Both the position numbers and the translations under genes were made by a program. Below are positions 1-64,000 of a stretch of DNA of 64,000 bases, piece by piece. The DNA lies in assembly GCA_963667665.2 (NCBI GenBank), contig OY763927.2, positions 1,536,001 through 1,600,000 on the forward strand, in the 5' to 3' direction. Numbering within the stretch: the first letter of the stretch is position 1; the number at the start of each line of letters is the position of its first letter. The notes below the pieces were generated by a model. It saw nothing but the letters and a program-made list of their open reading frames with translations, was not told where the DNA came from and made no database searches. This DNA comes from Nitrosopumilus sp. Lineage in GTDB: Archaea > Thermoproteota > Nitrososphaeria > Nitrososphaerales > Nitrosopumilaceae.

Positions 1-134
1 AAAAACAGACACCTTTCCAGGCAAGTGTTGGGATGACCCCAAATCCAGGAATTGCACTAATGGTTAATCTAAAAACTTTCCAAGTATTTCATCAAAATTA
101 TAATTTAGAGTTAGATAATATCCTTCAAAGTTAG
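1..134 (+). CDS. polB: DNA polymerase II (PolD) small subunit DP1, C-terminal fragment (gene starts before window)
   Basis: Frame 3 read by hand: KQTPFQASVGMTPNPGIALMVNLKTFQVF...*, resembling the DP1 C-terminal QTxFQ...PxPG motif; converges on cdc6 with a 24 bp overlap. Confidence 0.7.
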   Translation, partial: KQTPFQASVGMTPNPGIALMVNLKTFQVFHQNYNLELDNILQS

Positions 135-1313
135 ATCATCTTTGAAAGTCTTTTTTACCATTTCAGATGAGATTGTAAGTTTGTATTTTTTTGTCCTACC
201 ATGAATTCCTTGATGAATCAGTTTGCCAGTAATAATTCCAGATAATTCAATTTCACTTAACATTTGTGTAACTCTTCTTTGGGTTAGCTCATCCCGACCA
301 ACTGTCTTGCAGAGATTTTTGTATGATGAATAAATCTCTCCTGTGGAAGAGTCTTTTGCCTTCATAATTGCAAGAATGACCAGTTTTTCATGAAGCGGAT
401 ATGATTTCAGAGAAGTTTCTTCTTTGTTTTCTTCAATTTTTAGAGAGGCTTCTCTAACATGTTCAGCTGTAACTTTCTTTGATTGTTGCCTTTCTGCAAT
501 CTCTCCTGCTACACGAATTAGATCAATTGCCCTACGAGCATCACCGTGTTCTCCTCCTGCTAGTGCAGCACATAGATTTAGGGCTGAATCTTCAACAGTG
601 TTCTCAATAAAAGCCTCGTTAATTCTCTCTTCAAGAATTGTTTTAATTTGTTCAACATTATAATTAGTAAAGACAATCTCTTCCTCACCCAGACTACTAA
701 TTACTCTAGGATCTAGTTTTTCTTTGAATGTAAGGTCGTTGGAAATTCCAACCAAAGTTAGGGAGCCTTGTTTTAGTCGCTCATTTGCTCTTGTTAATTG
801 GTATAAGATGTCCTTACCTGTTTTTGAGACTAGTTGGGCTAGATAGTCAATCTCATCAATTACAAAAATTGCGTTAAGTTTTCCTTCATCAATTTTATTG
901 AGAATTCTTTTGAAGACCTCACTTATTGCAAGACCAGTTATGGGTAATTCCTTCTCATTTAGATTTAATTGTCTGCCTAGGCTGACTAATAATCCGTATA
1001 GTGTAGTCTCTTCTTTAGAGTTTGAATAAACGAGTTTAATTGGAAAATTTGATTTTTCTACTCTCTCTTGTATTTTAGAAATTACTTTTTTTACAACTAA
1101 TGTTTTACCAATTCCAGGTTTTCCATATACCAAAAGATTTGATGGTCTAGATTGTTTTAGTATTGGTAATAGTGATTGGGTAACTTGTTCTTGTTCAGTA
1201 TTTCTATGTTGGATGGTATTTGGTATGTATGATGTTTGAAGAATATCTCTGTTTTTTATTATAGACTTGCCTGATTCTGCTGCATCAAGTAATCTATCTA
1301 TTGGATCTGACAT
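111..1313 (-). CDS. cdc6: Orc1/Cdc6 replication initiator
   Basis: Walker A GKPGIGKT, Walker B FVIDEID, sensor GDARRAIDL, C-terminal wHTH; ATG at 1313 preferred, GTG at 1319 possible. Confidence 0.97.
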   Translation of the reverse strand: MSDPIDRLLDAAESGKSIIKNRDILQTSYIPNTIQHRNTEQEQVTQSLLPILKQSRPSNLLVYGKPGIGKTLVVKKVISKIQERVEKSNFPIKLVYSNSKEETTLYGLLVSLGRQLNLNEKELPITGLAISEVFKRILNKIDEGKLNAIFVIDEIDYLAQLVSKTGKDILYQLTRANERLKQGSLTLVGISNDLTFKEKLDPRVISSLGEEEIVFTNYNVEQIKTILEERINEAFIENTVEDSALNLCAALAGGEHGDARRAIDLIRVAGEIAERQQSKKVTAEHVREASLKIEENKEETSLKSYPLHEKLVILAIMKAKDSSTGEIYSSYKNLCKTVGRDELTQRRVTQMLSEIELSGIITGKLIHQGIHGRTKKYKLTISSEMVKKTFKDDLTLKDII

Positions 1314-1650
1314 ACTCACACACCTTTGTTTCCTATCAATAATATCATAACCATATTTGAATTAAGAGGGTATAGAAGAGAATAGTAACTCTAGTTTAGT
1401 TTGTAATTAATTATTTTTAGTTAGATTTTGATTTTCTTAAAAAAAAAATTATAAAAAATATAGAGTGGAAAGATTGGTGTGTGAGTTGAATCTAATTTTT
1501 ACTGTAAAGTTAACAGTTTGTTAATTTACTGTTATGAAATTATACAAAAAGCCTGTTTTGACCCTTTAATTTCCACTCCAGGCGTTAAGATTGATGTTAA
1601 CACTGTGAATAAACATGAAATTACCCCTTTAATTTCCACTCCAGGCATGA
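1314..1650. promoter_or_regulatory. Probable replication origin (oriC) with ORB elements and AT-rich DNA-unwinding element
   Basis: Exact 22-bp direct repeat CCCTTTAATTTCCACTCCAGGC at 1562-1583 and 1625-1646, whose reverse strand reads GGAGTGGAAATTAAAGGG (ORB-like with G-string). Inverted ORB-like pair at 1315-1337 and 1463-1485 flanks an AT-rich tract. Adjacent to cdc6. Confidence 0.85.
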
Positions 1651-1805
1651 ATATTTCCTAATTAGAGGGGATTTTACATGGGAGTGTGTTAATAACAAAA
1701 ATATGGTTAGGCGTGACCTACGCAGTCAATGTTAACAAACAAACTAGTTAACAAACATTCTTGGATCAATTGAATTGTTAACATTTGATCCTTTAGATCT
1801 CAAAG

Positions 1806-2192
1806 ATGGCTAAAAAACGTATTCGAATAGACATGAAGGACTCAGATGGTGCACGATTTGACATCAAAATAGAAGGTAATGTTACCAGAGAAAAGGTTCT
1901 CAAAATATTTGAAATGATGGACTTGATGAATATTGAAGAAGAACAAGAAATAATAAATATGGATTCAGTAGGCTCAAAAATTTGGCATATTGTGGATAAA
2001 TTCTTCCCAATAGGTAAATTTACCTCCACGACCATTCTTGAAAAATACGAAGATGAATTCAACGAACCAGTAAAACTTAGTATAATATCGACCTATTTGT
2101 CACGTTTTTCATCAAAAGGTAAGATTGATAGAGTTAGAACAGGTCGTGAATGGACCTATCAAGCCATTAAGATAGGCCAAAAACAACGATAA
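1806..2192 (+). CDS. Hypothetical protein with C-terminal winged-helix domain
   Basis: 128 aa; C-terminus FTSTTILEKYE...LSIISTYLSRFSSKGKIDRVRTGREWTY fits a wHTH with beta-wing. Confidence 0.75.
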   Translation: MAKKRIRIDMKDSDGARFDIKIEGNVTREKVLKIFEMMDLMNIEEEQEIINMDSVGSKIWHIVDKFFPIGKFTSTTILEKYEDEFNEPVKLSIISTYLSRFSSKGKIDRVRTGREWTYQAIKIGQKQR

Positions 2193-2196
2193 CTAA

Positions 2197-2358
2197 TCAA
2201 GAAATGGTTATTTTTCTGACAATTAACCGATCTTTTTCAAGAATCAACTTAACATATTCACCTTTTTGAACATCCATGTATTTCCTAAATTGTTTAGGAA
2301 TAGAAATTGTCCCGGCTGAGGTAATTTTTACCAAAACTTCATTCTCTTGAACAGACAT
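2197..2358 (-). CDS. AbrB/MazE/SpoVT-family DNA-binding microprotein (53 aa, not in ORF track)
   Basis: Hand translation MSVQENEVLVKITSAGTISIPKQFRKYMDVQKGEYVKLILEKDRLIVRKITIS*; swapped-hairpin pattern KI-x3-G-x-I-x-IPK-x2-R...I/V-x2-G. Confidence 0.85.
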   Translation of the reverse strand: MSVQENEVLVKITSAGTISIPKQFRKYMDVQKGEYVKLILEKDRLIVRKITIS

Positions 2359-2474
2359 ATTATAATTATAATCTTATAATATATATAATTTATAATTAAT
2401 AATGAATTGTCGTGTTTTCTTAAAAATTTGAATGAAAGAACAAAAATCTATTCTAGTAAAGGGAAAAGAATCTC

Positions 2475-3077
2475 TTATGCAATTATGGGACTAGATTGAA
2501 CATCATCAACCTTTGCTTTTCCCTTTTCAGTTATTGAATAAGTGTATGGTTTAGTTTCTATATTTCTTTGAACATAACCATCATCAAATAATTTCTTCAT
2601 TAATCTTGAAGTATGTTCTCTACTTTTCTTTAATGTGATTTGTATGTCACGTGATGTCACAGTTTTGTTTGTGATTAAATGCAACACATAATCTGTTGGG
2701 TTTGTGTATTCTATACTAGGAATGCTAGGGGTTGAAACTGGTTTTTCAGACATTACTTTTGGTTTACTAACTTCCTCAACTTCATTCTCTTTGATTTTGT
2801 TATTTACTAATTTTCCTAAGAGTTGTTTTAATTCAAAGTTAGAATCATCTGTTTTAGGCTCAATTCCTTGAATTTCTAAAGCATCTAGGCGTATTTTCAT
2901 GTCAATTAACTGCCTTTCATAGAATTCTAAACGCTCAGATTGTGGAACATCAGTCATTTCACTCTTTGATTTAATGAATGGAAGTACTTTGTAGAATACG
3001 TACAACCCACCTAAACCAACCACAAATGCTAAAATCACACTCAAAATCACCTCAGGATCAGGAATTTCTATTAACAT
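2475..3077 (-). CDS. Membrane-anchored coiled-coil protein with C-terminal winged-helix (MarR-like) domain
   Basis: Likely start ATG 3077 (MLIEIPDPEV); hydrophobic VILSVILAFVVGLGGLYVFY; heptad RLEFYERQLIDMKIRLDALE; wHTH TSRDIQITLKKSREHTSRLMKKLFDDGYVQR...YTYSITEKGK. Confidence 0.8.
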   Translation of the reverse strand: MLIEIPDPEVILSVILAFVVGLGGLYVFYKVLPFIKSKSEMTDVPQSERLEFYERQLIDMKIRLDALEIQGIEPKTDDSNFELKQLLGKLVNNKIKENEVEEVSKPKVMSEKPVSTPSIPSIEYTNPTDYVLHLITNKTVTSRDIQITLKKSREHTSRLMKKLFDDGYVQRNIETKPYTYSITEKGKAKVDDVQSSPIIA

Positions 3078-3203
3078 CACAAATTTACGCCTATGTTGTG
3101 ATTTATCGTGATTGAACAACATTATTTTACACTTTAGATTAACATACTGACACATACAATCACAAACACATCAACTACTTTTTCATATTCGTCACCACAA
3201 ACA

Positions 3204-3566
3204 TCACATATTACATGCCTTTCGAATAGTCATATCTATCACCCTAGTGATTTGTTCTTCTCTTTCTGGAAATATATCACCATCATTCATCACACGAATG
3301 TTCTCTGAAAGTTTTGATATCACATCAATATCATCAGGTAAGAGTATGCCTAGACCACGAAAAAGTATGATTGAATAGAATAATGCAATTAATTTCTCTC
3401 TTGACTGCCCAACTTGCCTGTAATATGCTCCTCTTGATATAGAAAATTTAGATTCTAGAAGATCCTTCTGATTTAAAATAATTTCAATTTGTCGCTCTGT
3501 AAATAGTGATTTTTTGATGATTTGACGAATAATATTGTTAAAATTAGATTCTTCAGACTCTGCCAT
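3204..3566 (-). CDS. Hypothetical protein, possible HTH DNA-binding protein
   Basis: 120 aa; FTERQIEII...ISRGAYYRQVGQSREKL resembles a sigma4/LuxR-like HTH. Confidence 0.65.
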   Translation of the reverse strand: MAESEESNFNNIIRQIIKKSLFTERQIEIILNQKDLLESKFSISRGAYYRQVGQSREKLIALFYSIILFRGLGILLPDDIDVISKLSENIRVMNDGDIFPEREEQITRVIDMTIRKACNM

Positions 3567-3631
3567 AGCTATACAAATCTGTATACTGACATTCCAATTA
3601 AACTTTAAAGAGTCATCTACAAACCTCCACT

Positions 3632-4384
3632 ATGACTGGAAATAAAGTTGAATCGTTCCTAAAATCGGAATTAAAAAAGAAAAATGCGTTATTGTTTGTA
3701 TTAATTGATTCTGAGGTATCACAATTAAAAACATCAAGTAAGCTTGCAAAAGATGTTGAAAAGATAGGGGCTTCTGCAATCCTAGTTGGAGGTTCCTCAG
3801 CCACAGATCAGATTGAGATGGCTCAAGTGGTTAAAGGCATCAAAAAAGGTGTTAAAATTCCAATTATCTTATTTCCTGGAAATGTTACTGGTGTTGTGCC
3901 TGATGCTGATGCAATCTTATTTAGCTCTCTAATGAACTCAGAGAATCCATACTTTATCACACAAGCACAAGCATTAGGTGCTCCAAGTGTTCTCAAATTT
4001 GGTTTAGAGCCACTTCCTACTGCTTATTTGGTGATAGGAGATGGAACCTCTGCTTGGTTTGTAGGTTCAGCACGAGGAATTCCATTTGAAAAACCAAAAA
4101 TTGCAGCTGCATATGCCCTTGCTGCTCAATTCCTTGGTATGAGATTTGTATATTTAGAAGCAGGTTCTGGTGCAAAAACCAGTGTTACACCAGAGATGGT
4201 TAAGACAGTAAGGCGTGCTTTTAATGGTTTCTTGATAGTAGGAGGAGGAATTAAAGATGTTAAAACTGCCCAGAGTTTGGTCAAAGCAGGAGCCAACGCT
4301 TTGGTTATTGGGACATTCCTTGAAAAAGGAGGAAGCATCAAAAAACTCCAAGAAATAGCAAAAGTAATTCAAAGAAGCAAGTAG
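3632..4384 (+). CDS. Geranylgeranylglyceryl phosphate synthase
   Basis: LVGGSS, PIILFPGN, YLEAGSGA, VGGGI motifs of GGGPS/PcrB. Confidence 0.95.
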   Translation: MTGNKVESFLKSELKKKNALLFVLIDSEVSQLKTSSKLAKDVEKIGASAILVGGSSATDQIEMAQVVKGIKKGVKIPIILFPGNVTGVVPDADAILFSSLMNSENPYFITQAQALGAPSVLKFGLEPLPTAYLVIGDGTSAWFVGSARGIPFEKPKIAAAYALAAQFLGMRFVYLEAGSGAKTSVTPEMVKTVRRAFNGFLIVGGGIKDVKTAQSLVKAGANALVIGTFLEKGGSIKKLQEIAKVIQRSK

Positions 4385-4396
4385 TAGAATTGTATT

Positions 4397-7300
4397 ATGT
4401 CAGATAATGATGCAATTTCTCGTATTAGTGATATTGAGATGCCAGATTATTATCGTGATTATTACTCAAATCTCACAACTGAAACAGTTTCCATATTTGA
4501 GAAAGCAGCAGTTGCAAAATCAAGTTTGGTAGACTCTTCAGGAATAATCGAGCCTAAAATTGCATTTGATTTGGCAGATCGAGTTTCTAAAATGCACGAA
4601 ATTGATATTGCTGAACCACTTAGAGAACTACTAAAAATAAATGGAAAGGAGCTTTCTGCACTTATTTTATCAAAGGAAATTGCTCTTGGTAAATACTCTC
4701 TTTCTGATGCCACCTTAGAAGACAAACTAGATCTTGCAGTTCGTGTAGGGTTGGCAATTGTTACAGAAGGAGTTACCATAGCTCCTTTACAAGGAATTAG
4801 TGAAGTAAAGATAAAGAAAAACAAAGATGGTACGGAATATCTTTCAGTTTCTATTGCAGGACCTATGCGTTCAGCAGGTGGAACAGAATCTGCTGTAACA
4901 ATACTGATTGCAGATCATGTTAGAAAGGCAGTTGGGTTAACAAAATACCAAGCAAATTCTTTTGATGATGAAACTGGTAGATTTGTAGAGGAATTAAGAA
5001 TTTATGAAAGAGAGGCCAGTAGTTTTCAATTTCATATATTAGATGAAGATATTGAACATGTCATTTCTCACCTTCCAGTTGAATTAGATGGAGTAGATAC
5101 GGATCCATTTGAGGTTGTAAATCACAAATCTATGGCTCGCATCAAAACTGATAGGGTTAGAGGAGGTGCTTTACGAGTCTTAAATGATGGATTGATTGGA
5201 AGATCTAAAAAACTTCTCAAAAGGATTGAACTGTACAATCTAGATGGCTGGGAATGGCTCAATGATCTTAAAGGCGTAGTTCAAACAGGTGAAAATCAGG
5301 AAGACGCAGCTGCTAAAAGAATGCGTGAAGTAATTACAGGAAGATCAGTCTTATCCATGCCTAAAAAGTTAGGTGGGTTTCGATTAAGATATGGAAGAGC
5401 ATGTAATACTGGTTTTGCAGCAGTAGGCATTCATCCTGTATTAGGCGAAATTTTAGATCATACCATAGTTGTAGGAACACAAGTAAAAATTGATGTTCCA
5501 GGAAAAGGAGCAACTGTTGCTTTTGTTGATTCTATTGATACTCCAATAGTTCGTCTAAAAAATGGAAGTGTGGTTAAGATTAGAGACATTAAACATGGAT
5601 TAGAAATTAAAAACGAAATTGAAAAGATCCTACATTTAGGAGATATTCTAATTTCATTTGGAGACTTTCTTGAAAACAATGCTCAACTTATTCCTTCAGG
5701 ATATGTTGAGGAATTTTGGATAGAAGAACTAAAACAAAAAATCCAAAAATATGAGCCTGATGATCAATTCATTAAACAATTTCTGACTAGAATACCCTCA
5801 ATAGATGAAGCCCTGAAAATTTCCCTTGACTTTCAAATTCCACTTCACCCACATTATCTATATTTCTGGGATAAAATATCATCAAAAGAATTTGCCCAAC
5901 TTTTAGAACCAAAAAAAGTTACTGAAACATCAATTGAATACTTTATACAAACCAAAAAAATTCTTGAAAAATTGGGAGTTCCTCATAAAGTTGAAAATGA
6001 AACTATAATCTTAGAAAATCTAGAGGCAAAAATTTTCTACAATCTATTGTTTAGAGAAAAACCAACAATTAGTGATTTATCAATTCCAAAAATTCTATCA
6101 AAATCATCAGGAATTCAAATTAAAAATAAATTCTCAACATCAATTGGAGTTCGAATTGGAAGACCTGAAAAAGCAGCTGCTAGACAAATGAAACCTCCAA
6201 CTCATGTCTTATTTCCAGTTAGTGATAAAGGAGGACCCACTAGAGATCTTCTAAAAGCATCAAGAAATGAACATTTCTTTACTAACATATTCAATAGATT
6301 TTGTAACGAATGTGATGAACCATCTATAGGCATAAAATGCTCTAAATGTGGCACTAAAACAACAATCATCTACAAATGTCCTAACTGTAGAGATACTCTC
6401 AAAGAACCATATTGTGAAAAATGTAAACGTAAAGCACAAACTCATTCCCACAAAGAATTTCCACTAAAAACAAAATTACTATCCGCTCAGGAAAAGATGG
6501 GATTACGTGTTAAAGAACCATTCAAAGGCGTCAAAGAGCTAATTAACCAAGATAGAATTGCTGAACCTCTAGAAAAAGGAATAGTACGTCAAAACTTTGG
6601 ACTTACAGTCTTCAAAGATGGGACTGTTAGATTTGATGCAACAAATTCTCCCTTAACTCAATTCAAACCATCATGGATTGGAACATCAATTCAGAAACTA
6701 AAGGAGCTTGGATATTCTCATGACATAGATGGAAAACCAATTACAGACTTGGATCAGATAATTGAACTTCGTATGCAGGATGTGATAATTCCTTATGAAA
6801 GCGGAAACTATCTAGTTTCTACCTGTAAATACATTGATACTCTTTTAGTGAAATTCTATGGAAAATCTAAATTTTACAAAGTAAAGAATACTGAAGAGCT
6901 TATCGGTCATTTAGTAATTGGGCTAGCTCCACATACTTCTGTTGGAATCGTAGGACGAATCATTGGATATACAGAAACCCATGTTTGTTTTGGAACTCCA
7001 AACTGGCACTCTGCAAAAAGAAGAGATGCTGATGGTGATGCTGATTCTATAATGCTTCTAATGGATAGTTTACTTAATTTCTCAAGACAGTTTCTTTCTG
7101 ATAGAATAGGTGGGCTAATGGATGCACCATTACTTATTCAACCACTTGTTTTACCTCATGAATCTCAACCTCAAGCACACAATCTTGAAGTTACAAAGTC
7201 ACTTCCTTTAGAATTCTTCGAGTCTACACTTGAACAGATCAAAGCATCAGACGTGTCATCTGTAGAAATTATAAAATCACGTCTAGAAACTGAAAGACAG

Positions 7301-7774
7301 TTTTATGATTATTTCTTTACACATTCAACTTCATCTCTAACCACTTCAAAATCTCGTAGTGCCTATTCTACACTTGGTTCAATGCTTGACAAATTTGATA
7401 TGCAAATTAGAAATGCAGAATTAATTGATGTGGTAAATCCTTCCGAAATTGTTTCAAATGTAATTTCAACACACCTAGTTCCAGATATAATGGGAAATCT
7501 TAGAGCGTATGCAAGACAAAACTTTAGGTGCACAGGCTGTGGAAAATCATTTCGTCGAATGCCTCTAATTCAAACATGTGTCTGTGGTCATAAACTAATT
7601 GCTACAATTACAAGAGGCTCTGTTGAAAAATATCTAAAACTTGCTAAAAGACTTGTTGAGAAATATGATGTTGGTGAATATCAAAAAGGAAGAATTCATG
7701 CTCTATCAGATGAAATTGAATTAGTATTTGGTAAGAGTAAAGGTGACCAATCACTTCTTACTGATTACGCCTAG
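4397..7774 (+). CDS. polC: DNA polymerase II (PolD) large subunit DP2
   Basis: 1125 aa; GPMRSAGGT, GFRLRYGR, catalytic KRRDADGDAD, Cys clusters; no intein. Confidence 0.98.
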   Translation: MSDNDAISRISDIEMPDYYRDYYSNLTTETVSIFEKAAVAKSSLVDSSGIIEPKIAFDLADRVSKMHEIDIAEPLRELLKINGKELSALILSKEIALGKYSLSDATLEDKLDLAVRVGLAIVTEGVTIAPLQGISEVKIKKNKDGTEYLSVSIAGPMRSAGGTESAVTILIADHVRKAVGLTKYQANSFDDETGRFVEELRIYEREASSFQFHILDEDIEHVISHLPVELDGVDTDPFEVVNHKSMARIKTDRVRGGALRVLNDGLIGRSKKLLKRIELYNLDGWEWLNDLKGVVQTGENQEDAAAKRMREVITGRSVLSMPKKLGGFRLRYGRACNTGFAAVGIHPVLGEILDHTIVVGTQVKIDVPGKGATVAFVDSIDTPIVRLKNGSVVKIRDIKHGLEIKNEIEKILHLGDILISFGDFLENNAQLIPSGYVEEFWIEELKQKIQKYEPDDQFIKQFLTRIPSIDEALKISLDFQIPLHPHYLYFWDKISSKEFAQLLEPKKVTETSIEYFIQTKKILEKLGVPHKVENETIILENLEAKIFYNLLFREKPTISDLSIPKILSKSSGIQIKNKFSTSIGVRIGRPEKAAARQMKPPTHVLFPVSDKGGPTRDLLKASRNEHFFTNIFNRFCNECDEPSIGIKCSKCGTKTTIIYKCPNCRDTLKEPYCEKCKRKAQTHSHKEFPLKTKLLSAQEKMGLRVKEPFKGVKELINQDRIAEPLEKGIVRQNFGLTVFKDGTVRFDATNSPLTQFKPSWIGTSIQKLKELGYSHDIDGKPITDLDQIIELRMQDVIIPYESGNYLVSTCKYIDTLLVKFYGKSKFYKVKNTEELIGHLVIGLAPHTSVGIVGRIIGYTETHVCFGTPNWHSAKRRDADGDADSIMLLMDSLLNFSRQFLSDRIGGLMDAPLLIQPLVLPHESQPQAHNLEVTKSLPLEFFESTLEQIKASDVSSVEIIKSRLETERQFYDYFFTHSTSSLTTSKSRSAYSTLGSMLDKFDMQIRNAELIDVVNPSEIVSNVISTHLVPDIMGNLRAYARQNFRCTGCGKSFRRMPLIQTCVCGHKLIATITRGSVEKYLKLAKRLVEKYDVGEYQKGRIHALSDEIELVFGKSKGDQSLLTDYA

Positions 7775-7775
7775 A

Positions 7776-9098
7776 TTATCTCAATTTGACGTATTCGTAA
7801 GCACCTAATTTATTATCAAAACAGAATTTGACTTTTTGATAATTTTTTCTCAATGCTTTAACTTTTGGAAGTAACTTCTTTGGGTCCTTTTTCTCAATCA
7901 CTACTTGTTTAATCAAAGATGCAATTTCCTGCATCTCATTCTTTTTCATTCCAAGTCGTGTAATTTCAGAAACTCCTAATCTAATTCCACTAGGATGAAA
8001 ATAATTTCTTCCTGCCTTAATATCTCCTGGAATAAGTTGTCTGTTAACAATGATGTTAGCTTTTTCTAAATCAGCTTCTACTTTTCCACCATCAAAATAA
8101 TCTAAAACATTGACTGCAATTTGATGTGATTCTGTAAATCCTCTATTTTCTCCTAATACCTTGAATCCCATATCACTCAAAGCCTCTGCAAATAACTTCG
8201 CATTTTTAATTACTTGAGTTGCATAATCTTTTCCAAACTCTAAGGCTTCTGCAAAGGCAATTGCTTTTCCAGCCATATGATGAATGTGATGACTACTTGT
8301 AAGACCTGGAAACGTTGCTTTTTTGATAACCTCTTCATGCTCTTCAGATCCTAAAACTAGTCCTCCTTGAGGTCCAAACAAAGTTTTATGCGTACTCATA
8401 GTCATAGTATCTGCACCTTCTCGTAAGGGGTCTTGGAATTTTCCACCAGCAATTAATCCAGCAACATGAGCTGCATCATAATTAATGTGCATATCATAAC
8501 TCTTTAGAAAATCTGATAATTCTTTGACAGGATGTGGAAACAAGAATAATGAACCACCAAACATTGCCATCTTTGGAAGACGACCATCTTTTTTTAGGGC
8601 CTTTACTTTCTGTTTTGTCTTATCAACATCAATTGTCATTTCTTCAGCATTAAATGGATAGAACTCTATCTCTAATCCATGAACTAAACCGGCAGTTCCA
8701 AAATGCTCCTTTTTACCATGTGAAATATGTCCACCTGCAGGAATAGAAGGTGCCAGCATTACATCACCTGGATTAGTAAAAGAAGAATACACTACAAGAT
8801 TTGCAACAACTCCTGAAATTGGTCTTACATCAACAAATTTTGCTTTGTATAATTTTTTTGCCAATTTCATACATTCAAACTCTACATCATCAATGTAGAT
8901 ACAACCAGCATACACCCTTTCTCCAGGCCATCCTTCAGCATATCTATTACCAAAATCTGAAATTATTGCTTCTCGAACAGCAGGACTTGGAATATTTTCA
9001 CTTGCAATCAATGGAATTGAATTTTCAAACCATTTGTGATGTTCTTTTAATTTAGCGAAAATTTTATCGTAAGATTCTTTATTTTGTGACTTTACCAT
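7776..9098 (-). CDS. glyA: Serine hydroxymethyltransferase
   Basis: LIASEN, YAEGWPGERVYAG, STHKTLFGPQGG (PLP Lys). Confidence 0.97.
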   Translation of the reverse strand: MVKSQNKESYDKIFAKLKEHHKWFENSIPLIASENIPSPAVREAIISDFGNRYAEGWPGERVYAGCIYIDDVEFECMKLAKKLYKAKFVDVRPISGVVANLVVYSSFTNPGDVMLAPSIPAGGHISHGKKEHFGTAGLVHGLEIEFYPFNAEEMTIDVDKTKQKVKALKKDGRLPKMAMFGGSLFLFPHPVKELSDFLKSYDMHINYDAAHVAGLIAGGKFQDPLREGADTMTMSTHKTLFGPQGGLVLGSEEHEEVIKKATFPGLTSSHHIHHMAGKAIAFAEALEFGKDYATQVIKNAKLFAEALSDMGFKVLGENRGFTESHQIAVNVLDYFDGGKVEADLEKANIIVNRQLIPGDIKAGRNYFHPSGIRLGVSEITRLGMKKNEMQEIASLIKQVVIEKKDPKKLLPKVKALRKNYQKVKFCFDNKLGAYEYVKLR

Positions 9099-9201
9099 AT
9101 TTTGAAATTTGATTTTCCCAATTTAAAAACACCGATACTGCCTCAGATTTACACGATCTGATCTGCAAGGTATAAAAGGGGAATCTAGAGTTTCAGCATC
9201 T

Positions 9202-10923
9202 ATGGGTATGCAAGCCACTTCTAAGGGCACTATGCCAGTTGTATTGCTAAAAGAAGGCGGTACAGAAACTAAAGGCAGAGATGCACAAAAGAATAACATT
9301 GCTGCATGCAAAATTATTGCTGAGATTGTTCAAACCAGCCTAGGTCCACGAGGCATGGATAAAATGCTAGTTGACTCTTTAGGAGATGTTACTATTACTA
9401 ATGATGGTGCAACCATTCTAAAAGAAATTGATGTTCAACATCCAGCTGCAAAAATGCTAGTTGAAATTTCTAAAACTACTGACAATGAAGTAGGAGATGG
9501 TACAACTTCAGTCGTTGTGTTGGCAGGTGCTTTACTTGATAACGCTGAATTATTAATTGATCAAGATGTTCATCCAACAATTATTGTTGATGGTTATAGA
9601 AAAGCTGCAAAAAAGGCAAAACAGTTTCTTGAAAGTATTTCTGATAAAGTATCTGCAAATGACAAAAACATTCTAACCAAAATTGCAAAAACCTCAATGC
9701 AAACTAAACTTGTTAGAAAAGATTCTGATCAACTTGCAGAAATTGTTGTAAAGTCTATCCTTGCTGTTTCAGAAAAAAATGGTGAAACTTACAATGTTGA
9801 TATTGATGATATTAAAGTAGAAAAGAAGGCTGGTGGTTCTATCAAAGATATGATGATTATTCAGGGTATTGTTCTTGACAAAGAAATTGTTAATGGAGGA
9901 ATGCCTACTAGAATTACTGAAGCTAAAATTGCATTAATTAATACCGCATTAGAAATTAGTAAAACTGAAACTGATGCAAAAATTAACATTTCAAATCCTC
10001 AACAACTTAAAGCATTTCTAGATGAAGAAAACAGAATGCTCAAGACAATGGTTGACAAAGTCATTGGCTCTGGGGCAAATGTGGTTTTATGTCAAAAAGG
10101 TATTGATGATATGGCACAACATTATCTAGCAAAATCTGGAATCATTGCAGTTAGAAGAATTAAAGAAAGTGATCTTGAAAAACTTTCAAGAGCAACAGGT
10201 GCCAGAATAGTTACAAACCTTGATGATCTTTTTGAAAAAGATCTAGGCAATGCAGATCTAGTTGAAGAAAGAAAAATTGAAGAAGACAAATGGGTATTTG
10301 TTGAAGGCTGCAAACATCCAAAATCAGTTACCTTACTTCTTCGTGGAGGCTCACAAAGAGTAGTTGATGAAGTTGAACGATCTGTTCATGACGCACTAAT
10401 GGTTGTAAAAGATGTAATGGAAAATCCTTCAATTGTTGCAGGTGGTGGAGCTCCTGAAACATTTGCTGCAACTAAAATAAGAAGTTGGGCAAAATCTTTG
10501 GAAGGAAGAGAACAATTAGCTGCTGAAAAATTTGCTGATGCTTTAGAATCAATTCCATTAATACTTTCAGAAAATGCTGGAATGGATCCAATTGATACGA
10601 TGACATATCTTCGTTCTAGACAACAGAAAGGAGAGAAATGGACGGGAATTGATGTTATGAAAGGAAAGATTGCTAATATGAAATCAAGTGATATTATTGA
10701 ACCACTCACAGTTAAACTTCAAATTGTATCTGCAGCATCAGAAGCTGCCTGTATGATTCTTAGAATTGATGATGTAATTGCTACCCAAAAATCTGCAGGT
10801 GGTCCACCTGGAGGAGGAGAAGGAGGAATGCCACCTGGAATGGGTGGAGGAATGCCACCTGGAATGGGTGGAGGAATGCCACCTGGAATGGGTGGAATGC
10901 CTGACATGGGCGGAATGATGTAA
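9202..10923 (+). CDS. ths: Thermosome (group II chaperonin) subunit
   Basis: [23 protein letters not shown]; GGM-rich tail. Confidence 0.98.
10822..10893 (+). repeat. 24-bp coding tandem repeat x3 (GGMPPGMG) in thermosome tail
   Basis: GGAGGAATGCCACCTGGAATGGGT three exact copies. Confidence 0.9.
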
Positions 10924-10979
10924 ATCATTTTGAAAAATTTTTTAAAAAGTTTATTTGATTATTACATTCATGAACAACA

Positions 10980-11258
10980 TTGAATAAAACATCGTCCAAA
11001 GTTCTTACTAGTTTTAAGTACATTTACCTAGTTGCATTTTTTACATTACTTGCTGGATTCTTTCACCCACTAATTACTAACACAAGTTATGATGGTGTAA
11101 TCATTGGCGTTTTGGTATTGTTTATGGGTCTTGCTGGGGGAGTTTTATTGTATAGAGCAGCTACGTCTGAAAAGTGGCGAGGAATATTTCTAGGAGGGGG
11201 ATTTACACTGATGGCAATTTCATTATACTATATCTTTCAGCTTACTGGAAGAGCCTAA
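10980..11258 (+). CDS. Small membrane protein
   Basis: 92 aa with three hydrophobic segments. Confidence 0.7.
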   Translation: MNKTSSKVLTSFKYIYLVAFFTLLAGFFHPLITNTSYDGVIIGVLVLFMGLAGGVLLYRAATSEKWRGIFLGGGFTLMAISLYYIFQLTGRA

Positions 11259-12715
11259 ACATCAAAGTACAGATAAAATTCATGTGGATGTGGTCTAATG
11301 GCAATTTCACGTTGATCTCTTCTTTCTAATTCTATTATCTTGTCAATAACATCATTAGTGTAAATTGGATTAAGGAATTTTCTATCACTCTCTAACTCAT
11401 CTAATGCTTCACCAAGACTTTTTGGTAGAACGCCAATACCTCTTTTAGCTCTGTCTGATCTAGTCATCTTGAAGATATCATCACGTACTTGGTCTCCAGG
11501 ATCCATCTTCTTTTTGATTCCATCCATTCCCGCAGATGCCACTGCAGCAAATACAAGATATGGATTTGATGAAGGATCAGGTGCTCGAAACTCTAGTCTT
11601 TTTAGATCAGCATAGTCTTTTCCTTTGAGATGTTTTGGAACTCTGACTATCGCAGAACGATTTCCTGAGCTCCATGCAATGTATGCTGGAGCCTCATATC
11701 CCGGTACAAGTCTATGGTATGAATTAGTAGTAGGATTACAAATTGCTGATAGTGCTTTTGCATGATTAATAATTCCTCCACAAAAGTATCTACCAGTTTG
11801 ACTTAATTCAATCTCATCATCTGGATCATAAAACATGTTTTCTTTTCCTTTCCATAAACTAACATTAACATGCATTCCAGAACCTGAATCCATTGCAATT
11901 GGTTTTGGCATCATTGTTGCAACCTTTCCAAATTTCTGTGCAATATTTTTTACAACATACTTGTAGGATTGCGCAGCATCTGCAGCATTTGTTAAGAGAT
12001 CATATCTGATATCAATTTCACATTGTCCTGCAGTTGCAACTTCATGATGATGATTATCACATAATATTCCAAAATCTTTGTTCAAAATATTTACACATTC
12101 GTTTCTGTATGGTGTAAGAGTATCTGATGGTGTACTAGGATAGTATCCTTCTTGTAATCCCATTGGGTATCCATCTCCGTCTTGACTCCATGGAGCTTCT
12201 TTTGATTCAATTGAATATGACTGTCCTTTGTATGGTGTTAGAACATCCCAATGTACCTTATCAAAAGCAAAGAATTCTACCTCTGGACCCCATGTACTAA
12301 AATCAAATCCCTGTGTTTTGATATATTCTTCAGCTTTTTGAGCAATTCCTCGAGGATCTCTTGATAATCTTCCTCTATTTTCTCCCCAATAAACATCACA
12401 AAGAAGTCTAGCTGTTTTATTTTCAGTCATCCAAGGAATTATTGCAAATGTATTTGGATCTGGCTTGAGAAGTAGATCTGAATCATCAATACTAGTAAAA
12501 CCAACAATTGACGAACCATCCAATTTAGGTAATCCATCTTTCATTTGTTGAGGTGTAAACAAGTTAGCTGAAATGGTAGTATGATGAAAATGACCTGTAA
12601 GACCTGTGAATTGTAGATCAATAAACTGAATTTCTTCATGTTGAATCCTAGCGAAAACTTCATCAGGCGAATAAGTTATTGAGATTACTTTACCGTGACT
12701 AACTTTATAGGGCAA
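11255..12715 (-). CDS. glnA: Glutamine synthetase type I
   Basis: DGSSI, GPEVEFF, HHEVATAGQCEI, MPKP...GSGMH, RLEFRAPDP; TTG start at 12715 likely (track extends to 12745). Confidence 0.97.
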   Translation of the reverse strand: MPYKVSHGKVISITYSPDEVFARIQHEEIQFIDLQFTGLTGHFHHTTISANLFTPQQMKDGLPKLDGSSIVGFTSIDDSDLLLKPDPNTFAIIPWMTENKTARLLCDVYWGENRGRLSRDPRGIAQKAEEYIKTQGFDFSTWGPEVEFFAFDKVHWDVLTPYKGQSYSIESKEAPWSQDGDGYPMGLQEGYYPSTPSDTLTPYRNECVNILNKDFGILCDNHHHEVATAGQCEIDIRYDLLTNAADAAQSYKYVVKNIAQKFGKVATMMPKPIAMDSGSGMHVNVSLWKGKENMFYDPDDEIELSQTGRYFCGGIINHAKALSAICNPTTNSYHRLVPGYEAPAYIAWSSGNRSAIVRVPKHLKGKDYADLKRLEFRAPDPSSNPYLVFAAVASAGMDGIKKKMDPGDQVRDDIFKMTRSDRAKRGIGVLPKSLGEALDELESDRKFLNPIYTNDVIDKIIELERRDQREIAIRPHPHEFYLYFDV

Positions 12716-12770
12716 TTTTTTTACTTCAATCAAACACAAATACACCCAGCATTTAAGGATTAGGTAAGAA

Positions 12771-13328
12771 ATGTCTGAATCAAATCAAATCGACATCAAC
12801 TCTTTACATCAAACAGTTTTGCTAGAAACTGAAAATGATTCTATATTAGAAATCGATCAAAACTTTTACAGGAATCTTTCTGACTTTATAGGAAATTTAA
12901 GAAAACAAGAATTTGATGGTGTAGAAAGTAAAATCAAAGATGCATTGATAGAAATGGCAACTGAATTAACATCATTACTAATACATATCAGATTAGAAAA
13001 AATTACTCAATCAAAAGACATCCAATTTGGAAATCTTTTAGATGAAGAAAAATTCATTTTGGATTCACAAGAGGAACAAAGAGAAAGGATTGAAATGATT
13101 CTTTCTGCTACAATTAACGGAAAATCAAAATTCCTTGAATCATTAGCTCAAAATCACAAAACAAAGAAAATCGTCATTAGATTTCTTAAAGAAGTAGAAG
13201 AAATTGTGGGTGCTGACCTTGAAAAATATGGTCCTTTCAAAACTGAAGATATTGCTACTATTCCATATGAAAATGCTCAGGCCTTAATTGCTAAAAATGC
13301 TGCAACTAAAATCCGTTGGGATGATTAG
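12771..13328 (+). CDS. GINS complex subunit (Gins51/Gins15 type)
   Basis: Helical A domain then C-terminal B domain IVGADLEKYGPFKTEDIATIPYENAQALI. Confidence 0.85.
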   Translation: MSESNQIDINSLHQTVLLETENDSILEIDQNFYRNLSDFIGNLRKQEFDGVESKIKDALIEMATELTSLLIHIRLEKITQSKDIQFGNLLDEEKFILDSQEEQRERIEMILSATINGKSKFLESLAQNHKTKKIVIRFLKEVEEIVGADLEKYGPFKTEDIATIPYENAQALIAKNAATKIRWDD

Positions 13329-13361
13329 ATAAAAATTATACCTGTTTTATTTTCATATTAA

Positions 13362-13646
13362 ATGTCTCATACAGGCGTAGAAGTATTCGATTTTTTATTA
13401 TTTTCAATTTATCCAGTAATTGGAATCTTTGCTATTGAAGCTATAAGCCGATTAATCAAAGCCCCAAAATGGATTAAACTGTGGGTACAAGCAGCTGTAT
13501 CAATTGGTTTTGGAGTTTACTATTGGTTTATTTTGCCTGCACCACAAAATTTCCCATTAACTGCAATGGTAATGTTTGCACTTGCTATTGCTTTAATTTA
13601 TCAAGGTAGACGCGCAAAAATTTCTCCTGAAAAAAGTCCGTACTAA
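13362..13646 (+). CDS. Small membrane protein
   Basis: 94 aa with three hydrophobic helices. Confidence 0.7.
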   Translation: MSHTGVEVFDFLLFSIYPVIGIFAIEAISRLIKAPKWIKLWVQAAVSIGFGVYYWFILPAPQNFPLTAMVMFALAIALIYQGRRAKISPEKSPY

Positions 13647-13885
13647 TCTTTAAATCTACTGAATATTCTTTTGAAAATATTTGGTTTGTCTCTACCACCA
13701 TCTCGTATCACTTTTTTCTCACCAAATCTTCTTGCTCTAATTTGGGTTAGCTTTACACATCTATGTTCTTCAGGTAATCTATGTTCAGCACAAAATGGAT
13801 CCTTGCAATAATTACAATGAAATGGCATATCTGTTAAATCACCACAATAAGCACATTTCTCAGACTCCATAACTTGGTTAGTCAT
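13643..13885 (-). CDS. AN1-type zinc finger protein
   Basis: CAYC...PFHCNYCKDPFCAEHRLPEEHRC. Confidence 0.9.
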   Translation of the reverse strand: MTNQVMESEKCAYCGDLTDMPFHCNYCKDPFCAEHRLPEEHRCVKLTQIRARRFGEKKVIRDGGRDKPNIFKRIFSRFKD

Positions 13886-13971
13886 TTTTTATTTAATAAA
13901 GGTGGCAGTACTTTTTTTCTAAAATGATTTAGTCTAAACGTTTTTACGATGATGGAATTGGATTAAATTAA

Positions 13972-14712
13972 ATGATTAAAGACAAAGTTGCAATAATTAC
14001 AGGAGCAAGCAGTGGTATTGGATTTGTAACTGCCTTGACATTATCAAAAGCAGGAGCTAAAGTTGCTATTGGCGCAAGACGAGTCGACAAACTAGAAGCA
14101 CTTGCAAAACAAATTACTGATAATGGTGGAGAAGTATTTTATCAAAAATTAGATGTTACACAAAGAGAAGAGTGTGATAATTTTGCAAAAGCAGTTTTAG
14201 AAAAATGGGGATCCATTGACATTCTTGTAAATAATGCAGGTTTGATGCCTCTAAGTTTCTTCAAAAGCCTCAAGGTAGATGAATGGGATAGAATGATTGA
14301 TGTGAATATCAAAGGCGTACTATATTCTACAGCCTCAGTAATTTTGCATATGAAAGAAAAAAAATCTGGACATATTGTAAATCTATCATCTGTTGCTGGA
14401 AGAATTGTTTTTCCAGCTGGTAGTGTTTATTGTGCAACAAAACATGCAATTGCAGCATTTAGTGAAGGATTAAGACAAGAATTTAGTGTACGTTCTAACA
14501 TTAGAGTAACTTCAATTGAACCTGGAGTCGTAGATACAGAACTTAATGATACTATTACTGATGAATCTTTGCAGGGATTTGTAGAGAATACAAAAAAGAT
14601 GAAAGCATTACATGCAGAAGATATTGCAAACGCAATTTTGTATGCAGTTGAATCTCCATCTCATGTTAATGTTAATGAAATTTTGATAAGACCAACAACA
14701 CAAGAACGTTAA
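13972..14712 (+). CDS. Short-chain dehydrogenase/reductase
   Basis: TGASSGIG, NNAG, YCATK. Confidence 0.95.
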   Translation: MIKDKVAIITGASSGIGFVTALTLSKAGAKVAIGARRVDKLEALAKQITDNGGEVFYQKLDVTQREECDNFAKAVLEKWGSIDILVNNAGLMPLSFFKSLKVDEWDRMIDVNIKGVLYSTASVILHMKEKKSGHIVNLSSVAGRIVFPAGSVYCATKHAIAAFSEGLRQEFSVRSNIRVTSIEPGVVDTELNDTITDESLQGFVENTKKMKALHAEDIANAILYAVESPSHVNVNEILIRPTTQER

Positions 14713-14731
14713 GTTAACAAATTCTAAATGA

Positions 14732-14947
14732 TTATATTTTTTCCTCCTTGTCTTTATCTTTTGATAGATGTTCTAGGATAGCTCTTACTTCAACACCAAG
14801 CTTTTGTGTGTCTATTGATAGATTTAATTTTTCAGGAATTTTATTTTTAAAATCTTCATTTTCCATTTCGATACTTCTTTTTTGAATACAATCTAAATGA
14901 TCTTGATCAGTAGCAGAAATTTTATGACAAATGTTACAAATCTTCAT
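14732..14947 (-). CDS. Hypothetical protein with CxxC...HxxC
   Basis: 71 aa; MKICNICHK...DHLDC. Confidence 0.6.
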   Translation of the reverse strand: MKICNICHKISATDQDHLDCIQKRSIEMENEDFKNKIPEKLNLSIDTQKLGVEVRAILEHLSKDKDKEEKI

Positions 14948-15002
14948 TATTTTTATTAATCAATACGACGATTTAATAATTCATTTTGTGCCTGTGATAC
15001 AA

Positions 15003-15076
15003 GGGATCGTAGTCTAGCTTGGTATGATACTAGTCTGGGGGACTAGTGATCGCAGGTTCAAATCCTGCCGGTCCCA
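15003..15076 (+). tRNA. tRNA-Pro(GGG)
   Basis: Acceptor GGGATCG/CGGTCCC-A, anticodon arm CTAGT-CTGGGGG-ACTAG, T-arm GCAGG-TTCAAAT-CCTGC. Confidence 0.95.
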
Positions 15077-15838
15077 TTATAATTTTAGAATTTTCAATAG
15101 TTTTTCAAAATTTTCTTGTGTCTTTTCTTGTTTGTATAGTTTTAAGATCTCAATAATTTTTTCTTTAGGCGAATTTTTGTAAATTTTTTGAGTTTTTTTT
15201 GCAATCCCTGATCCAATAAAAATTGCTTGAGTAACTGATGTAACATTTGATGATCTTCTTTTAGTGCTAGAACTTTCAAAATCAATTAAGGTGGATTTTG
15301 TTTTTCCTACAATGACATGTTTTGAAACATTGCTTAATTCACCGTGATCTAAATTTATTTGATCTAATCTATAACAGTCTTCTAAAACATTTTTGATTGT
15401 GGATTTTAATTTCTTTGTACTACCTATTCCTTTTAACACATTTACCCATTTTCTAATATCAATCCCTTCAAGATATTCCATAACTAAGAAATTTTTGCTC
15501 ACAACAAACATTTTCGGTCCAACATTTACTGAATTTGCTAATTTTAGTAAAATTGCTTCATTTTTCATTTCATTTCTTTGTGAATCGGTTCGTCTAATTT
15601 TTAATGCAACTTGTTTACTACCTTTTTTTGCTAGAACTACAACTCCGACATACCCTTTCCCTAAGACTGCTAAATTTCCAAGTGTAGTAGAACCTGTAAA
15701 TGAAATTGATTTTATTTTTAATTTCTCTAATTCATTAATTCTTGATTTAATTTGACGACTGGTTGCTCTTGGATATCCTAAAATATTTGAGTATGGCTCA
15801 TCCACAAATTTTTTAATTGAAATGAAGGAGTGTACCAT
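15077..15838 (-). CDS. Atypical Ser/Thr protein kinase (RIO-like)
   Basis: LGKGYVGVV, VALKIRR, HGELS, LIDFES. Confidence 0.85.
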   Translation of the reverse strand: MVHSFISIKKFVDEPYSNILGYPRATSRQIKSRINELEKLKIKSISFTGSTTLGNLAVLGKGYVGVVVLAKKGSKQVALKIRRTDSQRNEMKNEAILLKLANSVNVGPKMFVVSKNFLVMEYLEGIDIRKWVNVLKGIGSTKKLKSTIKNVLEDCYRLDQINLDHGELSNVSKHVIVGKTKSTLIDFESSSTKRRSSNVTSVTQAIFIGSGIAKKTQKIYKNSPKEKIIEILKLYKQEKTQENFEKLLKILKL

Positions 15839-17144
15839 CTGTTGAAATCAACTCACTTGCAGCCTCTTTAATTGATTTGCTTAAATTTTTACTTCCTATT
15901 GAAACCTCGAAACCTCGTTTGAAATCACTTTGAAGACCTTTTGGTATGTCTGTTCGAAGATTCTTTTTCAAAAACTCTATCATAAATTTGACTGCTTCAG
16001 TATGTTTTCTTTTTTCTAATGAAATTATTTTTTTATTTTTTCCGATCCACATCAATTCTGTATTTGCAAGATTTTTTGAAATAAAACTATTTGAACTATT
16101 TTCTCTAAAATATTCTGGTCCATTTTTTTGATACATTTTTGAAATTTTTGTAGATTCTAACAAGAAAAAGAGATAGGCTTCTTTTTGTTGATCTGTATGA
16201 GGTTTACTTCTTAGTACGTCAAATCCTCCTAATTCTAATTGAGTAGACAATGATGAAGTGGCTCTTTTAATTTGTCCCCATATTATATCTGAGCTTCTAA
16301 TTTTAAAGTCAAATTTTATCACCAACAAATTTTCCCAATGTTTTTTTGAAATTATTGATTTTTTATCCTTGAAGAATCCTATTGTAGATTTTTCTTTAAA
16401 TGTTCTAGAAACAAGAATGAATTTTCCAAGATTTTCATCAGATATTGCAGCAGCTAAGTTTCTATCATCATCAATTGGATCTATAATCACTATTGATGTT
16501 CCAAATTTCTTTGAAGTCTTTCCAATAATTTGATTTTCTTTAATTCCTGATATTGATTTGATTACATTTTCAAAACTTCCAAAATTTAAGATTAAAACTT
16601 CTGAAACATATCCACTAAATCCTTGCTTTGCAATTTCAGCTCCATAAATTTTGTTTGACTTGAAAAATGTTTTTAAAATTCTAACATCGTTTCTCATTTT
16701 GGATGTTAGTGATTTTTTCATAAATTTTGTATGAAATGGAGATCTATCAGCAGCACTTTTCCACTCTCCAATTTTTACATCATAAAATGGTACAACATTG
16801 ATCTTAGTATTCTTTATTTTAGCCTCAACATATGGATGCTCAGAATATCTAACATATGGAGAATATTTTCTCAATGATTGAAAACCAATTTTTTTTGAGA
16901 TCTTTTCAAATTTTTCTTCTGATGTTGATTTCTTGAATCTGATAAAAATATCTATATCTGCATCTTTTGATAACCAAGTACCTTTTGCATATGAACCACC
17001 AAATTCCAATCCTGTAACTTGTGAAAATTTCTTAGTTTCTTTTTCAATTAAGTTAAATGCTAATTCAGCAATTTGTTTTTTTGACTTCTCTGTTATTTTT
17101 GATGGAATGACAAATTTAGAAATTTTAGAAATAATTTGTTTCAT
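15813..17144 (-). CDS. cca: CCA-adding enzyme (class I)
   Basis: GGSYAKGTWLSKDADIDIF, YSEHPYV, SAADRSPFHT. Confidence 0.96.
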   Translation of the reverse strand: MKQIISKISKFVIPSKITEKSKKQIAELAFNLIEKETKKFSQVTGLEFGGSYAKGTWLSKDADIDIFIRFKKSTSEEKFEKISKKIGFQSLRKYSPYVRYSEHPYVEAKIKNTKINVVPFYDVKIGEWKSAADRSPFHTKFMKKSLTSKMRNDVRILKTFFKSNKIYGAEIAKQGFSGYVSEVLILNFGSFENVIKSISGIKENQIIGKTSKKFGTSIVIIDPIDDDRNLAAAISDENLGKFILVSRTFKEKSTIGFFKDKKSIISKKHWENLLVIKFDFKIRSSDIIWGQIKRATSSLSTQLELGGFDVLRSKPHTDQQKEAYLFFLLESTKISKMYQKNGPEYFRENSSNSFISKNLANTELMWIGKNKKIISLEKRKHTEAVKFMIEFLKKNLRTDIPKGLQSDFKRGFEVSIGSKNLSKSIKEAASELISTDGTLLHFN

Positions 17145-17683
17145 TTTACTGCTTTAATCTCCTCTAAATCAGAATAGATTGGTCCTTTTGATGTAAGTTC
17201 ACTTTTTTTCAATTTGATACTAGTTACTTCTTGTATTCCAAAATCTATCATTTTTTGACTATCCAATTCTTTTGTTATATTTCCTACCTTCTTTTTAATT
17301 CTAAATACTGTGATATGAGGTTTGAATGGCTTGTCTGAAAAAAATCCCAAAGGTTCTAACACTTTTTCAACTTTTTTTGATAACTGAATTAGCATGTTTC
17401 CTCCATTATCATCTGTTCCTATCCAAATTACTCTTGGAAATTTAGGTTTAGGAAATGCACCAGTTCCTTTCAAGTTTACACTAAAACTTGAAAATTCAAT
17501 TTTACGAAGAGCTTGGATGATTTTTTGTAAGATCTCTTCTGATACTTCACCTAAAAATTGTAATGTAAAATGAAAATTCCTTGATTCCACGGGTTTAGCA
17601 TCAATGTTAATTTTGGTTTGAAATTTTTTTATGGAATTGATTATATCATTATTTGAGATTTCAATTGCTACAAAAGTTCGCAT
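17141..17683 (-). CDS. thpR: RNA 2',3'-cyclic phosphodiesterase / 2'-5' RNA ligase (2H family)
   Basis: Two HxT motifs: HFTLQFLG and FKPHITV. Confidence 0.92.
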   Translation of the reverse strand: MRTFVAIEISNNDIINSIKKFQTKINIDAKPVESRNFHFTLQFLGEVSEEILQKIIQALRKIEFSSFSVNLKGTGAFPKPKFPRVIWIGTDDNGGNMLIQLSKKVEKVLEPLGFFSDKPFKPHITVFRIKKKVGNITKELDSQKMIDFGIQEVTSIKLKKSELTSKGPIYSDLEEIKAVK

Positions 17684-17755
17684 TATAACATTTTTTGAAG
17701 TATCTTTATAATAATTTCCGGTAGCTTCATAGACGAGACTCTTTTTTGTTAAGTA

Positions 17756-18301
17756 TTGACAAAACTAATTGTATGCTTAACAGGCATGCCAGGTGCTGGT
17801 AAATCCACTATTGCTGAAGGATTGAAACTAAAAGGATATGATATTATCAATATGGGAAATGCTGTCAGAGAAGAAGCAAAAACAAGAAACTTAGAATCAA
17901 CTGGTCCAAATCTTGGAAAATTAATGCTTGAGCTTAGAGAAAAAAATGGTCCTGGTGCAATAGCAGAATTGATTAAACCACAAATAGAATCCTCTACTGC
18001 AAGTGTGATTCTAATTGATGGAGTTAGGTCTACTGATGAAATACAGGTACTTAGAAAACTTGGTAGTGTAAAACTTCTTGCAATTCATGCATCAACTGAT
18101 ACTAGATTTGATTTTTTACAAAAAAGAGGAAGATCAGATGATCCTCAAACAAAAGACAACTTTGAAGAAAGAGACAATCGTGAATTAGGGGTTGGACTTA
18201 GTAAACCAATTGCATTATCTGATTATGCAATATCAAACATTGGTTTAACGAAAGACCAGTTAATAGAAACTGCCTTTAAAATCATTCAAAGTTGGATATA
18301 A
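17756..18301 (+). CDS. P-loop nucleotide kinase (dephospho-CoA kinase-like)
   Basis: GMPGAGKST, IDGVRS, RGRSDDP. Confidence 0.85.
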   Translation: MTKLIVCLTGMPGAGKSTIAEGLKLKGYDIINMGNAVREEAKTRNLESTGPNLGKLMLELREKNGPGAIAELIKPQIESSTASVILIDGVRSTDEIQVLRKLGSVKLLAIHASTDTRFDFLQKRGRSDDPQTKDNFEERDNRELGVGLSKPIALSDYAISNIGLTKDQLIETAFKIIQSWI

Positions 18302-18708
18302 TGAAAATTCCAAGTGTTAGTTGCAAAATAGAAATGTTTTGTTCAGTAAATCCTTCTGAGGATCCAAAAAAAATCAAAAAAGCAATTTCAAATATTTTTA
18401 CAAACTCAACTATTAAAACTGAAACTTTTTCAATTAGTGCTCAATCTAAAAATCTAAAGTCTTTAGAAATAATTTATGAAACAATTCATACGAAACAATC
18501 TCAAAAAATCTATAGACGTAACCTTGAAAAAAATTTAGAAAATAATACTACTTGGTTTTATCTAAATAAACAAGCAGCTTTTGTTGAAAAAATAGCAATT
18601 TGTGAAGAAGCAAACGAATCCCCTCTAGGACCAATTAAAGTGATCCTGACTTCATCTAATATTGATAGAATTATTGATTGGTTTGTTTCTAGGTATGATG
18701 AAACTTAG
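18301..18708 (+). CDS. Putative RNA-binding protein (DUF54/UPF0201-like)
   Basis: NPSEDPKKIKKAISNIF, LNKQAAF...ESPLGPI. Confidence 0.8.
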   Translation: MKIPSVSCKIEMFCSVNPSEDPKKIKKAISNIFTNSTIKTETFSISAQSKNLKSLEIIYETIHTKQSQKIYRRNLEKNLENNTTWFYLNKQAAFVEKIAICEEANESPLGPIKVILTSSNIDRIIDWFVSRYDET

Positions 18709-18778
18709 CTAAGAAAATTCAATCATTGTTGAATATTTTTTTAGTTTGAATCTAAAATCCTTTTTTTAGAATTAGTAT

Positions 18779-19586
18779 TTGATGCTCATAAAATTAGGCA
18801 TAATAGCTGGAATTGTGATCTTGGGAGGCATGATATTCTCCACAGAAATTGGTAACATTTTTCCAACTACGTCAGCCACAGTATTTGATTCTTTAATTGA
18901 TGATGTAGCCAACTTTGGTTCAAAAGCTTCAGATTCTGTAGACCAAAGAATTGATGAATCAATTGATAAAATTGTGGATAAAACAAGTAGTTCCATAACT
19001 AATGAAATCAGTGGAGCTGGAGATAATATTGCTAATGAAATCTCTGAAGCAAAAAAATCATCTCAAAAAACCATTACTGAAGAAATTTCAAATTTTAATC
19101 CTATTGAAGCAATAACAAATATTTTCACAGGTACTTCTGGTTCACCTAGTACAACTTCACCTAGTACAACTTCACCTAGTACAACTTCACCTAGTACAAC
19201 TTCACCTAGTACAACTTCACCTAGTACAACTTCACCTAGTACAACTTCACCTAGTACAACTTCACCAATAACCTATGAGACATTATCTTTATCTACTAAA
19301 CAACAATCAGATGACAATATTCTTCTTCAATATTCTTCTTCAATATTCTGATTCAAGTGGTAAAACACAAAGTGTTAGTGTTGTGATTAGAACTGAACAA
19401 AAAGAAATTTTTTCTGGCACATTTTTCACTTCAATGTTTGAAACTACTGTAAATGATGCATCTGGAATTCCTTACTATGTAGACATGGTTGTTGAACATG
19501 AAGATTATGGTACAATCAATTCATCAGTGTTTAATTCTGGGGATGACTCTGACACAAAAATTAATGGTATATTTTCACAACCATAA
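18779..19586 (+). pseudogene. Membrane-anchored surface protein with (PSTTS)n linker, split by a 13-bp duplication
   Basis: ORFs 18779-19351 and 19275-19586 join into one 264-aa frame if one CAATATTCTTCTT copy (19315-19340) is removed. Confidence 0.75.
19141..19266 (+). repeat. 15-bp tandem repeat x8 (TTCACCTAGTACAAC) encoding Ser/Thr/Pro linker
   Basis: Eight exact head-to-tail copies 19141-19260 plus a partial copy. Confidence 0.98.
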
Positions 19587-19587
19587 T

Positions 19588-20316
19588 TTAATTTTCTTTA
19601 AACATTGAGACAAATTTTGGCAGTGTAACTGCACTAGTATTTCTTATAACTAAATCCATTTCTGATGACATTTCAGTATTTTCTGGATTAACTTCAATCA
19701 ATATTGCTTTATTTTGTTTTGCATAGATTGGTAGTGTATTTGCAGGTGATACAACTAGAGATGTGCCAGCAATTATCATCAAATCACATTCACTTGCAAA
19801 AATCATAGCTTTTTGCCATACATCTTGTGGTAGAGATTCTCCAAACCAAACAACATTTGGCCTAAGTATATTTCCACACTTGCATAAGGGAGGAATTTCA
19901 GAAAATTCAGTTAATATTTCATCTTTAAAATCACAAACTGAACACTTGATTTTTACAATACTTCCATGTAATTCCAACACTTCTGAGCTTCCAGCCTTTT
20001 GATGAAGGCCATCAATATTCTGAGTTAATACCACAACTTTGACATATTTTTCAAGTTCAGCAATTACTTTGTGACCTAGATTTGGTTGTGCAGCAAAGAT
20101 ATTCTTCCTTCTTTCATTATACCACTCCCAAACCAATTTTGGATTATCATAAAATGCGTCAATAGTAGCTAATTTCATTGCATCATAGTTTCTCCATAAT
20201 CCATCTTTTCCTCTAAATGTGGGGATTCCACTTTCTTGTGATATTCCAGCCCCTGTTACAAATGCAATTTTTTTAATATCTTTTATGTGATCTTTAATTG
20301 ATTCAAACATTTTCAT
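19588..20316 (-). CDS. cobB: Sir2-family NAD-dependent deacylase
   Basis: GAGISQESGIPTFRG, TQNIDGLH, LHG, CxxC...CxC. Confidence 0.95.
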   Translation of the reverse strand: MKMFESIKDHIKDIKKIAFVTGAGISQESGIPTFRGKDGLWRNYDAMKLATIDAFYDNPKLVWEWYNERRKNIFAAQPNLGHKVIAELEKYVKVVVLTQNIDGLHQKAGSSEVLELHGSIVKIKCSVCDFKDEILTEFSEIPPLCKCGNILRPNVVWFGESLPQDVWQKAMIFASECDLMIIAGTSLVVSPANTLPIYAKQNKAILIEVNPENTEMSSEMDLVIRNTSAVTLPKFVSMFKEN

Positions 20317-21212
20317 TTAATTTCTATTTCTAAAAGATCTCTTGCAGTTGTTACTGAATTATGAATTTCTTCTGCTTCTTTCAAATGTCTAACTTCATCT
20401 TTGTATCTAGCTGAAAAATGTGTTAGAATTAAATTTTTTACTTTTGCATTTTTTCCTAAAGTTGCAGCTTGCTTAGCAGTAGAATGACACGTATCTTGTG
20501 CTCTTTCTCTTTCTTCATCAAGAAATGTAGAATCAAATACTAGATAATCACAATTTTCAAAAAATTTTTCTAATTCTTTAGTAGGCATTGTATCACCTGA
20601 AATTCCTATTTTTTTACCTGGACGTTTTTTTCCTAACACCTGTTCTGGTTTTATTATTTTTTCATTTATGGTAATTTCATTTCCATTTTGTAATTTATTC
20701 CATAATTCGCCTTCTGGTATGCCTAATTCCTTGGCTTTTTCAACATTAAATCTTCCAGGTTTATCTTTTTCTTCCAACAAATATGAAAATGCTGTAACTG
20801 AGTGATTTGCTTTGCATGCATATATTGAAAATTTTCCATTCTCAAAAATTTTTCCTTCTTTGATAATAGTAATTAAAACAGGAAATGATAACCCAAAATT
20901 TAATATTTTTATATTTGCTGCAATAAATTCATCAATTCCACTTGGACCAAAAATTTCTAAAGTTTCAGTTCTTTTTTGCATAGACATTGTTTGTAATAAT
21001 CCTAGAATTCCTACACAATGATCTCCATGTAGATGTGTAACAAACATTTTCATTTTCTTGTTCCATCCTAAACCTGATTTCATATAGGAAATTTGTGCAG
21101 CTTCCCCTGCATCAAACATTAAGATCTCTCCATCTCTTTCTAAACAAATACAAGATAGTCCCCTGTTTTCAGTGGGTTGAGATGCTGATGTTCCTAAAAA
21201 TACAAGTTTCAT
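20313..21212 (-). CDS. rnz: Ribonuclease Z
   Basis: THLHGDH, exosite arm, SGDT, HST, THFSARY. Confidence 0.96.
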   Translation of the reverse strand: MKLVFLGTSASQPTENRGLSCICLERDGEILMFDAGEAAQISYMKSGLGWNKKMKMFVTHLHGDHCVGILGLLQTMSMQKRTETLEIFGPSGIDEFIAANIKILNFGLSFPVLITIIKEGKIFENGKFSIYACKANHSVTAFSYLLEEKDKPGRFNVEKAKELGIPEGELWNKLQNGNEITINEKIIKPEQVLGKKRPGKKIGISGDTMPTKELEKFFENCDYLVFDSTFLDEERERAQDTCHSTAKQAATLGKNAKVKNLILTHFSARYKDEVRHLKEAEEIHNSVTTARDLLEIEIK

Positions 21213-22156
21213 TTAATCAAAATTGTCCTTGTCAAGCTTTTATGCCTATAGATTTCATATTTCTTTAATCCACTTAACTTCAAATTACTAGCTAATTCTT
21301 TTTTGTACATAATTGCTATTTTCTTACGTTTGGGCATAATTGAAAAAAATTTCTTTAGGATTTCTTCGGGTTTTTCTGATGCTTTTGATGCTCTACCATA
21401 TGGTAAGTCAGTGACAATTCCATCAAACTTTCCGGAGAGCTTTGAGAATTCTTGAAAATCTGATTTCAAAATCTTTGATTTATACCCATTTACCTTGAGA
21501 TTTTCTTTTGAAATTTCATACATTTTTTCATCAAAATCTAATCCAATTGCATGAATACCCATAGATTCAGCCTCCAAAAGTGTAGTTCCAGTACCACAAA
21601 ATGGATCACATACAGTTTCTCCTTCTTTTAACCCAATCAGGTTTATCATAACTCTTGTCAATTTCCAATCCAATTCATGAGGATATTTTTTAATTTTTTT
21701 GGGTCTGATTTTTTCTTTAATTCGTTCTGAAAATCCAAAAAAGTTTTCATTTTCTGTAAAAATTAAATATATTGTAATGTCAGGATCTTCCAAATCTACT
21801 TTTGCATGAGAGAATTTTGATATCATATCTCCCATAGAGCTTTCTAATTCTGGAATATTGAATTGTTTTGATGATAAATTAATTATTCTACACACAAAGG
21901 TCTTTGCATTTTTTAATACTTCAAAATTATCCTCATTTAAAAATAATCCTGACATCTTCCGTAATATTTGTCCAGAAACTTTAACAAATGAAGCACGCTT
22001 TGTAATTTCAATCCAATTTGTTTTTGATTGGATGATTATCAAATTAGAAATTACTTTAACTTTAGAAAATCTATCATACATTTTTGATAATGCAATTATT
22101 TCATCAGTTGCAAGCTCTAGATAATCTTTAGATAAAATAAAAAAACTTTCTGGCAT
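21209..22156 (-). CDS. THUMP-domain tRNA (guanine-N2) methyltransferase, Trm11-like
   Basis: DPFCGTGT, TDLPYG, N-terminal THUMP-like region. Confidence 0.85.
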   Translation of the reverse strand: MPESFFILSKDYLELATDEIIALSKMYDRFSKVKVISNLIIIQSKTNWIEITKRASFVKVSGQILRKMSGLFLNEDNFEVLKNAKTFVCRIINLSSKQFNIPELESSMGDMISKFSHAKVDLEDPDITIYLIFTENENFFGFSERIKEKIRPKKIKKYPHELDWKLTRVMINLIGLKEGETVCDPFCGTGTTLLEAESMGIHAIGLDFDEKMYEISKENLKVNGYKSKILKSDFQEFSKLSGKFDGIVTDLPYGRASKASEKPEEILKKFFSIMPKRKKIAIMYKKELASNLKLSGLKKYEIYRHKSLTRTILIK

Positions 22157-23037
22157 TACATTATTGCCTTTGTAATTGTATTAGAAACATCAACAACTGA
22201 TGTTTTACCTGGAATTGTATTTGTACTAACAATACTTGTAACTCCTGCTTTTCTTATCTTCTTTTCAGCATCATTCATTAAAAGAGCATGAGTACATGCA
22301 ACATACACTCTCTTACATTTTTGTTTTTTAAGAAATTGTGTTGCCTTGATGATACTTCCTCCAGTACTAATCATATCATCAACCAAAATTAGATCTCTAC
22401 CAACAACTGTATCTGAATTTTTTGTTTTAATTTGCACTTTGCCTGTTTTTTTATCTCTTTTTTTCTCTAGAGCAATATACTTTGTTCCAAATTCTTTTGC
22501 AAATTCTTTTGCTCTATTTTTTCCTCCTTGATCAGGAGAAACAACTAAAGGGTTTTTCAGGCTCAATTTCTTGAAATATTTCACAAGATCTGGAATTGCA
22601 GTGACGTTCTTTGATTTGATAGTAAAATGCTTGAGACCTATTGCACTGTGAATATCAACAGCAATTATTTTTGATGCACCAACTCCTTTAAACAATTTTG
22701 CAAGAACTTTCATCGTAATAATTTCACCAGGTAAAAATTCTCTGTCTTGTCTTGCATATCCCATATATGGAATTACAGCAATTACTTCAGATGATGTTTC
22801 TTTTGCTTTTGAAATTAATGATAATGCTTGAACTAGATTTGTATCAACAGGAGGATAAATTGATTGTACAACAATGGACTTTCTTTTAGATAGATTTCCT
22901 TTAAGAGTGATCTTGCTTTCTCTATCAGGAAAAACTCTAACTTCTGATTTTACAAGATTAGCTTTTAATTTTTTTGATAATTTTTTAGCTAGTTCTTCTG
23001 AAGATTTTCCTGAAATAACTGATATCTTACTCAACAA
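22156..23037 (-). CDS. prs: Ribose-phosphate pyrophosphokinase
   Basis: PYMGYARQD, VSPDQGG, VDDMISTGGS. Confidence 0.96.
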   Translation of the reverse strand: MLSKISVISGKSSEELAKKLSKKLKANLVKSEVRVFPDRESKITLKGNLSKRKSIVVQSIYPPVDTNLVQALSLISKAKETSSEVIAVIPYMGYARQDREFLPGEIITMKVLAKLFKGVGASKIIAVDIHSAIGLKHFTIKSKNVTAIPDLVKYFKKLSLKNPLVVSPDQGGKNRAKEFAKEFGTKYIALEKKRDKKTGKVQIKTKNSDTVVGRDLILVDDMISTGGSIIKATQFLKKQKCKRVYVACTHALLMNDAEKKIRKAGVTSIVSTNTIPGKTSVVDVSNTITKAIM

Positions 23038-23076
23038 GAAAATGTGATTTAATGTGATTCTTAAGTTTTGAGAAAA

Positions 23077-24801
23077 TCAATCTTCTTCTGCTGAACCTTC
23101 AGTTTTCTTAGTGCCATATTCCTTTACCACTTGGTCACGCATTTTATCTAATTTTCCAATCTCATCTGCTTCTCTTTTCTCATCGCCTTGGTATACTGTT
23201 CTAATAGGCCATGGAATTCTGATATCATACTCTTTGAATTCTTGATACATGATTGTTCTCATTTCACTTTTCATTTTAAACTGAGAACCATAATCTCGCA
23301 CAAACACTCTAAGTGCAAAATCAAGTGCTGAATCATTAAAACTGTTAAACCTTACAACAGGATCGCCTACATCTACATGTATTTCTTTATCACATCCACA
23401 ACTTGGTTTGTGTTCATCAAGATATGGACATCTTTTCTGTCTGGCTAGATGGTTACCTTGTCCATCTTTAACTTCTTTCATGGCTCGTTTACCTATCTTC
23501 ATTAGAATTGCTTCAACTTGTACAGGATCATTTAGATATGAAACTCCAACCTCAACAACTGCAGGAACAAGCTTGAATTCCTTTGTAAAGTTGATTATTT
23601 CTTCTGAGACAATTTGTTTTGTAGGAATAATTGCCAAAGATTCGTTGAGACCGTGTCTAACATAGGTTACTCTAGGTGTAATTTTGAATACTAAACCTGT
23701 ATATCCACTTGGCAAAGTAACCCTATCACCTTCTTTGATTACTCTGTCTTTCTTTATCATGATATATGCAAAATAATTTTCCATTGTTTCTTTTAGTGCT
23801 AGTCCTATACCAAGTGCCATTCCTCCAGTTGCAGTTGCCAAAACTACCAAATCTACTCCCCACCATGTAACTATACCAAGTATTGTTGCGACAAAAATTC
23901 CTATTGGAAGAACTTGTTTTGCAGATTTTGGAACTCCTTCTTTTTGTTTTCTTGCATATCCTGGTGGTCTTGAACTTGGAATTAATGGACTAAAGTTATT
24001 TTGTCTCTTTTGTTCTCGCCATATATCTATAGGATAAATTTCATCTGGAGAAGCACCAGGTTTCAGTTTTTGTCCTGACTGATTGCTTCCAGTGATACAA
24101 TTTTCAAAATATTTTTCATATTTTACTCTCTCTGATTTTTGCCATTCTTCAAATGGATCATCTACTAGTTTCTTGTAACTACCAATAGGTAAACCTCTGG
24201 AAGTACGGTATTTTTCAAGAAATTCTAAACCATCATCTGTTTGAATATATTTTTGAAATTCCTCATCGTTCATATCGTAAGGAGTAGTCTGAGGTGGAAT
24301 CCATTTGAAACATTTATGGAATAAATCATCATCATCTGCAAATCCTTGCATGTCATTCCATTGTTCATAATCTTCTCTTTCCAGAATCAATTTGTCACGT
24401 TTTGTTAAAGCAATTGGAATTAGGTGTGATATTGTCCAACCAATTACTAGTATGTTAATAGAATCAAGAAGTTTTGCAAATTTTTCAGCACCATCTGATC
24501 CATCTTCAATCTCTTTCTCAAATAGATCGGCAGTTTGTATGTATACATTAATGGATGATACTAAAGCTATTGCAAAAAATGGTAGTACTGCCTTGCGAAC
24601 AAATCTAGAAAAATGTGGTCGTGTATAGTTTAATTTTTGCGAAGAAACCCAATGTGAAAATTTACGATAAACTATCCCGATAACTACCAAACCAATGATT
24701 AAAAGAACAGAGGCTAGTTGAAGAGACTCTGATGAAGCTAAAAGCTGAGGTATTGTTTCAAATTCTCCTACAGAAATTCCTGCAGATTCATGCTCAGCCA
24801 T
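23077..24801 (-). CDS. MscS-family mechanosensitive channel with large soluble insertions
   Basis: GMALGIGLALKETMENYFA, GDRV, FNDSALDFALR, IRIPWP. Confidence 0.88.
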   Translation of the reverse strand: MAEHESAGISVGEFETIPQLLASSESLQLASVLLIIGLVVIGIVYRKFSHWVSSQKLNYTRPHFSRFVRKAVLPFFAIALVSSINVYIQTADLFEKEIEDGSDGAEKFAKLLDSINILVIGWTISHLIPIALTKRDKLILEREDYEQWNDMQGFADDDDLFHKCFKWIPPQTTPYDMNDEEFQKYIQTDDGLEFLEKYRTSRGLPIGSYKKLVDDPFEEWQKSERVKYEKYFENCITGSNQSGQKLKPGASPDEIYPIDIWREQKRQNNFSPLIPSSRPPGYARKQKEGVPKSAKQVLPIGIFVATILGIVTWWGVDLVVLATATGGMALGIGLALKETMENYFAYIMIKKDRVIKEGDRVTLPSGYTGLVFKITPRVTYVRHGLNESLAIIPTKQIVSEEIINFTKEFKLVPAVVEVGVSYLNDPVQVEAILMKIGKRAMKEVKDGQGNHLARQKRCPYLDEHKPSCGCDKEIHVDVGDPVVRFNSFNDSALDFALRVFVRDYGSQFKMKSEMRTIMYQEFKEYDIRIPWPIRTVYQGDEKREADEIGKLDKMRDQVVKEYGTKKTEGSAEED

Positions 24802-24956
24802 ATCTACTCAATTAAATCACAGTTTAATATAGAATACAAAGTTAACTTCTGTTATCATTATTGATTGAAATTTTCATCAAACTCTTGATAAATTCAAAAA
24901 TTTTTACGCGTAATTAGTCTGTAACCTTTAACAAGGGTTTATGCACTATTTACAAA

Positions 24957-26303
24957 ATGACCCATCAAGAATCAATTTGGAGTGATTCACCATCACTAAA
25001 ATCATATACATTAGCAAATTTTCGTAGTCTTCCACAAATTCAGAATCTTTCTGAAGAAACTCGATTTGAGATGGAAGTTGTAGGAAATGTTCTACCCTTT
25101 AAAGCAAACAACTACGTTGTTGAACAATTAATTGATTGGAATAATATTCCAAACGATCCAATGTATGTTTTGACTTTTCCTCAAAAAGGAATGTTAAAAC
25201 CAGAACATTATGAAAAAATGGCAACTCTTTTAAAAAATAATCCTGACAAAAAAGAAATTGCATCTATTGCAAATGAAATTCGTTTACAACTAAATCCACA
25301 TCCTGCAGGACAAATGGAACTTAATGTTCCAACACTAAAGGATGGAACCAAGTTGTATGGCATGCAACACAAATACAAGGAAACTTGTCTCTTCTTTCCA
25401 AGTCAAAGTCAAACTTGTCATGCTTACTGTACCTTTTGTTTTAGATGGCCACAATTTGTTGGAATGGATGAAATGAAATTTGCAATGCGAGAGGGAGAAC
25501 AACTTGTACAATATGTTTCAGAACATCCAGAAATTAGTGATGTACTCTTTACAGGTGGTGATCCAATGATTATGAATGCAAAAATGTTTTCCAAATACAT
25601 TGATACTTTAATTGATTCTAAACTTCCAAATCTTAAAACAATTAGAATCGGAACTAAAGCCCTTTCTTATTGGCCTTACAAATTTTTAACAGATTCTGAC
25701 TCGCAAGAAATGTTAGGCATTTTTAGAAAGATTACTGATAACGGATTACATCTAGCAATTATGGGTCACTTTAATCATCTAAATGAATTATCAACAGATG
25801 CTGTAAAATCTGCAATTAAAGAAGTTAGAAAAACTGGTGCTGAAATTAGAACGCAATCTCCACTTTTAGCACACATAAATGATGATGCAGAAATGTGGAC
25901 AAAGATGTGGACAAAACAAGTTCAATTAGGATGTATTCCGTACTACATGTTTGTAGTTAGAGATACTGGTGCTCAAGACTACTTTGGAATTCCTCTAGTC
26001 AAAGCATATGAAATTTTTAGTAAAGCCTATTCTTCTGTAAGTGGATTAGCAAGAACCGTTCGTGGACCTAGTATGTCTGCAACTCCAGGAAAAGTGCAGG
26101 TTGTTGGAACTACCACTATCCATGAACAAAAAGTAATAATTCTGAGATTTTTGCAGGGTAGAAATCCTAATTGGGTACATGAACCATTCTTTGCAAAATA
26201 TGATGAAAATGCAATTTGGTTAGATGATTTGAAACCAGCATTTACTGAAAAATTTTTCTTTGAAGATGAATTAAATGATATCAAAATATCAAAAATGAAT
26301 TAG
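24957..26303 (+). CDS. KamA-family radical SAM protein (lysine 2,3-aminomutase-like)
   Basis: HKY, CHAYCTFCFR, FTGGDP, HFNH, PYYMF, PGK. Confidence 0.9.
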   Translation: MTHQESIWSDSPSLKSYTLANFRSLPQIQNLSEETRFEMEVVGNVLPFKANNYVVEQLIDWNNIPNDPMYVLTFPQKGMLKPEHYEKMATLLKNNPDKKEIASIANEIRLQLNPHPAGQMELNVPTLKDGTKLYGMQHKYKETCLFFPSQSQTCHAYCTFCFRWPQFVGMDEMKFAMREGEQLVQYVSEHPEISDVLFTGGDPMIMNAKMFSKYIDTLIDSKLPNLKTIRIGTKALSYWPYKFLTDSDSQEMLGIFRKITDNGLHLAIMGHFNHLNELSTDAVKSAIKEVRKTGAEIRTQSPLLAHINDDAEMWTKMWTKQVQLGCIPYYMFVVRDTGAQDYFGIPLVKAYEIFSKAYSSVSGLARTVRGPSMSATPGKVQVVGTTTIHEQKVIILRFLQGRNPNWVHEPFFAKYDENAIWLDDLKPAFTEKFFFEDELNDIKISKMN

Positions 26304-26371
26304 AGTTTATCAATAGTGTAATAACCTACAAGTATAGGAATCATGAAAAATTAATCTAGTTGGTGTAAGGT

Positions 26372-27523
26372 ATGGTAGAAAACAATTATGATATTCTAAA
26401 AATCGTGGAAGGTTCAACTAGGAAAGAAATTAGAGATGCATTTAGACGATTAGCTCTTCAATTTCATTCAGATCGTGGAGGAGAAAATGAACAATTCATC
26501 AAAATTAAACAAGCATATGAGGATCTCAAAATTGGTAAGAAATATCCTGATACAGACATTGAAAAAATAAGAAATTCACACGTATATTCTGATGAATCTG
26601 AAGCTGATGTTAAAAGAAAAAATCAGATTCTAGGTCAGCAATTATCCAAAGAAATGAAAACTGCTGAAGAATGGGCAGCAGCCTTGAACAAATCAAACTC
26701 AACTGCAACAAGATTATTTGGATCAAAAACTCTTGGGGAAATTGAACTAGAAAGAAAAGCAACAGGTGCTTTGTCAATAAAAGGAAATTTTATGGCAGGA
26801 AATCTAACATATGATGGTCCAATAGTAATGCAAGGAAGTATAACTAGTCCCTCATGGACACAAGAATTCAAAACAAACATACATCTAACTAAAGGAGATT
26901 TTAAATTTGTTAATCCTTTAGAAACTAAATTCAAAATTGAGAATGGCGCTAGAATTATTGCAGATAACGGGGATGTTATAATTGGAAATATCTATGGCAG
27001 AAAATTTAAAATTGCAGACAAAGTAAAAGTTGGTGTATTTCAAATTCAGGAACATAGAACACACATTTCAGCTCCAAATGGAAAAATTATTGCTGAAAAT
27101 GTTGTCAATACAGTTTCACTAGATGCTGATACAATTATTGTTCTAAATGTAGAAGATGATGTAATATTATCTGGACGTGAAATTTTATTTTATGGAGGAA
27201 AATTTACACATGATTCTGTAATTGAATTAAAACATGGTGGCTCAATACGATTTTTTGAAAACTTTTCAATTCAAGGATTAAGTGGTGATGCAATAATCAA
27301 ACTTGAAAATGGCAAACAAATTCGATTGTTTGATCTAAAAACTAAAAAAATCAAAGATCTAGCTGATGAATTTATACCTAACAAGGAAAACTATGGAAAA
27401 GATGCTACTATGATTGGATATGGATTTACAATTACATATGATATGTTAGATAATCTTTCAAAGAAACCAACTAAAAAACAAAAAAGTGGTTGGGCATCAA
27501 AATTTGGTTTTTCTAAAAACTAA
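26372..27523 (+). CDS. J-domain protein (HSD variant) with beta-rich C-terminal domain
   Basis: NYDILKI...IRDAFRRLALQFHSDRGG...FIKIKQAYEDL. Confidence 0.85.
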   Translation: MVENNYDILKIVEGSTRKEIRDAFRRLALQFHSDRGGENEQFIKIKQAYEDLKIGKKYPDTDIEKIRNSHVYSDESEADVKRKNQILGQQLSKEMKTAEEWAAALNKSNSTATRLFGSKTLGEIELERKATGALSIKGNFMAGNLTYDGPIVMQGSITSPSWTQEFKTNIHLTKGDFKFVNPLETKFKIENGARIIADNGDVIIGNIYGRKFKIADKVKVGVFQIQEHRTHISAPNGKIIAENVVNTVSLDADTIIVLNVEDDVILSGREILFYGGKFTHDSVIELKHGGSIRFFENFSIQGLSGDAIIKLENGKQIRLFDLKTKKIKDLADEFIPNKENYGKDATMIGYGFTITYDMLDNLSKKPTKKQKSGWASKFGFSKN

Positions 27524-27591
27524 ATATCTCACAACGCACATCTAATACTAAGAATATCTAAAATAAGAAAAAGAAATTAAATTGAACTAAT

Positions 27592-27891
27592 CTAATCGAT
27601 TAATTCAGTCCAACCTTTGATGAAGACTGAGCTCCTGTAGAGTGGAACTGGTTGTCCGACAGTAAAGTCCATTGGTCTCATCCAAAAGATTGCTTTAGTT
27701 GGGCATACACCTATGCATGCTCCATCTGTGATGCATCTTTCTGGATAAAATACAAATGCTTTACCTCTCTTCCAGCCTTCAACTGGCTTTACTCTAAGGA
27801 CATCTGGACCAAGAGTTGTACAGATTTCTACACAAAGTGCACATCCGATACACATCTGTTCACTGATGTCTGGAAGTATTGCTACTGGCAT
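27592..27891 (-). CDS. Dicluster ferredoxin
   Basis: CIGCALCVEIC and CITDGACIGVCP; Asp replaces one Cys ligand. Confidence 0.92.
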   Translation of the reverse strand: MPVAILPDISEQMCIGCALCVEICTTLGPDVLRVKPVEGWKRGKAFVFYPERCITDGACIGVCPTKAIFWMRPMDFTVGQPVPLYRSSVFIKGWTELID

Positions 27892-27984
27892 TATGAAATC
27901 ATTCCTTGATTTGGTCTTTATATAATTATCCTAAAAATATCAAGTTATAACGGTGTTTTAAATTTGATCGCACCAAAATCCAAA

Positions 27985-28599
27985 TCAACTGTTTTCTTGT
28001 TCTATTTTGAATATCTTTGAATTTGCATCTTCCAAAGTACTGATCACTAAATCATTTTTAATTTTTTTTAAGAAAAAAACTCCTGTTTTTTCTGATTTTA
28101 TGATTTGTTTCCCTCCTGGAGATAATATCCATTCATTGTTTTCTTTCTTTCGTGCCATTGCAACTATAACAATAGATGAACTTGTTTGTTTTCCAACAGA
28201 CGCAAGTAACATAATACATGAATTGATGAATCTTGCAGATTCAAGATCATCAAACATATTGTAAACTCCATTGAATGAATCAATTACAACTAGGAATTCC
28301 TCCTTTGACACTTTAGTTATGATCTCTAATAATTCCTTCTTCCAACTTTCTTTGTCAGGATGAAAAATTGTTACATTATTTTTTTTCTGAATCATTCCAG
28401 ATTCAATATATCCTGTGTAAAGCAAATCCATATCTACAAAAATAATTGGATTTTTGATAGAATTGATTAGCCTGTTAAGAAATTCCGCTTTATCAAAAGG
28501 TTCTGAACATAACACTATACTTGGTAGGTTTTGCCTAAATTCATTTTGAATATGTGTTAAATTATTATCTAAAACCCTCTCAGGACTTTTATCCAACAC
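27985..28599 (-). CDS. Degenerate RecA/KaiC-fold protein
   Basis: IIFVDMD and VVIDSFN (Walker-B-like); no intact Walker A. Confidence 0.6.
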   Translation of the reverse strand: MLDKSPERVLDNNLTHIQNEFRQNLPSIVLCSEPFDKAEFLNRLINSIKNPIIFVDMDLLYTGYIESGMIQKKNNVTIFHPDKESWKKELLEIITKVSKEEFLVVIDSFNGVYNMFDDLESARFINSCIMLLASVGKQTSSSIVIVAMARKKENNEWILSPGGKQIIKSEKTGVFFLKKIKNDLVISTLEDANSKIFKIEQENS

Positions 28600-28625
28600 T
28601 ACTTTAGCATTTTACAGATATAATA

Positions 28626-29777
28626 ATGAATTTAGTATCAAAAGATATTTCAGATGATTTTCCTAATTCAGATAAAATCTATCTAAATAGTGCTTCAGTC
28701 TCTTTGATGCCTTCTCAAAGTATCGAAGCCATGAAAGAGTTTCTAATCTCATATAATTCAATTGGTCCTGATTCAAAAGATTCAGAGCTATTTGTTACGG
28801 AAAAACTACAAAATGTAAGAAAAATAATTGCAAAAATTATCTTCTGTCAACCAAATGAAGTTGTTCTTACTCAAAGTACAACTGATGGAATCAATATTGT
28901 GGCAAATGGTTTATCTTTTGATACTAATTCCAATATCATAATTCGTGGAATGACACATGAACATCATTCAAACTTTTATCCTTGGATAAAATTAAAAGAT
29001 AAAATTTCAATAAAAAATCTTCCTATAGATAAAAATGGTTTTTTCAAATTAGATGATCTAGAATCTCATATTGATGATAATACAAAACTAGTATCTCTCA
29101 GTCATGCTCTGTATAATACTGGCTCAATATTACCTGTCGAAGAAATTGGAAATATTCTTCAAGATAAAGTTCCATTCTTTATTGATAGTGCACAGACTGT
29201 AGGTTGTATAGGTGACATTGATGTATCAAAAATAAAATGTGATTTTATGTCATTTAATGGCTCTAAATGGCTTTGCGGTCCAATGGGCACCGGTTTGTTT
29301 TATTGTAATAGAAAATCAAGTGACTTGTTAGAACCAATGACAATTGGTGGTGAATCTGCAATAATTTATGATGATTCAAATCTTGCTTTCAAAGAACTAC
29401 CAGACAAATTTCAAACTGGTTTTAGAAATTATGTTGGAATAGTTGGATTGGAATCATCTGTTAAATACTTGCTAAACTTTGGTTTGAAAAATATCCATGA
29501 CAAAAATCAATACTTGTCAAATCTTTTCAGAGAAGAATTATCAAAAATCCCAAATATTATTTTGTACGGACCAGATGATCCAAATGTTAGAACCAGTATT
29601 GTATCTTTTAATATTGATGGTTTTGATCCACAAGAAATTGTAGATAAACTTGAAAAACAAGGTATTGTTTTGGCAGTAAGAGAAATTATGGAGAAGAAAA
29701 TTGTACGAGCATCTCCTCACTTTTTTAATACTGAATCAGAAATTCTTCAGGTAATTGATGCAATAAAAAAACTATAG
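28626..29777 (+). CDS. Class V PLP-dependent enzyme (SufS/EgtE-like)
   Basis: YLNSAS, EHHSN, DSAQ, GSKWLCGPMGTG; lacks the SufS RxGHHCA loop. Confidence 0.88.
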   Translation: MNLVSKDISDDFPNSDKIYLNSASVSLMPSQSIEAMKEFLISYNSIGPDSKDSELFVTEKLQNVRKIIAKIIFCQPNEVVLTQSTTDGINIVANGLSFDTNSNIIIRGMTHEHHSNFYPWIKLKDKISIKNLPIDKNGFFKLDDLESHIDDNTKLVSLSHALYNTGSILPVEEIGNILQDKVPFFIDSAQTVGCIGDIDVSKIKCDFMSFNGSKWLCGPMGTGLFYCNRKSSDLLEPMTIGGESAIIYDDSNLAFKELPDKFQTGFRNYVGIVGLESSVKYLLNFGLKNIHDKNQYLSNLFREELSKIPNIILYGPDDPNVRTSIVSFNIDGFDPQEIVDKLEKQGIVLAVREIMEKKIVRASPHFFNTESEILQVIDAIKKL

Positions 29778-30029
29778 ATTTTCTTGCTCATCTATTACCA
29801 TCATAGTTAACGTTGATTGAACTTTACTGATTTTTCTAATTTTATTGGTGATAATTGCACGTAATTTCTCAGCATCATCAGATGATAATTTTAAGACAAT
29901 GTCATACACTCCATAAACTCCTTGAACTTCAGATGTAACGTCTTCCTCTGCAAGAATCTGCTTTACTTCATTAATGATTGACTCATCTGATCCTAAATCC
30001 GAATTCAATAGAACATACGCAGTAGGCAC
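29772..30029 (-). CDS. Stand-alone Lrp/AsnC ligand-binding (RAM) domain protein
   Basis: AYVLLN, GVYGVYDIV, IRKISKVQSTLT. Confidence 0.9.
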   Translation of the reverse strand: MPTAYVLLNSDLGSDESIINEVKQILAEEDVTSEVQGVYGVYDIVLKLSSDDAEKLRAIITNKIRKISKVQSTLTMMVIDEQENL

Positions 30030-30104
30030 ACGAAATTTTTCATCAAACAGTATTTAACCTTTCATAATTCAAAAACTGATTAATCACTATCAAGATCTGT
30101 TGGT

Positions 30105-30746
30105 GTGGAACTAATAGATCTAACACTTACAATATCAAAATCTATTCCAAGCTTTCCTGGTTCTCCAAAACCTCAATTCATTTCTTGGTCTGATCTAAAA
30201 GACGATGGATATAATCTTGAATTGTTATTCTTAAGTTCGCACACTGGAACCCATCTTGATGCACCATATCATTTTGTTAAAAATGGTCTCAAAATCAACC
30301 AAATTCCTCTTGATAGGCTCATAGGAAAAGCTACAATAATTAAACTCAAAAAAAACAAGAATTCTGCTATAACTAAATTAGATATTACTTTATTTGAAAA
30401 AAAGAATGGAAAGATTTTCAACCATTCCTCTATTTTCTTCTTTACTGGATGGCAAAAAAATTTGAAAAAAGATAACTATTTCACAGAAAATCCAGGATTG
30501 GCCATATCCGCAGCTAAATATCTTGTATCAAAAAATATCAATCTGATTGGAATAGATTCACCAAGCATAGATCTTGGAAAAGATGAATCATTCAACGTTC
30601 ACCATATTTTATCAAAAAACAATATTTTGATTGTTGAGAATTTAACAAACTTGAATAAAATTTTATCCAAGGAATTTAATTTTACAATTCTTCCACTAAA
30701 GCTTAAAGATGCTACAGGCTCACCTGTAAGAGCAATAGCCTCATAA
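30105..30746 (+). CDS. Cyclase family / kynurenine formamidase-like hydrolase
   Basis: HTGTHLDAPYH, GIDSPSID, ENL, GSPVRA. Confidence 0.92.
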   Translation: MELIDLTLTISKSIPSFPGSPKPQFISWSDLKDDGYNLELLFLSSHTGTHLDAPYHFVKNGLKINQIPLDRLIGKATIIKLKKNKNSAITKLDITLFEKKNGKIFNHSSIFFFTGWQKNLKKDNYFTENPGLAISAAKYLVSKNINLIGIDSPSIDLGKDESFNVHHILSKNNILIVENLTNLNKILSKEFNFTILPLKLKDATGSPVRAIAS

Positions 30747-30801
30747 TTTACTCACACACAATTCCGTAATGCTAAAAATATAGAAAATATTAACATCCTT
30801 C

Positions 30802-31296
30802 ATGAGCAAACCTGGAAATATTTGGAGAAAGGTTCATGGTAAAATTACAAAAAAACCAACTAACTTCTCATGGTTGATTGAAGAAAAATTAGCTGGTTCT
30901 GGAATGCCAACAAGTTTTGATGAATTTGATTGGCTTCTAAATCAAGGAGTAAAATCAATTGTGACTATGACTGAGAACGCTTTACCTGATGACTGGATAA
31001 AAAATATTAATTATCTACACGTACCTACTCCTGATCTTACAGCTCCTGACATGGATAAAATAGATTCAGCAGTAGATTTCATTCATGAACAAATCAAAAA
31101 CGATCAAGCAGTAATGGTTCACTGTGCTGCTGGAATGGGAAGAGCAGGAACAATTCTTGCATGCTATTACATAAAATACAAAAAATTTTCAACAGATGAA
31201 GCAATTAAAAAAATTAGAGATGAAAGACCTGGCTCTATACAATCTGAAGTACAAGAGCTAGCTATTGGTTTTTATGAAAAACATATAAAAAATTAG
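30802..31296 (+). CDS. Dual-specificity protein phosphatase
   Basis: VHCAAGMGRAGT (CX5R). Confidence 0.93.
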   Translation: MSKPGNIWRKVHGKITKKPTNFSWLIEEKLAGSGMPTSFDEFDWLLNQGVKSIVTMTENALPDDWIKNINYLHVPTPDLTAPDMDKIDSAVDFIHEQIKNDQAVMVHCAAGMGRAGTILACYYIKYKKFSTDEAIKKIRDERPGSIQSEVQELAIGFYEKHIKN

Positions 31297-31297
31297 T

Positions 31298-31444
31298 TTA
31301 GACAAATTCTGAAACTAGTTTTCCATCAACAACTTTGATCTTCAAAGTTTTGTTATCTTGAAAGATCAAAGTTACTCCACCTTCTGAATCAGGATCTTCT
31401 ACTTTTACAAGTTCTACCATTCTAATTGAATCATATTTTCCCAT
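31298..31444 (-). CDS. Microprotein B (48 aa), paralog of upstream microprotein A; not in ORF track
   Basis: MGKYDSIRMVELVKVEDPDSEGGVTLIFQDNKTLKIKVVDGKLVSEFV*; SD-like AGGTGA 8 nt upstream. Confidence 0.75.
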   Translation of the reverse strand: MGKYDSIRMVELVKVEDPDSEGGVTLIFQDNKTLKIKVVDGKLVSEFV

Positions 31445-31454
31445 TCTTATTCAC

Positions 31455-31607
31455 CTATTCTGGAATTGATACCGTATCAATTTTTCCATCAACTACTTTT
31501 ACAAACAAAAACCTGTTGTCTTTAATAATAAAGGTAATTCCACCTTCTTTATCAGGTTCTTCTACTTCAAGTATTGGTTGTCCTAATAGTCCGTCGTATT
31601 TTGCCAT
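31455..31607 (-). CDS. Microprotein A (50 aa); not in ORF track
   Basis: MAKYDGLLGQPILEVEEPDKEGGITFIIKDNRFLFVKVVDGKIDTVSIPE*. Confidence 0.75.
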   Translation of the reverse strand: MAKYDGLLGQPILEVEEPDKEGGITFIIKDNRFLFVKVVDGKIDTVSIPE

Positions 31608-31637
31608 GTTAATTCATTCAAAAAGTTCCTTATATCC

Positions 31638-32174
31638 CTAATTGATTGTGATTTCAATTTCGCTGGAATTATTTTTGACACTGCCTGGCTTTGTAAAGTC
31701 ATGCTTTTGCCATGATGCAAATGCTTCAGCCCCAATTTTGTGTTTACCTTTTCCTAAATCTGATGCTTTGAACACAAATTTTTCATCAAAGTCAAAAAGT
31801 TCCTGTCTTACTTCTTCTTCTGAGAGTCTGATAAATGGCTCAAAGTTTTTAGCTATCTGAACCCAGACTCTTTTGTCTTTATTTGGATTGACCAGTTTTG
31901 GATTTCTCGTCCAAAAAATTGATGCCTTTCTGTAGGTGTCAACAGTCCTTCCTAATTCCTTCTTTCTGAATCCACCTGATGTCAATTTTACACCATATTT
32001 CAATTTGAATCCAACATCATTGTTGTTGTATGCTTTTGTCCAGTTTTCCTCATTAAACGCATCTCTAATGCCTCCTTCAACTAAAAACTGGACGTTTATC
32101 TCAATATTATCGTCAGATGAGTATTCATCATTAGATTTTACTACCTGAATCTCTGCAATCTTGCTTTCTACCAT
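31638..32174 (-). CDS. Hypothetical protein (beta-sandwich-like)
   Basis: 178 aa open frame, host-like codon usage. Confidence 0.7.
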   Translation of the reverse strand: MVESKIAEIQVVKSNDEYSSDDNIEINVQFLVEGGIRDAFNEENWTKAYNNNDVGFKLKYGVKLTSGGFRKKELGRTVDTYRKASIFWTRNPKLVNPNKDKRVWVQIAKNFEPFIRLSEEEVRQELFDFDEKFVFKASDLGKGKHKIGAEAFASWQKHDFTKPGSVKNNSSEIEITIN

Positions 32175-32337
32175 GCTAATTGCTCATAATGATTTATCTA
32201 CCCTTAATATTTTATGTATAGCAAAATTTTGAAAATGAAATTATTTCAGAAAATTAAATTATATTCAAAATAGAAAGTGGTTTCTATAACAATTATTTAC
32301 CGTATAAACAAGAAATTTGTGCTCATTTCTCTAGTAA

Positions 32338-32817
32338 TCATTTATCTAGCCATTTCAAAAAATTTCTACGTCCATCTGAATTACTCGTCTGAAAATCAGA
32401 TTGAAATTTTTCATATGTATCTGTATAAACTACCTTGTTTCCTTTTCTCCTTTTCGTAATGTGATCTAAGCCATCATGATTTTCAGGAGTTTTTGTAACT
32501 CTGTCAAAATATATTCTAATTATTTTCTTTTTGTTGGTATTACATTGCATTCTAAGTTTTCTAAGATTGTAGCCATCTGACCATTTGGAAAAGAAGAAAT
32601 TCTTTTTCTGATTGTCCAGTTTTTTCTTTGTACTTACTTCAACTATAAATAAATAGTCTTTATATTCAAAAAGCAAATCAATTTCTCCAATTTCTTTTTT
32701 TCCATTCAAAATCCTCTTCCCAGAACAATTCTTTGTAAATCCCAGATTTGTTAGAAATATTTCTACTTCTTCTTCGTAACGTTTTGTTTTTGGATTTACA
32801 TTAGTCAAATCTATCAT
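32338..32817 (-). CDS. PD-(D/E)XK-superfamily nuclease-like protein
   Basis: YEEEV...GEIDLLFEYKDYLFIVEVSTKK (E...D...ExS variant). Confidence 0.7.
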   Translation of the reverse strand: MIDLTNVNPKTKRYEEEVEIFLTNLGFTKNCSGKRILNGKKEIGEIDLLFEYKDYLFIVEVSTKKKLDNQKKNFFFSKWSDGYNLRKLRMQCNTNKKKIIRIYFDRVTKTPENHDGLDHITKRRKGNKVVYTDTYEKFQSDFQTSNSDGRRNFLKWLDK

Positions 32818-32823
32818 CTTTTT

Positions 32824-33537
32824 TTATTTAGTTACGTGACCTTTCAAATCTTTTACAATATTTTTAATTTCTTTTTCAGTTAGAGCATCTTGTCTGCTCA
32901 TCAGAAAATGATTGATTCTATCCAAGCTTGACACAAAAACAGAACGATACCTCTTATTGTATTCAAAATTTCCCTTTACAGATAACAGAACATTTGTTAC
33001 ACGTACCTTTCTGAATATGTCTTGAAGTGAAATCCATAAAACTCTACCAGCTCTTTCAGTTTGTTCGTAGGGGCTAAAGCTTTTGTTATTATTTGCAAAT
33101 TGATTACTCCAGTTTTTTACTTCAATCATGTAGACTCCTTTAGGACAAACAACTACAATATCCATTTGAGCTGATTTTAGATTCTTTTTTCCGTTATAGG
33201 TAACCCAATGAGATAATTCAAGTCTCACTCCACACAAAATATGATAACTGTCATCAAGCTTTAACAATTCCTCGATGACTTCATTTTCTCCATGGGTTCC
33301 TGTAACATATTTTCCAACTTTTTTATACTGAAATTTATCAACTTGTCTTTTGTAATGATATCTTTTAACTTCTGAAAAAACAGTTCCAAGTAAAGATTTT
33401 TTTCCCTGACGTTGTTTTTGCATTTTTCCATAAAATTCCTTTCTGACCCTATCCATATCATCAACGTTTTTGACTTCGTTTGGTAACTTGTTTAGGAGAC
33501 TCCTTTCACTGTCTGCCATTCCATAAATGATAGCCAT
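32824..33537 (-). CDS. NERD-domain nuclease-related protein
   Basis: GTHGENEV, AQMDIVVVCPKGVYMIEVKNWS, SPYEQ. Confidence 0.88.
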   Translation of the reverse strand: MAIIYGMADSERSLLNKLPNEVKNVDDMDRVRKEFYGKMQKQRQGKKSLLGTVFSEVKRYHYKRQVDKFQYKKVGKYVTGTHGENEVIEELLKLDDSYHILCGVRLELSHWVTYNGKKNLKSAQMDIVVVCPKGVYMIEVKNWSNQFANNNKSFSPYEQTERAGRVLWISLQDIFRKVRVTNVLLSVKGNFEYNKRYRSVFVSSLDRINHFLMSRQDALTEKEIKNIVKDLKGHVTK

Positions 33538-33618
33538 GTTTTGAGTACGCGATTGTAATATTTTAGAAATTATTCTCCAATCTAGTCATAATTGTTTTAA
33601 CTTGATCACAATATTTTT

Positions 33619-33762
33619 TTAATCATTTAATAAAATCCTCTCAAGAATTTCTATTTGACCCCATTTTTCAGCCTCTGTGGATAAATCATCTTTGAAATAT
33701 CCAACCATGTATACTGATTTGATATCTTCAAGTAAAATTTTGATTTTCTCTTCACTAATCAT
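33619..33762 (-). CDS. Small hypothetical protein (47 aa; not in ORF track)
   Basis: MISEEKIKILLEDIKSVYMVGYFKDDLSTEAEKWGQIEILERILLND*, starting 2 nt after the upstream stop. Confidence 0.5.
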   Translation of the reverse strand: MISEEKIKILLEDIKSVYMVGYFKDDLSTEAEKWGQIEILERILLND

Positions 33763-33764
33763 GC

Positions 33765-34145
33765 CTATTTACCAAACCTATCAATACTGTAAGGCCAAAA
33801 AAATAACGTAGAGCGATCAAACCATTGTGGATACCATCCTCTATCTTCAAGCCAGTTGTGAATTTCTCTATACACCCCATCAACATAGACTGTTTTTATT
33901 TTCATTTTACTTAGCATTGAATTTTTTACTCCTACTTCAGACAATGGAACATCACCATAATCTTCGGCTTCAGAATCAAATACTGGAAGTCCTTTGTAGA
34001 ACCAAGCACAGTTATTTTGTTGAGTCCATATTCCTCCCTTTCTATTAAGAAGTTTTTCAGATTTTTTCATAAAGTTAATTTCTGGAATCTTTTTTGTTAG
34101 TCCTTTCATGATTTGTTTTCCAGCTTGTTCCAGATGGAGGTTCAA
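33765..34145 (-). CDS. Hypothetical protein, Trp-rich
   Basis: 126 aa; GGIW...PVFD...GV...WLEDRGWYPQWFD. Confidence 0.6.
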   Translation of the reverse strand: MNLHLEQAGKQIMKGLTKKIPEINFMKKSEKLLNRKGGIWTQQNNCAWFYKGLPVFDSEAEDYGDVPLSEVGVKNSMLSKMKIKTVYVDGVYREIHNWLEDRGWYPQWFDRSTLFFWPYSIDRFGK

Positions 34146-34356
34146 ATTTCAATCCATTGAATTCTATTGAATATATCTCACTTGTATATTATGCACTCTT
34201 TACATAATTATTCCTTGATTTTATCTTATACTACTAAATTAACTCCATCGATTAATCTGATAGATTGCAGTTTCTCGTGAAATGTTTTCAGATTTCATTA
34301 GTTTTTTAATAATTTTTTCATCTATTTTTTCTGTCATATCTTATTATTTGTCTTTA

Positions 34357-35334
34357 TCATATATAATTATTTTTATCTTTAGCATACCAAATAATGAAAT
34401 CTGAAACTGCAGACATGTATTCTTTTGCAAGTCCAGCTGTTTTCTTGAATGTGATTAAATGTATAAATTTTTTTTTCCCAAATATTTCATCACAAAGAAC
34501 TCTAACTAAATGAACATTTGCATCTCCTATTTGTATAAAACAACTACCACTTTCATGAAGTAATCTTTTTGCTAAAAGTAATCTAGTTCGTAAATATGAA
34601 AGATACGAATGAATACCCAGTTCCCATGTATCTTTAAATGCTTTAATCATTTCTGGCTCTTGTGTCAGATCATCATCTTTTCTATCAGTGACAGTTTTAG
34701 TTTGTGTAAATGGTTGAAAGTTTGAACCATATGTGATTCCATAAGGAGGATCTATGAAGACCATCTGGATTTTTTCTCCCATTTCTTCTTTTTCCAAAAG
34801 CGAGTTCATTACAAGAAGTGAATCACCTGCAATCAAACGATTGGACCAGCTTTGATCATGCTTGTAAAATTCAATTGCGTCCCTTAATGGAGGATTATTT
34901 TCTGGCATTTCAAAAAAAGGAAATAATGTTTCTTGTTCTTGGTCTTGTTTTTTTAATATTTTACCAATTATTGTCATAGGATCAATTTTTTCGTGTCTGT
35001 GAAGTGATACTGTATCAACTTCAAAATTAGAACTTTCTACTTTTCCAGACCATTCAAGTTGTGGATCTAGACGAGGATCAAATGAATATTTTTTTGCAGG
35101 CAAATCTACATCAGATTCTGGAGTCACTAGACCAACTGGTGGATTGTTAGCCCTTTTTTCTTTTTCGTGAATGTATTGTTTAATTGCAATTTTTTTCTTT
35201 TTCGGGTCTCTAATTGTGGCAAGCTTTGTTCTCTTTCTAGATTTTCTTGTAGATTTTCTTGTAGATTTTCTTGTAGTTTTAGTTGTATCAAGTTCTTTTA
35301 GTCCAAATTTTGATAGTATTTTTTTCCTTGCCAC
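34357..35334 (-). pseudogene. Truncated adenine DNA methyltransferase (beta class, type III Mod-like)
   Basis: DPQLEWSGK, NRLIAGDSL, catalytic FIDPPYG, YLSYLRTRL; stops after WYAKDK with no FxGxG SAM-binding motif I. Confidence 0.8.
35238..35273 (-). repeat. 12-bp tandem repeat x3 encoding (TRKS)3 in MTase N-terminus
   Basis: TAGATTTTCTTG x3 on + strand. Confidence 0.85.
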
Positions 35335-35383
35335 AAAACAGATGTGATTTTGAGTCTTTTAACTAAATCGATCATTCTTATTT

Positions 35384-36490
35384 TCATAATCCTATATTTG
35401 GTACAGTGATATGATTTGACTCAAAATAATCTATGAGATTTTTTAATTTATTTTCAAGACTTTGATATTTTTCATTCATCTGTTTTAGATTATTTTCAAC
35501 TGCTTTGAAATCTGACATTGTAAGATATGGTTCTGCCTCTAGATACATCTCTTTTTTCTTATCTTCTGATAACTGATAGTATGTATCTAAATAGAAACTA
35601 TGACCCATTATAGCCTCGGCAAAGTCTCTCCCTACAGCATTTCCAACTGTTGTCCTGAAGAACTTTCTAAGGGAGTGAAGATGTATTGCTTGTCTCCCAT
35701 TCTCATCTTTAACATTAAGATCTGGAATTGCTCTAACTATTTCCCTTAACTCAGTCTGCAATGTCTTGATGATTGACTCAGCAATAAATGGGCCTCTATG
35801 TCTATACACTGTTGCAAATATTTGCTTCTCAATAATCTGTGGATCTTTTATTCCTTCAAACCAATTATGGTATCTTTTCAAATAATCTTTTAGTGCATTT
35901 GTTGCTTCTGCTGTCAAAAAGCATTCCCTTGATTGTCTTGTCTTTGTTGTGTTTGCTCTAAGATACACTTTGATTGGATTTTCATTAAAATCAATATCTG
36001 AAATCTTTAGATTAACAACCTCGCCAATTCGCATTCCAGTGGACACTGCAACAATTATTGCCAAGTATAATTTTGGTTTTGCATTTCGTAACAACCTTGC
36101 AATAATCTCTTTGTCAAGTGGCATCTCTCGTATTCTGATTACCTTGGGTACCTTGACTATCAGTTTAAGATCTTCTGAATCAATCTTTATTCCCATATGT
36201 CTAAGATATCCCTTATTCACAGATAATGCATTACGAATTGTTCTTGCACCTCTGCCTGTCTTATCCATATACACAACAAATTCTTTGAAAATCTTGAGAA
36301 TGTCTATCTTCTCTTCTTTATAGTAGTCAAGTAGGTCATACTCATCCATATCATAATTTTCTTTCAAAAATTCTCTAAATAGATGAATTCTGGTTTTGTA
36401 GGATTTTATGGTATTATGGCTATGTGAAATAACATACATAGAATCTAGATATTCTGTTTCATAATTTTCTCTGCATAATTGAAGTGTCAT
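35384..36490 (-). CDS. Tyrosine recombinase / integrase
   Basis: STGMRIGE (R), TKT (K), HSLRKFF (HxxR), MGH, DTYY (Tyr); N-terminal SAM-like domain; C-terminal coiled coil. Confidence 0.93.
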   Translation of the reverse strand: MTLQLCRENYETEYLDSMYVISHSHNTIKSYKTRIHLFREFLKENYDMDEYDLLDYYKEEKIDILKIFKEFVVYMDKTGRGARTIRNALSVNKGYLRHMGIKIDSEDLKLIVKVPKVIRIREMPLDKEIIARLLRNAKPKLYLAIIVAVSTGMRIGEVVNLKISDIDFNENPIKVYLRANTTKTRQSRECFLTAEATNALKDYLKRYHNWFEGIKDPQIIEKQIFATVYRHRGPFIAESIIKTLQTELREIVRAIPDLNVKDENGRQAIHLHSLRKFFRTTVGNAVGRDFAEAIMGHSFYLDTYYQLSEDKKKEMYLEAEPYLTMSDFKAVENNLKQMNEKYQSLENKLKNLIDYFESNHITVPNIGL

Positions 36491-36589
36491 GAAAATAGAT
36501 ACCCCATCATCTATTTCACAGGTGGGGGATACGGCGATGGGCAGCTGCGGGTTGATTTATATCCACAATAAGTTCTTTTTCCGATTAAC

Positions 36590-36868
36590 ATGGATGCTCA
36601 AGTAATCACTTTAAAACCTAAAGAAGCCAGTCTTTCAATCTCAGATGGTGATATAGGAATTTTATACATTATTCAACATGAGCTACTAAAAGAATCAAAG
36701 ATCGATTTTGCAGGAGTTATTGTAAAACATCCCCTTACCAATGAAATCCATATGAAAATCAATTGTAGTACAAAACCACTAGGAGAGATGAAAAAAGCTA
36801 CAGATTCATCAATAAAAATGGCAGAAGAGTTCAAAAAATTATTTAATTCTAAAATTAAGGTAAATTAG
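36590..36868 (+). CDS. rpoL: RNA polymerase subunit Rpo11 (L)
   Basis: IQHELLK...DFAGVIVKHPL; TATA box TTTATA at 36557. Confidence 0.88.
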   Translation: MDAQVITLKPKEASLSISDGDIGILYIIQHELLKESKIDFAGVIVKHPLTNEIHMKINCSTKPLGEMKKATDSSIKMAEEFKKLFNSKIKVN

Positions 36869-36869
36869 T

Positions 36870-37187
36870 TTGAAATTTTGCCCCAAATGTGAGGTCAAAT
36901 TAAAAAAAAGTGTTTCTGGCCTTCAATGTTCAAAATGTGGTTATACTGAAGAAGAAAAAGTAAAACAAACAAAAAAAGTTGTAAGTGAACAAGAACCAGA
37001 TTTCTCACTTCTTGCTTTTGAAGGAAGTGAAGGAGAAGAACAATATTCATCAATCAAAATCGATTGTGCAAAATGTGGACATGATGAAGCAGTTTGGTGG
37101 ATGTTTCAAACAAGAAGTGCAGATGAACCTACAACCAGATTTTATCGTTGTCAGAAATGTAAATACACTTGGCGTGATTACACATAA
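36870..37187 (+). CDS. tfs: Transcription factor S (TFS/RpoM)
   Basis: FCPKC...CSKC; CAKC...QTRSADEP...CQKC. Confidence 0.95.
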   Translation: MKFCPKCEVKLKKSVSGLQCSKCGYTEEEKVKQTKKVVSEQEPDFSLLAFEGSEGEEQYSSIKIDCAKCGHDEAVWWMFQTRSADEPTTRFYRCQKCKYTWRDYT

Positions 37188-37221
37188 CGTTTAACTGGAA
37201 CTTAAAGTCAACAAAGTTGAT

Positions 37222-37968
37222 TTGACTTTTGGAGCAAAAACAAGTGGTTCAGACGATCTAAAGGCTATAATCTCTGCAATATCAACACTTGTTGAAGAAG
37301 CTACTTTTGTTGCAACAGCAGAAGGAATTACATTTAGAGGAATGGATCCATCACATGTTGCACTTATTGATATATCCTGGCCTAATTCAGCATTTGAAAA
37401 ATATGAATGTGATAGTGATATAAAATTTGGAGTAAGAATAGATGAATTTTCAAAACTTATCAAAAGAGCAGACAAAAAAGATAGTATAGAGATTAGTATC
37501 TCTGAGCAAAATATGTTACTTGTAACAGTTGGAAAAAATAAAAAATACAAAATGCGTTTAATTGAAAGTTCTGCAACTGACACTCCGTTGCCAAAAATTC
37601 CTTATGATTCAAAAATTACTTTGTCTTCATCAAAATTTGATAAGATTCTTGGCGATGTACAAGTTGTATCTGACTATCTAACAATTCAAACATCTGATTC
37701 AAAAGTAGATTTTTCAGGTAAAGGTGACTCTGGTGAAGTTGTAATTGATCTTGACAAAAATGATGAAGACATTGAAGAAATTTTTTCAAAAGCAGACAGT
37801 GTAGGTACTTACAGTCTTGAATATCTTAATCCAGTGATAAAAGCAGTAGGAAATACTGCAGGCTTGATTACATGTGAGTTTTCGAGCGCAAAACCACTGA
37901 GAATTGAATTCAAAGTAGCAAATATTGGCAGAATTCACTTTTACTTGGCTCCACGCGTGGAAAGTTAA
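37222..37968 (+). CDS. pcn: PCNA sliding clamp
   Basis: GMDPSHVALID, YSLEYL, FYLAPRVE. Confidence 0.97.
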   Translation: MTFGAKTSGSDDLKAIISAISTLVEEATFVATAEGITFRGMDPSHVALIDISWPNSAFEKYECDSDIKFGVRIDEFSKLIKRADKKDSIEISISEQNMLLVTVGKNKKYKMRLIESSATDTPLPKIPYDSKITLSSSKFDKILGDVQVVSDYLTIQTSDSKVDFSGKGDSGEVVIDLDKNDEDIEEIFSKADSVGTYSLEYLNPVIKAVGNTAGLITCEFSSAKPLRIEFKVANIGRIHFYLAPRVES

Positions 37969-38003
37969 AGCATTTAAAGATTAACTAATTCAGGTATTTT
38001 GAA

Positions 38004-39407
38004 ATGCGACTTGTTATAAAATATGGTGGAACATCAATTTCTACTACAAAAGACATTCAAGCTGTAGCTAAACACATTAACTCATTATCAAATAAACATC
38101 AAATTTTAGTTGTTTGTTCTGCGATAAGTGGAACTACTGATGATCTTATAGAAATATCCGAGTCTATAAAAAGAGAAAATAAAACAAAAGCTGAACAACT
38201 TGCAGCAAAAATAATCAATAGACATAAACAATTAGCAAAACAAACAATAAAAAAATCTGATGTACGAAAAAAATTACTGACAAAACTAGATCTAGACTTT
38301 ACAGAACTTCTTGCATTAATTGATGGAATGGTATTACTGGGTGAAGTAACACCTAGATCAATGGATTATCTAATTTCATTTGGTGAAAGATTATCAATAC
38401 AATTAGTTTCATCAGCAATTAATGATTCAGGTAAAAAATCAATTTCTCTTACTGGTAAAGAAGTAGGAATTGTAACTGATTCTAACTTTGGTGAATCTAG
38501 ACCACTTTTTGATACAACCAGACTAAGAGTATCAAAGACAGTAGATGCTTTGTTCTCAAAGAAAACAATTCCTGTTGTAGGAGGATTTGCAGGTGCAGAT
38601 CAACATGGACATGTAACTACCTTTGGTAGAGGCGGTTCTGACTATTCTGCAACAACTATTGGTTCTTGTATTAAAGCTGATGAAATTTGGTTGATGAGTA
38701 ATGTAGATGGACTTATGACAGCAGATCCAAAAATTGTTAAAAATGCAAAATTACTCAAAGAAGTATCATACATAGAAGCAATTGAGATGGCTCTGTTTGG
38801 TGCCAAGCAGATACATCCACGAACATTTGAGCCTCTTCTATCAAAGAAAATTCCAATGAAGATCAGAAATTCTTTCAATGTAAAAAATGAAGGAACACTT
38901 GTTACTGCATCTACTTCTTCAGCTGCTAAAAATACCGTAAAATGTGTAAGTAATGTTCGAAATAATGGATTAATCGACATTCAGGGAGGCAGTATGGTTG
39001 GAACACCTGGAACTGCAGCCAAAATATTTTCAACATTGGCAAAATCTGGAATAAATGTAATGATGATCTCTCAGAATCCTTCCGAATCAAGCATTACAAT
39101 TGTGGTAAAGAATACAGATCTTGACAAAGCAGTTAGTGCATTAGAAATGGAATTACTAGGAAAAATTATCAAAAAGTTAGAAGTCACTACGAATGTAGCT
39201 ATTATTGCATTGATTGGTTCAGGTATGCGAGGAACTGTTGGAGTTGCTTCAAAAGTTTTTGGAGCAATTGAGAAAAACAAAGTTAACGTATCGATGATTA
39301 CTCAAGGTTCATCTGAACTTAATCTTGCATTTGTTGTAAAAAATTCTGATGCCAATGCAGCAGTGAAAGCTCTACATAATGAATTTAAACTTGATAAAAT
39401 TAATTGA
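38004..39407 (+). CDS. lysC: Aspartate kinase
   Basis: KYGGTS, GRGGSDYSA, DGLMTADP, two ACT domains. Confidence 0.96.
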   Translation: MRLVIKYGGTSISTTKDIQAVAKHINSLSNKHQILVVCSAISGTTDDLIEISESIKRENKTKAEQLAAKIINRHKQLAKQTIKKSDVRKKLLTKLDLDFTELLALIDGMVLLGEVTPRSMDYLISFGERLSIQLVSSAINDSGKKSISLTGKEVGIVTDSNFGESRPLFDTTRLRVSKTVDALFSKKTIPVVGGFAGADQHGHVTTFGRGGSDYSATTIGSCIKADEIWLMSNVDGLMTADPKIVKNAKLLKEVSYIEAIEMALFGAKQIHPRTFEPLLSKKIPMKIRNSFNVKNEGTLVTASTSSAAKNTVKCVSNVRNNGLIDIQGGSMVGTPGTAAKIFSTLAKSGINVMMISQNPSESSITIVVKNTDLDKAVSALEMELLGKIIKKLEVTTNVAIIALIGSGMRGTVGVASKVFGAIEKNKVNVSMITQGSSELNLAFVVKNSDANAAVKALHNEFKLDKIN

Positions 39408-39445
39408 GACAAAATCATTTAAAGGAATAAATTCCATCACATCCA

Positions 39446-40909
39446 TTGAATAAACAAATTCCTATTTTGGTTATTGTAATTTTTGTAGCTAGTATTATTT
39501 CTGTTTCTTCAATATCTGATCAATTTGTTGATGCAGGTTCTAGAAAAAAAATTCACTTTACTCAAACTATTACATCTTCTCAAGATCCAGGACAAGGACA
39601 TCAAAATCACCAATTAGCACTTATTCTATCACCAAACGAAGGAACTCTTTATGATGGATCTATGACATTTACCTCAAGTAAGCCTGTTCAGATTGTCGTT
39701 TTACACGAAATTAACTCTAAACAAGTAAAAGGTCAACCTATCTGGACTGTTGATGGAAATTCTGTTTATGGTATGTCTTTGATTGATTTAGAGGAAAAAT
39801 CAGGATCTTTTGAGTTTACAGGAGCTGCACTTGCATTACATTCGTCTGATTCAAAAGAATTTACTGTAACTGTAAGTGTTGATGGTTGGATACGTGGACA
39901 ACCTACTGAAGTTATAATGCAAAAAATTGAATTAGAAAAAGAAGACCCTTCATTTTTACTTTCAAAAACAAATGTTCCAGCTATAATCCCAATGCATAAA
40001 GGAATCTATGCAGGAAATCAAATTCTTTACATTATCACTGATGGTAGTGATGAGGATTATTCAAAAACTCTCTCAGAAAAACAAGGATGGAATGTTGAAC
40101 TTGCTTCAGCTATTTCAAATGTTCCAGAAGATGCTCTTCAAAAATTGTTCATTTTTAAAAATGGAATTAAAGGTGATGGAATTTATGGATTCCAAGATGA
40201 AATATTTTCTAGTACTCCATCACAAGAATCACAGTACAGCGCATTGAGTTCTATAATTGAAGTTACATGGAAAATAGGTCAAAAAGAAATAATGTTTGAA
40301 TCTGCAGCAGATGTAATTGCTGCAGAAGAAGGTGGTAGAGTTGAGTTTAATGAAACAGGAATTGTTCTAAATACTCCTCAAATTGTTTGGCCTGATGGAC
40401 AGATGCTAGTACGTTCTGATAAAGAAATTACAGATGAAACTCCATATGGTGGAGGTCAGATAATTGAAATTAATGAAGAAGAATTGACTGTAACCTTTGT
40501 TGCTCATAGAGGCTGGGGACCTGATGGAAAAACCATCTACTATATTGTTACTGATGCTACCCCTTCAGGACCTGCAGAAACAATGGGAGTTGTTTCATCT
40601 CCAACATCTGCAAATTTAATAGCTCATTCCGGAGCAGTTGATCTTTTCCAATTCAAAAATGGAATTAAAGGCACTGGCCCACTAGGATTTCAACCTGGAA
40701 TTGCTGGTGCCGCTCTTGGTGATACAAATTACAGTCCTATGTGGCGAATTTATCTCGTTGAATGGAATGATGCAAAATCAGCAAAAATTTTAGAGACAAA
40801 ATCAGATATTGATTCATTTCGTGCAGATGATCTGATATCTGTAAGTATTGCACGACCAACTAATAGTGATCATATAGTTAACTGCCCATTCATAGATCCA
40901 TTCCAATAG
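39446..40909 (+). CDS. Secreted hypothetical protein with internally duplicated domain
   Basis: Signal peptide; two repeats YIITD...FKNGIKGDGIYGFQ...YS and YIVTD...FKNGIKGTGPLGFQ...YSP. Confidence 0.75.
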   Translation: MNKQIPILVIVIFVASIISVSSISDQFVDAGSRKKIHFTQTITSSQDPGQGHQNHQLALILSPNEGTLYDGSMTFTSSKPVQIVVLHEINSKQVKGQPIWTVDGNSVYGMSLIDLEEKSGSFEFTGAALALHSSDSKEFTVTVSVDGWIRGQPTEVIMQKIELEKEDPSFLLSKTNVPAIIPMHKGIYAGNQILYIITDGSDEDYSKTLSEKQGWNVELASAISNVPEDALQKLFIFKNGIKGDGIYGFQDEIFSSTPSQESQYSALSSIIEVTWKIGQKEIMFESAADVIAAEEGGRVEFNETGIVLNTPQIVWPDGQMLVRSDKEITDETPYGGGQIIEINEEELTVTFVAHRGWGPDGKTIYYIVTDATPSGPAETMGVVSSPTSANLIAHSGAVDLFQFKNGIKGTGPLGFQPGIAGAALGDTNYSPMWRIYLVEWNDAKSAKILETKSDIDSFRADDLISVSIARPTNSDHIVNCPFIDPFQ

Positions 40910-40951
40910 AAATTCCACTAAACGGATAAATTACTTAACAAAAGATTTGTT

Positions 40952-41752
40952 TTGAAATTGACTGGTAAACTCTACATTGTTGGTGTTGGTCCTGGACACC
41001 ATGATCATATGACATTTAGAGCAAAAGAAGCAATTATTGAAAGTGACACAATTGTTGGATATGAAACTTATGTAAATTTAGTTCAAGATCTAATTGAAGA
41101 TAAAACAGTTTATCGTTATGCAATGACACAAGAAGTTGAAAGAGCTCATCAATGCATTGATCTTGCAAAATCAGGAAAAATTGTTTCACTTGTATCAAGT
41201 GGAGATCCTGGAATTTATGGAATGGCTGGATTAATTTATGAAACACTTGCGGAAAGTGGTTGGAATCCTAAAGATGGTTTACAAGTTGAGATCATTCCAG
41301 GTGTGTCAGCATTAAATTCTTGTGCATCAATAGTTGGATCACCTTTGATGACTGATTTTGCAGTTGTTAGTATGAGTGACTTGTTAGTTCCATGGGAAAT
41401 TATTCAAAAAAGAGTTGAAGCTGCAGCACAAGGTGATTTTGTAATTGTAATTTATAATCCATCTAGTAAAAAAAGAATTCATCAATTACAAGACACTAGA
41501 AAAATTCTTCTAAAATATCGCAAACTTACAACTCCTGTTGCAATTATTAAAGGAGCATTTAGAGAATCTGAAACAGTTGTTATGACTGATTTAGAAAATT
41601 TGCCAAATCATTCAGACAAATTAGGCATGATTACTACTGTAATTATTGGAAATTCCTCTACATACACTTACAAAGATTTGATGATAAATCCAAGAGGATA
41701 CAAATCAAAATATAATTTAGAAGAACAGACCAATCCAGATCTCAAAGTCTAA
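40952..41752 (+). CDS. cbiH: Precorrin-3B C17-methyltransferase
   Basis: VGVGPG, VSSGDPGIYGMAG, IPGVSA, YNPSSKKR, NPRGY. Confidence 0.95.
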   Translation: MKLTGKLYIVGVGPGHHDHMTFRAKEAIIESDTIVGYETYVNLVQDLIEDKTVYRYAMTQEVERAHQCIDLAKSGKIVSLVSSGDPGIYGMAGLIYETLAESGWNPKDGLQVEIIPGVSALNSCASIVGSPLMTDFAVVSMSDLLVPWEIIQKRVEAAAQGDFVIVIYNPSSKKRIHQLQDTRKILLKYRKLTTPVAIIKGAFRESETVVMTDLENLPNHSDKLGMITTVIIGNSSTYTYKDLMINPRGYKSKYNLEEQTNPDLKV

Positions 41753-42795
41753 CATCTTTTCTTTATTGTCTCGTATAGTTCTTCACTAAGATTTAGCTTT
41801 TCTCTAATTGGAGAAATTATTTTTACCAAATAATTTCCAACTGTTTGTTTCAAATCGCCTGGATGTAATTTCTTTTCAACAAAGTCTGTTTCTAATTGAT
41901 TGTAATTTGTATATGATATATTTCCACCAAATTTTTCAGGTCTTTCAACATTTATCTCATCAAACTCATGAAACACTACTGTTCTTGCAATCTCTAATAG
42001 TGGATTATTCTGAATATTTGCTTCTTCACACCATGCTTTGCTGATTTTTTTCTTTATTTCATCATCTGTATTATGAACAAAGACGCCTGAATTTGGATCT
42101 GATTTACTCATCTTTCCTAATATCTGAGAATCACTAGTATCTGCAGGTTTTGAAAGTCCTGGTAATAGTTTATGGTGAACAGCCACAGGAACTTTCCATT
42201 TCTTTTTAGGGAAAATTTCTCTTACCAACATGTGGATCTTTCTCTGATCCATTCCTGCATGAGCAATATCTACATCCAAATAGTGAATATCAACTGCTTG
42301 CATTGCTGGATAAAGTAAATTTGATAGTTCAATTTTTTTATCGTCTTCAGAACGACCCATTATTGTTAGAGTTCTCATTGTTCTAGCAAGTGACATATGT
42401 TTTGTAAATTTAATGAGTTCAGTCCAGTAATCTGTATTTTCTTCATACAATTTTGAGCCCAAAACAATTTCTACATTAGGACAAACAAGATTGAATGCAT
42501 CTTGATAATATTTTGAAACTTTTGAAATTGTTTCCCAATCTCCACCTAACTTATCATTAATCAGAGTATGCCAATCTGCAAGAAATACAGTACAATTTAC
42601 TCCTGCTCTTACAAAATCATTAATCTTGAAACCAGTACTGATTAAACTACCAAGATGTAAAAAACCAGAAATTTCTAAGCCAATGTAATGTTTTGGTGAA
42701 GAATTTGTCTTGAATAATTCAACTAATTCATCACGTGTCACTACTTCTTCAGTTGGTGGTCTTTCAATCAAATCTACTTTTTCTAAAATATCCAA
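41749..42795 (-). CDS. tyrS: Tyrosyl-tRNA synthetase
   Basis: YIGLEISGFLHLG, YPAMQAVD, GMDQRKIH, KMSKS. Confidence 0.96.
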   Translation of the reverse strand: MDILEKVDLIERPPTEEVVTRDELVELFKTNSSPKHYIGLEISGFLHLGSLISTGFKINDFVRAGVNCTVFLADWHTLINDKLGGDWETISKVSKYYQDAFNLVCPNVEIVLGSKLYEENTDYWTELIKFTKHMSLARTMRTLTIMGRSEDDKKIELSNLLYPAMQAVDIHYLDVDIAHAGMDQRKIHMLVREIFPKKKWKVPVAVHHKLLPGLSKPADTSDSQILGKMSKSDPNSGVFVHNTDDEIKKKISKAWCEEANIQNNPLLEIARTVVFHEFDEINVERPEKFGGNISYTNYNQLETDFVEKKLHPGDLKQTVGNYLVKIISPIREKLNLSEELYETIKKRC

Positions 42796-42852
42796 ATCAA
42801 AACAACTTTTGAGATCTAAGCCTATAAAGTTATTCTAAACAATTCTAAATTT

Positions 42853-43041
42853 TTACTTACATTTTTTCTTGTGTTTTCTTAAATTTTCTTCACTCATAAA
42901 TTCAGTCCCACAATTTCGACATTTCACTTTTTTCTTGCTATGTGCTTTTTCCTGATGTCTCTCTAATCTTTCAGAATCTGATAGAACTGTACCACATTTT
43001 TTGCATTTTAATTCATTTTTACTGGATCCAAATAATCCCAT
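42853..43041 (-). CDS. Double C2H2/C2HC zinc-finger protein
   Basis: CKKC...HQEKAH; CRNC...HKKKC. Confidence 0.85.
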   Translation of the reverse strand: MGLFGSSKNELKCKKCGTVLSDSERLERHQEKAHSKKKVKCRNCGTEFMSEENLRKHKKKCK

Positions 43042-43110
43042 ATCAAAAGTATTTCTGTATACTAGGCAAAATAGTTTTTACGTAATTTTAATACAAAATA
43101 TCTGATCGAT

Positions 43111-43683
43111 CTATATTTCTGGCTCATCTAAGCTTTTTCTAGGTTTTATGCTTAGATAAAACGCATGAGTACTAATGATAAAACCTGCAAGGAATATTTT
43201 GGTTGCAAAAATTAAATTCCACGGTCTATCTGGATCTGGATAAGCAACTGATAATCTATCAATGTCTGGAACTTGCCCATCAATAATTCCTGCAGTAATT
43301 TGTGCATTTAACACTGTAAAATTGTATAATACTTCATAAAGTGCAATAATAGAAAATCCTAGTAACATTAACTGAAGTAATGCCATCTTTGTACCAACTA
43401 TTTTATTTCCAGCAGTTCTTCTCCAACCAATTCTAGTAACACAATACCATCCAATTATTGTAGAAAAAAATATCCAAGTTGTCACTCTTGCAAAATTTTC
43501 AAAAGGAATAGTTGTGTTGTGAATTGCCTCTCCCATTACATAAGTTCCATTTTCAATCCATTCTATCGTTGTTACATATACACCAAAAACTAAAGATGAT
43601 ACCATGATAAATCCACAAACATAGAATATGTACAGATAAACCTTGTAACCTGCATCAGTTTTTTCAAGATGGCGTGGTTTCAT
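43111..43683 (-). CDS. Hypothetical membrane protein
   Basis: Four hydrophobic segments; ATG 43683 likely start (track extends to 43719). Confidence 0.7.
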   Translation of the reverse strand: MKPRHLEKTDAGYKVYLYIFYVCGFIMVSSLVFGVYVTTIEWIENGTYVMGEAIHNTTIPFENFARVTTWIFFSTIIGWYCVTRIGWRRTAGNKIVGTKMALLQLMLLGFSIIALYEVLYNFTVLNAQITAGIIDGQVPDIDRLSVAYPDPDRPWNLIFATKIFLAGFIISTHAFYLSIKPRKSLDEPEI

Positions 43684-43764
43684 AATGCGTTTGCCAAATT
43701 TAGAAATATAAAAATTCATGCATACTCAACGAGATTTATAGACTAGTTATCTACAGAATTACTA

Positions 43765-44847
43765 TTGAAAATTGCAATTAACATTCCTATGGTAGGCAAA
43801 GAAGAGATCTCTGTAGTAACTTCTATACTTAGAAATGGTGCATTAACCTCAGCTGCTAATCAAGGAGGCAAATATGTTCAAGCTTTTGAAAAATCTGTAA
43901 CCTCTTTTGTAAAATCAAAATATGCTGTTGCAGTCAATTCTGGTACTGCTGCCTTACAGGCCGCTCTTTATGCATTGGATATAAAAAAAGATGATGAAGT
44001 TCTAGTTCCATCATTTACTTTTGTTGCTATTGCAAATGCCATTGTATCAACAGGAGCAAAACCTGTTTTTGTTGATATTCTAAAAGAAAACTATACCATA
44101 GATCCAGATGATCTACAAAAAAAGATAACAAAAAAAACTCGTGCCATAATACCTGTTCATCTTTATGGAAATGTAGCAAATATAGAAAGACTCTCTGAAA
44201 TTACTAAAAAATATAATATTCCAATTATTGAAGATGCTGCACAATCTTTAGGTTCTACCTATAAAAGAAAACACACTGGTACTTTCTTTGAAATGGGATG
44301 TTATAGTATGTATCCTGCAAAGGTAATGACTTCTGGAGAAGGTGGTTTTATTGTTACTAACAATAAAAAACTCAGAGACAAATTACTGATGATTAGAAAT
44401 CATGGAATGGTTCATGGATATGATACTAGAGTATTTGGATTAAACTTGAGATTGCCTGAAATTAATGCTGCAATTGCCACTATTCAAATGAAAAAACTTC
44501 CAAACTTTCTAAAGTCTAGGAAAAAAAATGCAACACTTTTATCAAAATTAATTTCTGATCTTAAAATTAATCTTCCTCACCAACGAAAAAATGAAAATGT
44601 TAATTGGTATCTTTATACTATTGCAACTGAAAAACGTGATAGACTTTTGAAAAAACTTAACGAAAAAGGAATTGGTGCTGCATCTTACTATCCTACACCA
44701 GTTCATAAGACTCCATATTACAAATTAAAAACAAAACTTCCTGTAACTGATTGGGCTGCATCACATGTAATCTCTTTACCAATTCATCCAAAAGTAACTC
44801 AAAAAAATATTGAATTTATTGCTAAAACCATGCGTGATATATTGTGA
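43765..44847 (+). CDS. DegT/DnrJ/EryC1/StrS aminotransferase
   Basis: NSGTAAL, PSFTFVA, PVHLYG, EDAAQ, SMYPAKVMTSGEGG. Confidence 0.95.
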   Translation: MKIAINIPMVGKEEISVVTSILRNGALTSAANQGGKYVQAFEKSVTSFVKSKYAVAVNSGTAALQAALYALDIKKDDEVLVPSFTFVAIANAIVSTGAKPVFVDILKENYTIDPDDLQKKITKKTRAIIPVHLYGNVANIERLSEITKKYNIPIIEDAAQSLGSTYKRKHTGTFFEMGCYSMYPAKVMTSGEGGFIVTNNKKLRDKLLMIRNHGMVHGYDTRVFGLNLRLPEINAAIATIQMKKLPNFLKSRKKNATLLSKLISDLKINLPHQRKNENVNWYLYTIATEKRDRLLKKLNEKGIGAASYYPTPVHKTPYYKLKTKLPVTDWAASHVISLPIHPKVTQKNIEFIAKTMRDIL

Positions 44848-45320
44848 ATGCTATAGGTGAGAGAATTGGAGAATTATGTAAGATTATTCTGCCTATTCCT
44901 GAAGAATCTTATCAAGGAGATATTAATTCATCAATTGCAGTTTGTACACTTTCAAGTATAGATTTACTCAAAAAATTTGCAAATTCTGAAATTCTAAATC
45001 ACATATCGATAGTTGGAAGACTACTTTCTGAAAATAAAGGAATTGATTCTATAATAAAATACGTATACAAAAATCAAAAAATTACTACTATCATAGTTTG
45101 TGGAAAAGAAGTTTGGGGTCATAAAGCAGGTCACTCATTATTTCAATTACATAAATATGGAATTGATAAAAATAATAGAATAATTAATTCAACTAGTCCG
45201 GATCCATATCTTACAGTTTCTAAATCTCAGATACAATATTTTCAAAATAATATAACTCTAGTAAGTTTAATCAATGAAACTGATCTTAAAACAATTTTTT
45301 ATAAAATTAGAATTTCCTAG
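44844..45320 (+). CDS. MtrA-like corrinoid-binding domain protein
   Basis: VCTLSS, ENKGID, CGKEVWGHKAGHSL...GID...RII resemble MtrA; no membrane anchor. Confidence 0.8.
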   Translation: MNAIGERIGELCKIILPIPEESYQGDINSSIAVCTLSSIDLLKKFANSEILNHISIVGRLLSENKGIDSIIKYVYKNQKITTIIVCGKEVWGHKAGHSLFQLHKYGIDKNNRIINSTSPDPYLTVSKSQIQYFQNNITLVSLINETDLKTIFYKIRIS

Positions 45321-45667
45321 TATCCACTTCGCTGTCTTTCTCGATTAATTTCATTTTTCTTTTTGTACTCTTCTACAATATCATCTGGTGTAAGATTTAG
45401 CTCAAGTGATGCCTGAACAACAAAATGCCATATGTCAATTAATTCTTCTCTGGCTTCAGCTTTATCAAATTTAGTTGGTGTTTTCCACCATTTCCAATTT
45501 GTTGTCCTTTGTAGCTCTACTGCCTCATGTATTATTGCAGTAGATAAAGCAGAAACTCTTCCTTCAGAATCTTTTGGGTACCTATCCAAATTCATCATCT
45601 CTGATAGACCTTTTTGAAGTTTGAATATCGTATCTAGTCTATCTTTTTCAGAAATTTCTTGTGTCAA
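45317..45667 (-). CDS. Dimeric (all-alpha) dUTPase-like NTP pyrophosphatase
   Basis: HEAVEL...WKWWK, EELIDIWHF, KNEINRERQRSGY. Confidence 0.88.
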   Translation of the reverse strand: MTQEISEKDRLDTIFKLQKGLSEMMNLDRYPKDSEGRVSALSTAIIHEAVELQRTTNWKWWKTPTKFDKAEAREELIDIWHFVVQASLELNLTPDDIVEEYKKKNEINRERQRSGY

Positions 45668-45706
45668 TGATAAATAAATTTGAGAAATTATTTAACTTAA
45701 GTCTTT

Positions 45707-46600
45707 TTAGAATTGGATCATTTTTTCATATATTTTGAATCGTTTTGAAATATCCCCATTTTTGATCTTTAGTAATCCATCTAATCCATATTTTTCAACT
45801 GCAAAGGATCCTAAAATATTCCCATAAACTACGGCTTTCTTAATTTCAGATATACTAGTTGATTTTTTACTTGCAAGATATCCTATCATTGCTCCTGCAA
45901 AAGAGTCACCTGCACCTGTAGGATCTACCACATCTTCTAATGAAAAGCCTGCTGTTGGGAAAATAACATCATCATAAAACATCAAGGATCCATGTTCTCC
46001 TTTCTTGATAATTACATATTTTGCGCCCCATTGCATCATTTTTTTTGCACATTTTATCAAATTGAATTCTTTTGTAAGGAGTTTGGCTTCTTCATCATTT
46101 ATTACAACTGCATCTACTGCTTTTATCATCTTAATCACTGCTTCTCGTTTAGTAGAAATCCAAAAATCTATAGTATCACACATAGAAAATTTTACCTTGT
46201 CAAATTCTTTAATTAGTAAAGTATTCTGTTCAGGATCATTGTTTGCAAGATACACAAATTGAGATTTTCTGTAAGCTTCAGGCACAATTGGCTTAAAATC
46301 AGCTAGTACGTTTAATTCAGTTTTCAAAGTGGATCTGGTACTTAGTGTATTGTTATATCTTCCATCATAACGAAATGTTTTACCATTTTTTATAGTCAAT
46401 CCCTGTAAATCCAAATGTTTGGATAAAATATTATGATATTTTTTTGGAAAATCCTTCCCAACCACTGCAATTAATCCAGTATTCACAAAATTACTTGCAG
46501 AAATTGCTGCAAAAGTTGCTGCTCCGCCTAGAATATTCTTCAATGTTTTTTTTGGAGTTCTAATTGTATCTAATGCAGTAGAACCAAAAACAGTAAGCAT
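45707..46600 (-). CDS. PfkB-family carbohydrate/nucleoside kinase
   Basis: GGAATF, INDEEA, DPTGAGDSFAG. Confidence 0.93.
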   Translation of the reverse strand: MLTVFGSTALDTIRTPKKTLKNILGGAATFAAISASNFVNTGLIAVVGKDFPKKYHNILSKHLDLQGLTIKNGKTFRYDGRYNNTLSTRSTLKTELNVLADFKPIVPEAYRKSQFVYLANNDPEQNTLLIKEFDKVKFSMCDTIDFWISTKREAVIKMIKAVDAVVINDEEAKLLTKEFNLIKCAKKMMQWGAKYVIIKKGEHGSLMFYDDVIFPTAGFSLEDVVDPTGAGDSFAGAMIGYLASKKSTSISEIKKAVVYGNILGSFAVEKYGLDGLLKIKNGDISKRFKIYEKMIQF

Positions 46601-46611
46601 TTGAGAAGGAA

Positions 46612-47079
46612 TTAATTTTGATGTATAAATTCTCTTGCTTGTTCTTCTGTTGGATAGTAAACAAATGGTACATCAATAGATGTAAAGAACATATCATATT
46701 TTGTTACTCCAGAAATTTTTATAGATTGAGATTCATCATCAACGTTAGAATCTGTATGAAAAGTACCTTTGACATAACTACTATCTAATGGATTTAATGT
46801 GAATGACTCTAACTGACCTTCTCCAACCATTTCATTATTAGCAATTATAAAAAATTCAGTCTCGCCTGCAGTTAATATTAACAATGAAGGATTTTCAAAT
46901 AGTAATTCAATATTATAGTTTGAACCTTTTTCATTTACATTCAATAATTCACTCTGAGTAATGCTTACTCCTATCTGAGATGCAGATGCATACTGTGAAT
47001 ATCCAAAAATACTTATGCCTAGTACGAATAAAACAATTAGACCTCCTTTTTTGGAAGATTTCATGAACAATTCTTGCAA
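46612..47079 (-). CDS. Membrane-anchored LEA_2/WHy-like protein
   Basis: N-terminal TM, FENPS motif, beta-rich. Confidence 0.6.
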   Translation of the reverse strand: MQELFMKSSKKGGLIVLFVLGISIFGYSQYASASQIGVSITQSELLNVNEKGSNYNIELLFENPSLLILTAGETEFFIIANNEMVGEGQLESFTLNPLDSSYVKGTFHTDSNVDDESQSIKISGVTKYDMFFTSIDVPFVYYPTEEQAREFIHQN

Positions 47080-47195
47080 AATTACCTTTTAACTCAAAAG
47101 GAAAAAAATCCCAATAAGTTGTGTAAAAGTTTTGATGTAATCTTAAAGCTCCTTAGAGCTAACAAAATAAATCAAATTTTGATGACTGTTCATCA

Positions 47196-47681
47196 TTGGC
47201 TAGAATTAAACTCAAACTTGGAGAAAATGAGATTGAAGTTGACTCTAGAGATTTCTATGTTGATAATCAAACACTAGGCGAAGTCATTGATAATATTTCA
47301 CATCATTTACCAGAAAATCATGCAAAAATTGTGTATGAAACTGATTTTACCACAAAATCAACTCAAGCTGAACATTCATCTCAATATGGTTTGGAATATC
47401 TGGATGATGCTGAAGTATTTGAACCAGAATTTAGTGAACCAAAATACATTACTTCTCATGAAATTAAATCAAAATTACGTATTTTAGAAACAAGTAGATT
47501 CTTTGATTCTCCAAGAACAGTCACTGAAACTGTTGAACAACTCAGAGAATATGGTTGGGCTTCAAGTCCATTAGATGTATCAAAAGCTTTAGCAAAAATG
47601 GCATCAAGCAAAGAAATTATGAAAAACTCTTATGAGAATCGAACTCATTATTTTGTTCAAGAATCATTATTATCTAACTAA
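47196..47681 (+). CDS. Hypothetical protein with C-terminal wHTH
   Basis: FFDSPRTVTETVEQLREYGW...DVSKALAKM...THYFV. Confidence 0.7.
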   Translation: MARIKLKLGENEIEVDSRDFYVDNQTLGEVIDNISHHLPENHAKIVYETDFTTKSTQAEHSSQYGLEYLDDAEVFEPEFSEPKYITSHEIKSKLRILETSRFFDSPRTVTETVEQLREYGWASSPLDVSKALAKMASSKEIMKNSYENRTHYFVQESLLSN

Positions 47682-47865
47682 CAGAATAATTACACTTTTC
47701 ACAATTAGAAAAAGTTTCTCCAGCTAAATGATCAAAGTGTGTCTTACACTTGTTGCACGTATGATGCATCTCAAAATATCCATCCTTCTCGACTTCTCCA
47801 ATTCTATTTGATTCAAGATCTATACTTTTGCACTTTATACAATGACAACCACATTCAATTTTCAT
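47674..47865 (-). CDS. Small Cys-rich Zn-binding protein
   Basis: Start ATG 47865: MKIECGCHCIKC...HHTCNKC...CEKC. Confidence 0.7.
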   Translation of the reverse strand: MKIECGCHCIKCKSIDLESNRIGEVEKDGYFEMHHTCNKCKTHFDHLAGETFSNCEKCNYSVS

Positions 47866-47912
47866 GATTTTCTCTGATAATGTATGTATAGTTTGAATAC
47901 TTATACAAATCA

Positions 47913-48068
47913 TTGGAAAAGAAAAGGATAGTACCATTAGAAATTGATGATCATTTCAAACTTTTTGGAAAAGAACCATGGGAAGTGGAATATGGTGAAA
48001 AATGCCCAGTTTGTAATGTTCGAATTGATGAATATAGTTTCTGTTCGTGTGGTTCTAGTGGAGACTAA
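47913..48068 (+). CDS. Zn-ribbon microprotein (51 aa; not in ORF track)
   Basis: TTG start: MEKKRIVPLEIDDHFKLFGKEPWEVEYGEKCPVCNVRIDEYSFCSCGSSGD*. Confidence 0.65.
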   Translation: MEKKRIVPLEIDDHFKLFGKEPWEVEYGEKCPVCNVRIDEYSFCSCGSSGD

Positions 48069-48951
48069 ATTTTCTCATTAATGGTACAGTAAGAATCATC
48101 AAAAATCCTATTGCTAATGGAGCAATTATTGGAAATTCAGGAATTACTGTAGTTCCTACAATTGTTATTTCTCCAGTTGTTTCAGGTTTTATATTAAGCC
48201 AAACATGAGTTCCATTATTATTGAATTTATTTTGATGAATTTTTTCATCATCAAGAAATACCACATATGGTTCCCATAACAATTCTAATGGAATTATTGT
48301 AGTAACAAATCTATTTTCTTTAGAAATATCAAAAGTAATACTCTTTGTTGGTTGATCAAAAATAAAGTTATCAATATTAGAATAACTTCTAATTTCAATT
48401 ACAAATTCTTTATCTTCCCATTTTACATTTTTAAAAATTTTTGGCTCATTAATAGAATATTCCAAAACCATTTGACATCCATGACATGCAATTCCTTTTT
48501 CTCCACCTAGAATAACCGGATTTTCATTTACAAAAATTAAATCAACTTCTTCAGGAAAAATAAAAGAAGTTAATTCAAGATATCTGAAATCCCACGTCCA
48601 AACGTCATCTTTTTGATTAAGTACCTGTTTAAGATCGTATTCTATAATGAAATTTCCTTGAGATGGTAAAATCAATACTCCACTATTGTCTCCAATCACT
48701 GTGAGTTGTTTTTCTTCTCCCTGTTCATTTGTTAGTAAAAGATTTGAAACTGTTCCAGAAATCAATTCAACTTGTGTTGGAACATTTGATGAACGAATAA
48801 CATGTGTAACATGAACATCACCTTCAGAATTTATTATAACTTCTACAGATTTTTGTACAGCTTTTTCACCAATTGAAATTTGGGCATCAACTATAGGAAT
48901 AATAGATATCATCAATAAAATTACTAAAAATCCAAAAATCTTTGTATTCAT
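48055..48951 (-). CDS. Surface protein with PEFG/PEF-CTERM-like sorting signal
   Basis: Signal peptide; C-terminal ITIVGTTVIPEFP, TM helix and basic tail. Confidence 0.85.
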   Translation of the reverse strand: MNTKIFGFLVILLMISIIPIVDAQISIGEKAVQKSVEVIINSEGDVHVTHVIRSSNVPTQVELISGTVSNLLLTNEQGEEKQLTVIGDNSGVLILPSQGNFIIEYDLKQVLNQKDDVWTWDFRYLELTSFIFPEEVDLIFVNENPVILGGEKGIACHGCQMVLEYSINEPKIFKNVKWEDKEFVIEIRSYSNIDNFIFDQPTKSITFDISKENRFVTTIIPLELLWEPYVVFLDDEKIHQNKFNNNGTHVWLNIKPETTGEITIVGTTVIPEFPIIAPLAIGFLMILTVPLMRKFSLH

Positions 48952-49428
48952 TTATTCCACAGTTACGTGAGTCATCTGTGCTTTTTCTAAAGGACAATCA
49001 TTACCATCTTTTTCAAGATTTACGATTTTGTCTGCAACATCCATGCCTTCTGTTACTTCCCCAAATACAGTATATTGTCTATCAAGGAATGTACTATCAG
49101 CTGTTACTATAAAAAATTGTGAGCCTGCACTATCAGGATCTTGTGATCTAGCCATTGAAACTATGCCTCGCAAATGAGATCTTGAACTAAATTCAGCCTT
49201 GATGTTATGTCCCGGCCCTCCTGTACCCCATGAACCTTTGTTATCGGTTTTTGTATTGGGATCACCACCCTGAATCATAAATCCAGGAATAACTCTATGG
49301 AAAAGAGTTCCATCATAGAATCCATCTCTGGCTAATTTTTCAAAATTTCTAACTGTTTCTGGTGCTAATTCAGATATAAGTTTAAATGAAATTTTCCCAA
49401 AATTGGTTTCAATATTTACTGTAGTCAC
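48952..49428 (-). CDS. ppiA: Cyclophilin-type peptidyl-prolyl isomerase
   Basis: FHRVIPGFMIQGGD, SMAR, AGSQFFI, YTVFG. Confidence 0.96.
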   Translation of the reverse strand: MTTVNIETNFGKISFKLISELAPETVRNFEKLARDGFYDGTLFHRVIPGFMIQGGDPNTKTDNKGSWGTGGPGHNIKAEFSSRSHLRGIVSMARSQDPDSAGSQFFIVTADSTFLDRQYTVFGEVTEGMDVADKIVNLEKDGNDCPLEKAQMTHVTVE

Positions 49429-49671
49429 TAAAATTTATCTATCAACATATCATAAGAGTCTTTTGCGAAAATCTTTCGTCAAATTCTTATACATATTTCA
49501 AGTATGTTAAAAAATTTATAATTATTAATGTACATTTCATTGATAAATTTATCGTTGAAGACTTTGTAAATTTTTATTTTTTTAACTAGTAAAAAATCTG
49601 ACATTATTAGATATGACATTTTAGAAATTTACAAAGTTATAGTCTTATATAGAACAAACAAAATTTAAAAT

Positions 49672-49905
49672 TTGTTGAATCGTACAAACCAAAGCACGAT
49701 AATTAAAGAAGCGATTAATTCTTATCTTGAAAAGGGGGTAACTGACAAACAGGATATCTATACCAAAGTTGTTGATGAACTTGGTGTTCCAAGACCAACA
49801 GTAAGGAGAGTTGCAAGGGATCTGAGAACTGAATTATTACAAAAGATCCAAATCTTACAATCTGATATGCCTAAAGTAACTATTACCACTAAGAAAGACG
49901 AATAA
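49672..49905 (+). CDS. Small HTH-like protein
   Basis: KQDIYTKVVDELGVPRPTVRRVARDL. Confidence 0.65.
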   Translation: MLNRTNQSTIIKEAINSYLEKGVTDKQDIYTKVVDELGVPRPTVRRVARDLRTELLQKIQILQSDMPKVTITTKKDE

Positions 49906-49985
49906 ATTCGGCTCTTTTTTCTTTTTAATTAAATTATTTTATAGTTTTTAGCATTACTGTTATAAACAATGATTTTTTCAAATAA

Positions 49986-50216
49986 TTGTTGGGATATTTA
50001 GGAAATCACTTAGCAACAGTAACAACTGGAGTTTTTGCTGCAGTATTAACAGGGCTTTGGCCATATTTTATTGACTTTGCACCAGACATGAACACTATTT
50101 TTCTCATATCAGTTCCTATTACATGGTTTCTTACATTGATGTGTTGGTTATCCCAAAAAAGTACTGATTACATGCATAAACAAGCACATACTGACATACA
50201 AAAAAAGCTAGAGTAA
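49986..50216 (+). CDS. Two-TM membrane protein, possibly frameshifted from a downstream coiled-coil frame
   Basis: Two hydrophobic segments; stop-free +1 frame 50212-50463 lacks a start codon. Confidence 0.6.
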   Translation: MLGYLGNHLATVTTGVFAAVLTGLWPYFIDFAPDMNTIFLISVPITWFLTLMCWLSQKSTDYMHKQAHTDIQKKLE

Positions 50217-50413
50217 GACACAAACAATTGTTACTACAACTTATCACATCAATCTTTTTGAAATAAAACAAATACAAGATGAATCATTTTCTGAACTAAA
50301 TGACATTAAAGAATCTATAAAACTAAAAGATAGTGAAATTGATAGATTAAATCAAGAAATTTCTAATCTACAAACTCTTGTTCAGATTGAATCACTAAAA
50401 ATAAAAAATAAGT

Positions 50414-50533
50414 CTAATCTTCACAATGACAACATACTACACCATGATTATTCTTACAACTAGGGCAACTTACAGCACCACCATAATGGCATTTACATGA
50501 ACACAATTCAGTCGGATCTTTTTTCAAACTCAA
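50414..50533 (-). CDS. Cys/His-rich metallothionein-like microprotein (39 aa; not in ORF track)
   Basis: TTG start: MSLKKDPTELCSCKCHYGGAVSCPSCKNNHGVVCCHCED* (8 Cys, 3 His); TATA-like AATATTAA about 25 nt upstream. Confidence 0.6.
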   Translation of the reverse strand: MSLKKDPTELCSCKCHYGGAVSCPSCKNNHGVVCCHCED

Positions 50534-50848
50534 TAGTATGATATTTCTGTCATGTTAATATTTTACGTTTGAACATAAATGAATTGGAATAAATTTTTTA
50601 TTCTCAATATGAAATTCTTCCATAATATCTAAAAATATAATCTTTGTACGTATTATTACAACTAGCTAGTTAACTATTGGATTTTTTAATACAAATTTTT
50701 GATAATACTAAATCTCTTACAGGAAATAATTATTGAACAATACACTTTGCTAAAATTTCTTTTAATGAAAATAATTCTCATGAAATTCAAATTAAAAATA
50801 TTTTTGATAGTAGTTATATTATCAAAATCTTTATATAATATCTACACT

Positions 50849-51379
50849 TTAACCTTGATGCAACTTAGAAGCAAGTTCCAAAGTTTCATCTACCATTTCT
50901 TTTAGTCTATTTTGTGCATCCACATCTGAAACAGAATTATCAGTAAAAGCTTCTGTTGTTAGAAAAACAGCCTTTGGATTTGCTACTACTCTAAAGTATG
51001 ATAGTAGTTGTGTGACTAATGTCTGGACATCCGTGAAACCAATATTTCCAGAAGCTAAAATTGCCATTCCTGCTACCTTTCCAGCAGTTTTTTTATAATT
51101 GATATATTCAAACAAATTTTTTAATGCTGCACTAAAAAATGAATTGTAGATAGGAGTTCCTATTATCCAAACATCCGCATCTGTAATGTCATTTGCAGCT
51201 GTGTTTGTGGCTTCATTGTATTCTTCACCGTATCCTCTATAGCATTCAATTTGACCATCTGAAAGATTAATCAATTTTGTGTCTTGGTTTTTTGATTTAG
51301 CATAATTATAAACATACTTCATCATAACTTGTGTAACAGCATTTTTTCTTGGACTTCCAGAAATAACTACAACTTTCAC
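50849..51379 (-). CDS. NADPH-dependent FMN reductase
   Basis: ISGSPRK, GTPIYNSFFSAALKN. Confidence 0.9.
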   Translation of the reverse strand: MKVVVISGSPRKNAVTQVMMKYVYNYAKSKNQDTKLINLSDGQIECYRGYGEEYNEATNTAANDITDADVWIIGTPIYNSFFSAALKNLFEYINYKKTAGKVAGMAILASGNIGFTDVQTLVTQLLSYFRVVANPKAVFLTTEAFTDNSVSDVDAQNRLKEMVDETLELASKLHQG

Positions 51380-51431
51380 ATCTTCAGCAATTTATCTTTG
51401 TATATAAATTCCCACGACTCTTAAAATTTAA

Positions 51432-51523
51432 CGGGCTTGGAGGGCTTCGATCCCTCGACCTGTACCTTAGGAGAGTACCACGCTATCCATGTTTCGCGTC
51501 AAATGACTCTGCGCCACAAGCCC
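51432..51523 (-). tRNA. tRNA-Arg(CCT) with 17-nt D-loop intron (51492-51508)
   Basis: GGGCTTG/CAAGCCC-G acceptor; anticodon arm GTACT-CTCCTAA-GGTAC; removing AGTCATTTGACGCGAAA gives D-loop AGCATGGATA and a 75-nt tRNA. Confidence 0.9.
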
Positions 51524-51548
51524 AGCAAAAAAAACCACTCTTAATTAT

Positions 51549-52259
51549 TTAAGCGTAATCAAAATTATCTTTGATCATTTCTTTAATTCCATTCCAATTT
51601 TTATTTTCTTTGTCGTTCCATTTTTCAAAATACACAACATCTTTTAGATCAAGTCTTGGTAACCAATTTGCAGTCTCAAGATCTGGTTTTTCTGCAAATT
51701 CATTCACATATCCTAAACACAAGTATGCAACAGGAATGACATGTTCTGGTAATGACAGAGTTTCTTTTAGTGTTTCATTTGAAAGAATACTTACCCATCC
51801 AAGACCTACTCCTTCTGTTCTTGCTGATAACCATAAATTTTGGATTGCACAACATACACTGTATAGTCCTGCTTCAGGTATGCTTGATCTTCCAATAACA
51901 AAAGGACCAAATTTTGTAGGATCATATGTAACACAAATATTTACTGGAGATTCTAAAATTCCCTCTAGCTTGAATGAAAGATATTTTGATTTCTTTGGTT
52001 CTTCAACTAATTTTGATGAACGATCTTTTTCTTCTTCAAAAGATTCTTTGATTTTCTTTTTTGTTTCAATATCTTTTATCAAGATGAAATTCCACGGTTG
52101 AGAAAATCCTACTGATGGGGCATGATGTGCAGCATGTAATATTTTTGATAAAATATCATCTTCTATAGATTTTGAGATAAAATGAGATCTTACATCTCTT
52201 CTTGAATAAATTGCCTTATAGAAGCCTCTTTTTTCTTCTTCAGTAAAATCCTCTGTCAA
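51549..52259 (-). CDS. bluB: 5,6-dimethylbenzimidazole synthase
   Basis: SRRDVR, APSVGFSQPW, KLEGILES, SVCCAIQNLWL...GWVSIL. Confidence 0.93.
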   Translation of the reverse strand: MTEDFTEEEKRGFYKAIYSRRDVRSHFISKSIEDDILSKILHAAHHAPSVGFSQPWNFILIKDIETKKKIKESFEEEKDRSSKLVEEPKKSKYLSFKLEGILESPVNICVTYDPTKFGPFVIGRSSIPEAGLYSVCCAIQNLWLSARTEGVGLGWVSILSNETLKETLSLPEHVIPVAYLCLGYVNEFAEKPDLETANWLPRLDLKDVVYFEKWNDKENKNWNGIKEMIKDNFDYA

Positions 52260-52341
52260 CTATTTCACACTTTTTTCCTTTTTATTCATCCTTTCTTTTG
52301 TTAAACGTTAATAATACTAGTATCTAGTCTTGTTTTTCAAT

Positions 52342-52415
52342 GGGCCGGTAGTCTAGCTGGTTAGGATACCGCCTCGACACGGCGGTGATCGTGAGTTCGA
52401 ATCTCACTCGGCCCA
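52342..52415 (+). tRNA. tRNA-Val(GAC)
   Basis: GGGCCGG/TCGGCCC-A acceptor; CCGCC-TCGACAC-GGCGG; GTGAG-TTCGAAT-CTCAC; T-rich terminator follows. Confidence 0.93.
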
Positions 52416-52426
52416 CTTTTTTTTAA

Positions 52427-52921
52427 TTAAAATCCGGTTTTGAATTCTTTGTCAATTGTCATCCATGCAGATTGTGTAGTAACACTTCCTTCTGCTGAAA
52501 AACTAGTAATTCTATTTTCTATAGCATCTTGATAAATTTCTGAGTTAACTTCAGATTTTTCAAGAACAAATATATTTTTCAAAGAAAGTTCCACACCTGG
52601 CAAAAATGTAGCTCTTCCAGGCATTGAAATATCTACTGTAGAATATTGTCCTGAACCAAGTAGTATTCCATCACCGTAAAGTTGGTATCCAATTAGTGGA
52701 ACTGTGAATGTTTTATCACTTGGATTCTTTACAAGAAATGTAACATCAAATTTTGCTTGATTATCTATTGTACTAACATCTCTTAGTTCTACATTTATTA
52801 ATTCAATTTCAACTTGTTCAATCTCCACAGAATCGAGATTACCATAATAAAAAATTCCTCCCATCAAAGCTAAACATCCAACTAATGCAGCATAAATTGT
52901 CATCTTGCTTTGAAGTGCCAT
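52427..52921 (-). CDS. Membrane-anchored LEA_2/WHy-like protein
   Basis: N-terminal TM, FLVKNPS, GYQLYGDGILLGSG. Confidence 0.65.
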   Translation of the reverse strand: MALQSKMTIYAALVGCLALMGGIFYYGNLDSVEIEQVEIELINVELRDVSTIDNQAKFDVTFLVKNPSDKTFTVPLIGYQLYGDGILLGSGQYSTVDISMPGRATFLPGVELSLKNIFVLEKSEVNSEIYQDAIENRITSFSAEGSVTTQSAWMTIDKEFKTGF

Positions 52922-53003
52922 TTCAATGCTTTCAGATTATGTACAACTAAAAAAGGTTGTTAAGATCCAAATACATAATATTTGATTCTAAATATGATAT
53001 TTT

Positions 53004-53501
53004 ATGACTGTACTAGAGCAAGCAATTCTCACTTGGATTCATCTTATTGCAGCTGCAATATGGGTTGGTGGTTCACTTTTCATTGGAATTGTATTTTCTC
53101 CACTTCTAAAAACAATGACTGATTCTCTTGAAGAAAGAATGAAAATAATGATTCGTGTTGGAAAACGATTTAACAAAATTGCTGTTCCTGCATTAATTAT
53201 TTTAATGGCTACTGGATTGTATAATTCTCATGTATTGCTTAGTAAACCTGAACTTCTTGTTTCAACAAGCTATGGAACATTTTTAATTGTTAAAATAATT
53301 CTAGTCATTGCACTAGTAATCACATATGCAGTACATGTTCGAGTAATTCGTAAAGACGTTGAAGAAAAAATTATGTCTAATCAAATGTCAGAGCCACAAA
53401 TTCAAAAATTAAGAAAAAAAATCATTATTCTTGGGGAAGTAACAGTATTTCTGTCAATAGCAATTCTGTTTTTTGCATCATTACTTGATGCTGGAGTTTG
53501 A
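53004..53501 (+). CDS. CopD-like membrane protein
   Basis: WIHLIAAAIWVGG, ATGLYN, YGTFLIVK. Confidence 0.8.
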   Translation: MTVLEQAILTWIHLIAAAIWVGGSLFIGIVFSPLLKTMTDSLEERMKIMIRVGKRFNKIAVPALIILMATGLYNSHVLLSKPELLVSTSYGTFLIVKIILVIALVITYAVHVRVIRKDVEEKIMSNQMSEPQIQKLRKKIIILGEVTVFLSIAILFFASLLDAGV

Positions 53502-54518
53502 GATCCCCTCAATAATTACTTCAAATCCCTTAGTTAATTTCCCAATTCCGTATTTACAACCTGTAATTTTTGATGTAACAAACAAATTTGTCTCCAAGTG
53601 TTTTGTAATCTCTCTTACCTGAAATATTGTTTTTTTCTGACTTAAACTTGCAGGAACTACAAGCATATCTGCTAAATTTTCATCTACACCTAGTTGATTT
53701 TTAACAAATTTATCAAAATCTAAATCAAATCTCTGTGTTTTTTTATTAAACAATGCATCAACTCCTATAATTGAATGTTCATCAATACTGTAAATTAACA
53801 AAGATGCCCCTGAATCTATTGCTTCCTGATTTTTAATTTCTGTTTCAACAATGAATTTTTTTTCAGTTAATCTTTCTTTGATTTCTACAATTTGATTTTT
53901 AATTTTTTCAATTGAAAGTTTTGAAAATGTACAAATTAATTTAACAGAATTTGTTTTTCTTTCTGTAAGTGATATTGGTTTTACACGAGATGGATATATT
54001 TGTAAATTAATTTCTCCACTACCTTTTGGATAGTAACCACGTTTACTCAATTTAACTGAAAATTCTATTCCCATTCTTGAATATGCCTCTCTTAGTACAT
54101 GTTGAGTATAATCAATTGAAGGACTCCAAAGTACATCTGTACCTCCCTTAATTGTCAAATTGAGTTTTTTTTGAGAAATAGCAACTACAGGAATTAAAAC
54201 TTGTAAAATTAAAGAAATGCTTCCAGCTGTTCCTACATCTTCTACTAATTCTAAACTCTCAATTTTGTTTGGAATGAATTTTAATTCAGTAGAGCCTATC
54301 TCTACTCCAATTACTTTAGCATTTGCAATTTTTTGAAGAATTTTTATCGCTGTAAGATGTTGTGGTCTTAATCCTGGAATCTTTCTGTTTTTTCTTATAT
54401 TTTCTAAATGAATTGGTTGTTTTGTAATACACGAAAGTGCAATTGCTGAACGTATTATCTGTCCACCTCCTTCACCAAATCCACCATTAATTTTTAGAAA
54501 ATCCACAGTTTTTTCCAA
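53481..54518 (-). CDS. rtcA: RNA 3'-terminal phosphate cyclase
   Basis: GEGGGQIIR, PGLRPQH, GGTDV, RGYYPKG, catalytic HLETN. Confidence 0.94.
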   Translation of the reverse strand: MEKTVDFLKINGGFGEGGGQIIRSAIALSCITKQPIHLENIRKNRKIPGLRPQHLTAIKILQKIANAKVIGVEIGSTELKFIPNKIESLELVEDVGTAGSISLILQVLIPVVAISQKKLNLTIKGGTDVLWSPSIDYTQHVLREAYSRMGIEFSVKLSKRGYYPKGSGEINLQIYPSRVKPISLTERKTNSVKLICTFSKLSIEKIKNQIVEIKERLTEKKFIVETEIKNQEAIDSGASLLIYSIDEHSIIGVDALFNKKTQRFDLDFDKFVKNQLGVDENLADMLVVPASLSQKKTIFQVREITKHLETNLFVTSKITGCKYGIGKLTKGFEVIIEGISNSSIK

Positions 54519-54569
54519 TTACAACTCTTTATGATAGTTTTTTTAAAAAGAAATTATCTATATTTCTGT

Positions 54570-55064
54570 ATGAACGGTTTGTTGATTGGGAGATTCCAAC
54601 CTTTTCACTTGGGACATCTTGAAGCATTACAATTTGCACTATCAAAAGTTGATAAATTATGGGTAGGTTTGGGCAGCTCTAACAAACCTGCACAAAAAAA
54701 CAATCCTTTCTCAGCTGAGGAACGAAAAGAGATGATTCTGTCTTCAATTGATGATTCAATAAAAAAGAGAATTTCAATTTATTTTATTCCAGATTTGGAT
54801 AATCATGTAAAATGGATTGAAAAAATAGATACTATTGTTCCAAAATTTGATATAGTTTTTTCAAACGATGAATTAACAAAACATCTGTATTCAAAAAGGA
54901 CAATTCAAATAATTACTATCCCATTTTTGAAAAGAGATGTATTGTCTGGAGCTAAGATTCGAGATTTAATTACTAGCGATCAAAAATGGGATGATCTAGT
55001 CCCTGAGGGCACCAAAAATTTTTTGATTAACAATGGTGCAAAAGAATATTTGAAAAATCTCTAA
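54570..55064 (+). CDS. nadM: Nicotinamide-nucleotide adenylyltransferase
   Basis: GRFQPFHLGH, NPFSAEER, SGAKIR. Confidence 0.93.
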   Translation: MNGLLIGRFQPFHLGHLEALQFALSKVDKLWVGLGSSNKPAQKNNPFSAEERKEMILSSIDDSIKKRISIYFIPDLDNHVKWIEKIDTIVPKFDIVFSNDELTKHLYSKRTIQIITIPFLKRDVLSGAKIRDLITSDQKWDDLVPEGTKNFLINNGAKEYLKNL

Positions 55065-55106
55065 TTATAAATAAACCCAATATCTCATTGACATCGTAGA
55101 TTACAA

Positions 55107-56255
55107 ATGGAATATCTTTCAATGCTCCCAGGTCCAACAAATGTACCTAATAGAGTAATGAGAGCAATGCTTGCACCTATCATTAATCACCGAAGTGATG
55201 ATTTTGTAGAATTATACACTGATGTTGTTGAAAAAACTCAAAAAGTATTTGAAACACAAAATGATATTGTGGCTTTATCTGCATCTGGAACAGGTGCAGT
55301 GGAAGCAGGAGTAATTAATCTAGTTAAAAAAGGTGATAAAATCATAATTCCAGTAAATGGAGAATTTAGTAATAGATTATCACAACTCATTGAAGGTCAA
55401 GGAGCTAATGTTGTTAAACTTGAAACTCCACCAGGACAAAATGCAACTTTTGATCAAGTAAAAGAAGCATTTGATAACAATAAAGATGTTAAAGCATTCT
55501 ACGTTGTTCACAATGAAACTTCTACTGGAACAATGGTAAATTATCTTGATAAAGTATCTGACTTAACATCTAGAAATGATGCATTTTACGTTGTAGATTC
55601 TGTTTCTTTACTTGGTGGTGTTGAACTTCCAGTAGATAAATGGAATATTGATGTATGTCTAACTGGAGCACAAAAAGCACTTGCTGCCCCTCCAGGTATT
55701 TCACCAATATCTGTAAGTGCCAAAGCCAAAAAATACATGATAGCAAACCCACCATCCACAATGTACTTCAATTTAGCGAGATACTTCCAATATTATGAAG
55801 AATCAAAACATACTCCTTTCACTCCTGCATTACCTTTACTTTATGCATACAGAGAAGCACTAACAATAATGTTAGAAGAAGGACTACAAAATGTCTATAA
55901 ACGTCACAAGATTTGTTCTGATGCACTATATTTTGGATTAAGTGCAATTGGTTTAACACCATATGTTACAAACGAAGAAGATCGTTCGATCTCAATTGTT
56001 GCATTAAATTATTTGGATGGACTAGAAGACAAAACTTTCAGAAGCACACTAGCAGATAAATTCAAAGTCTTAGTAGCAGGTGGATTTGGAAATCTTAAAG
56101 GAAAAGTATTCAGAGTTGGATGTATGGGAGAAGTTAGTCCATATCATGTAATGAGAACCATTTCTGCAATTTCATCTACCTTAGCAATGATGGGATATGA
56201 TACAGATGCTAAAGCAGGACTCAGTGCTGCAGAAGAAAAACTAAAAGCTCTCTAA
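55107..56255 (+). CDS. Class V aminotransferase (serine-pyruvate / alanine-glyoxylate type)
   Basis: PGPT, SGTGA, HNETSTG, GAQKALAAPPG, FRVGCMG. Confidence 0.93.
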   Translation: MEYLSMLPGPTNVPNRVMRAMLAPIINHRSDDFVELYTDVVEKTQKVFETQNDIVALSASGTGAVEAGVINLVKKGDKIIIPVNGEFSNRLSQLIEGQGANVVKLETPPGQNATFDQVKEAFDNNKDVKAFYVVHNETSTGTMVNYLDKVSDLTSRNDAFYVVDSVSLLGGVELPVDKWNIDVCLTGAQKALAAPPGISPISVSAKAKKYMIANPPSTMYFNLARYFQYYEESKHTPFTPALPLLYAYREALTIMLEEGLQNVYKRHKICSDALYFGLSAIGLTPYVTNEEDRSISIVALNYLDGLEDKTFRSTLADKFKVLVAGGFGNLKGKVFRVGCMGEVSPYHVMRTISAISSTLAMMGYDTDAKAGLSAAEEKLKAL

Positions 56256-56296
56256 ACTCTGTTAACTTAATATTAGGAAATTCGAGACCGATCACA

Positions 56297-57043
56297 TTGA
56301 CTTTCAATAAAGGCTCATTAATTCTAGTAGACTATACTGCAAAGGTAAAAGATAATGACGAAGTATTTGATACCACCATTGAAGAGGATGCAAAAAAACA
56401 TTCTATTCATGAACAAAATGTCAAATATCAACCAAAACTAGTTTCAATTGGTGAAGTATCTTATCCAGTTCTCAAAGGATTAGATGAAGCACTTGCAAAA
56501 ACATCTGTTGGAGATAAACTAACAGTTGAAGTTACGCCTGACAAAGGTTTTGGTGAAAGAGATTCTAAAAAAGTTAGAATGATTCCTATTAGAAAACTTG
56601 GTGAAGATGCAGAGAAAGTTTCAGTAGGTGATACAATTGAAGTTGACAATAAAAGAGGAATTATTCGTTTAATGGGATCTGGTAGAGTCCAAATAGATTA
56701 CAATCACAGATACGCAGGAAAAACAATTCTATATGATGTAAATGTAATCAAATCACTTGATTCTCCAAGTGATAAGGTAGATGGAATTCTTAAAAACAGA
56801 TTACCTGTAGAAGATACAAAAATTGCATTTGACTTGAAGGATAAAGAAGTAAACATTACAATTCCTGAAGAAATTTTACGTGCAGATGGTTTACAAATAA
56901 TGAAACATTTTATTCAATTAGATATCTTCAAGTTTGTTCCAACTTTAGAAAAAACAAGTTTTGTGGAAACACATGTCAATAAACAAACTCAAGAAAAGAA
57001 ATCTGAAACAAAAGAAAAAGCACCTGAACAAAAGGCTGCTTAA
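56297..57043 (+). CDS. FKBP-type PPIase (long SlyD-like)
   Basis: VFDTT, GLDEAL, GFGERD, DYNHRYAGK. Confidence 0.92.
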   Translation: MTFNKGSLILVDYTAKVKDNDEVFDTTIEEDAKKHSIHEQNVKYQPKLVSIGEVSYPVLKGLDEALAKTSVGDKLTVEVTPDKGFGERDSKKVRMIPIRKLGEDAEKVSVGDTIEVDNKRGIIRLMGSGRVQIDYNHRYAGKTILYDVNVIKSLDSPSDKVDGILKNRLPVEDTKIAFDLKDKEVNITIPEEILRADGLQIMKHFIQLDIFKFVPTLEKTSFVETHVNKQTQEKKSETKEKAPEQKAA

Positions 57044-57044
57044 A

Positions 57045-58109
57045 TTAAATTACTTTAGTACTCTTTGCAAGGCTTAATGCTCTTTTTTCAGTCATTTTAA
57101 TTTCTTTTAAAATTGTATATCTTTTTGGTCGTAGTCCTTGTGCCATAATTAGAGCTTTTATTATTACATCTGGTTTAAGACCAATTTGTTTTGCAGTTGT
57201 TGGGGCTCCAACATCTTTTAGTGTCTTTACAATTTTTTTCCAATCTTGTCCTTGTAATTTTGCCATCATTATAGAACCAATCCCACATTTCTCTCCATGA
57301 AATCCAATGTCTGGAGCAATTTTGTCAAGTGCATGTGAAAAAAGATGTTCTGCACCAGAACATGGTCTACTACTCCCTGCAATACATGATGCTACTCCTG
57401 CACTGATCAATCCTTCTACAATCACTCTTGCATCCAATCCTTCCTTTGCAAATTTAGAAGAATTCTCCATAACTATCTTAGCACTCATCATGGCTAGATC
57501 TGCCGCATATCTTCCATAGTATTCCTTCTTTTTTTTATGACCTAATTGCCAATCCTTTACTGCTATAATATTTGCAATAAGATCTCCACAACCACTAGCT
57601 AACAATCTAGCAGGAGCTTTTCTAATTATATCAATATCTACAAAAACACCCATAGGTGCAGATGCCACAATTGAATGTGGTAAGTCACTTTTTATAGAAA
57701 CAAATGGACTTGCCATTCCATCATGAGAAGCTGCAGTTGGTAAGCTTACGAATGGTTTACCTAAATTATATGAAATTAATTTTGCTGTATCTACAGAACG
57801 ACCTCCACCAATTCCAACTATTAAGTCCGAATTGTCTTTTTTAACATCTTTTTGAATTTTATTCAATGATTTTATTTGATTATCTTTTGATGTATGCCAA
57901 ATATATCGAATTTTTTTTGTTTTCAGAGATTTTTCAATTTTTTTCCTTAAAACCTTTTGAACATTTGTTCCAGATATCAAAGAAACTTTTTTTGGTTTGT
58001 TTAATGAATTTAGAAATTTTCCAAAATCACCAATATTTTTCTCACCAATTACAATGAGCCTAGGAAGTTCCATCGTATGCGATTGCATGCGATCCTGATT
58101 TTTTGTCAT
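57045..58109 (-). CDS. egsA: sn-glycerol-1-phosphate dehydrogenase
   Basis: GIGGGRSVD, PTAASHDG, SSRPCSGAEH, HGE; true start may be 58088. Confidence 0.95.
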   Translation of the reverse strand: MTKNQDRMQSHTMELPRLIVIGEKNIGDFGKFLNSLNKPKKVSLISGTNVQKVLRKKIEKSLKTKKIRYIWHTSKDNQIKSLNKIQKDVKKDNSDLIVGIGGGRSVDTAKLISYNLGKPFVSLPTAASHDGMASPFVSIKSDLPHSIVASAPMGVFVDIDIIRKAPARLLASGCGDLIANIIAVKDWQLGHKKKKEYYGRYAADLAMMSAKIVMENSSKFAKEGLDARVIVEGLISAGVASCIAGSSRPCSGAEHLFSHALDKIAPDIGFHGEKCGIGSIMMAKLQGQDWKKIVKTLKDVGAPTTAKQIGLKPDVIIKALIMAQGLRPKRYTILKEIKMTEKRALSLAKSTKVI

Positions 58110-58185
58110 TATTTATGATTTTCAGGGATCAAAAAGTTATTTAAAAGGGAACCTGCAACTCACTTTATCTTAATAGGTGTAATTT

Positions 58186-58818
58186 TTGTCAAACAACGTT
58201 GAAGAAAAAATTCTGCATGGGACTACCACTGTAGGTATCAAAGCTACCGATGGTGTTGTGTTATGTGCTGATATGAGAGCAAGTGCAGGTTATTTTATTG
58301 CGAATAATAACACAATGAAAATTCAAAAAATTGATTTGCACGCAGGATTAACCTTGGCTGGTGGCGTGGCTGACGCACAAAATATTGTTGATATTTTACG
58401 TTATCATTCTAATCTACACAGAGTTGAAAAATCAAGTCCAATTTCAATTCATTCACTTGCTAGACTTTGCTCATTGATATTCCATCAAAATCGAGGTTAT
58501 CCATTCATGGCTGATATCTTACTTGGTGGTTATGATGCAAACGGTCCTGCATTGTTTAACATCGATATGTTTGGATCAGTTGAAGAGAAATCATATGTTA
58601 CAACTGGTAGTGGTTCACCAGTAGCTTATGGTTTACTTGAAGAGGAATATCAAAAAGATATTACAGTTGAAGAAGCAAAAAAAATAGCTTTACGAGCTGT
58701 TAAAGCTGCAATAGTTAGAAATATTGGTACTGGTGATGGAATTAACATCTCAGTAATGGATAAAGATGGATTCCGTCTTTTGACCGATGAACAAAAGAAA
58801 ACAGTCATCGAACTTTAG
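58186..58818 (+). CDS. psmB: Proteasome beta subunit
   Basis: HG/TTTVG propeptide site, AGGVADAQ, GSGS. Confidence 0.96.
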   Translation: MSNNVEEKILHGTTTVGIKATDGVVLCADMRASAGYFIANNNTMKIQKIDLHAGLTLAGGVADAQNIVDILRYHSNLHRVEKSSPISIHSLARLCSLIFHQNRGYPFMADILLGGYDANGPALFNIDMFGSVEEKSYVTTGSGSPVAYGLLEEEYQKDITVEEAKKIALRAVKAAIVRNIGTGDGINISVMDKDGFRLLTDEQKKTVIEL

Positions 58819-58825
58819 TGATTTT

Positions 58826-60763
58826 ATGCAAAGAAAACAACAACAAAAAGAATTACCTTCTAGCCAAAACATAATGGCCACCATACTGCAAAGTATTCCC
58901 AAAGAGGCAGGTGTTACAAAAATTGAATATGAAGGACCACGAATTGCTCTTTACACAAAAACTCCTCGTTATCTAATGGAAAATAATGAATTAATATCAA
59001 ATCTTGTCAATGTAATTAAAAAAAGAATTGTTGTAAGGACTGATGAATCAATTAGAAAACCTGAAGATGAAGCTAGACGAATTCTTGCAGAATGTGTTCC
59101 AAAAGAAGCAAATCTACAAGGAATTATTTTTGATATAACCACCGGTGAAGTTTCAGTTGAAGCAAAAAGACCTTGGTTGTTACAAAGAGATGCAAAGGAA
59201 TTCAATCATGCTGAAGTTACCGAAAAAACAGGATGGAAATTACGTGTCAGAAAATCTACAACTATACCTTCACGTACTATTCAAACAATCAATGCAACTC
59301 TAAAACAATACTCTTCTGAGAGAAGTAAACAACTCAAACAAGTAGGTGATGAAATTTTCAGACCTAGACTATCTCAAAGAACTGAAGTTTCAATTTATAC
59401 TCTTGGTGGATTTGGACAAGTTGGTAGGTCTTCCTTATTACTTTCCACTCCTGAAAGTAAAATCTTAATTGATTGTGGACTAAATCCTGGTGCACGTTCA
59501 CCAATGGATGCATTTCCAAGACTAGATTCTCTAAATATGACCCTAGACGAAATTGATGCAATAGTAATTGGACATGCACATTTGGATCATACTGGATTTT
59601 TACCGACATTGTGTAAATATGGTTACAAAGGTCCAATCTATTGTACAGAACCAACTCTTCCTATGATGAATCTAATTCAATTAGATGCAATCAAAGTAGC
59701 TACTGCACAAGGTAGAACTCCAATTTACGCAGAACGAGATGTTAAACAAGTCATGAGACAAGCAATTACTTTACCATATGGAACTGTTACTGATATTTCG
59801 CCTGACATAAAATTGGTTCTTGCAAATGCAGGTCACATTTTAGGTTCTGCATTATGTCATTTTCATATTGGAAATGGTAATCATAATTTTGTTTATTCAG
59901 GTGATATAAAATTTGGAAAAAGTATTTTGTTTGAAGCTGCTAGTTGGAATTTTCCAAGAGTAGAAACATTGTTGATTGAAAGTACTTACGGTCTTAAAGA
60001 AGATATTCAACCAAGTAGACAAGAAGTAGAATCTGCTTTCATTAATGCAATAAACAACACTTTGGCAGATGGAGGAAAAGTTTTGATACCTATTCCGGCA
60101 GTAGGTCGTGCTCAAGAAATCATGATGGTAATTGATCACTATATGAAATCAGGAGAAATGATTGAAGCGCCAGTCTTTACAGAAGGAATGATTTCTGAGG
60201 CATCAGCCATTCATGAATCTTATCCAGAATACCTGGAAAGAGAACTTAAGAAAAAGATCTTAGAGACTGATGATAATCCATTTGATTCTGAATATTTCAC
60301 AAATATTGAGCACGCAGATGCCAGAGAAGAACCAATGAGAGAAAATTCACCGTGCATTATCTTAACAACATCAGGAATGTTAGAAGGTGGCCCTGTTTTA
60401 GAATACTTCAAAAATATTGCACCTGACAAAAAGAACAAAGTATTGTTTGTTTCTTACCAAGTTAATGGAACTATGGGAAGAAGAGTTCTTGATGGTTCTA
60501 AACAAGTATCCATGTTAGGAAGAGAGGGTAAAATTGAAGTTGTAACTATCAATAGTAGTGTTGAAAGACTAGATGGATTCAGTGGTCACAGTGATTACAA
60601 TCAATTGATGTCATTTGTACAAAGACTAAGACCAAAACTTCGAAGAGTTCTAGTTAATCACGGAGAACGTAAAAAATCAGAAAATCTTGCCATGAATATT
60701 AGACGAATGTATAGAGTGCCTGCTCATTATCCTCAAATTCAAGAAGCAATAAAATTATTTTAG
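58826..60763 (+). CDS. beta-CASP ribonuclease aCPSF1 (FttA)
   Basis: N-terminal KH domains (EYEGP), HAHLDH, AGHILGS, GFSGHSD, NHGE. Confidence 0.96.
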   Translation: MQRKQQQKELPSSQNIMATILQSIPKEAGVTKIEYEGPRIALYTKTPRYLMENNELISNLVNVIKKRIVVRTDESIRKPEDEARRILAECVPKEANLQGIIFDITTGEVSVEAKRPWLLQRDAKEFNHAEVTEKTGWKLRVRKSTTIPSRTIQTINATLKQYSSERSKQLKQVGDEIFRPRLSQRTEVSIYTLGGFGQVGRSSLLLSTPESKILIDCGLNPGARSPMDAFPRLDSLNMTLDEIDAIVIGHAHLDHTGFLPTLCKYGYKGPIYCTEPTLPMMNLIQLDAIKVATAQGRTPIYAERDVKQVMRQAITLPYGTVTDISPDIKLVLANAGHILGSALCHFHIGNGNHNFVYSGDIKFGKSILFEAASWNFPRVETLLIESTYGLKEDIQPSRQEVESAFINAINNTLADGGKVLIPIPAVGRAQEIMMVIDHYMKSGEMIEAPVFTEGMISEASAIHESYPEYLERELKKKILETDDNPFDSEYFTNIEHADAREEPMRENSPCIILTTSGMLEGGPVLEYFKNIAPDKKNKVLFVSYQVNGTMGRRVLDGSKQVSMLGREGKIEVVTINSSVERLDGFSGHSDYNQLMSFVQRLRPKLRRVLVNHGERKKSENLAMNIRRMYRVPAHYPQIQEAIKLF

Positions 60764-61033
60764 ATCGTATTCGGGTTTCCAGATCTTTATACTAGATGGA
60801 GCAACAATAATCCTTTCTTCTCCTAATCTTGCAATATCTGCACCGGCAGTTTTTGCAATAGAATACAATTCTTCAACTACATTACGAAGTTGTTCCACAT
60901 CCTTTTGTGCTAAGGGTGTAACTCTCAAAATCAAAATCATTCCCTTTTTGATATCTTCTTTGATAGAATGAATATCACTGATGTCTCTAATTGTTATAGC
61001 CTTTAGAAATGTGGGTGTTTCTTGTTTTTGCAT
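60755..61033 (-). CDS. sepF: SepF / DUF552-family protein
   Basis: DIKKGMILILRVTPL...GADIARLGEERIIVAPSSIKI. Confidence 0.8.
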   Translation of the reverse strand: MQKQETPTFLKAITIRDISDIHSIKEDIKKGMILILRVTPLAQKDVEQLRNVVEELYSIAKTAGADIARLGEERIIVAPSSIKIWKPEYDLK

Positions 61034-61106
61034 CCTTATTGGAAATCCGATCTACTCATTCAAAAACTCTTCCTTAATACTAACTAATTTTTAAATTTTT
61101 TTACGC

Positions 61107-62114
61107 CTACATTCTGAATTTGATGTAAGACTGTTCCTCTGCACTTTTAGATTTGATTTCTTCAGTAGAGTTCTCGTTTGTGACTAAAACAACTCCGAGT
61201 TGATTTTTTGGTGCATCTGAATATCTTAGCGTTACAGATGATGCAAATTCTATGTGATCTTTGGCATTGTTACCACGTAGAATTGAAACTGGTCCTACGT
61301 AATCTTTAGCTTCAAGTAAAATATCACCAGGTAATGCTAATGCTTTAATCATTTCATTTTCATCTTTATTTCTTCCAACAACAAATTTTGTTTGCTCATC
61401 TAATCTAAAATGTCTTCCAATTTTTAACAAATCAATTTCATTAATTGTTGGAGTTTCCATATGATCAAACAAATCTTTAGCTTTAATTCCAAATTGTGGC
61501 TCTGTTAATAGACAACCACCACCTGCATTTGGTGGATTTTCAATTCCATATTCTTTAGCCATTTGTATTTGAATTTTTCTTTGTCTTCCTTTAATCATTC
61601 CAAGATTTTCTCTTTTGATCAAACCATCTTTTTCAGCATCTGTTGGTGGTAATAATCCAGCAGATAACGGTCTAACAATTTTTCCAGTTAAATTTGATTC
61701 TTTTTCAATAATATGTAATGATGGTGCATGTTGACTCATTGGACGTTGACCTAATACTTCCCCTGAAATAATAAATTCTGCACCAATTTCTTCCATGTGT
61801 TTTTTTGCAGCATCAAACATCATTGTTCTACAATCAACACACGGATTAAAGCCAGCGCCAATTCCATGTTTTGGATGTTTTAACATCTCTATGTATTCAT
61901 CACCAAGATAAACTGTTTTCAAATTTACATTAAGATCATCTGCTCTTTCTCTAATTTCAAATCCACATCCTCTTCCACAATCAAAATCACAAAAAGGAGT
62001 TTTTATTGCAACAGCTGAAACTTCAAAACCTTGCTCTTGCATCATTCTTACTGCAAGTTGACTATCTAATCCTCCTGATAGTAATGCAACTACTTTCTTC
62101 TTTTCTTCTGTCAT
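61107..62114 (-). CDS. PP-loop tRNA sulfurtransferase (ThiI/MnmA-like) with C-terminal NFACT-R-like domain
   Basis: LLSGGLDS, NPCVDC, GEVLGQRPMSQ, AGGGCLLT, GRHFRL; start ATG 62114. Confidence 0.85.
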   Translation of the reverse strand: MTEEKKKVVALLSGGLDSQLAVRMMQEQGFEVSAVAIKTPFCDFDCGRGCGFEIRERADDLNVNLKTVYLGDEYIEMLKHPKHGIGAGFNPCVDCRTMMFDAAKKHMEEIGAEFIISGEVLGQRPMSQHAPSLHIIEKESNLTGKIVRPLSAGLLPPTDAEKDGLIKRENLGMIKGRQRKIQIQMAKEYGIENPPNAGGGCLLTEPQFGIKAKDLFDHMETPTINEIDLLKIGRHFRLDEQTKFVVGRNKDENEMIKALALPGDILLEAKDYVGPVSILRGNNAKDHIEFASSVTLRYSDAPKNQLGVVLVTNENSTEEIKSKSAEEQSYIKFRM

Positions 62115-62185
62115 AAAGATCCAATCAAAATTTCCATATACAAACTTTACATCATACATAAATTGAGAAACAGAGGTTTTTTTGT

Positions 62186-63250
62186 ATGAAACAGCGCAGA
62201 AAAAATCTTTTAAAATATGCACAAAAGATCGGCTGTGATACATTAGTCACATTTGAGCCTGAAAATTTGTTTTACATGACTGGATTTTGGGGTGAGGCAA
62301 TAGGATTGCTTGAAAAAAATGGAAAAACAACTATCATTGCTCCAGAACTTGAAGTGGGAAGAGCAAAAGGAGAATCTGAAGATTGTGATGTGATTACAGC
62401 TGAGCGTGGTACTGGTTTGATTTCTTCTCTTATAGAAAAAATTAAGAAAAATCAAGTTTGTACTGATTGCCAAAACTATTCTATTATGATGTCTCTGAAA
62501 AAATCTGTTCCAAAAATCAAATCATCTACAGAACCATTTTACAATTCTCGTATAATTAAAGATGAAAAAGAAATCCAAATACTCAAAAAAGCTTCTAAAA
62601 TTATCGATGAAATGTTTGATATTTGCTCAAAAAAAATGAAAGTAGGTCAAAAAGAATCAGAATTACAAACAATTTTGATGGTATATGCAATGGAGCAGCA
62701 AATGTTTGATACTGGATACAAATCTACGCTAAATCCTCTTATTATTGCTGGAGGACCTAATGGTGCTTTACCTCATGCTCAAGTGACTCAGAGAAAATTC
62801 AAAAAAGGTGATCTTGTAGTAACTGATCTTACACTAAGATACAAAGGATATGTTTCTGATGCAACAAGAACATTTGCACTAGGAAAAATTTCAACTCAAG
62901 CAAATGAAGCATATGAAATAGTTAAAGAATCTCAAAAACTTGGTCTAAAAGCTGTTAAACCAAATGCAGATTGTAAAAATGTAGATTCTGCTTGTAGAAA
63001 ATACATTGAAGAAAAAAACTATGGTCAATACTTTATTCATTCTACTGGTCATGGAATTGGATTAGAAGTACATGAGCTTCCAACTGTTTCGTATCGAAGT
63101 GAAACAAAATTAAAAGAAAATATGGCAATCACAGTAGAACCTGGAATCTATATTGAAAATAAATTTGGAATTAGAATAGAGGATTCATTAATTGTAAAAG
63201 ATCGACCTGTTGTGATGCACAAATTCACTAAAGATTTAGTTACACTTTGA
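62186..63250 (+). CDS. Xaa-Pro aminopeptidase (M24)
   Basis: ALPH, GYVSDATRT, HSTGHGIGLEVHE, EPGIY, GIRIED. Confidence 0.95.
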   Translation: MKQRRKNLLKYAQKIGCDTLVTFEPENLFYMTGFWGEAIGLLEKNGKTTIIAPELEVGRAKGESEDCDVITAERGTGLISSLIEKIKKNQVCTDCQNYSIMMSLKKSVPKIKSSTEPFYNSRIIKDEKEIQILKKASKIIDEMFDICSKKMKVGQKESELQTILMVYAMEQQMFDTGYKSTLNPLIIAGGPNGALPHAQVTQRKFKKGDLVVTDLTLRYKGYVSDATRTFALGKISTQANEAYEIVKESQKLGLKAVKPNADCKNVDSACRKYIEEKNYGQYFIHSTGHGIGLEVHELPTVSYRSETKLKENMAITVEPGIYIENKFGIRIEDSLIVKDRPVVMHKFTKDLVTL

Positions 63251-63252
63251 GC

Positions 63253-63735
63253 CTAATCATAGAAATCTACCAAATCAATAATGTATTTTGACTCTTGATT
63301 ATTTGATATAATTTTCTCAGAACTCATATTCACATTCCAATCATAATTCATTTCTCCTTTGTGTGACTTGAAATTCAAAATAACTTGATACTCTTCTGAA
63401 TCAACATTTGACACAGTTAATCCAACTTTGGTTTTTTTGTTATCATAAATTTTTTCATCTGGGTGTTCTTCACTAATTTTCATTGAAATTGCATCCATTA
63501 CAGTTAATCCAGAATCATTTGGTCCATCATATTTCATTAAGATATCTATAACTTGTTGTTCTTCAGATGTAAGTTCAGGGAAACTACTTTCTAAATCCCC
63601 TTTCATTAAATCAGGAACGACAAATAGCATGAACAATCCTATTATACCAAGATAAATTGGTGCTCTTTTTCTAAGAAATGCTTTAAAATCATTCTTTTTT
63701 GGTTTTTCTTCCTTTTCTTTTCTATCTTTACCCAT
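63253..63735 (-). CDS. Hypothetical membrane-anchored protein
   Basis: Basic N-terminus, one TM, acidic ectodomain. Confidence 0.7.
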   Translation of the reverse strand: MGKDRKEKEEKPKKNDFKAFLRKRAPIYLGIIGLFMLFVVPDLMKGDLESSFPELTSEEQQVIDILMKYDGPNDSGLTVMDAISMKISEEHPDEKIYDNKKTKVGLTVSNVDSEEYQVILNFKSHKGEMNYDWNVNMSSEKIISNNQESKYIIDLVDFYD

Positions 63736-63751
63736 TTCTTTTTTCCCAAAT

Positions 63752-64000
63752 CTAATATTTTGCAGTTAAAATTAAAACTTGCCATGGAAAAATAATTTTA
63801 CCATTTTTCTTTGTGTATAGAGTTGTTTTTTCTTTTACTAACTGTTTGAGTTCTTTTCTTTTTGAATATTCTAATGCATTTAGCTTTTCTTTTAGAGGTT
63901 TTGCAATGTATTTGATATAATTTCTCCAATAGTCTTCAAATTTTCCAGGACTATAATAAAAAACAAATTCTTTTACAGATATTTTTGAGAATCCTGCTTT
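63752..64000 (-). CDS. C-terminal fragment of probable class I SAM methyltransferase (starts beyond window)
   Basis: Hand translation KAGFSKISVKE...FEDYWRNY...GKIIFPWQVLILTAKY*, typical UbiE-like C-terminus. Confidence 0.55.
   Translation of the reverse strand, partial: KAGFSKISVKEFVFYYSPGKFEDYWRNYIKYIAKPLKEKLNALEYSKRKELKQLVKEKTTLYTKKNGKIIFPWQVLILTAKY

Follow-up and report, generated by a model that had tools for sequence, protein, structure and literature searches.

An ATCAC/GTGAT array over the start of a gene encoding a predicted membrane-anchored wHTH protein, close to an oriC-like region in Nitrosopumilus

A dense array of the pentamer ATCAC or its complement GTGAT overlies the start of a gene encoding a predicted membrane-anchored wHTH protein (here the TM-wHTH protein) close to an oriC-like region in Nitrosopumilus and, judged from orthologous loci, is maintained across many marine ammonia-oxidising archaea. 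The array is probably the docking and self-control site of the TM-wHTH protein, and may also fix origin DNA to the membrane. The explanation we prefer, that it is a platform with many sites at which this locally encoded, membrane-anchored, MarR-like protein docks and regulates its own gene, is given a probability of roughly 0.5. We found no account of the array or of the protein family in the literature, where supplementary tables (File S1 of PMC10269533; the N. maritimus transcriptome and proteome) could list either.

The window, i.e. the whole stretch of DNA that was analysed, is 64,000 bases (64 kb) long and contains 166 copies of ATCAC/GTGAT, or 2.6 per kb. On recount, the 15 copies (2635–3319) and three GTCAC words (2646, 2656 and 3191) listed in the initial annotation were all exact; a 16th copy is found at 3506. 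Twelve of the copies make up the core array at 3034..3323 (approximately 290 bp, no strand assigned). In a sliding count across the window, 300 bp segments held a mean of 0.78 copies (sd 1.05), and the maximum of 12, more than 10 sd above the mean, was reached in those starting at 3021–3031. The best segment outside 2300–3600, near 40,000, held five. By our own arithmetic the Poisson probability of at least 12 copies, given 0.78, is about 5e-11 per 300 bp segment, and the array is non-random, as had been proposed.

Between 8 and 15 copies are present at the same place in all 66 orthologous loci scored, as expected for an array kept in orthologues, and in each of them no other 300 bp segment along the entire locus (up to 17 kb) is as dense. 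All of these loci are from one family, the Nitrosopumilaceae, in which Cdc6 is 87–94 % identical. Individual core copies are retained in 45–66 of the 66 loci, the exception being the copy at 3247, which has the orientation seen in the window in five loci and the opposite one in 39. A distal sub-cluster (2635..2675, no strand assigned) is also conserved, with its copies retained in 57–66 loci. Codon usage is unusual within the motif. GTG makes up 7 % of the 590 Val codons in the long ORFs of the window but four of the five conserved Val codons in the neighbouring gene for a 120 aa protein (3204..3566, minus strand), all of them within motif copies, so the uncommon GTG codons remarked on initially are a real feature. 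Val10 and Val14 of the TM-wHTH gene are likewise GTG within motif copies, and in every locus (100 %) its Ile135 and Ile147 are encoded by ATC, which accounts for 12 % of Ile codons. The major-codon fraction was 0.912 in the motif and 0.739 outside it for the TM-wHTH gene (p = 0.004), and 0.918 and 0.803, respectively, for the 120 aa gene (p = 0.055). With rare synonymous codons fixed in motif copies, amino acid composition does not account for the array.

Part of the spacer is scrambled among relatives, yet 11 of 12 aligned sequences retain 1–4 exact GTGAT there, and the longer spacers of loci L080, L022 and L068 are filled with additional TGTGATTA copies. Density, presence in 66 of 66 loci, retention of individual copies, rare codons and survival in the scrambled spacer together argue that the array is a DNA element under direct sequence selection. 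Because of the same observations, an origin by chance, or as a by-product of amino acid or codon composition, is already contradicted. The shortness of the word, with only five bases, and the recurrence of Val-Ile dipeptides in the TM-wHTH and 120 aa proteins alike would favour such an origin, but the presence of copies in non-coding DNA also speaks against it and we give it practically no weight.

GTGAT is the sense (minus) strand reading of nine of the 12 core copies in the window and, in most orthologues, of 10 of 12. The core copies are mostly organized as direct-repeat dyads 9–13 bp apart (3289/3276, 3247/3238, 3108/3098 and 3046/3034), and the copy at 3203 gains a dyad partner in relatives. 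The dyads recur approximately every 36–50 bp, and those starting at 3293, 3251, 3207 and 3163 lie 42–44 bp apart. Strict helical phasing was rejected, as centre spacing (own arithmetic) is 27–50 bp over the whole array. Six motif copies are in the last 40 codons of the 120 aa gene, as Val-Ile dipeptides encoded GTG-AT. The distal sub-cluster consists of three ATCAC (sense strand) together with GTGAC words, falls within the codons of the wHTH domain (residues ~135–148) and has the opposite orientation to most core copies; an 11-base sequence in it, TGTTTGTGATT, has an inverted match in the core site at 3153–3168. A 13 nt repeat, AAT[A/T]TGTGATGTT on the sense strand (no strand assigned), covers the start of the TM-wHTH gene (3073..3085), and its second copy (3200–3212) covers the stop codon of the 120 aa gene. 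Across 3001–3300 the plus strand has a GC skew of about −0.5.

The centre of the array coincides with a conserved promoter block and the ATG of the TM-wHTH gene (2475..3077, minus strand, 200 aa). Column conservation in 67 sequences and in 12 sequences defined a near-invariant block at 3090..3143 (minus strand), upstream of the start, that we presume to be the core promoter. It includes two TATA-like A/T-rich boxes, AAATAATA at ~3120–3127 and GATAAAT at ~3100–3106, and the ATCAC copies at 3108 and 3098 sit either side of the second. In 65 of 66 loci the ATG is within GTGATG. The genes called in the initial annotation stand, but the TM-wHTH start placed at 3155 was corrected using the 12-sequence alignment: the start is most likely the ATG at 3077, because in 10 of the 12 sequences the longer frame is broken by an additional base located after the upstream ATGs and before this one. 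With the invariant, presumed promoter block and the start of this gene at its centre, the array has a layout which indicates that an autoregulatory operator is at least part of its function, the very case that the initial annotation named as one that would reduce its proposal. However, there are at least 12 sites, which extend 250 bp upstream of the gene and into two coding regions, and this exceeds the needs of simple autorepression.

An invariant 7 bp stem, ATCACAA-N14-TTGTGAT, ends at the ATG. This stem and the predominance of GTGAT on the sense strand would suit an element acting at the RNA level, either as a hairpin over the start codon or through pairing of GUGAU with the AUCAC that we take to be present in the 3′ tail of 16S rRNA. 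We consider this highly improbable, as both orientations occur, the copy at 3247 flips among orthologues, the distal sub-cluster runs the other way and some copies lie in the presumed non-transcribed promoter. Moreover, RNAalifold gave a covariation term of −0.15 kcal/mol with a compensatory change in one of 50 pairs, and an Rfam search of positions 1–6000 found only a chance-level snoRNA match elsewhere.

The TM-wHTH protein has an acidic 7 aa N-terminus, a hydrophobic helix (residues ~8–33), two further helices (46–71 and 81–93), a linker (94–121) and the wHTH domain (127–194). In the AlphaFold2 model (pLDDT 71) the uncharged hydrophobic stretch VILSVILAFVVGLGGLYVFY forms a helix with pLDDT ~90, the helices at 46–71 and 81–93 are long, and the linker, which is poorly conserved, has low confidence. 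Of the coiled coil named in the initial annotation, the model shows no more than these long helices. Pfam HTH_27 was matched with an E value of 1.6e-5 (25.5 bits, cut-off 22.2), and a PDB profile search gave E ≥0.12. Hence, the array does overlap a gene for a predicted membrane-anchored wHTH protein, as originally described. Foldseek matches were to MarR, ZitR, MepR, PadR and ArsR-type proteins and AspA, with low-rmsd alignment covering ~70 columns (the wHTH core) and longer alignments having an rmsd of 16–17 Å. In the MarR family proper, helices on both the N- and C-terminal sides of the wHTH make up the dimer interface; here the N-terminal half consists of the predicted TM segment and the long helices. 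Only ~7 residues precede the hydrophobic helix and there is no extracellular sensor domain. In 26 sequences the recognition helix and wing are invariant and the linker varies, consistent with an invariant DNA target; the motif is invariant as well, so that the two show no co-variation.

In the platform explanation, the TM-wHTH protein would be the binder and would lie N-out/C-in in the membrane, dimerising via its juxtamembrane helices, and the flexible linker of ~30 residues would allow the two wHTH domains to reach GTGAT half-sites in either orientation. Because the dyads, about one helical turn apart and recurring at the intervals given above, lie across the core promoter and ATG of the gene for the protein itself, cooperative assembly of several dimers could repress that gene, as in plasmid centromere/operator arrays. 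If the TM-wHTH protein does bind, ~300 bp of origin-proximal DNA and the distal sub-site 360 bp away would necessarily be held at the cytoplasmic membrane, and the array may then have a role beyond autoregulation.

Candidates for the binder are four small proteins encoded at the locus and, beyond it, some distant factor. Besides the TM-wHTH and 120 aa proteins, the local candidates are a 128 aa protein with a weak wHTH match (1806–2192, plus strand) and a 53 aa AbrB/SpoVT-MazE-type protein (2197–2358, minus strand), and their genes belong to the same conserved block. The array might, therefore, be the operator through which one of these, or a global or cell-cycle regulator, controls the membrane protein or, in a variant, the TM-wHTH protein may be a signal or membrane-state regulator with targets elsewhere. 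We regard this as unlikely, though the co-conservation of four small DNA-binding-type genes is in its favour, and membrane-bound archaeal regulators such as ArnR have been described. The 120 aa protein is highly conserved (77–96 % identity across loci, mean column identity 89 %) and the 3′ end of its gene holds half the array, but it has no recognisable DNA-binding domain. It had been called HTH-like, and this could not be confirmed: no Pfam/NCBIfam family was found, a PDB profile search gave no matches at E ≤10, Pfam searches with all 26 aligned members gave chance-level matches only (FliH, E 0.0085), and there were no PHROGs families and no tblastn match to phage records. Its AlphaFold2 model (pLDDT 49.8) is too poor for a fold search. 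In the Atlas it falls in Nitrososphaerota-only hypothetical clusters with a weak lead to Sigma70_r4 (score 0.82, in 14 % of the cluster). To our eye the stretch 'LFTERQIEIIL...GAYYRQV' resembles a LuxR, sigma-70 region 4 or Tfx-type HTH, an impression that we do not put forward as a claim. A complex prediction for residues 40–200 of the TM-wHTH protein with the 120 aa protein (score 0.01, mark 0.32) speaks neither for nor against binding.

Two proposals concerning the block were rejected. The 128 aa protein showed no detectable paralogy with the TM-wHTH family (hhalign probability 0.1 %), and a mobile-element origin was discarded as the PHROG matches are only generic wHTH and antitoxin-like.

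The window shows no sign of a wider regulon. The longer word TGTGATW is at background outside the cluster (44 found, 38.4 expected) across the 64 kb, which has oriC at its left end. Three of the five matches to the dyad pattern in the window are inside the array, and in the 17.2 kb locus L002 all four are, against 0.25 expected. The two dyads outside the array (23044 and 40219) are close to chance, with ~1.1 expected overall, and a regulon in the window was, therefore, rejected. One of them, an exact dyad at 23044–23058, lies in the 39 bp gap upstream of a PRPP-synthetase gene, a position that would fit the operator of a different factor.

The placement of the array near an oriC-like region beside cdc6 was confirmed. 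It is ~1.4–1.7 kb from this region (1314..1800, no strand assigned), which adjoins orc1/cdc6 (111–1319, minus strand) and presumably fires as an origin. Within it, a 28 nt inverted repeat (1314–1341/1459–1486) borders the stretch richest in AT (GC 0.24), and there are two 31 nt ORB-like direct repeats (1562–1592 and 1625–1655). The array has the same position inside a DP1-cdc6-oriC-...-DP2 replication island in every locus reaching that far. The next gene encodes GGGP synthase, the enzyme for the first committed step of lipid synthesis.

This conserved position raises the question of whether the array was selected to anchor the DNA near oriC at the membrane, or at some position in the cell, via the TM-wHTH protein, with autoregulation secondary as in plasmid par loci. 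Such a tether would help origin positioning or segregation in an organism for which we know of no segregation machinery. The selected multi-site nature of the element, the proximity to the ORB repeats and the sensor-less anchor would all be in keeping with it, and copy number and tight clustering are closer to those of plasmid centromeres than to ordinary operators. Archaeal DNA segregation, including the mechanism of SegAB, is described in one account as not understood (PMC7617429). However, the array is centred on the TM-wHTH gene's own promoter and start, the word is at background elsewhere in the window, and gene order kept within one family is a weak link to oriC. Nor was a motor found. 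The absence of ParA from the window, stated in the initial annotation, holds for the ORFs scanned, with no CbiA/ParA/AAA_31-type ATPase among 41 window ORFs of at least 170 aa (E ≤1e-5), no ParA/SegA-type ATPase (E ≤0.001) either in another three ORFs of the window or in eight of L002 that lie beyond cdc6, and no ParA-like ATPase among six origin-side genes (including a 226 aa reading of the TM-wHTH gene). Pfam/NCBIfam searches of the four small proteins found no ParBc or RHH families and no MerR match, the TM-wHTH protein being HTH_27/MarR-like only. One trait of ParABS and SegAB is present, namely a cluster of repeated sites (12–15 conserved copies) at the start of the putative binder's gene. 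On balance, selection primarily for tethering appears doubtful.

A motor-less, minimal origin-anchoring module in the Nitrosopumilaceae is a similarly speculative proposal. The sensor-less TM-wHTH protein would coat the 12–15 GTGAT sites and pin new origins to the membrane, with the same array setting the dosage of the anchor, and the position or initiation of the origin would possibly be coupled to membrane growth via the adjacent GGGP synthase gene. If true, this module would be the first candidate for a device that positions chromosomes in the Thaumarchaeota, and would give archaea a counterpart to RicO, Noc or RacA assembled from unrelated components. Chromosome positioning and segregation outside the Sulfolobales are an open question, and the locus offers a testable pairing in an abundant ocean archaeon, comprising a DNA element that comparative data show to be selected and a predicted membrane-anchored DNA binder encoded over it, beside a single replication origin. 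Even on the conservative reading, regulatory words have been written into two coding sequences via rare synonymous codons and Val-Ile dipeptides, and the protein would represent an as yet unstudied class of archaeal regulators, tethered to the membrane but lacking a sensor.

Among known systems, ToxR and CadC in bacteria and ArnR and ArnR1 in Sulfolobus likewise combine a TM segment with a DNA-binding domain and act from the membrane. ArnR has an N-terminal HTH and C-terminal TM segments, whereas here an N-terminal, sensor-less anchor with ~7 residues outside is followed by a C-terminal MarR-like DNA-binding domain, and no target is visible other than the array of 12–15 sites over the protein's own gene. 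Regulators of this type are common in archaea, with 1,384 in 404 species according to PMC10269533, where a transmembrane transcription regulator is defined by a predicted TM segment and a DNA-binding domain in one protein, a combination also predicted for the TM-wHTH protein.

The parS sites of plasmid pSM19035 are made up of 7–10 copies of 5′-WATCACW-3′ in either orientation, overlap the par promoters and serve as both operator and centromere, and the function of the ParB protein omega requires at least four contiguous 7 bp heptads (PMC9499535). The array described here is built from the same short, non-palindromic word, and seven of the 15 window copies fit WATCACW. However, the omega heptads are contiguous in a 7 bp register whereas start-to-start spacings in the core array are 9–51 bp and never 7 bp, and omega is an RHH protein with a ParA partner, whereas the local proteins are of the wHTH and AbrB types with no ParA partner found. 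The shared word is, therefore, most likely a coincidence or convergence.

In parC-ParR of plasmid R1 and sopC-SopB of F, ten or so or more repeated sites are at or over the promoter of the binder's operon, and cooperative coating leads to both autoregulation and a segregation complex. These systems have an NTPase motor (ParM or SopA), soluble binders and longer, regularly tandem repeats. The array resembles them in having many sites over the putative binder's own promoter, but its repeats are shorter and less regular and no motor was found. AspA of pNOB8 and SegB of Sulfolobus also have a small wHTH fold, and spread or assemble on groups of sites close to the genes that encode them. AspA was among the Foldseek matches to the TM-wHTH protein (ranks 19 and 27, target-normalised TM-score 0.66–0.69 over 70 columns), though this match covers the generic wHTH core only, and MarR, ZitR and MepR rank higher. 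Both AspA and SegB are soluble partners of ParA/SegA ATPases, unlike the predicted membrane-anchored protein here, for which no ATPase was found in the ORFs scanned.

RicO, described as acting at ricS in S. aureus, and Noc/NBS and RacA/ram in B. subtilis are examples of a sequence-specific DNA binder joined to a membrane-binding element and acting at origin-proximal sites. They use amphipathic helices or partner proteins in place of the integral TM helix predicted here, and have binding sites scattered through tens to hundreds of kb, whereas the present sites form one 300 bp cluster with background levels elsewhere in the window. RacA is MerR-like and Noc ParB-like, and the Pfam/NCBIfam searches of the local proteins gave no match to either type. 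Finally, Ss-LrpB binds cooperatively to three 15 bp palindromic boxes ~40 bp apart in its own control region, wrapping the DNA. Ss-LrpB is a soluble protein of the Lrp family without sites inside coding regions, but the array resembles its target in placing several spaced boxes over the regulator's own control region.

The pentamer ATCAC, or its complement GTGAT, occurs 166 times in the window (2.6 per kb; mean per 300 bp 0.78, sd 1.05). All motif coordinates in the initial annotation were correct on recounting, and the exceptional density it claimed beside oriC was evident, as the 300 bp starting at 3021–3031 contain 12 copies (the array, 3034–3323) and the best figure elsewhere in the window is five. 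A 16th copy (3506–3510) lies beyond the range first described, in the 5′ part of a gene for a 120 aa protein (3204–3566, minus strand). The second-densest spot, at 39940–40330 within a DUF7482 gene (39446–40909), has five copies per 300 bp, including one direct-repeat pair (40219–40232).

The array overlaps the 120 aa gene and the gene for a 200 aa protein (2475–3077, minus strand) with a transmembrane segment and a winged helix-turn-helix domain (TM-wHTH). Both genes have the minus strand as their sense strand, on which most core copies read GTGAT; the bias shows up in the GC skew, which is approximately −0.5 on the plus strand. The reverse-oriented exceptions, at 3108 and 3098, flank an A/T-rich box approximately 26 nt upstream of the TM-wHTH start codon (ATG at 3077), which is itself embedded in a motif copy, GTGATG. 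Copies tend toward direct-repeat dyads 9–13 bp apart; GTGAT-N3-9-GTGAT has five matches in the window, three of them in the array (expected total 1.13), and a 13 nt repeat spans both the 120 aa gene stop codon and the TM-wHTH gene start. Another exact dyad, GTGATTTAATGTGAT (23044–23058), lies within 39 bp of intergenic DNA that immediately precedes a PRPP-synthetase gene (22156–23037, minus strand) and follows a gene for an MscS-like channel, and may be either coincidence or a further target.

With a GC content of 0.318 the window is AT-rich, and its closest relatives place it on a Nitrosopumilaceae chromosome. Its left end includes orc1/cdc6 (111–1319, minus strand) and an oriC-like region in which an AT-rich stretch (1301–1600, GC down to 0.24) is bracketed by a 28 nt inverted repeat and two 31 nt ORB-like direct repeats are found (1562–1592 and 1625–1655). 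Genes for a 128 aa protein with a weak wHTH match (1806–2192, plus strand) and a 53 aa AbrB/MazE-type protein (2197–2358, minus strand) precede the TM-wHTH and 120 aa genes, and GGGP synthase (3632–4384) and the PolD large subunit (4397–7774), both on the plus strand, follow. In the nearest complete relative, L002, the gene immediately past cdc6 encodes the PolD small subunit (9186–10646 of L002) and, hence, the four small genes are inside a replication island. GINS51 (12771–13328) and PCNA (37222–37968) are also in the window, and replication genes thus crowd near the origin. GTTAAC occurs 15 times in the window, and five of these sites fall within approximately 270 bp (1509–1782) in the oriC/128 aa gene promoter region. 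They include a direct repeat of GTTAACAAACA, its two copies spaced by 16 bp, and a perfect 11 nt inverted pair, AATGTTAACAA/TTGTTAACATT, and form a second candidate binding-site set, separate from the GTGAT array. Elsewhere, grouped genes for a NERD nuclease-related protein (32824–33537), a DNA methylase (34357–35334) and a tyrosine integrase (35384–36490) may represent a mobile element that has integrated. The only tRNAs of the window, at 15003 and 52342, are not adjacent to 32824–36490.

Species-representative genomes were scanned with the Cdc6 protein, yielding 80 loci, all from the single family Nitrosopumilaceae (Cdc6 87–94 % identical); the comparison covers 64 kb and flanks of up to 17 kb. 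Gene order is identical in every locus whose contig extends far enough. The otherwise fixed spacing is broken in two relatives, by approximately 870 extra bases between the 128 aa and AbrB-type genes in L028 (~6260–7155) and approximately 220 between cdc6 and the 128 aa gene, i.e. in the origin region, in L069 (~7300–8000). Fourteen loci in which the contig ends before both genes are complete (L004, L006, L010, L011, L012, L015, L021, L023, L037, L043, L047, L050, L062 and L071) were left out of the counts. In the 66 scored loci, the orthologous stretch of approximately 300 bp holds 8–15 copies (median 12) and is the densest 300 bp of the entire locus in 66/66. Copies at 3289, 3098 and 2671 are retained in all 66, those at 3319 and 3076 in 65, 3108 in 63, 3238 and 3159 in 61, 3203 and 2635 in 59, 3276 in 58, 3034 and 2651 in 57, and 3046 in 45. 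The copy at 3247 has the window's orientation in only five loci, the reverse-complement word in 39 and GTCAT in 20, and GTCAC at 3191 is retained in none of the 66.

GTG and ATC are rare in the window's long ORFs, at 7 % of Val codons (n=590) and 12 % of Ile codons (n=826), respectively. Of the five Val codons conserved in the 120 aa gene, however, four are GTG; each of these falls in a motif copy and remains GTG in 65–100 % of loci. In the TM-wHTH gene, GTG encodes Val10 in 71 % of loci and Val14 in 89 %, and Ile135 and Ile147 are ATC in 100 %. When major-codon fractions at conserved-amino-acid codons were compared (one-sided Mann–Whitney), they were higher for motif codons than for codons outside in the TM-wHTH gene (0.912, n=6, versus 0.739, n=96; p=0.004) and the 120 aa gene (0.918, n=6, versus 0.803, n=82; p=0.055), though n=6 is small and certain ATC codons outside the motif are likewise conserved. 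The array is no by-product of protein sequence. The most telling evidence is the non-coding DNA. In an alignment of 12 hand-picked sequences (the window and 11 of the 66 loci, chosen to cover both extremes of copy number), the spacer is scrambled in its promoter-distal part, yet there by eye 1–4 exact GTGAT are kept in 11/12, and where the spacer is approximately 20 nt longer (three loci) the extra length is filled by additional TGTGATTA copies. Hence, the word itself is the thing retained. Chance is a poorly supported explanation in view of this retention, the density, the 66/66 conservation and the codon constraint, as is one at the RNA level, as neither covariation (RNAalifold) nor an Rfam match was found over the array.

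The 200 aa protein has an acidic N-terminus of seven residues, then a hydrophobic helix free of charged residues with lysines after it, and by the positive-inside rule its predicted topology is N-out/C-in. The AlphaFold2 model (pLDDT 71) has long helices at 46–71 and 81–93, a low-confidence and poorly conserved linker (94–121) and a wHTH domain (127–194), within which no variation is seen in helix 2, the recognition helix or the wing among 26 aligned sequences (25 from the 66 loci). The Pfam HTH_27 match exceeds the family cut-off. Foldseek placed MarR-type repressors first, with PadR, ArsR-type and the pNOB8 centromere-binding AspA lower, a generic wHTH resemblance of the modelled fold. In the Atlas, the protein falls among Nitrososphaerota HTH_27 clusters, and Bathyarchaeota MarR/TrmB clusters are weak leads only. 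The 120 aa protein is very highly conserved across loci, and had no informative match in Pfam, NCBIfam, PDB, PHROGs, phage-record, Atlas or AlphaFold work.

The array is most likely a multi-site protein-binding element under selection, centred on the start of the TM-wHTH gene, over its ATG and the invariant block presumed to be its promoter. With a probability of about one half, the TM-wHTH protein would occupy its own array cooperatively and repress its own gene and, as it is membrane-anchored, binding would by itself keep the array DNA at the membrane. That tethering of origin-proximal DNA is the array's selected purpose, as first proposed, appears unlikely. The number and clustering of sites, a protein lacking any sensor domain, a conserved position close to oriC and the RicO precedent speak for it, but the array is placed like an operator, the motif is at background frequency elsewhere in the window and, in agreement with the initial annotation, no ParA-like ATPase was present among the ORFs scanned (window and L002 beyond cdc6). 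Binding of the array by some other factor is about as probable as the tethering purpose.

No description of the array was found in the literature outside supplementary material. By analogy, it may be likened to plasmid centromere/operator arrays, and its word matches the parS heptad of pSM19035, WATCACW (PMC9499535). The hallmarks of this parS are contiguous heptads, a ribbon-helix-helix (RHH) binder and a ParA partner, and the array fails all three. Membership of ParABS or SegAB, and of the RacA, Noc or RicO families, was rejected on the tests made. The TM-wHTH protein, predicted from sequence to be anchored, would fit the published definition of transmembrane transcription regulators as a transmembrane region plus a DNA-binding domain (PMC10269533), though, compared to the usual members, a sensor-less, N-anchored protein is unusual.
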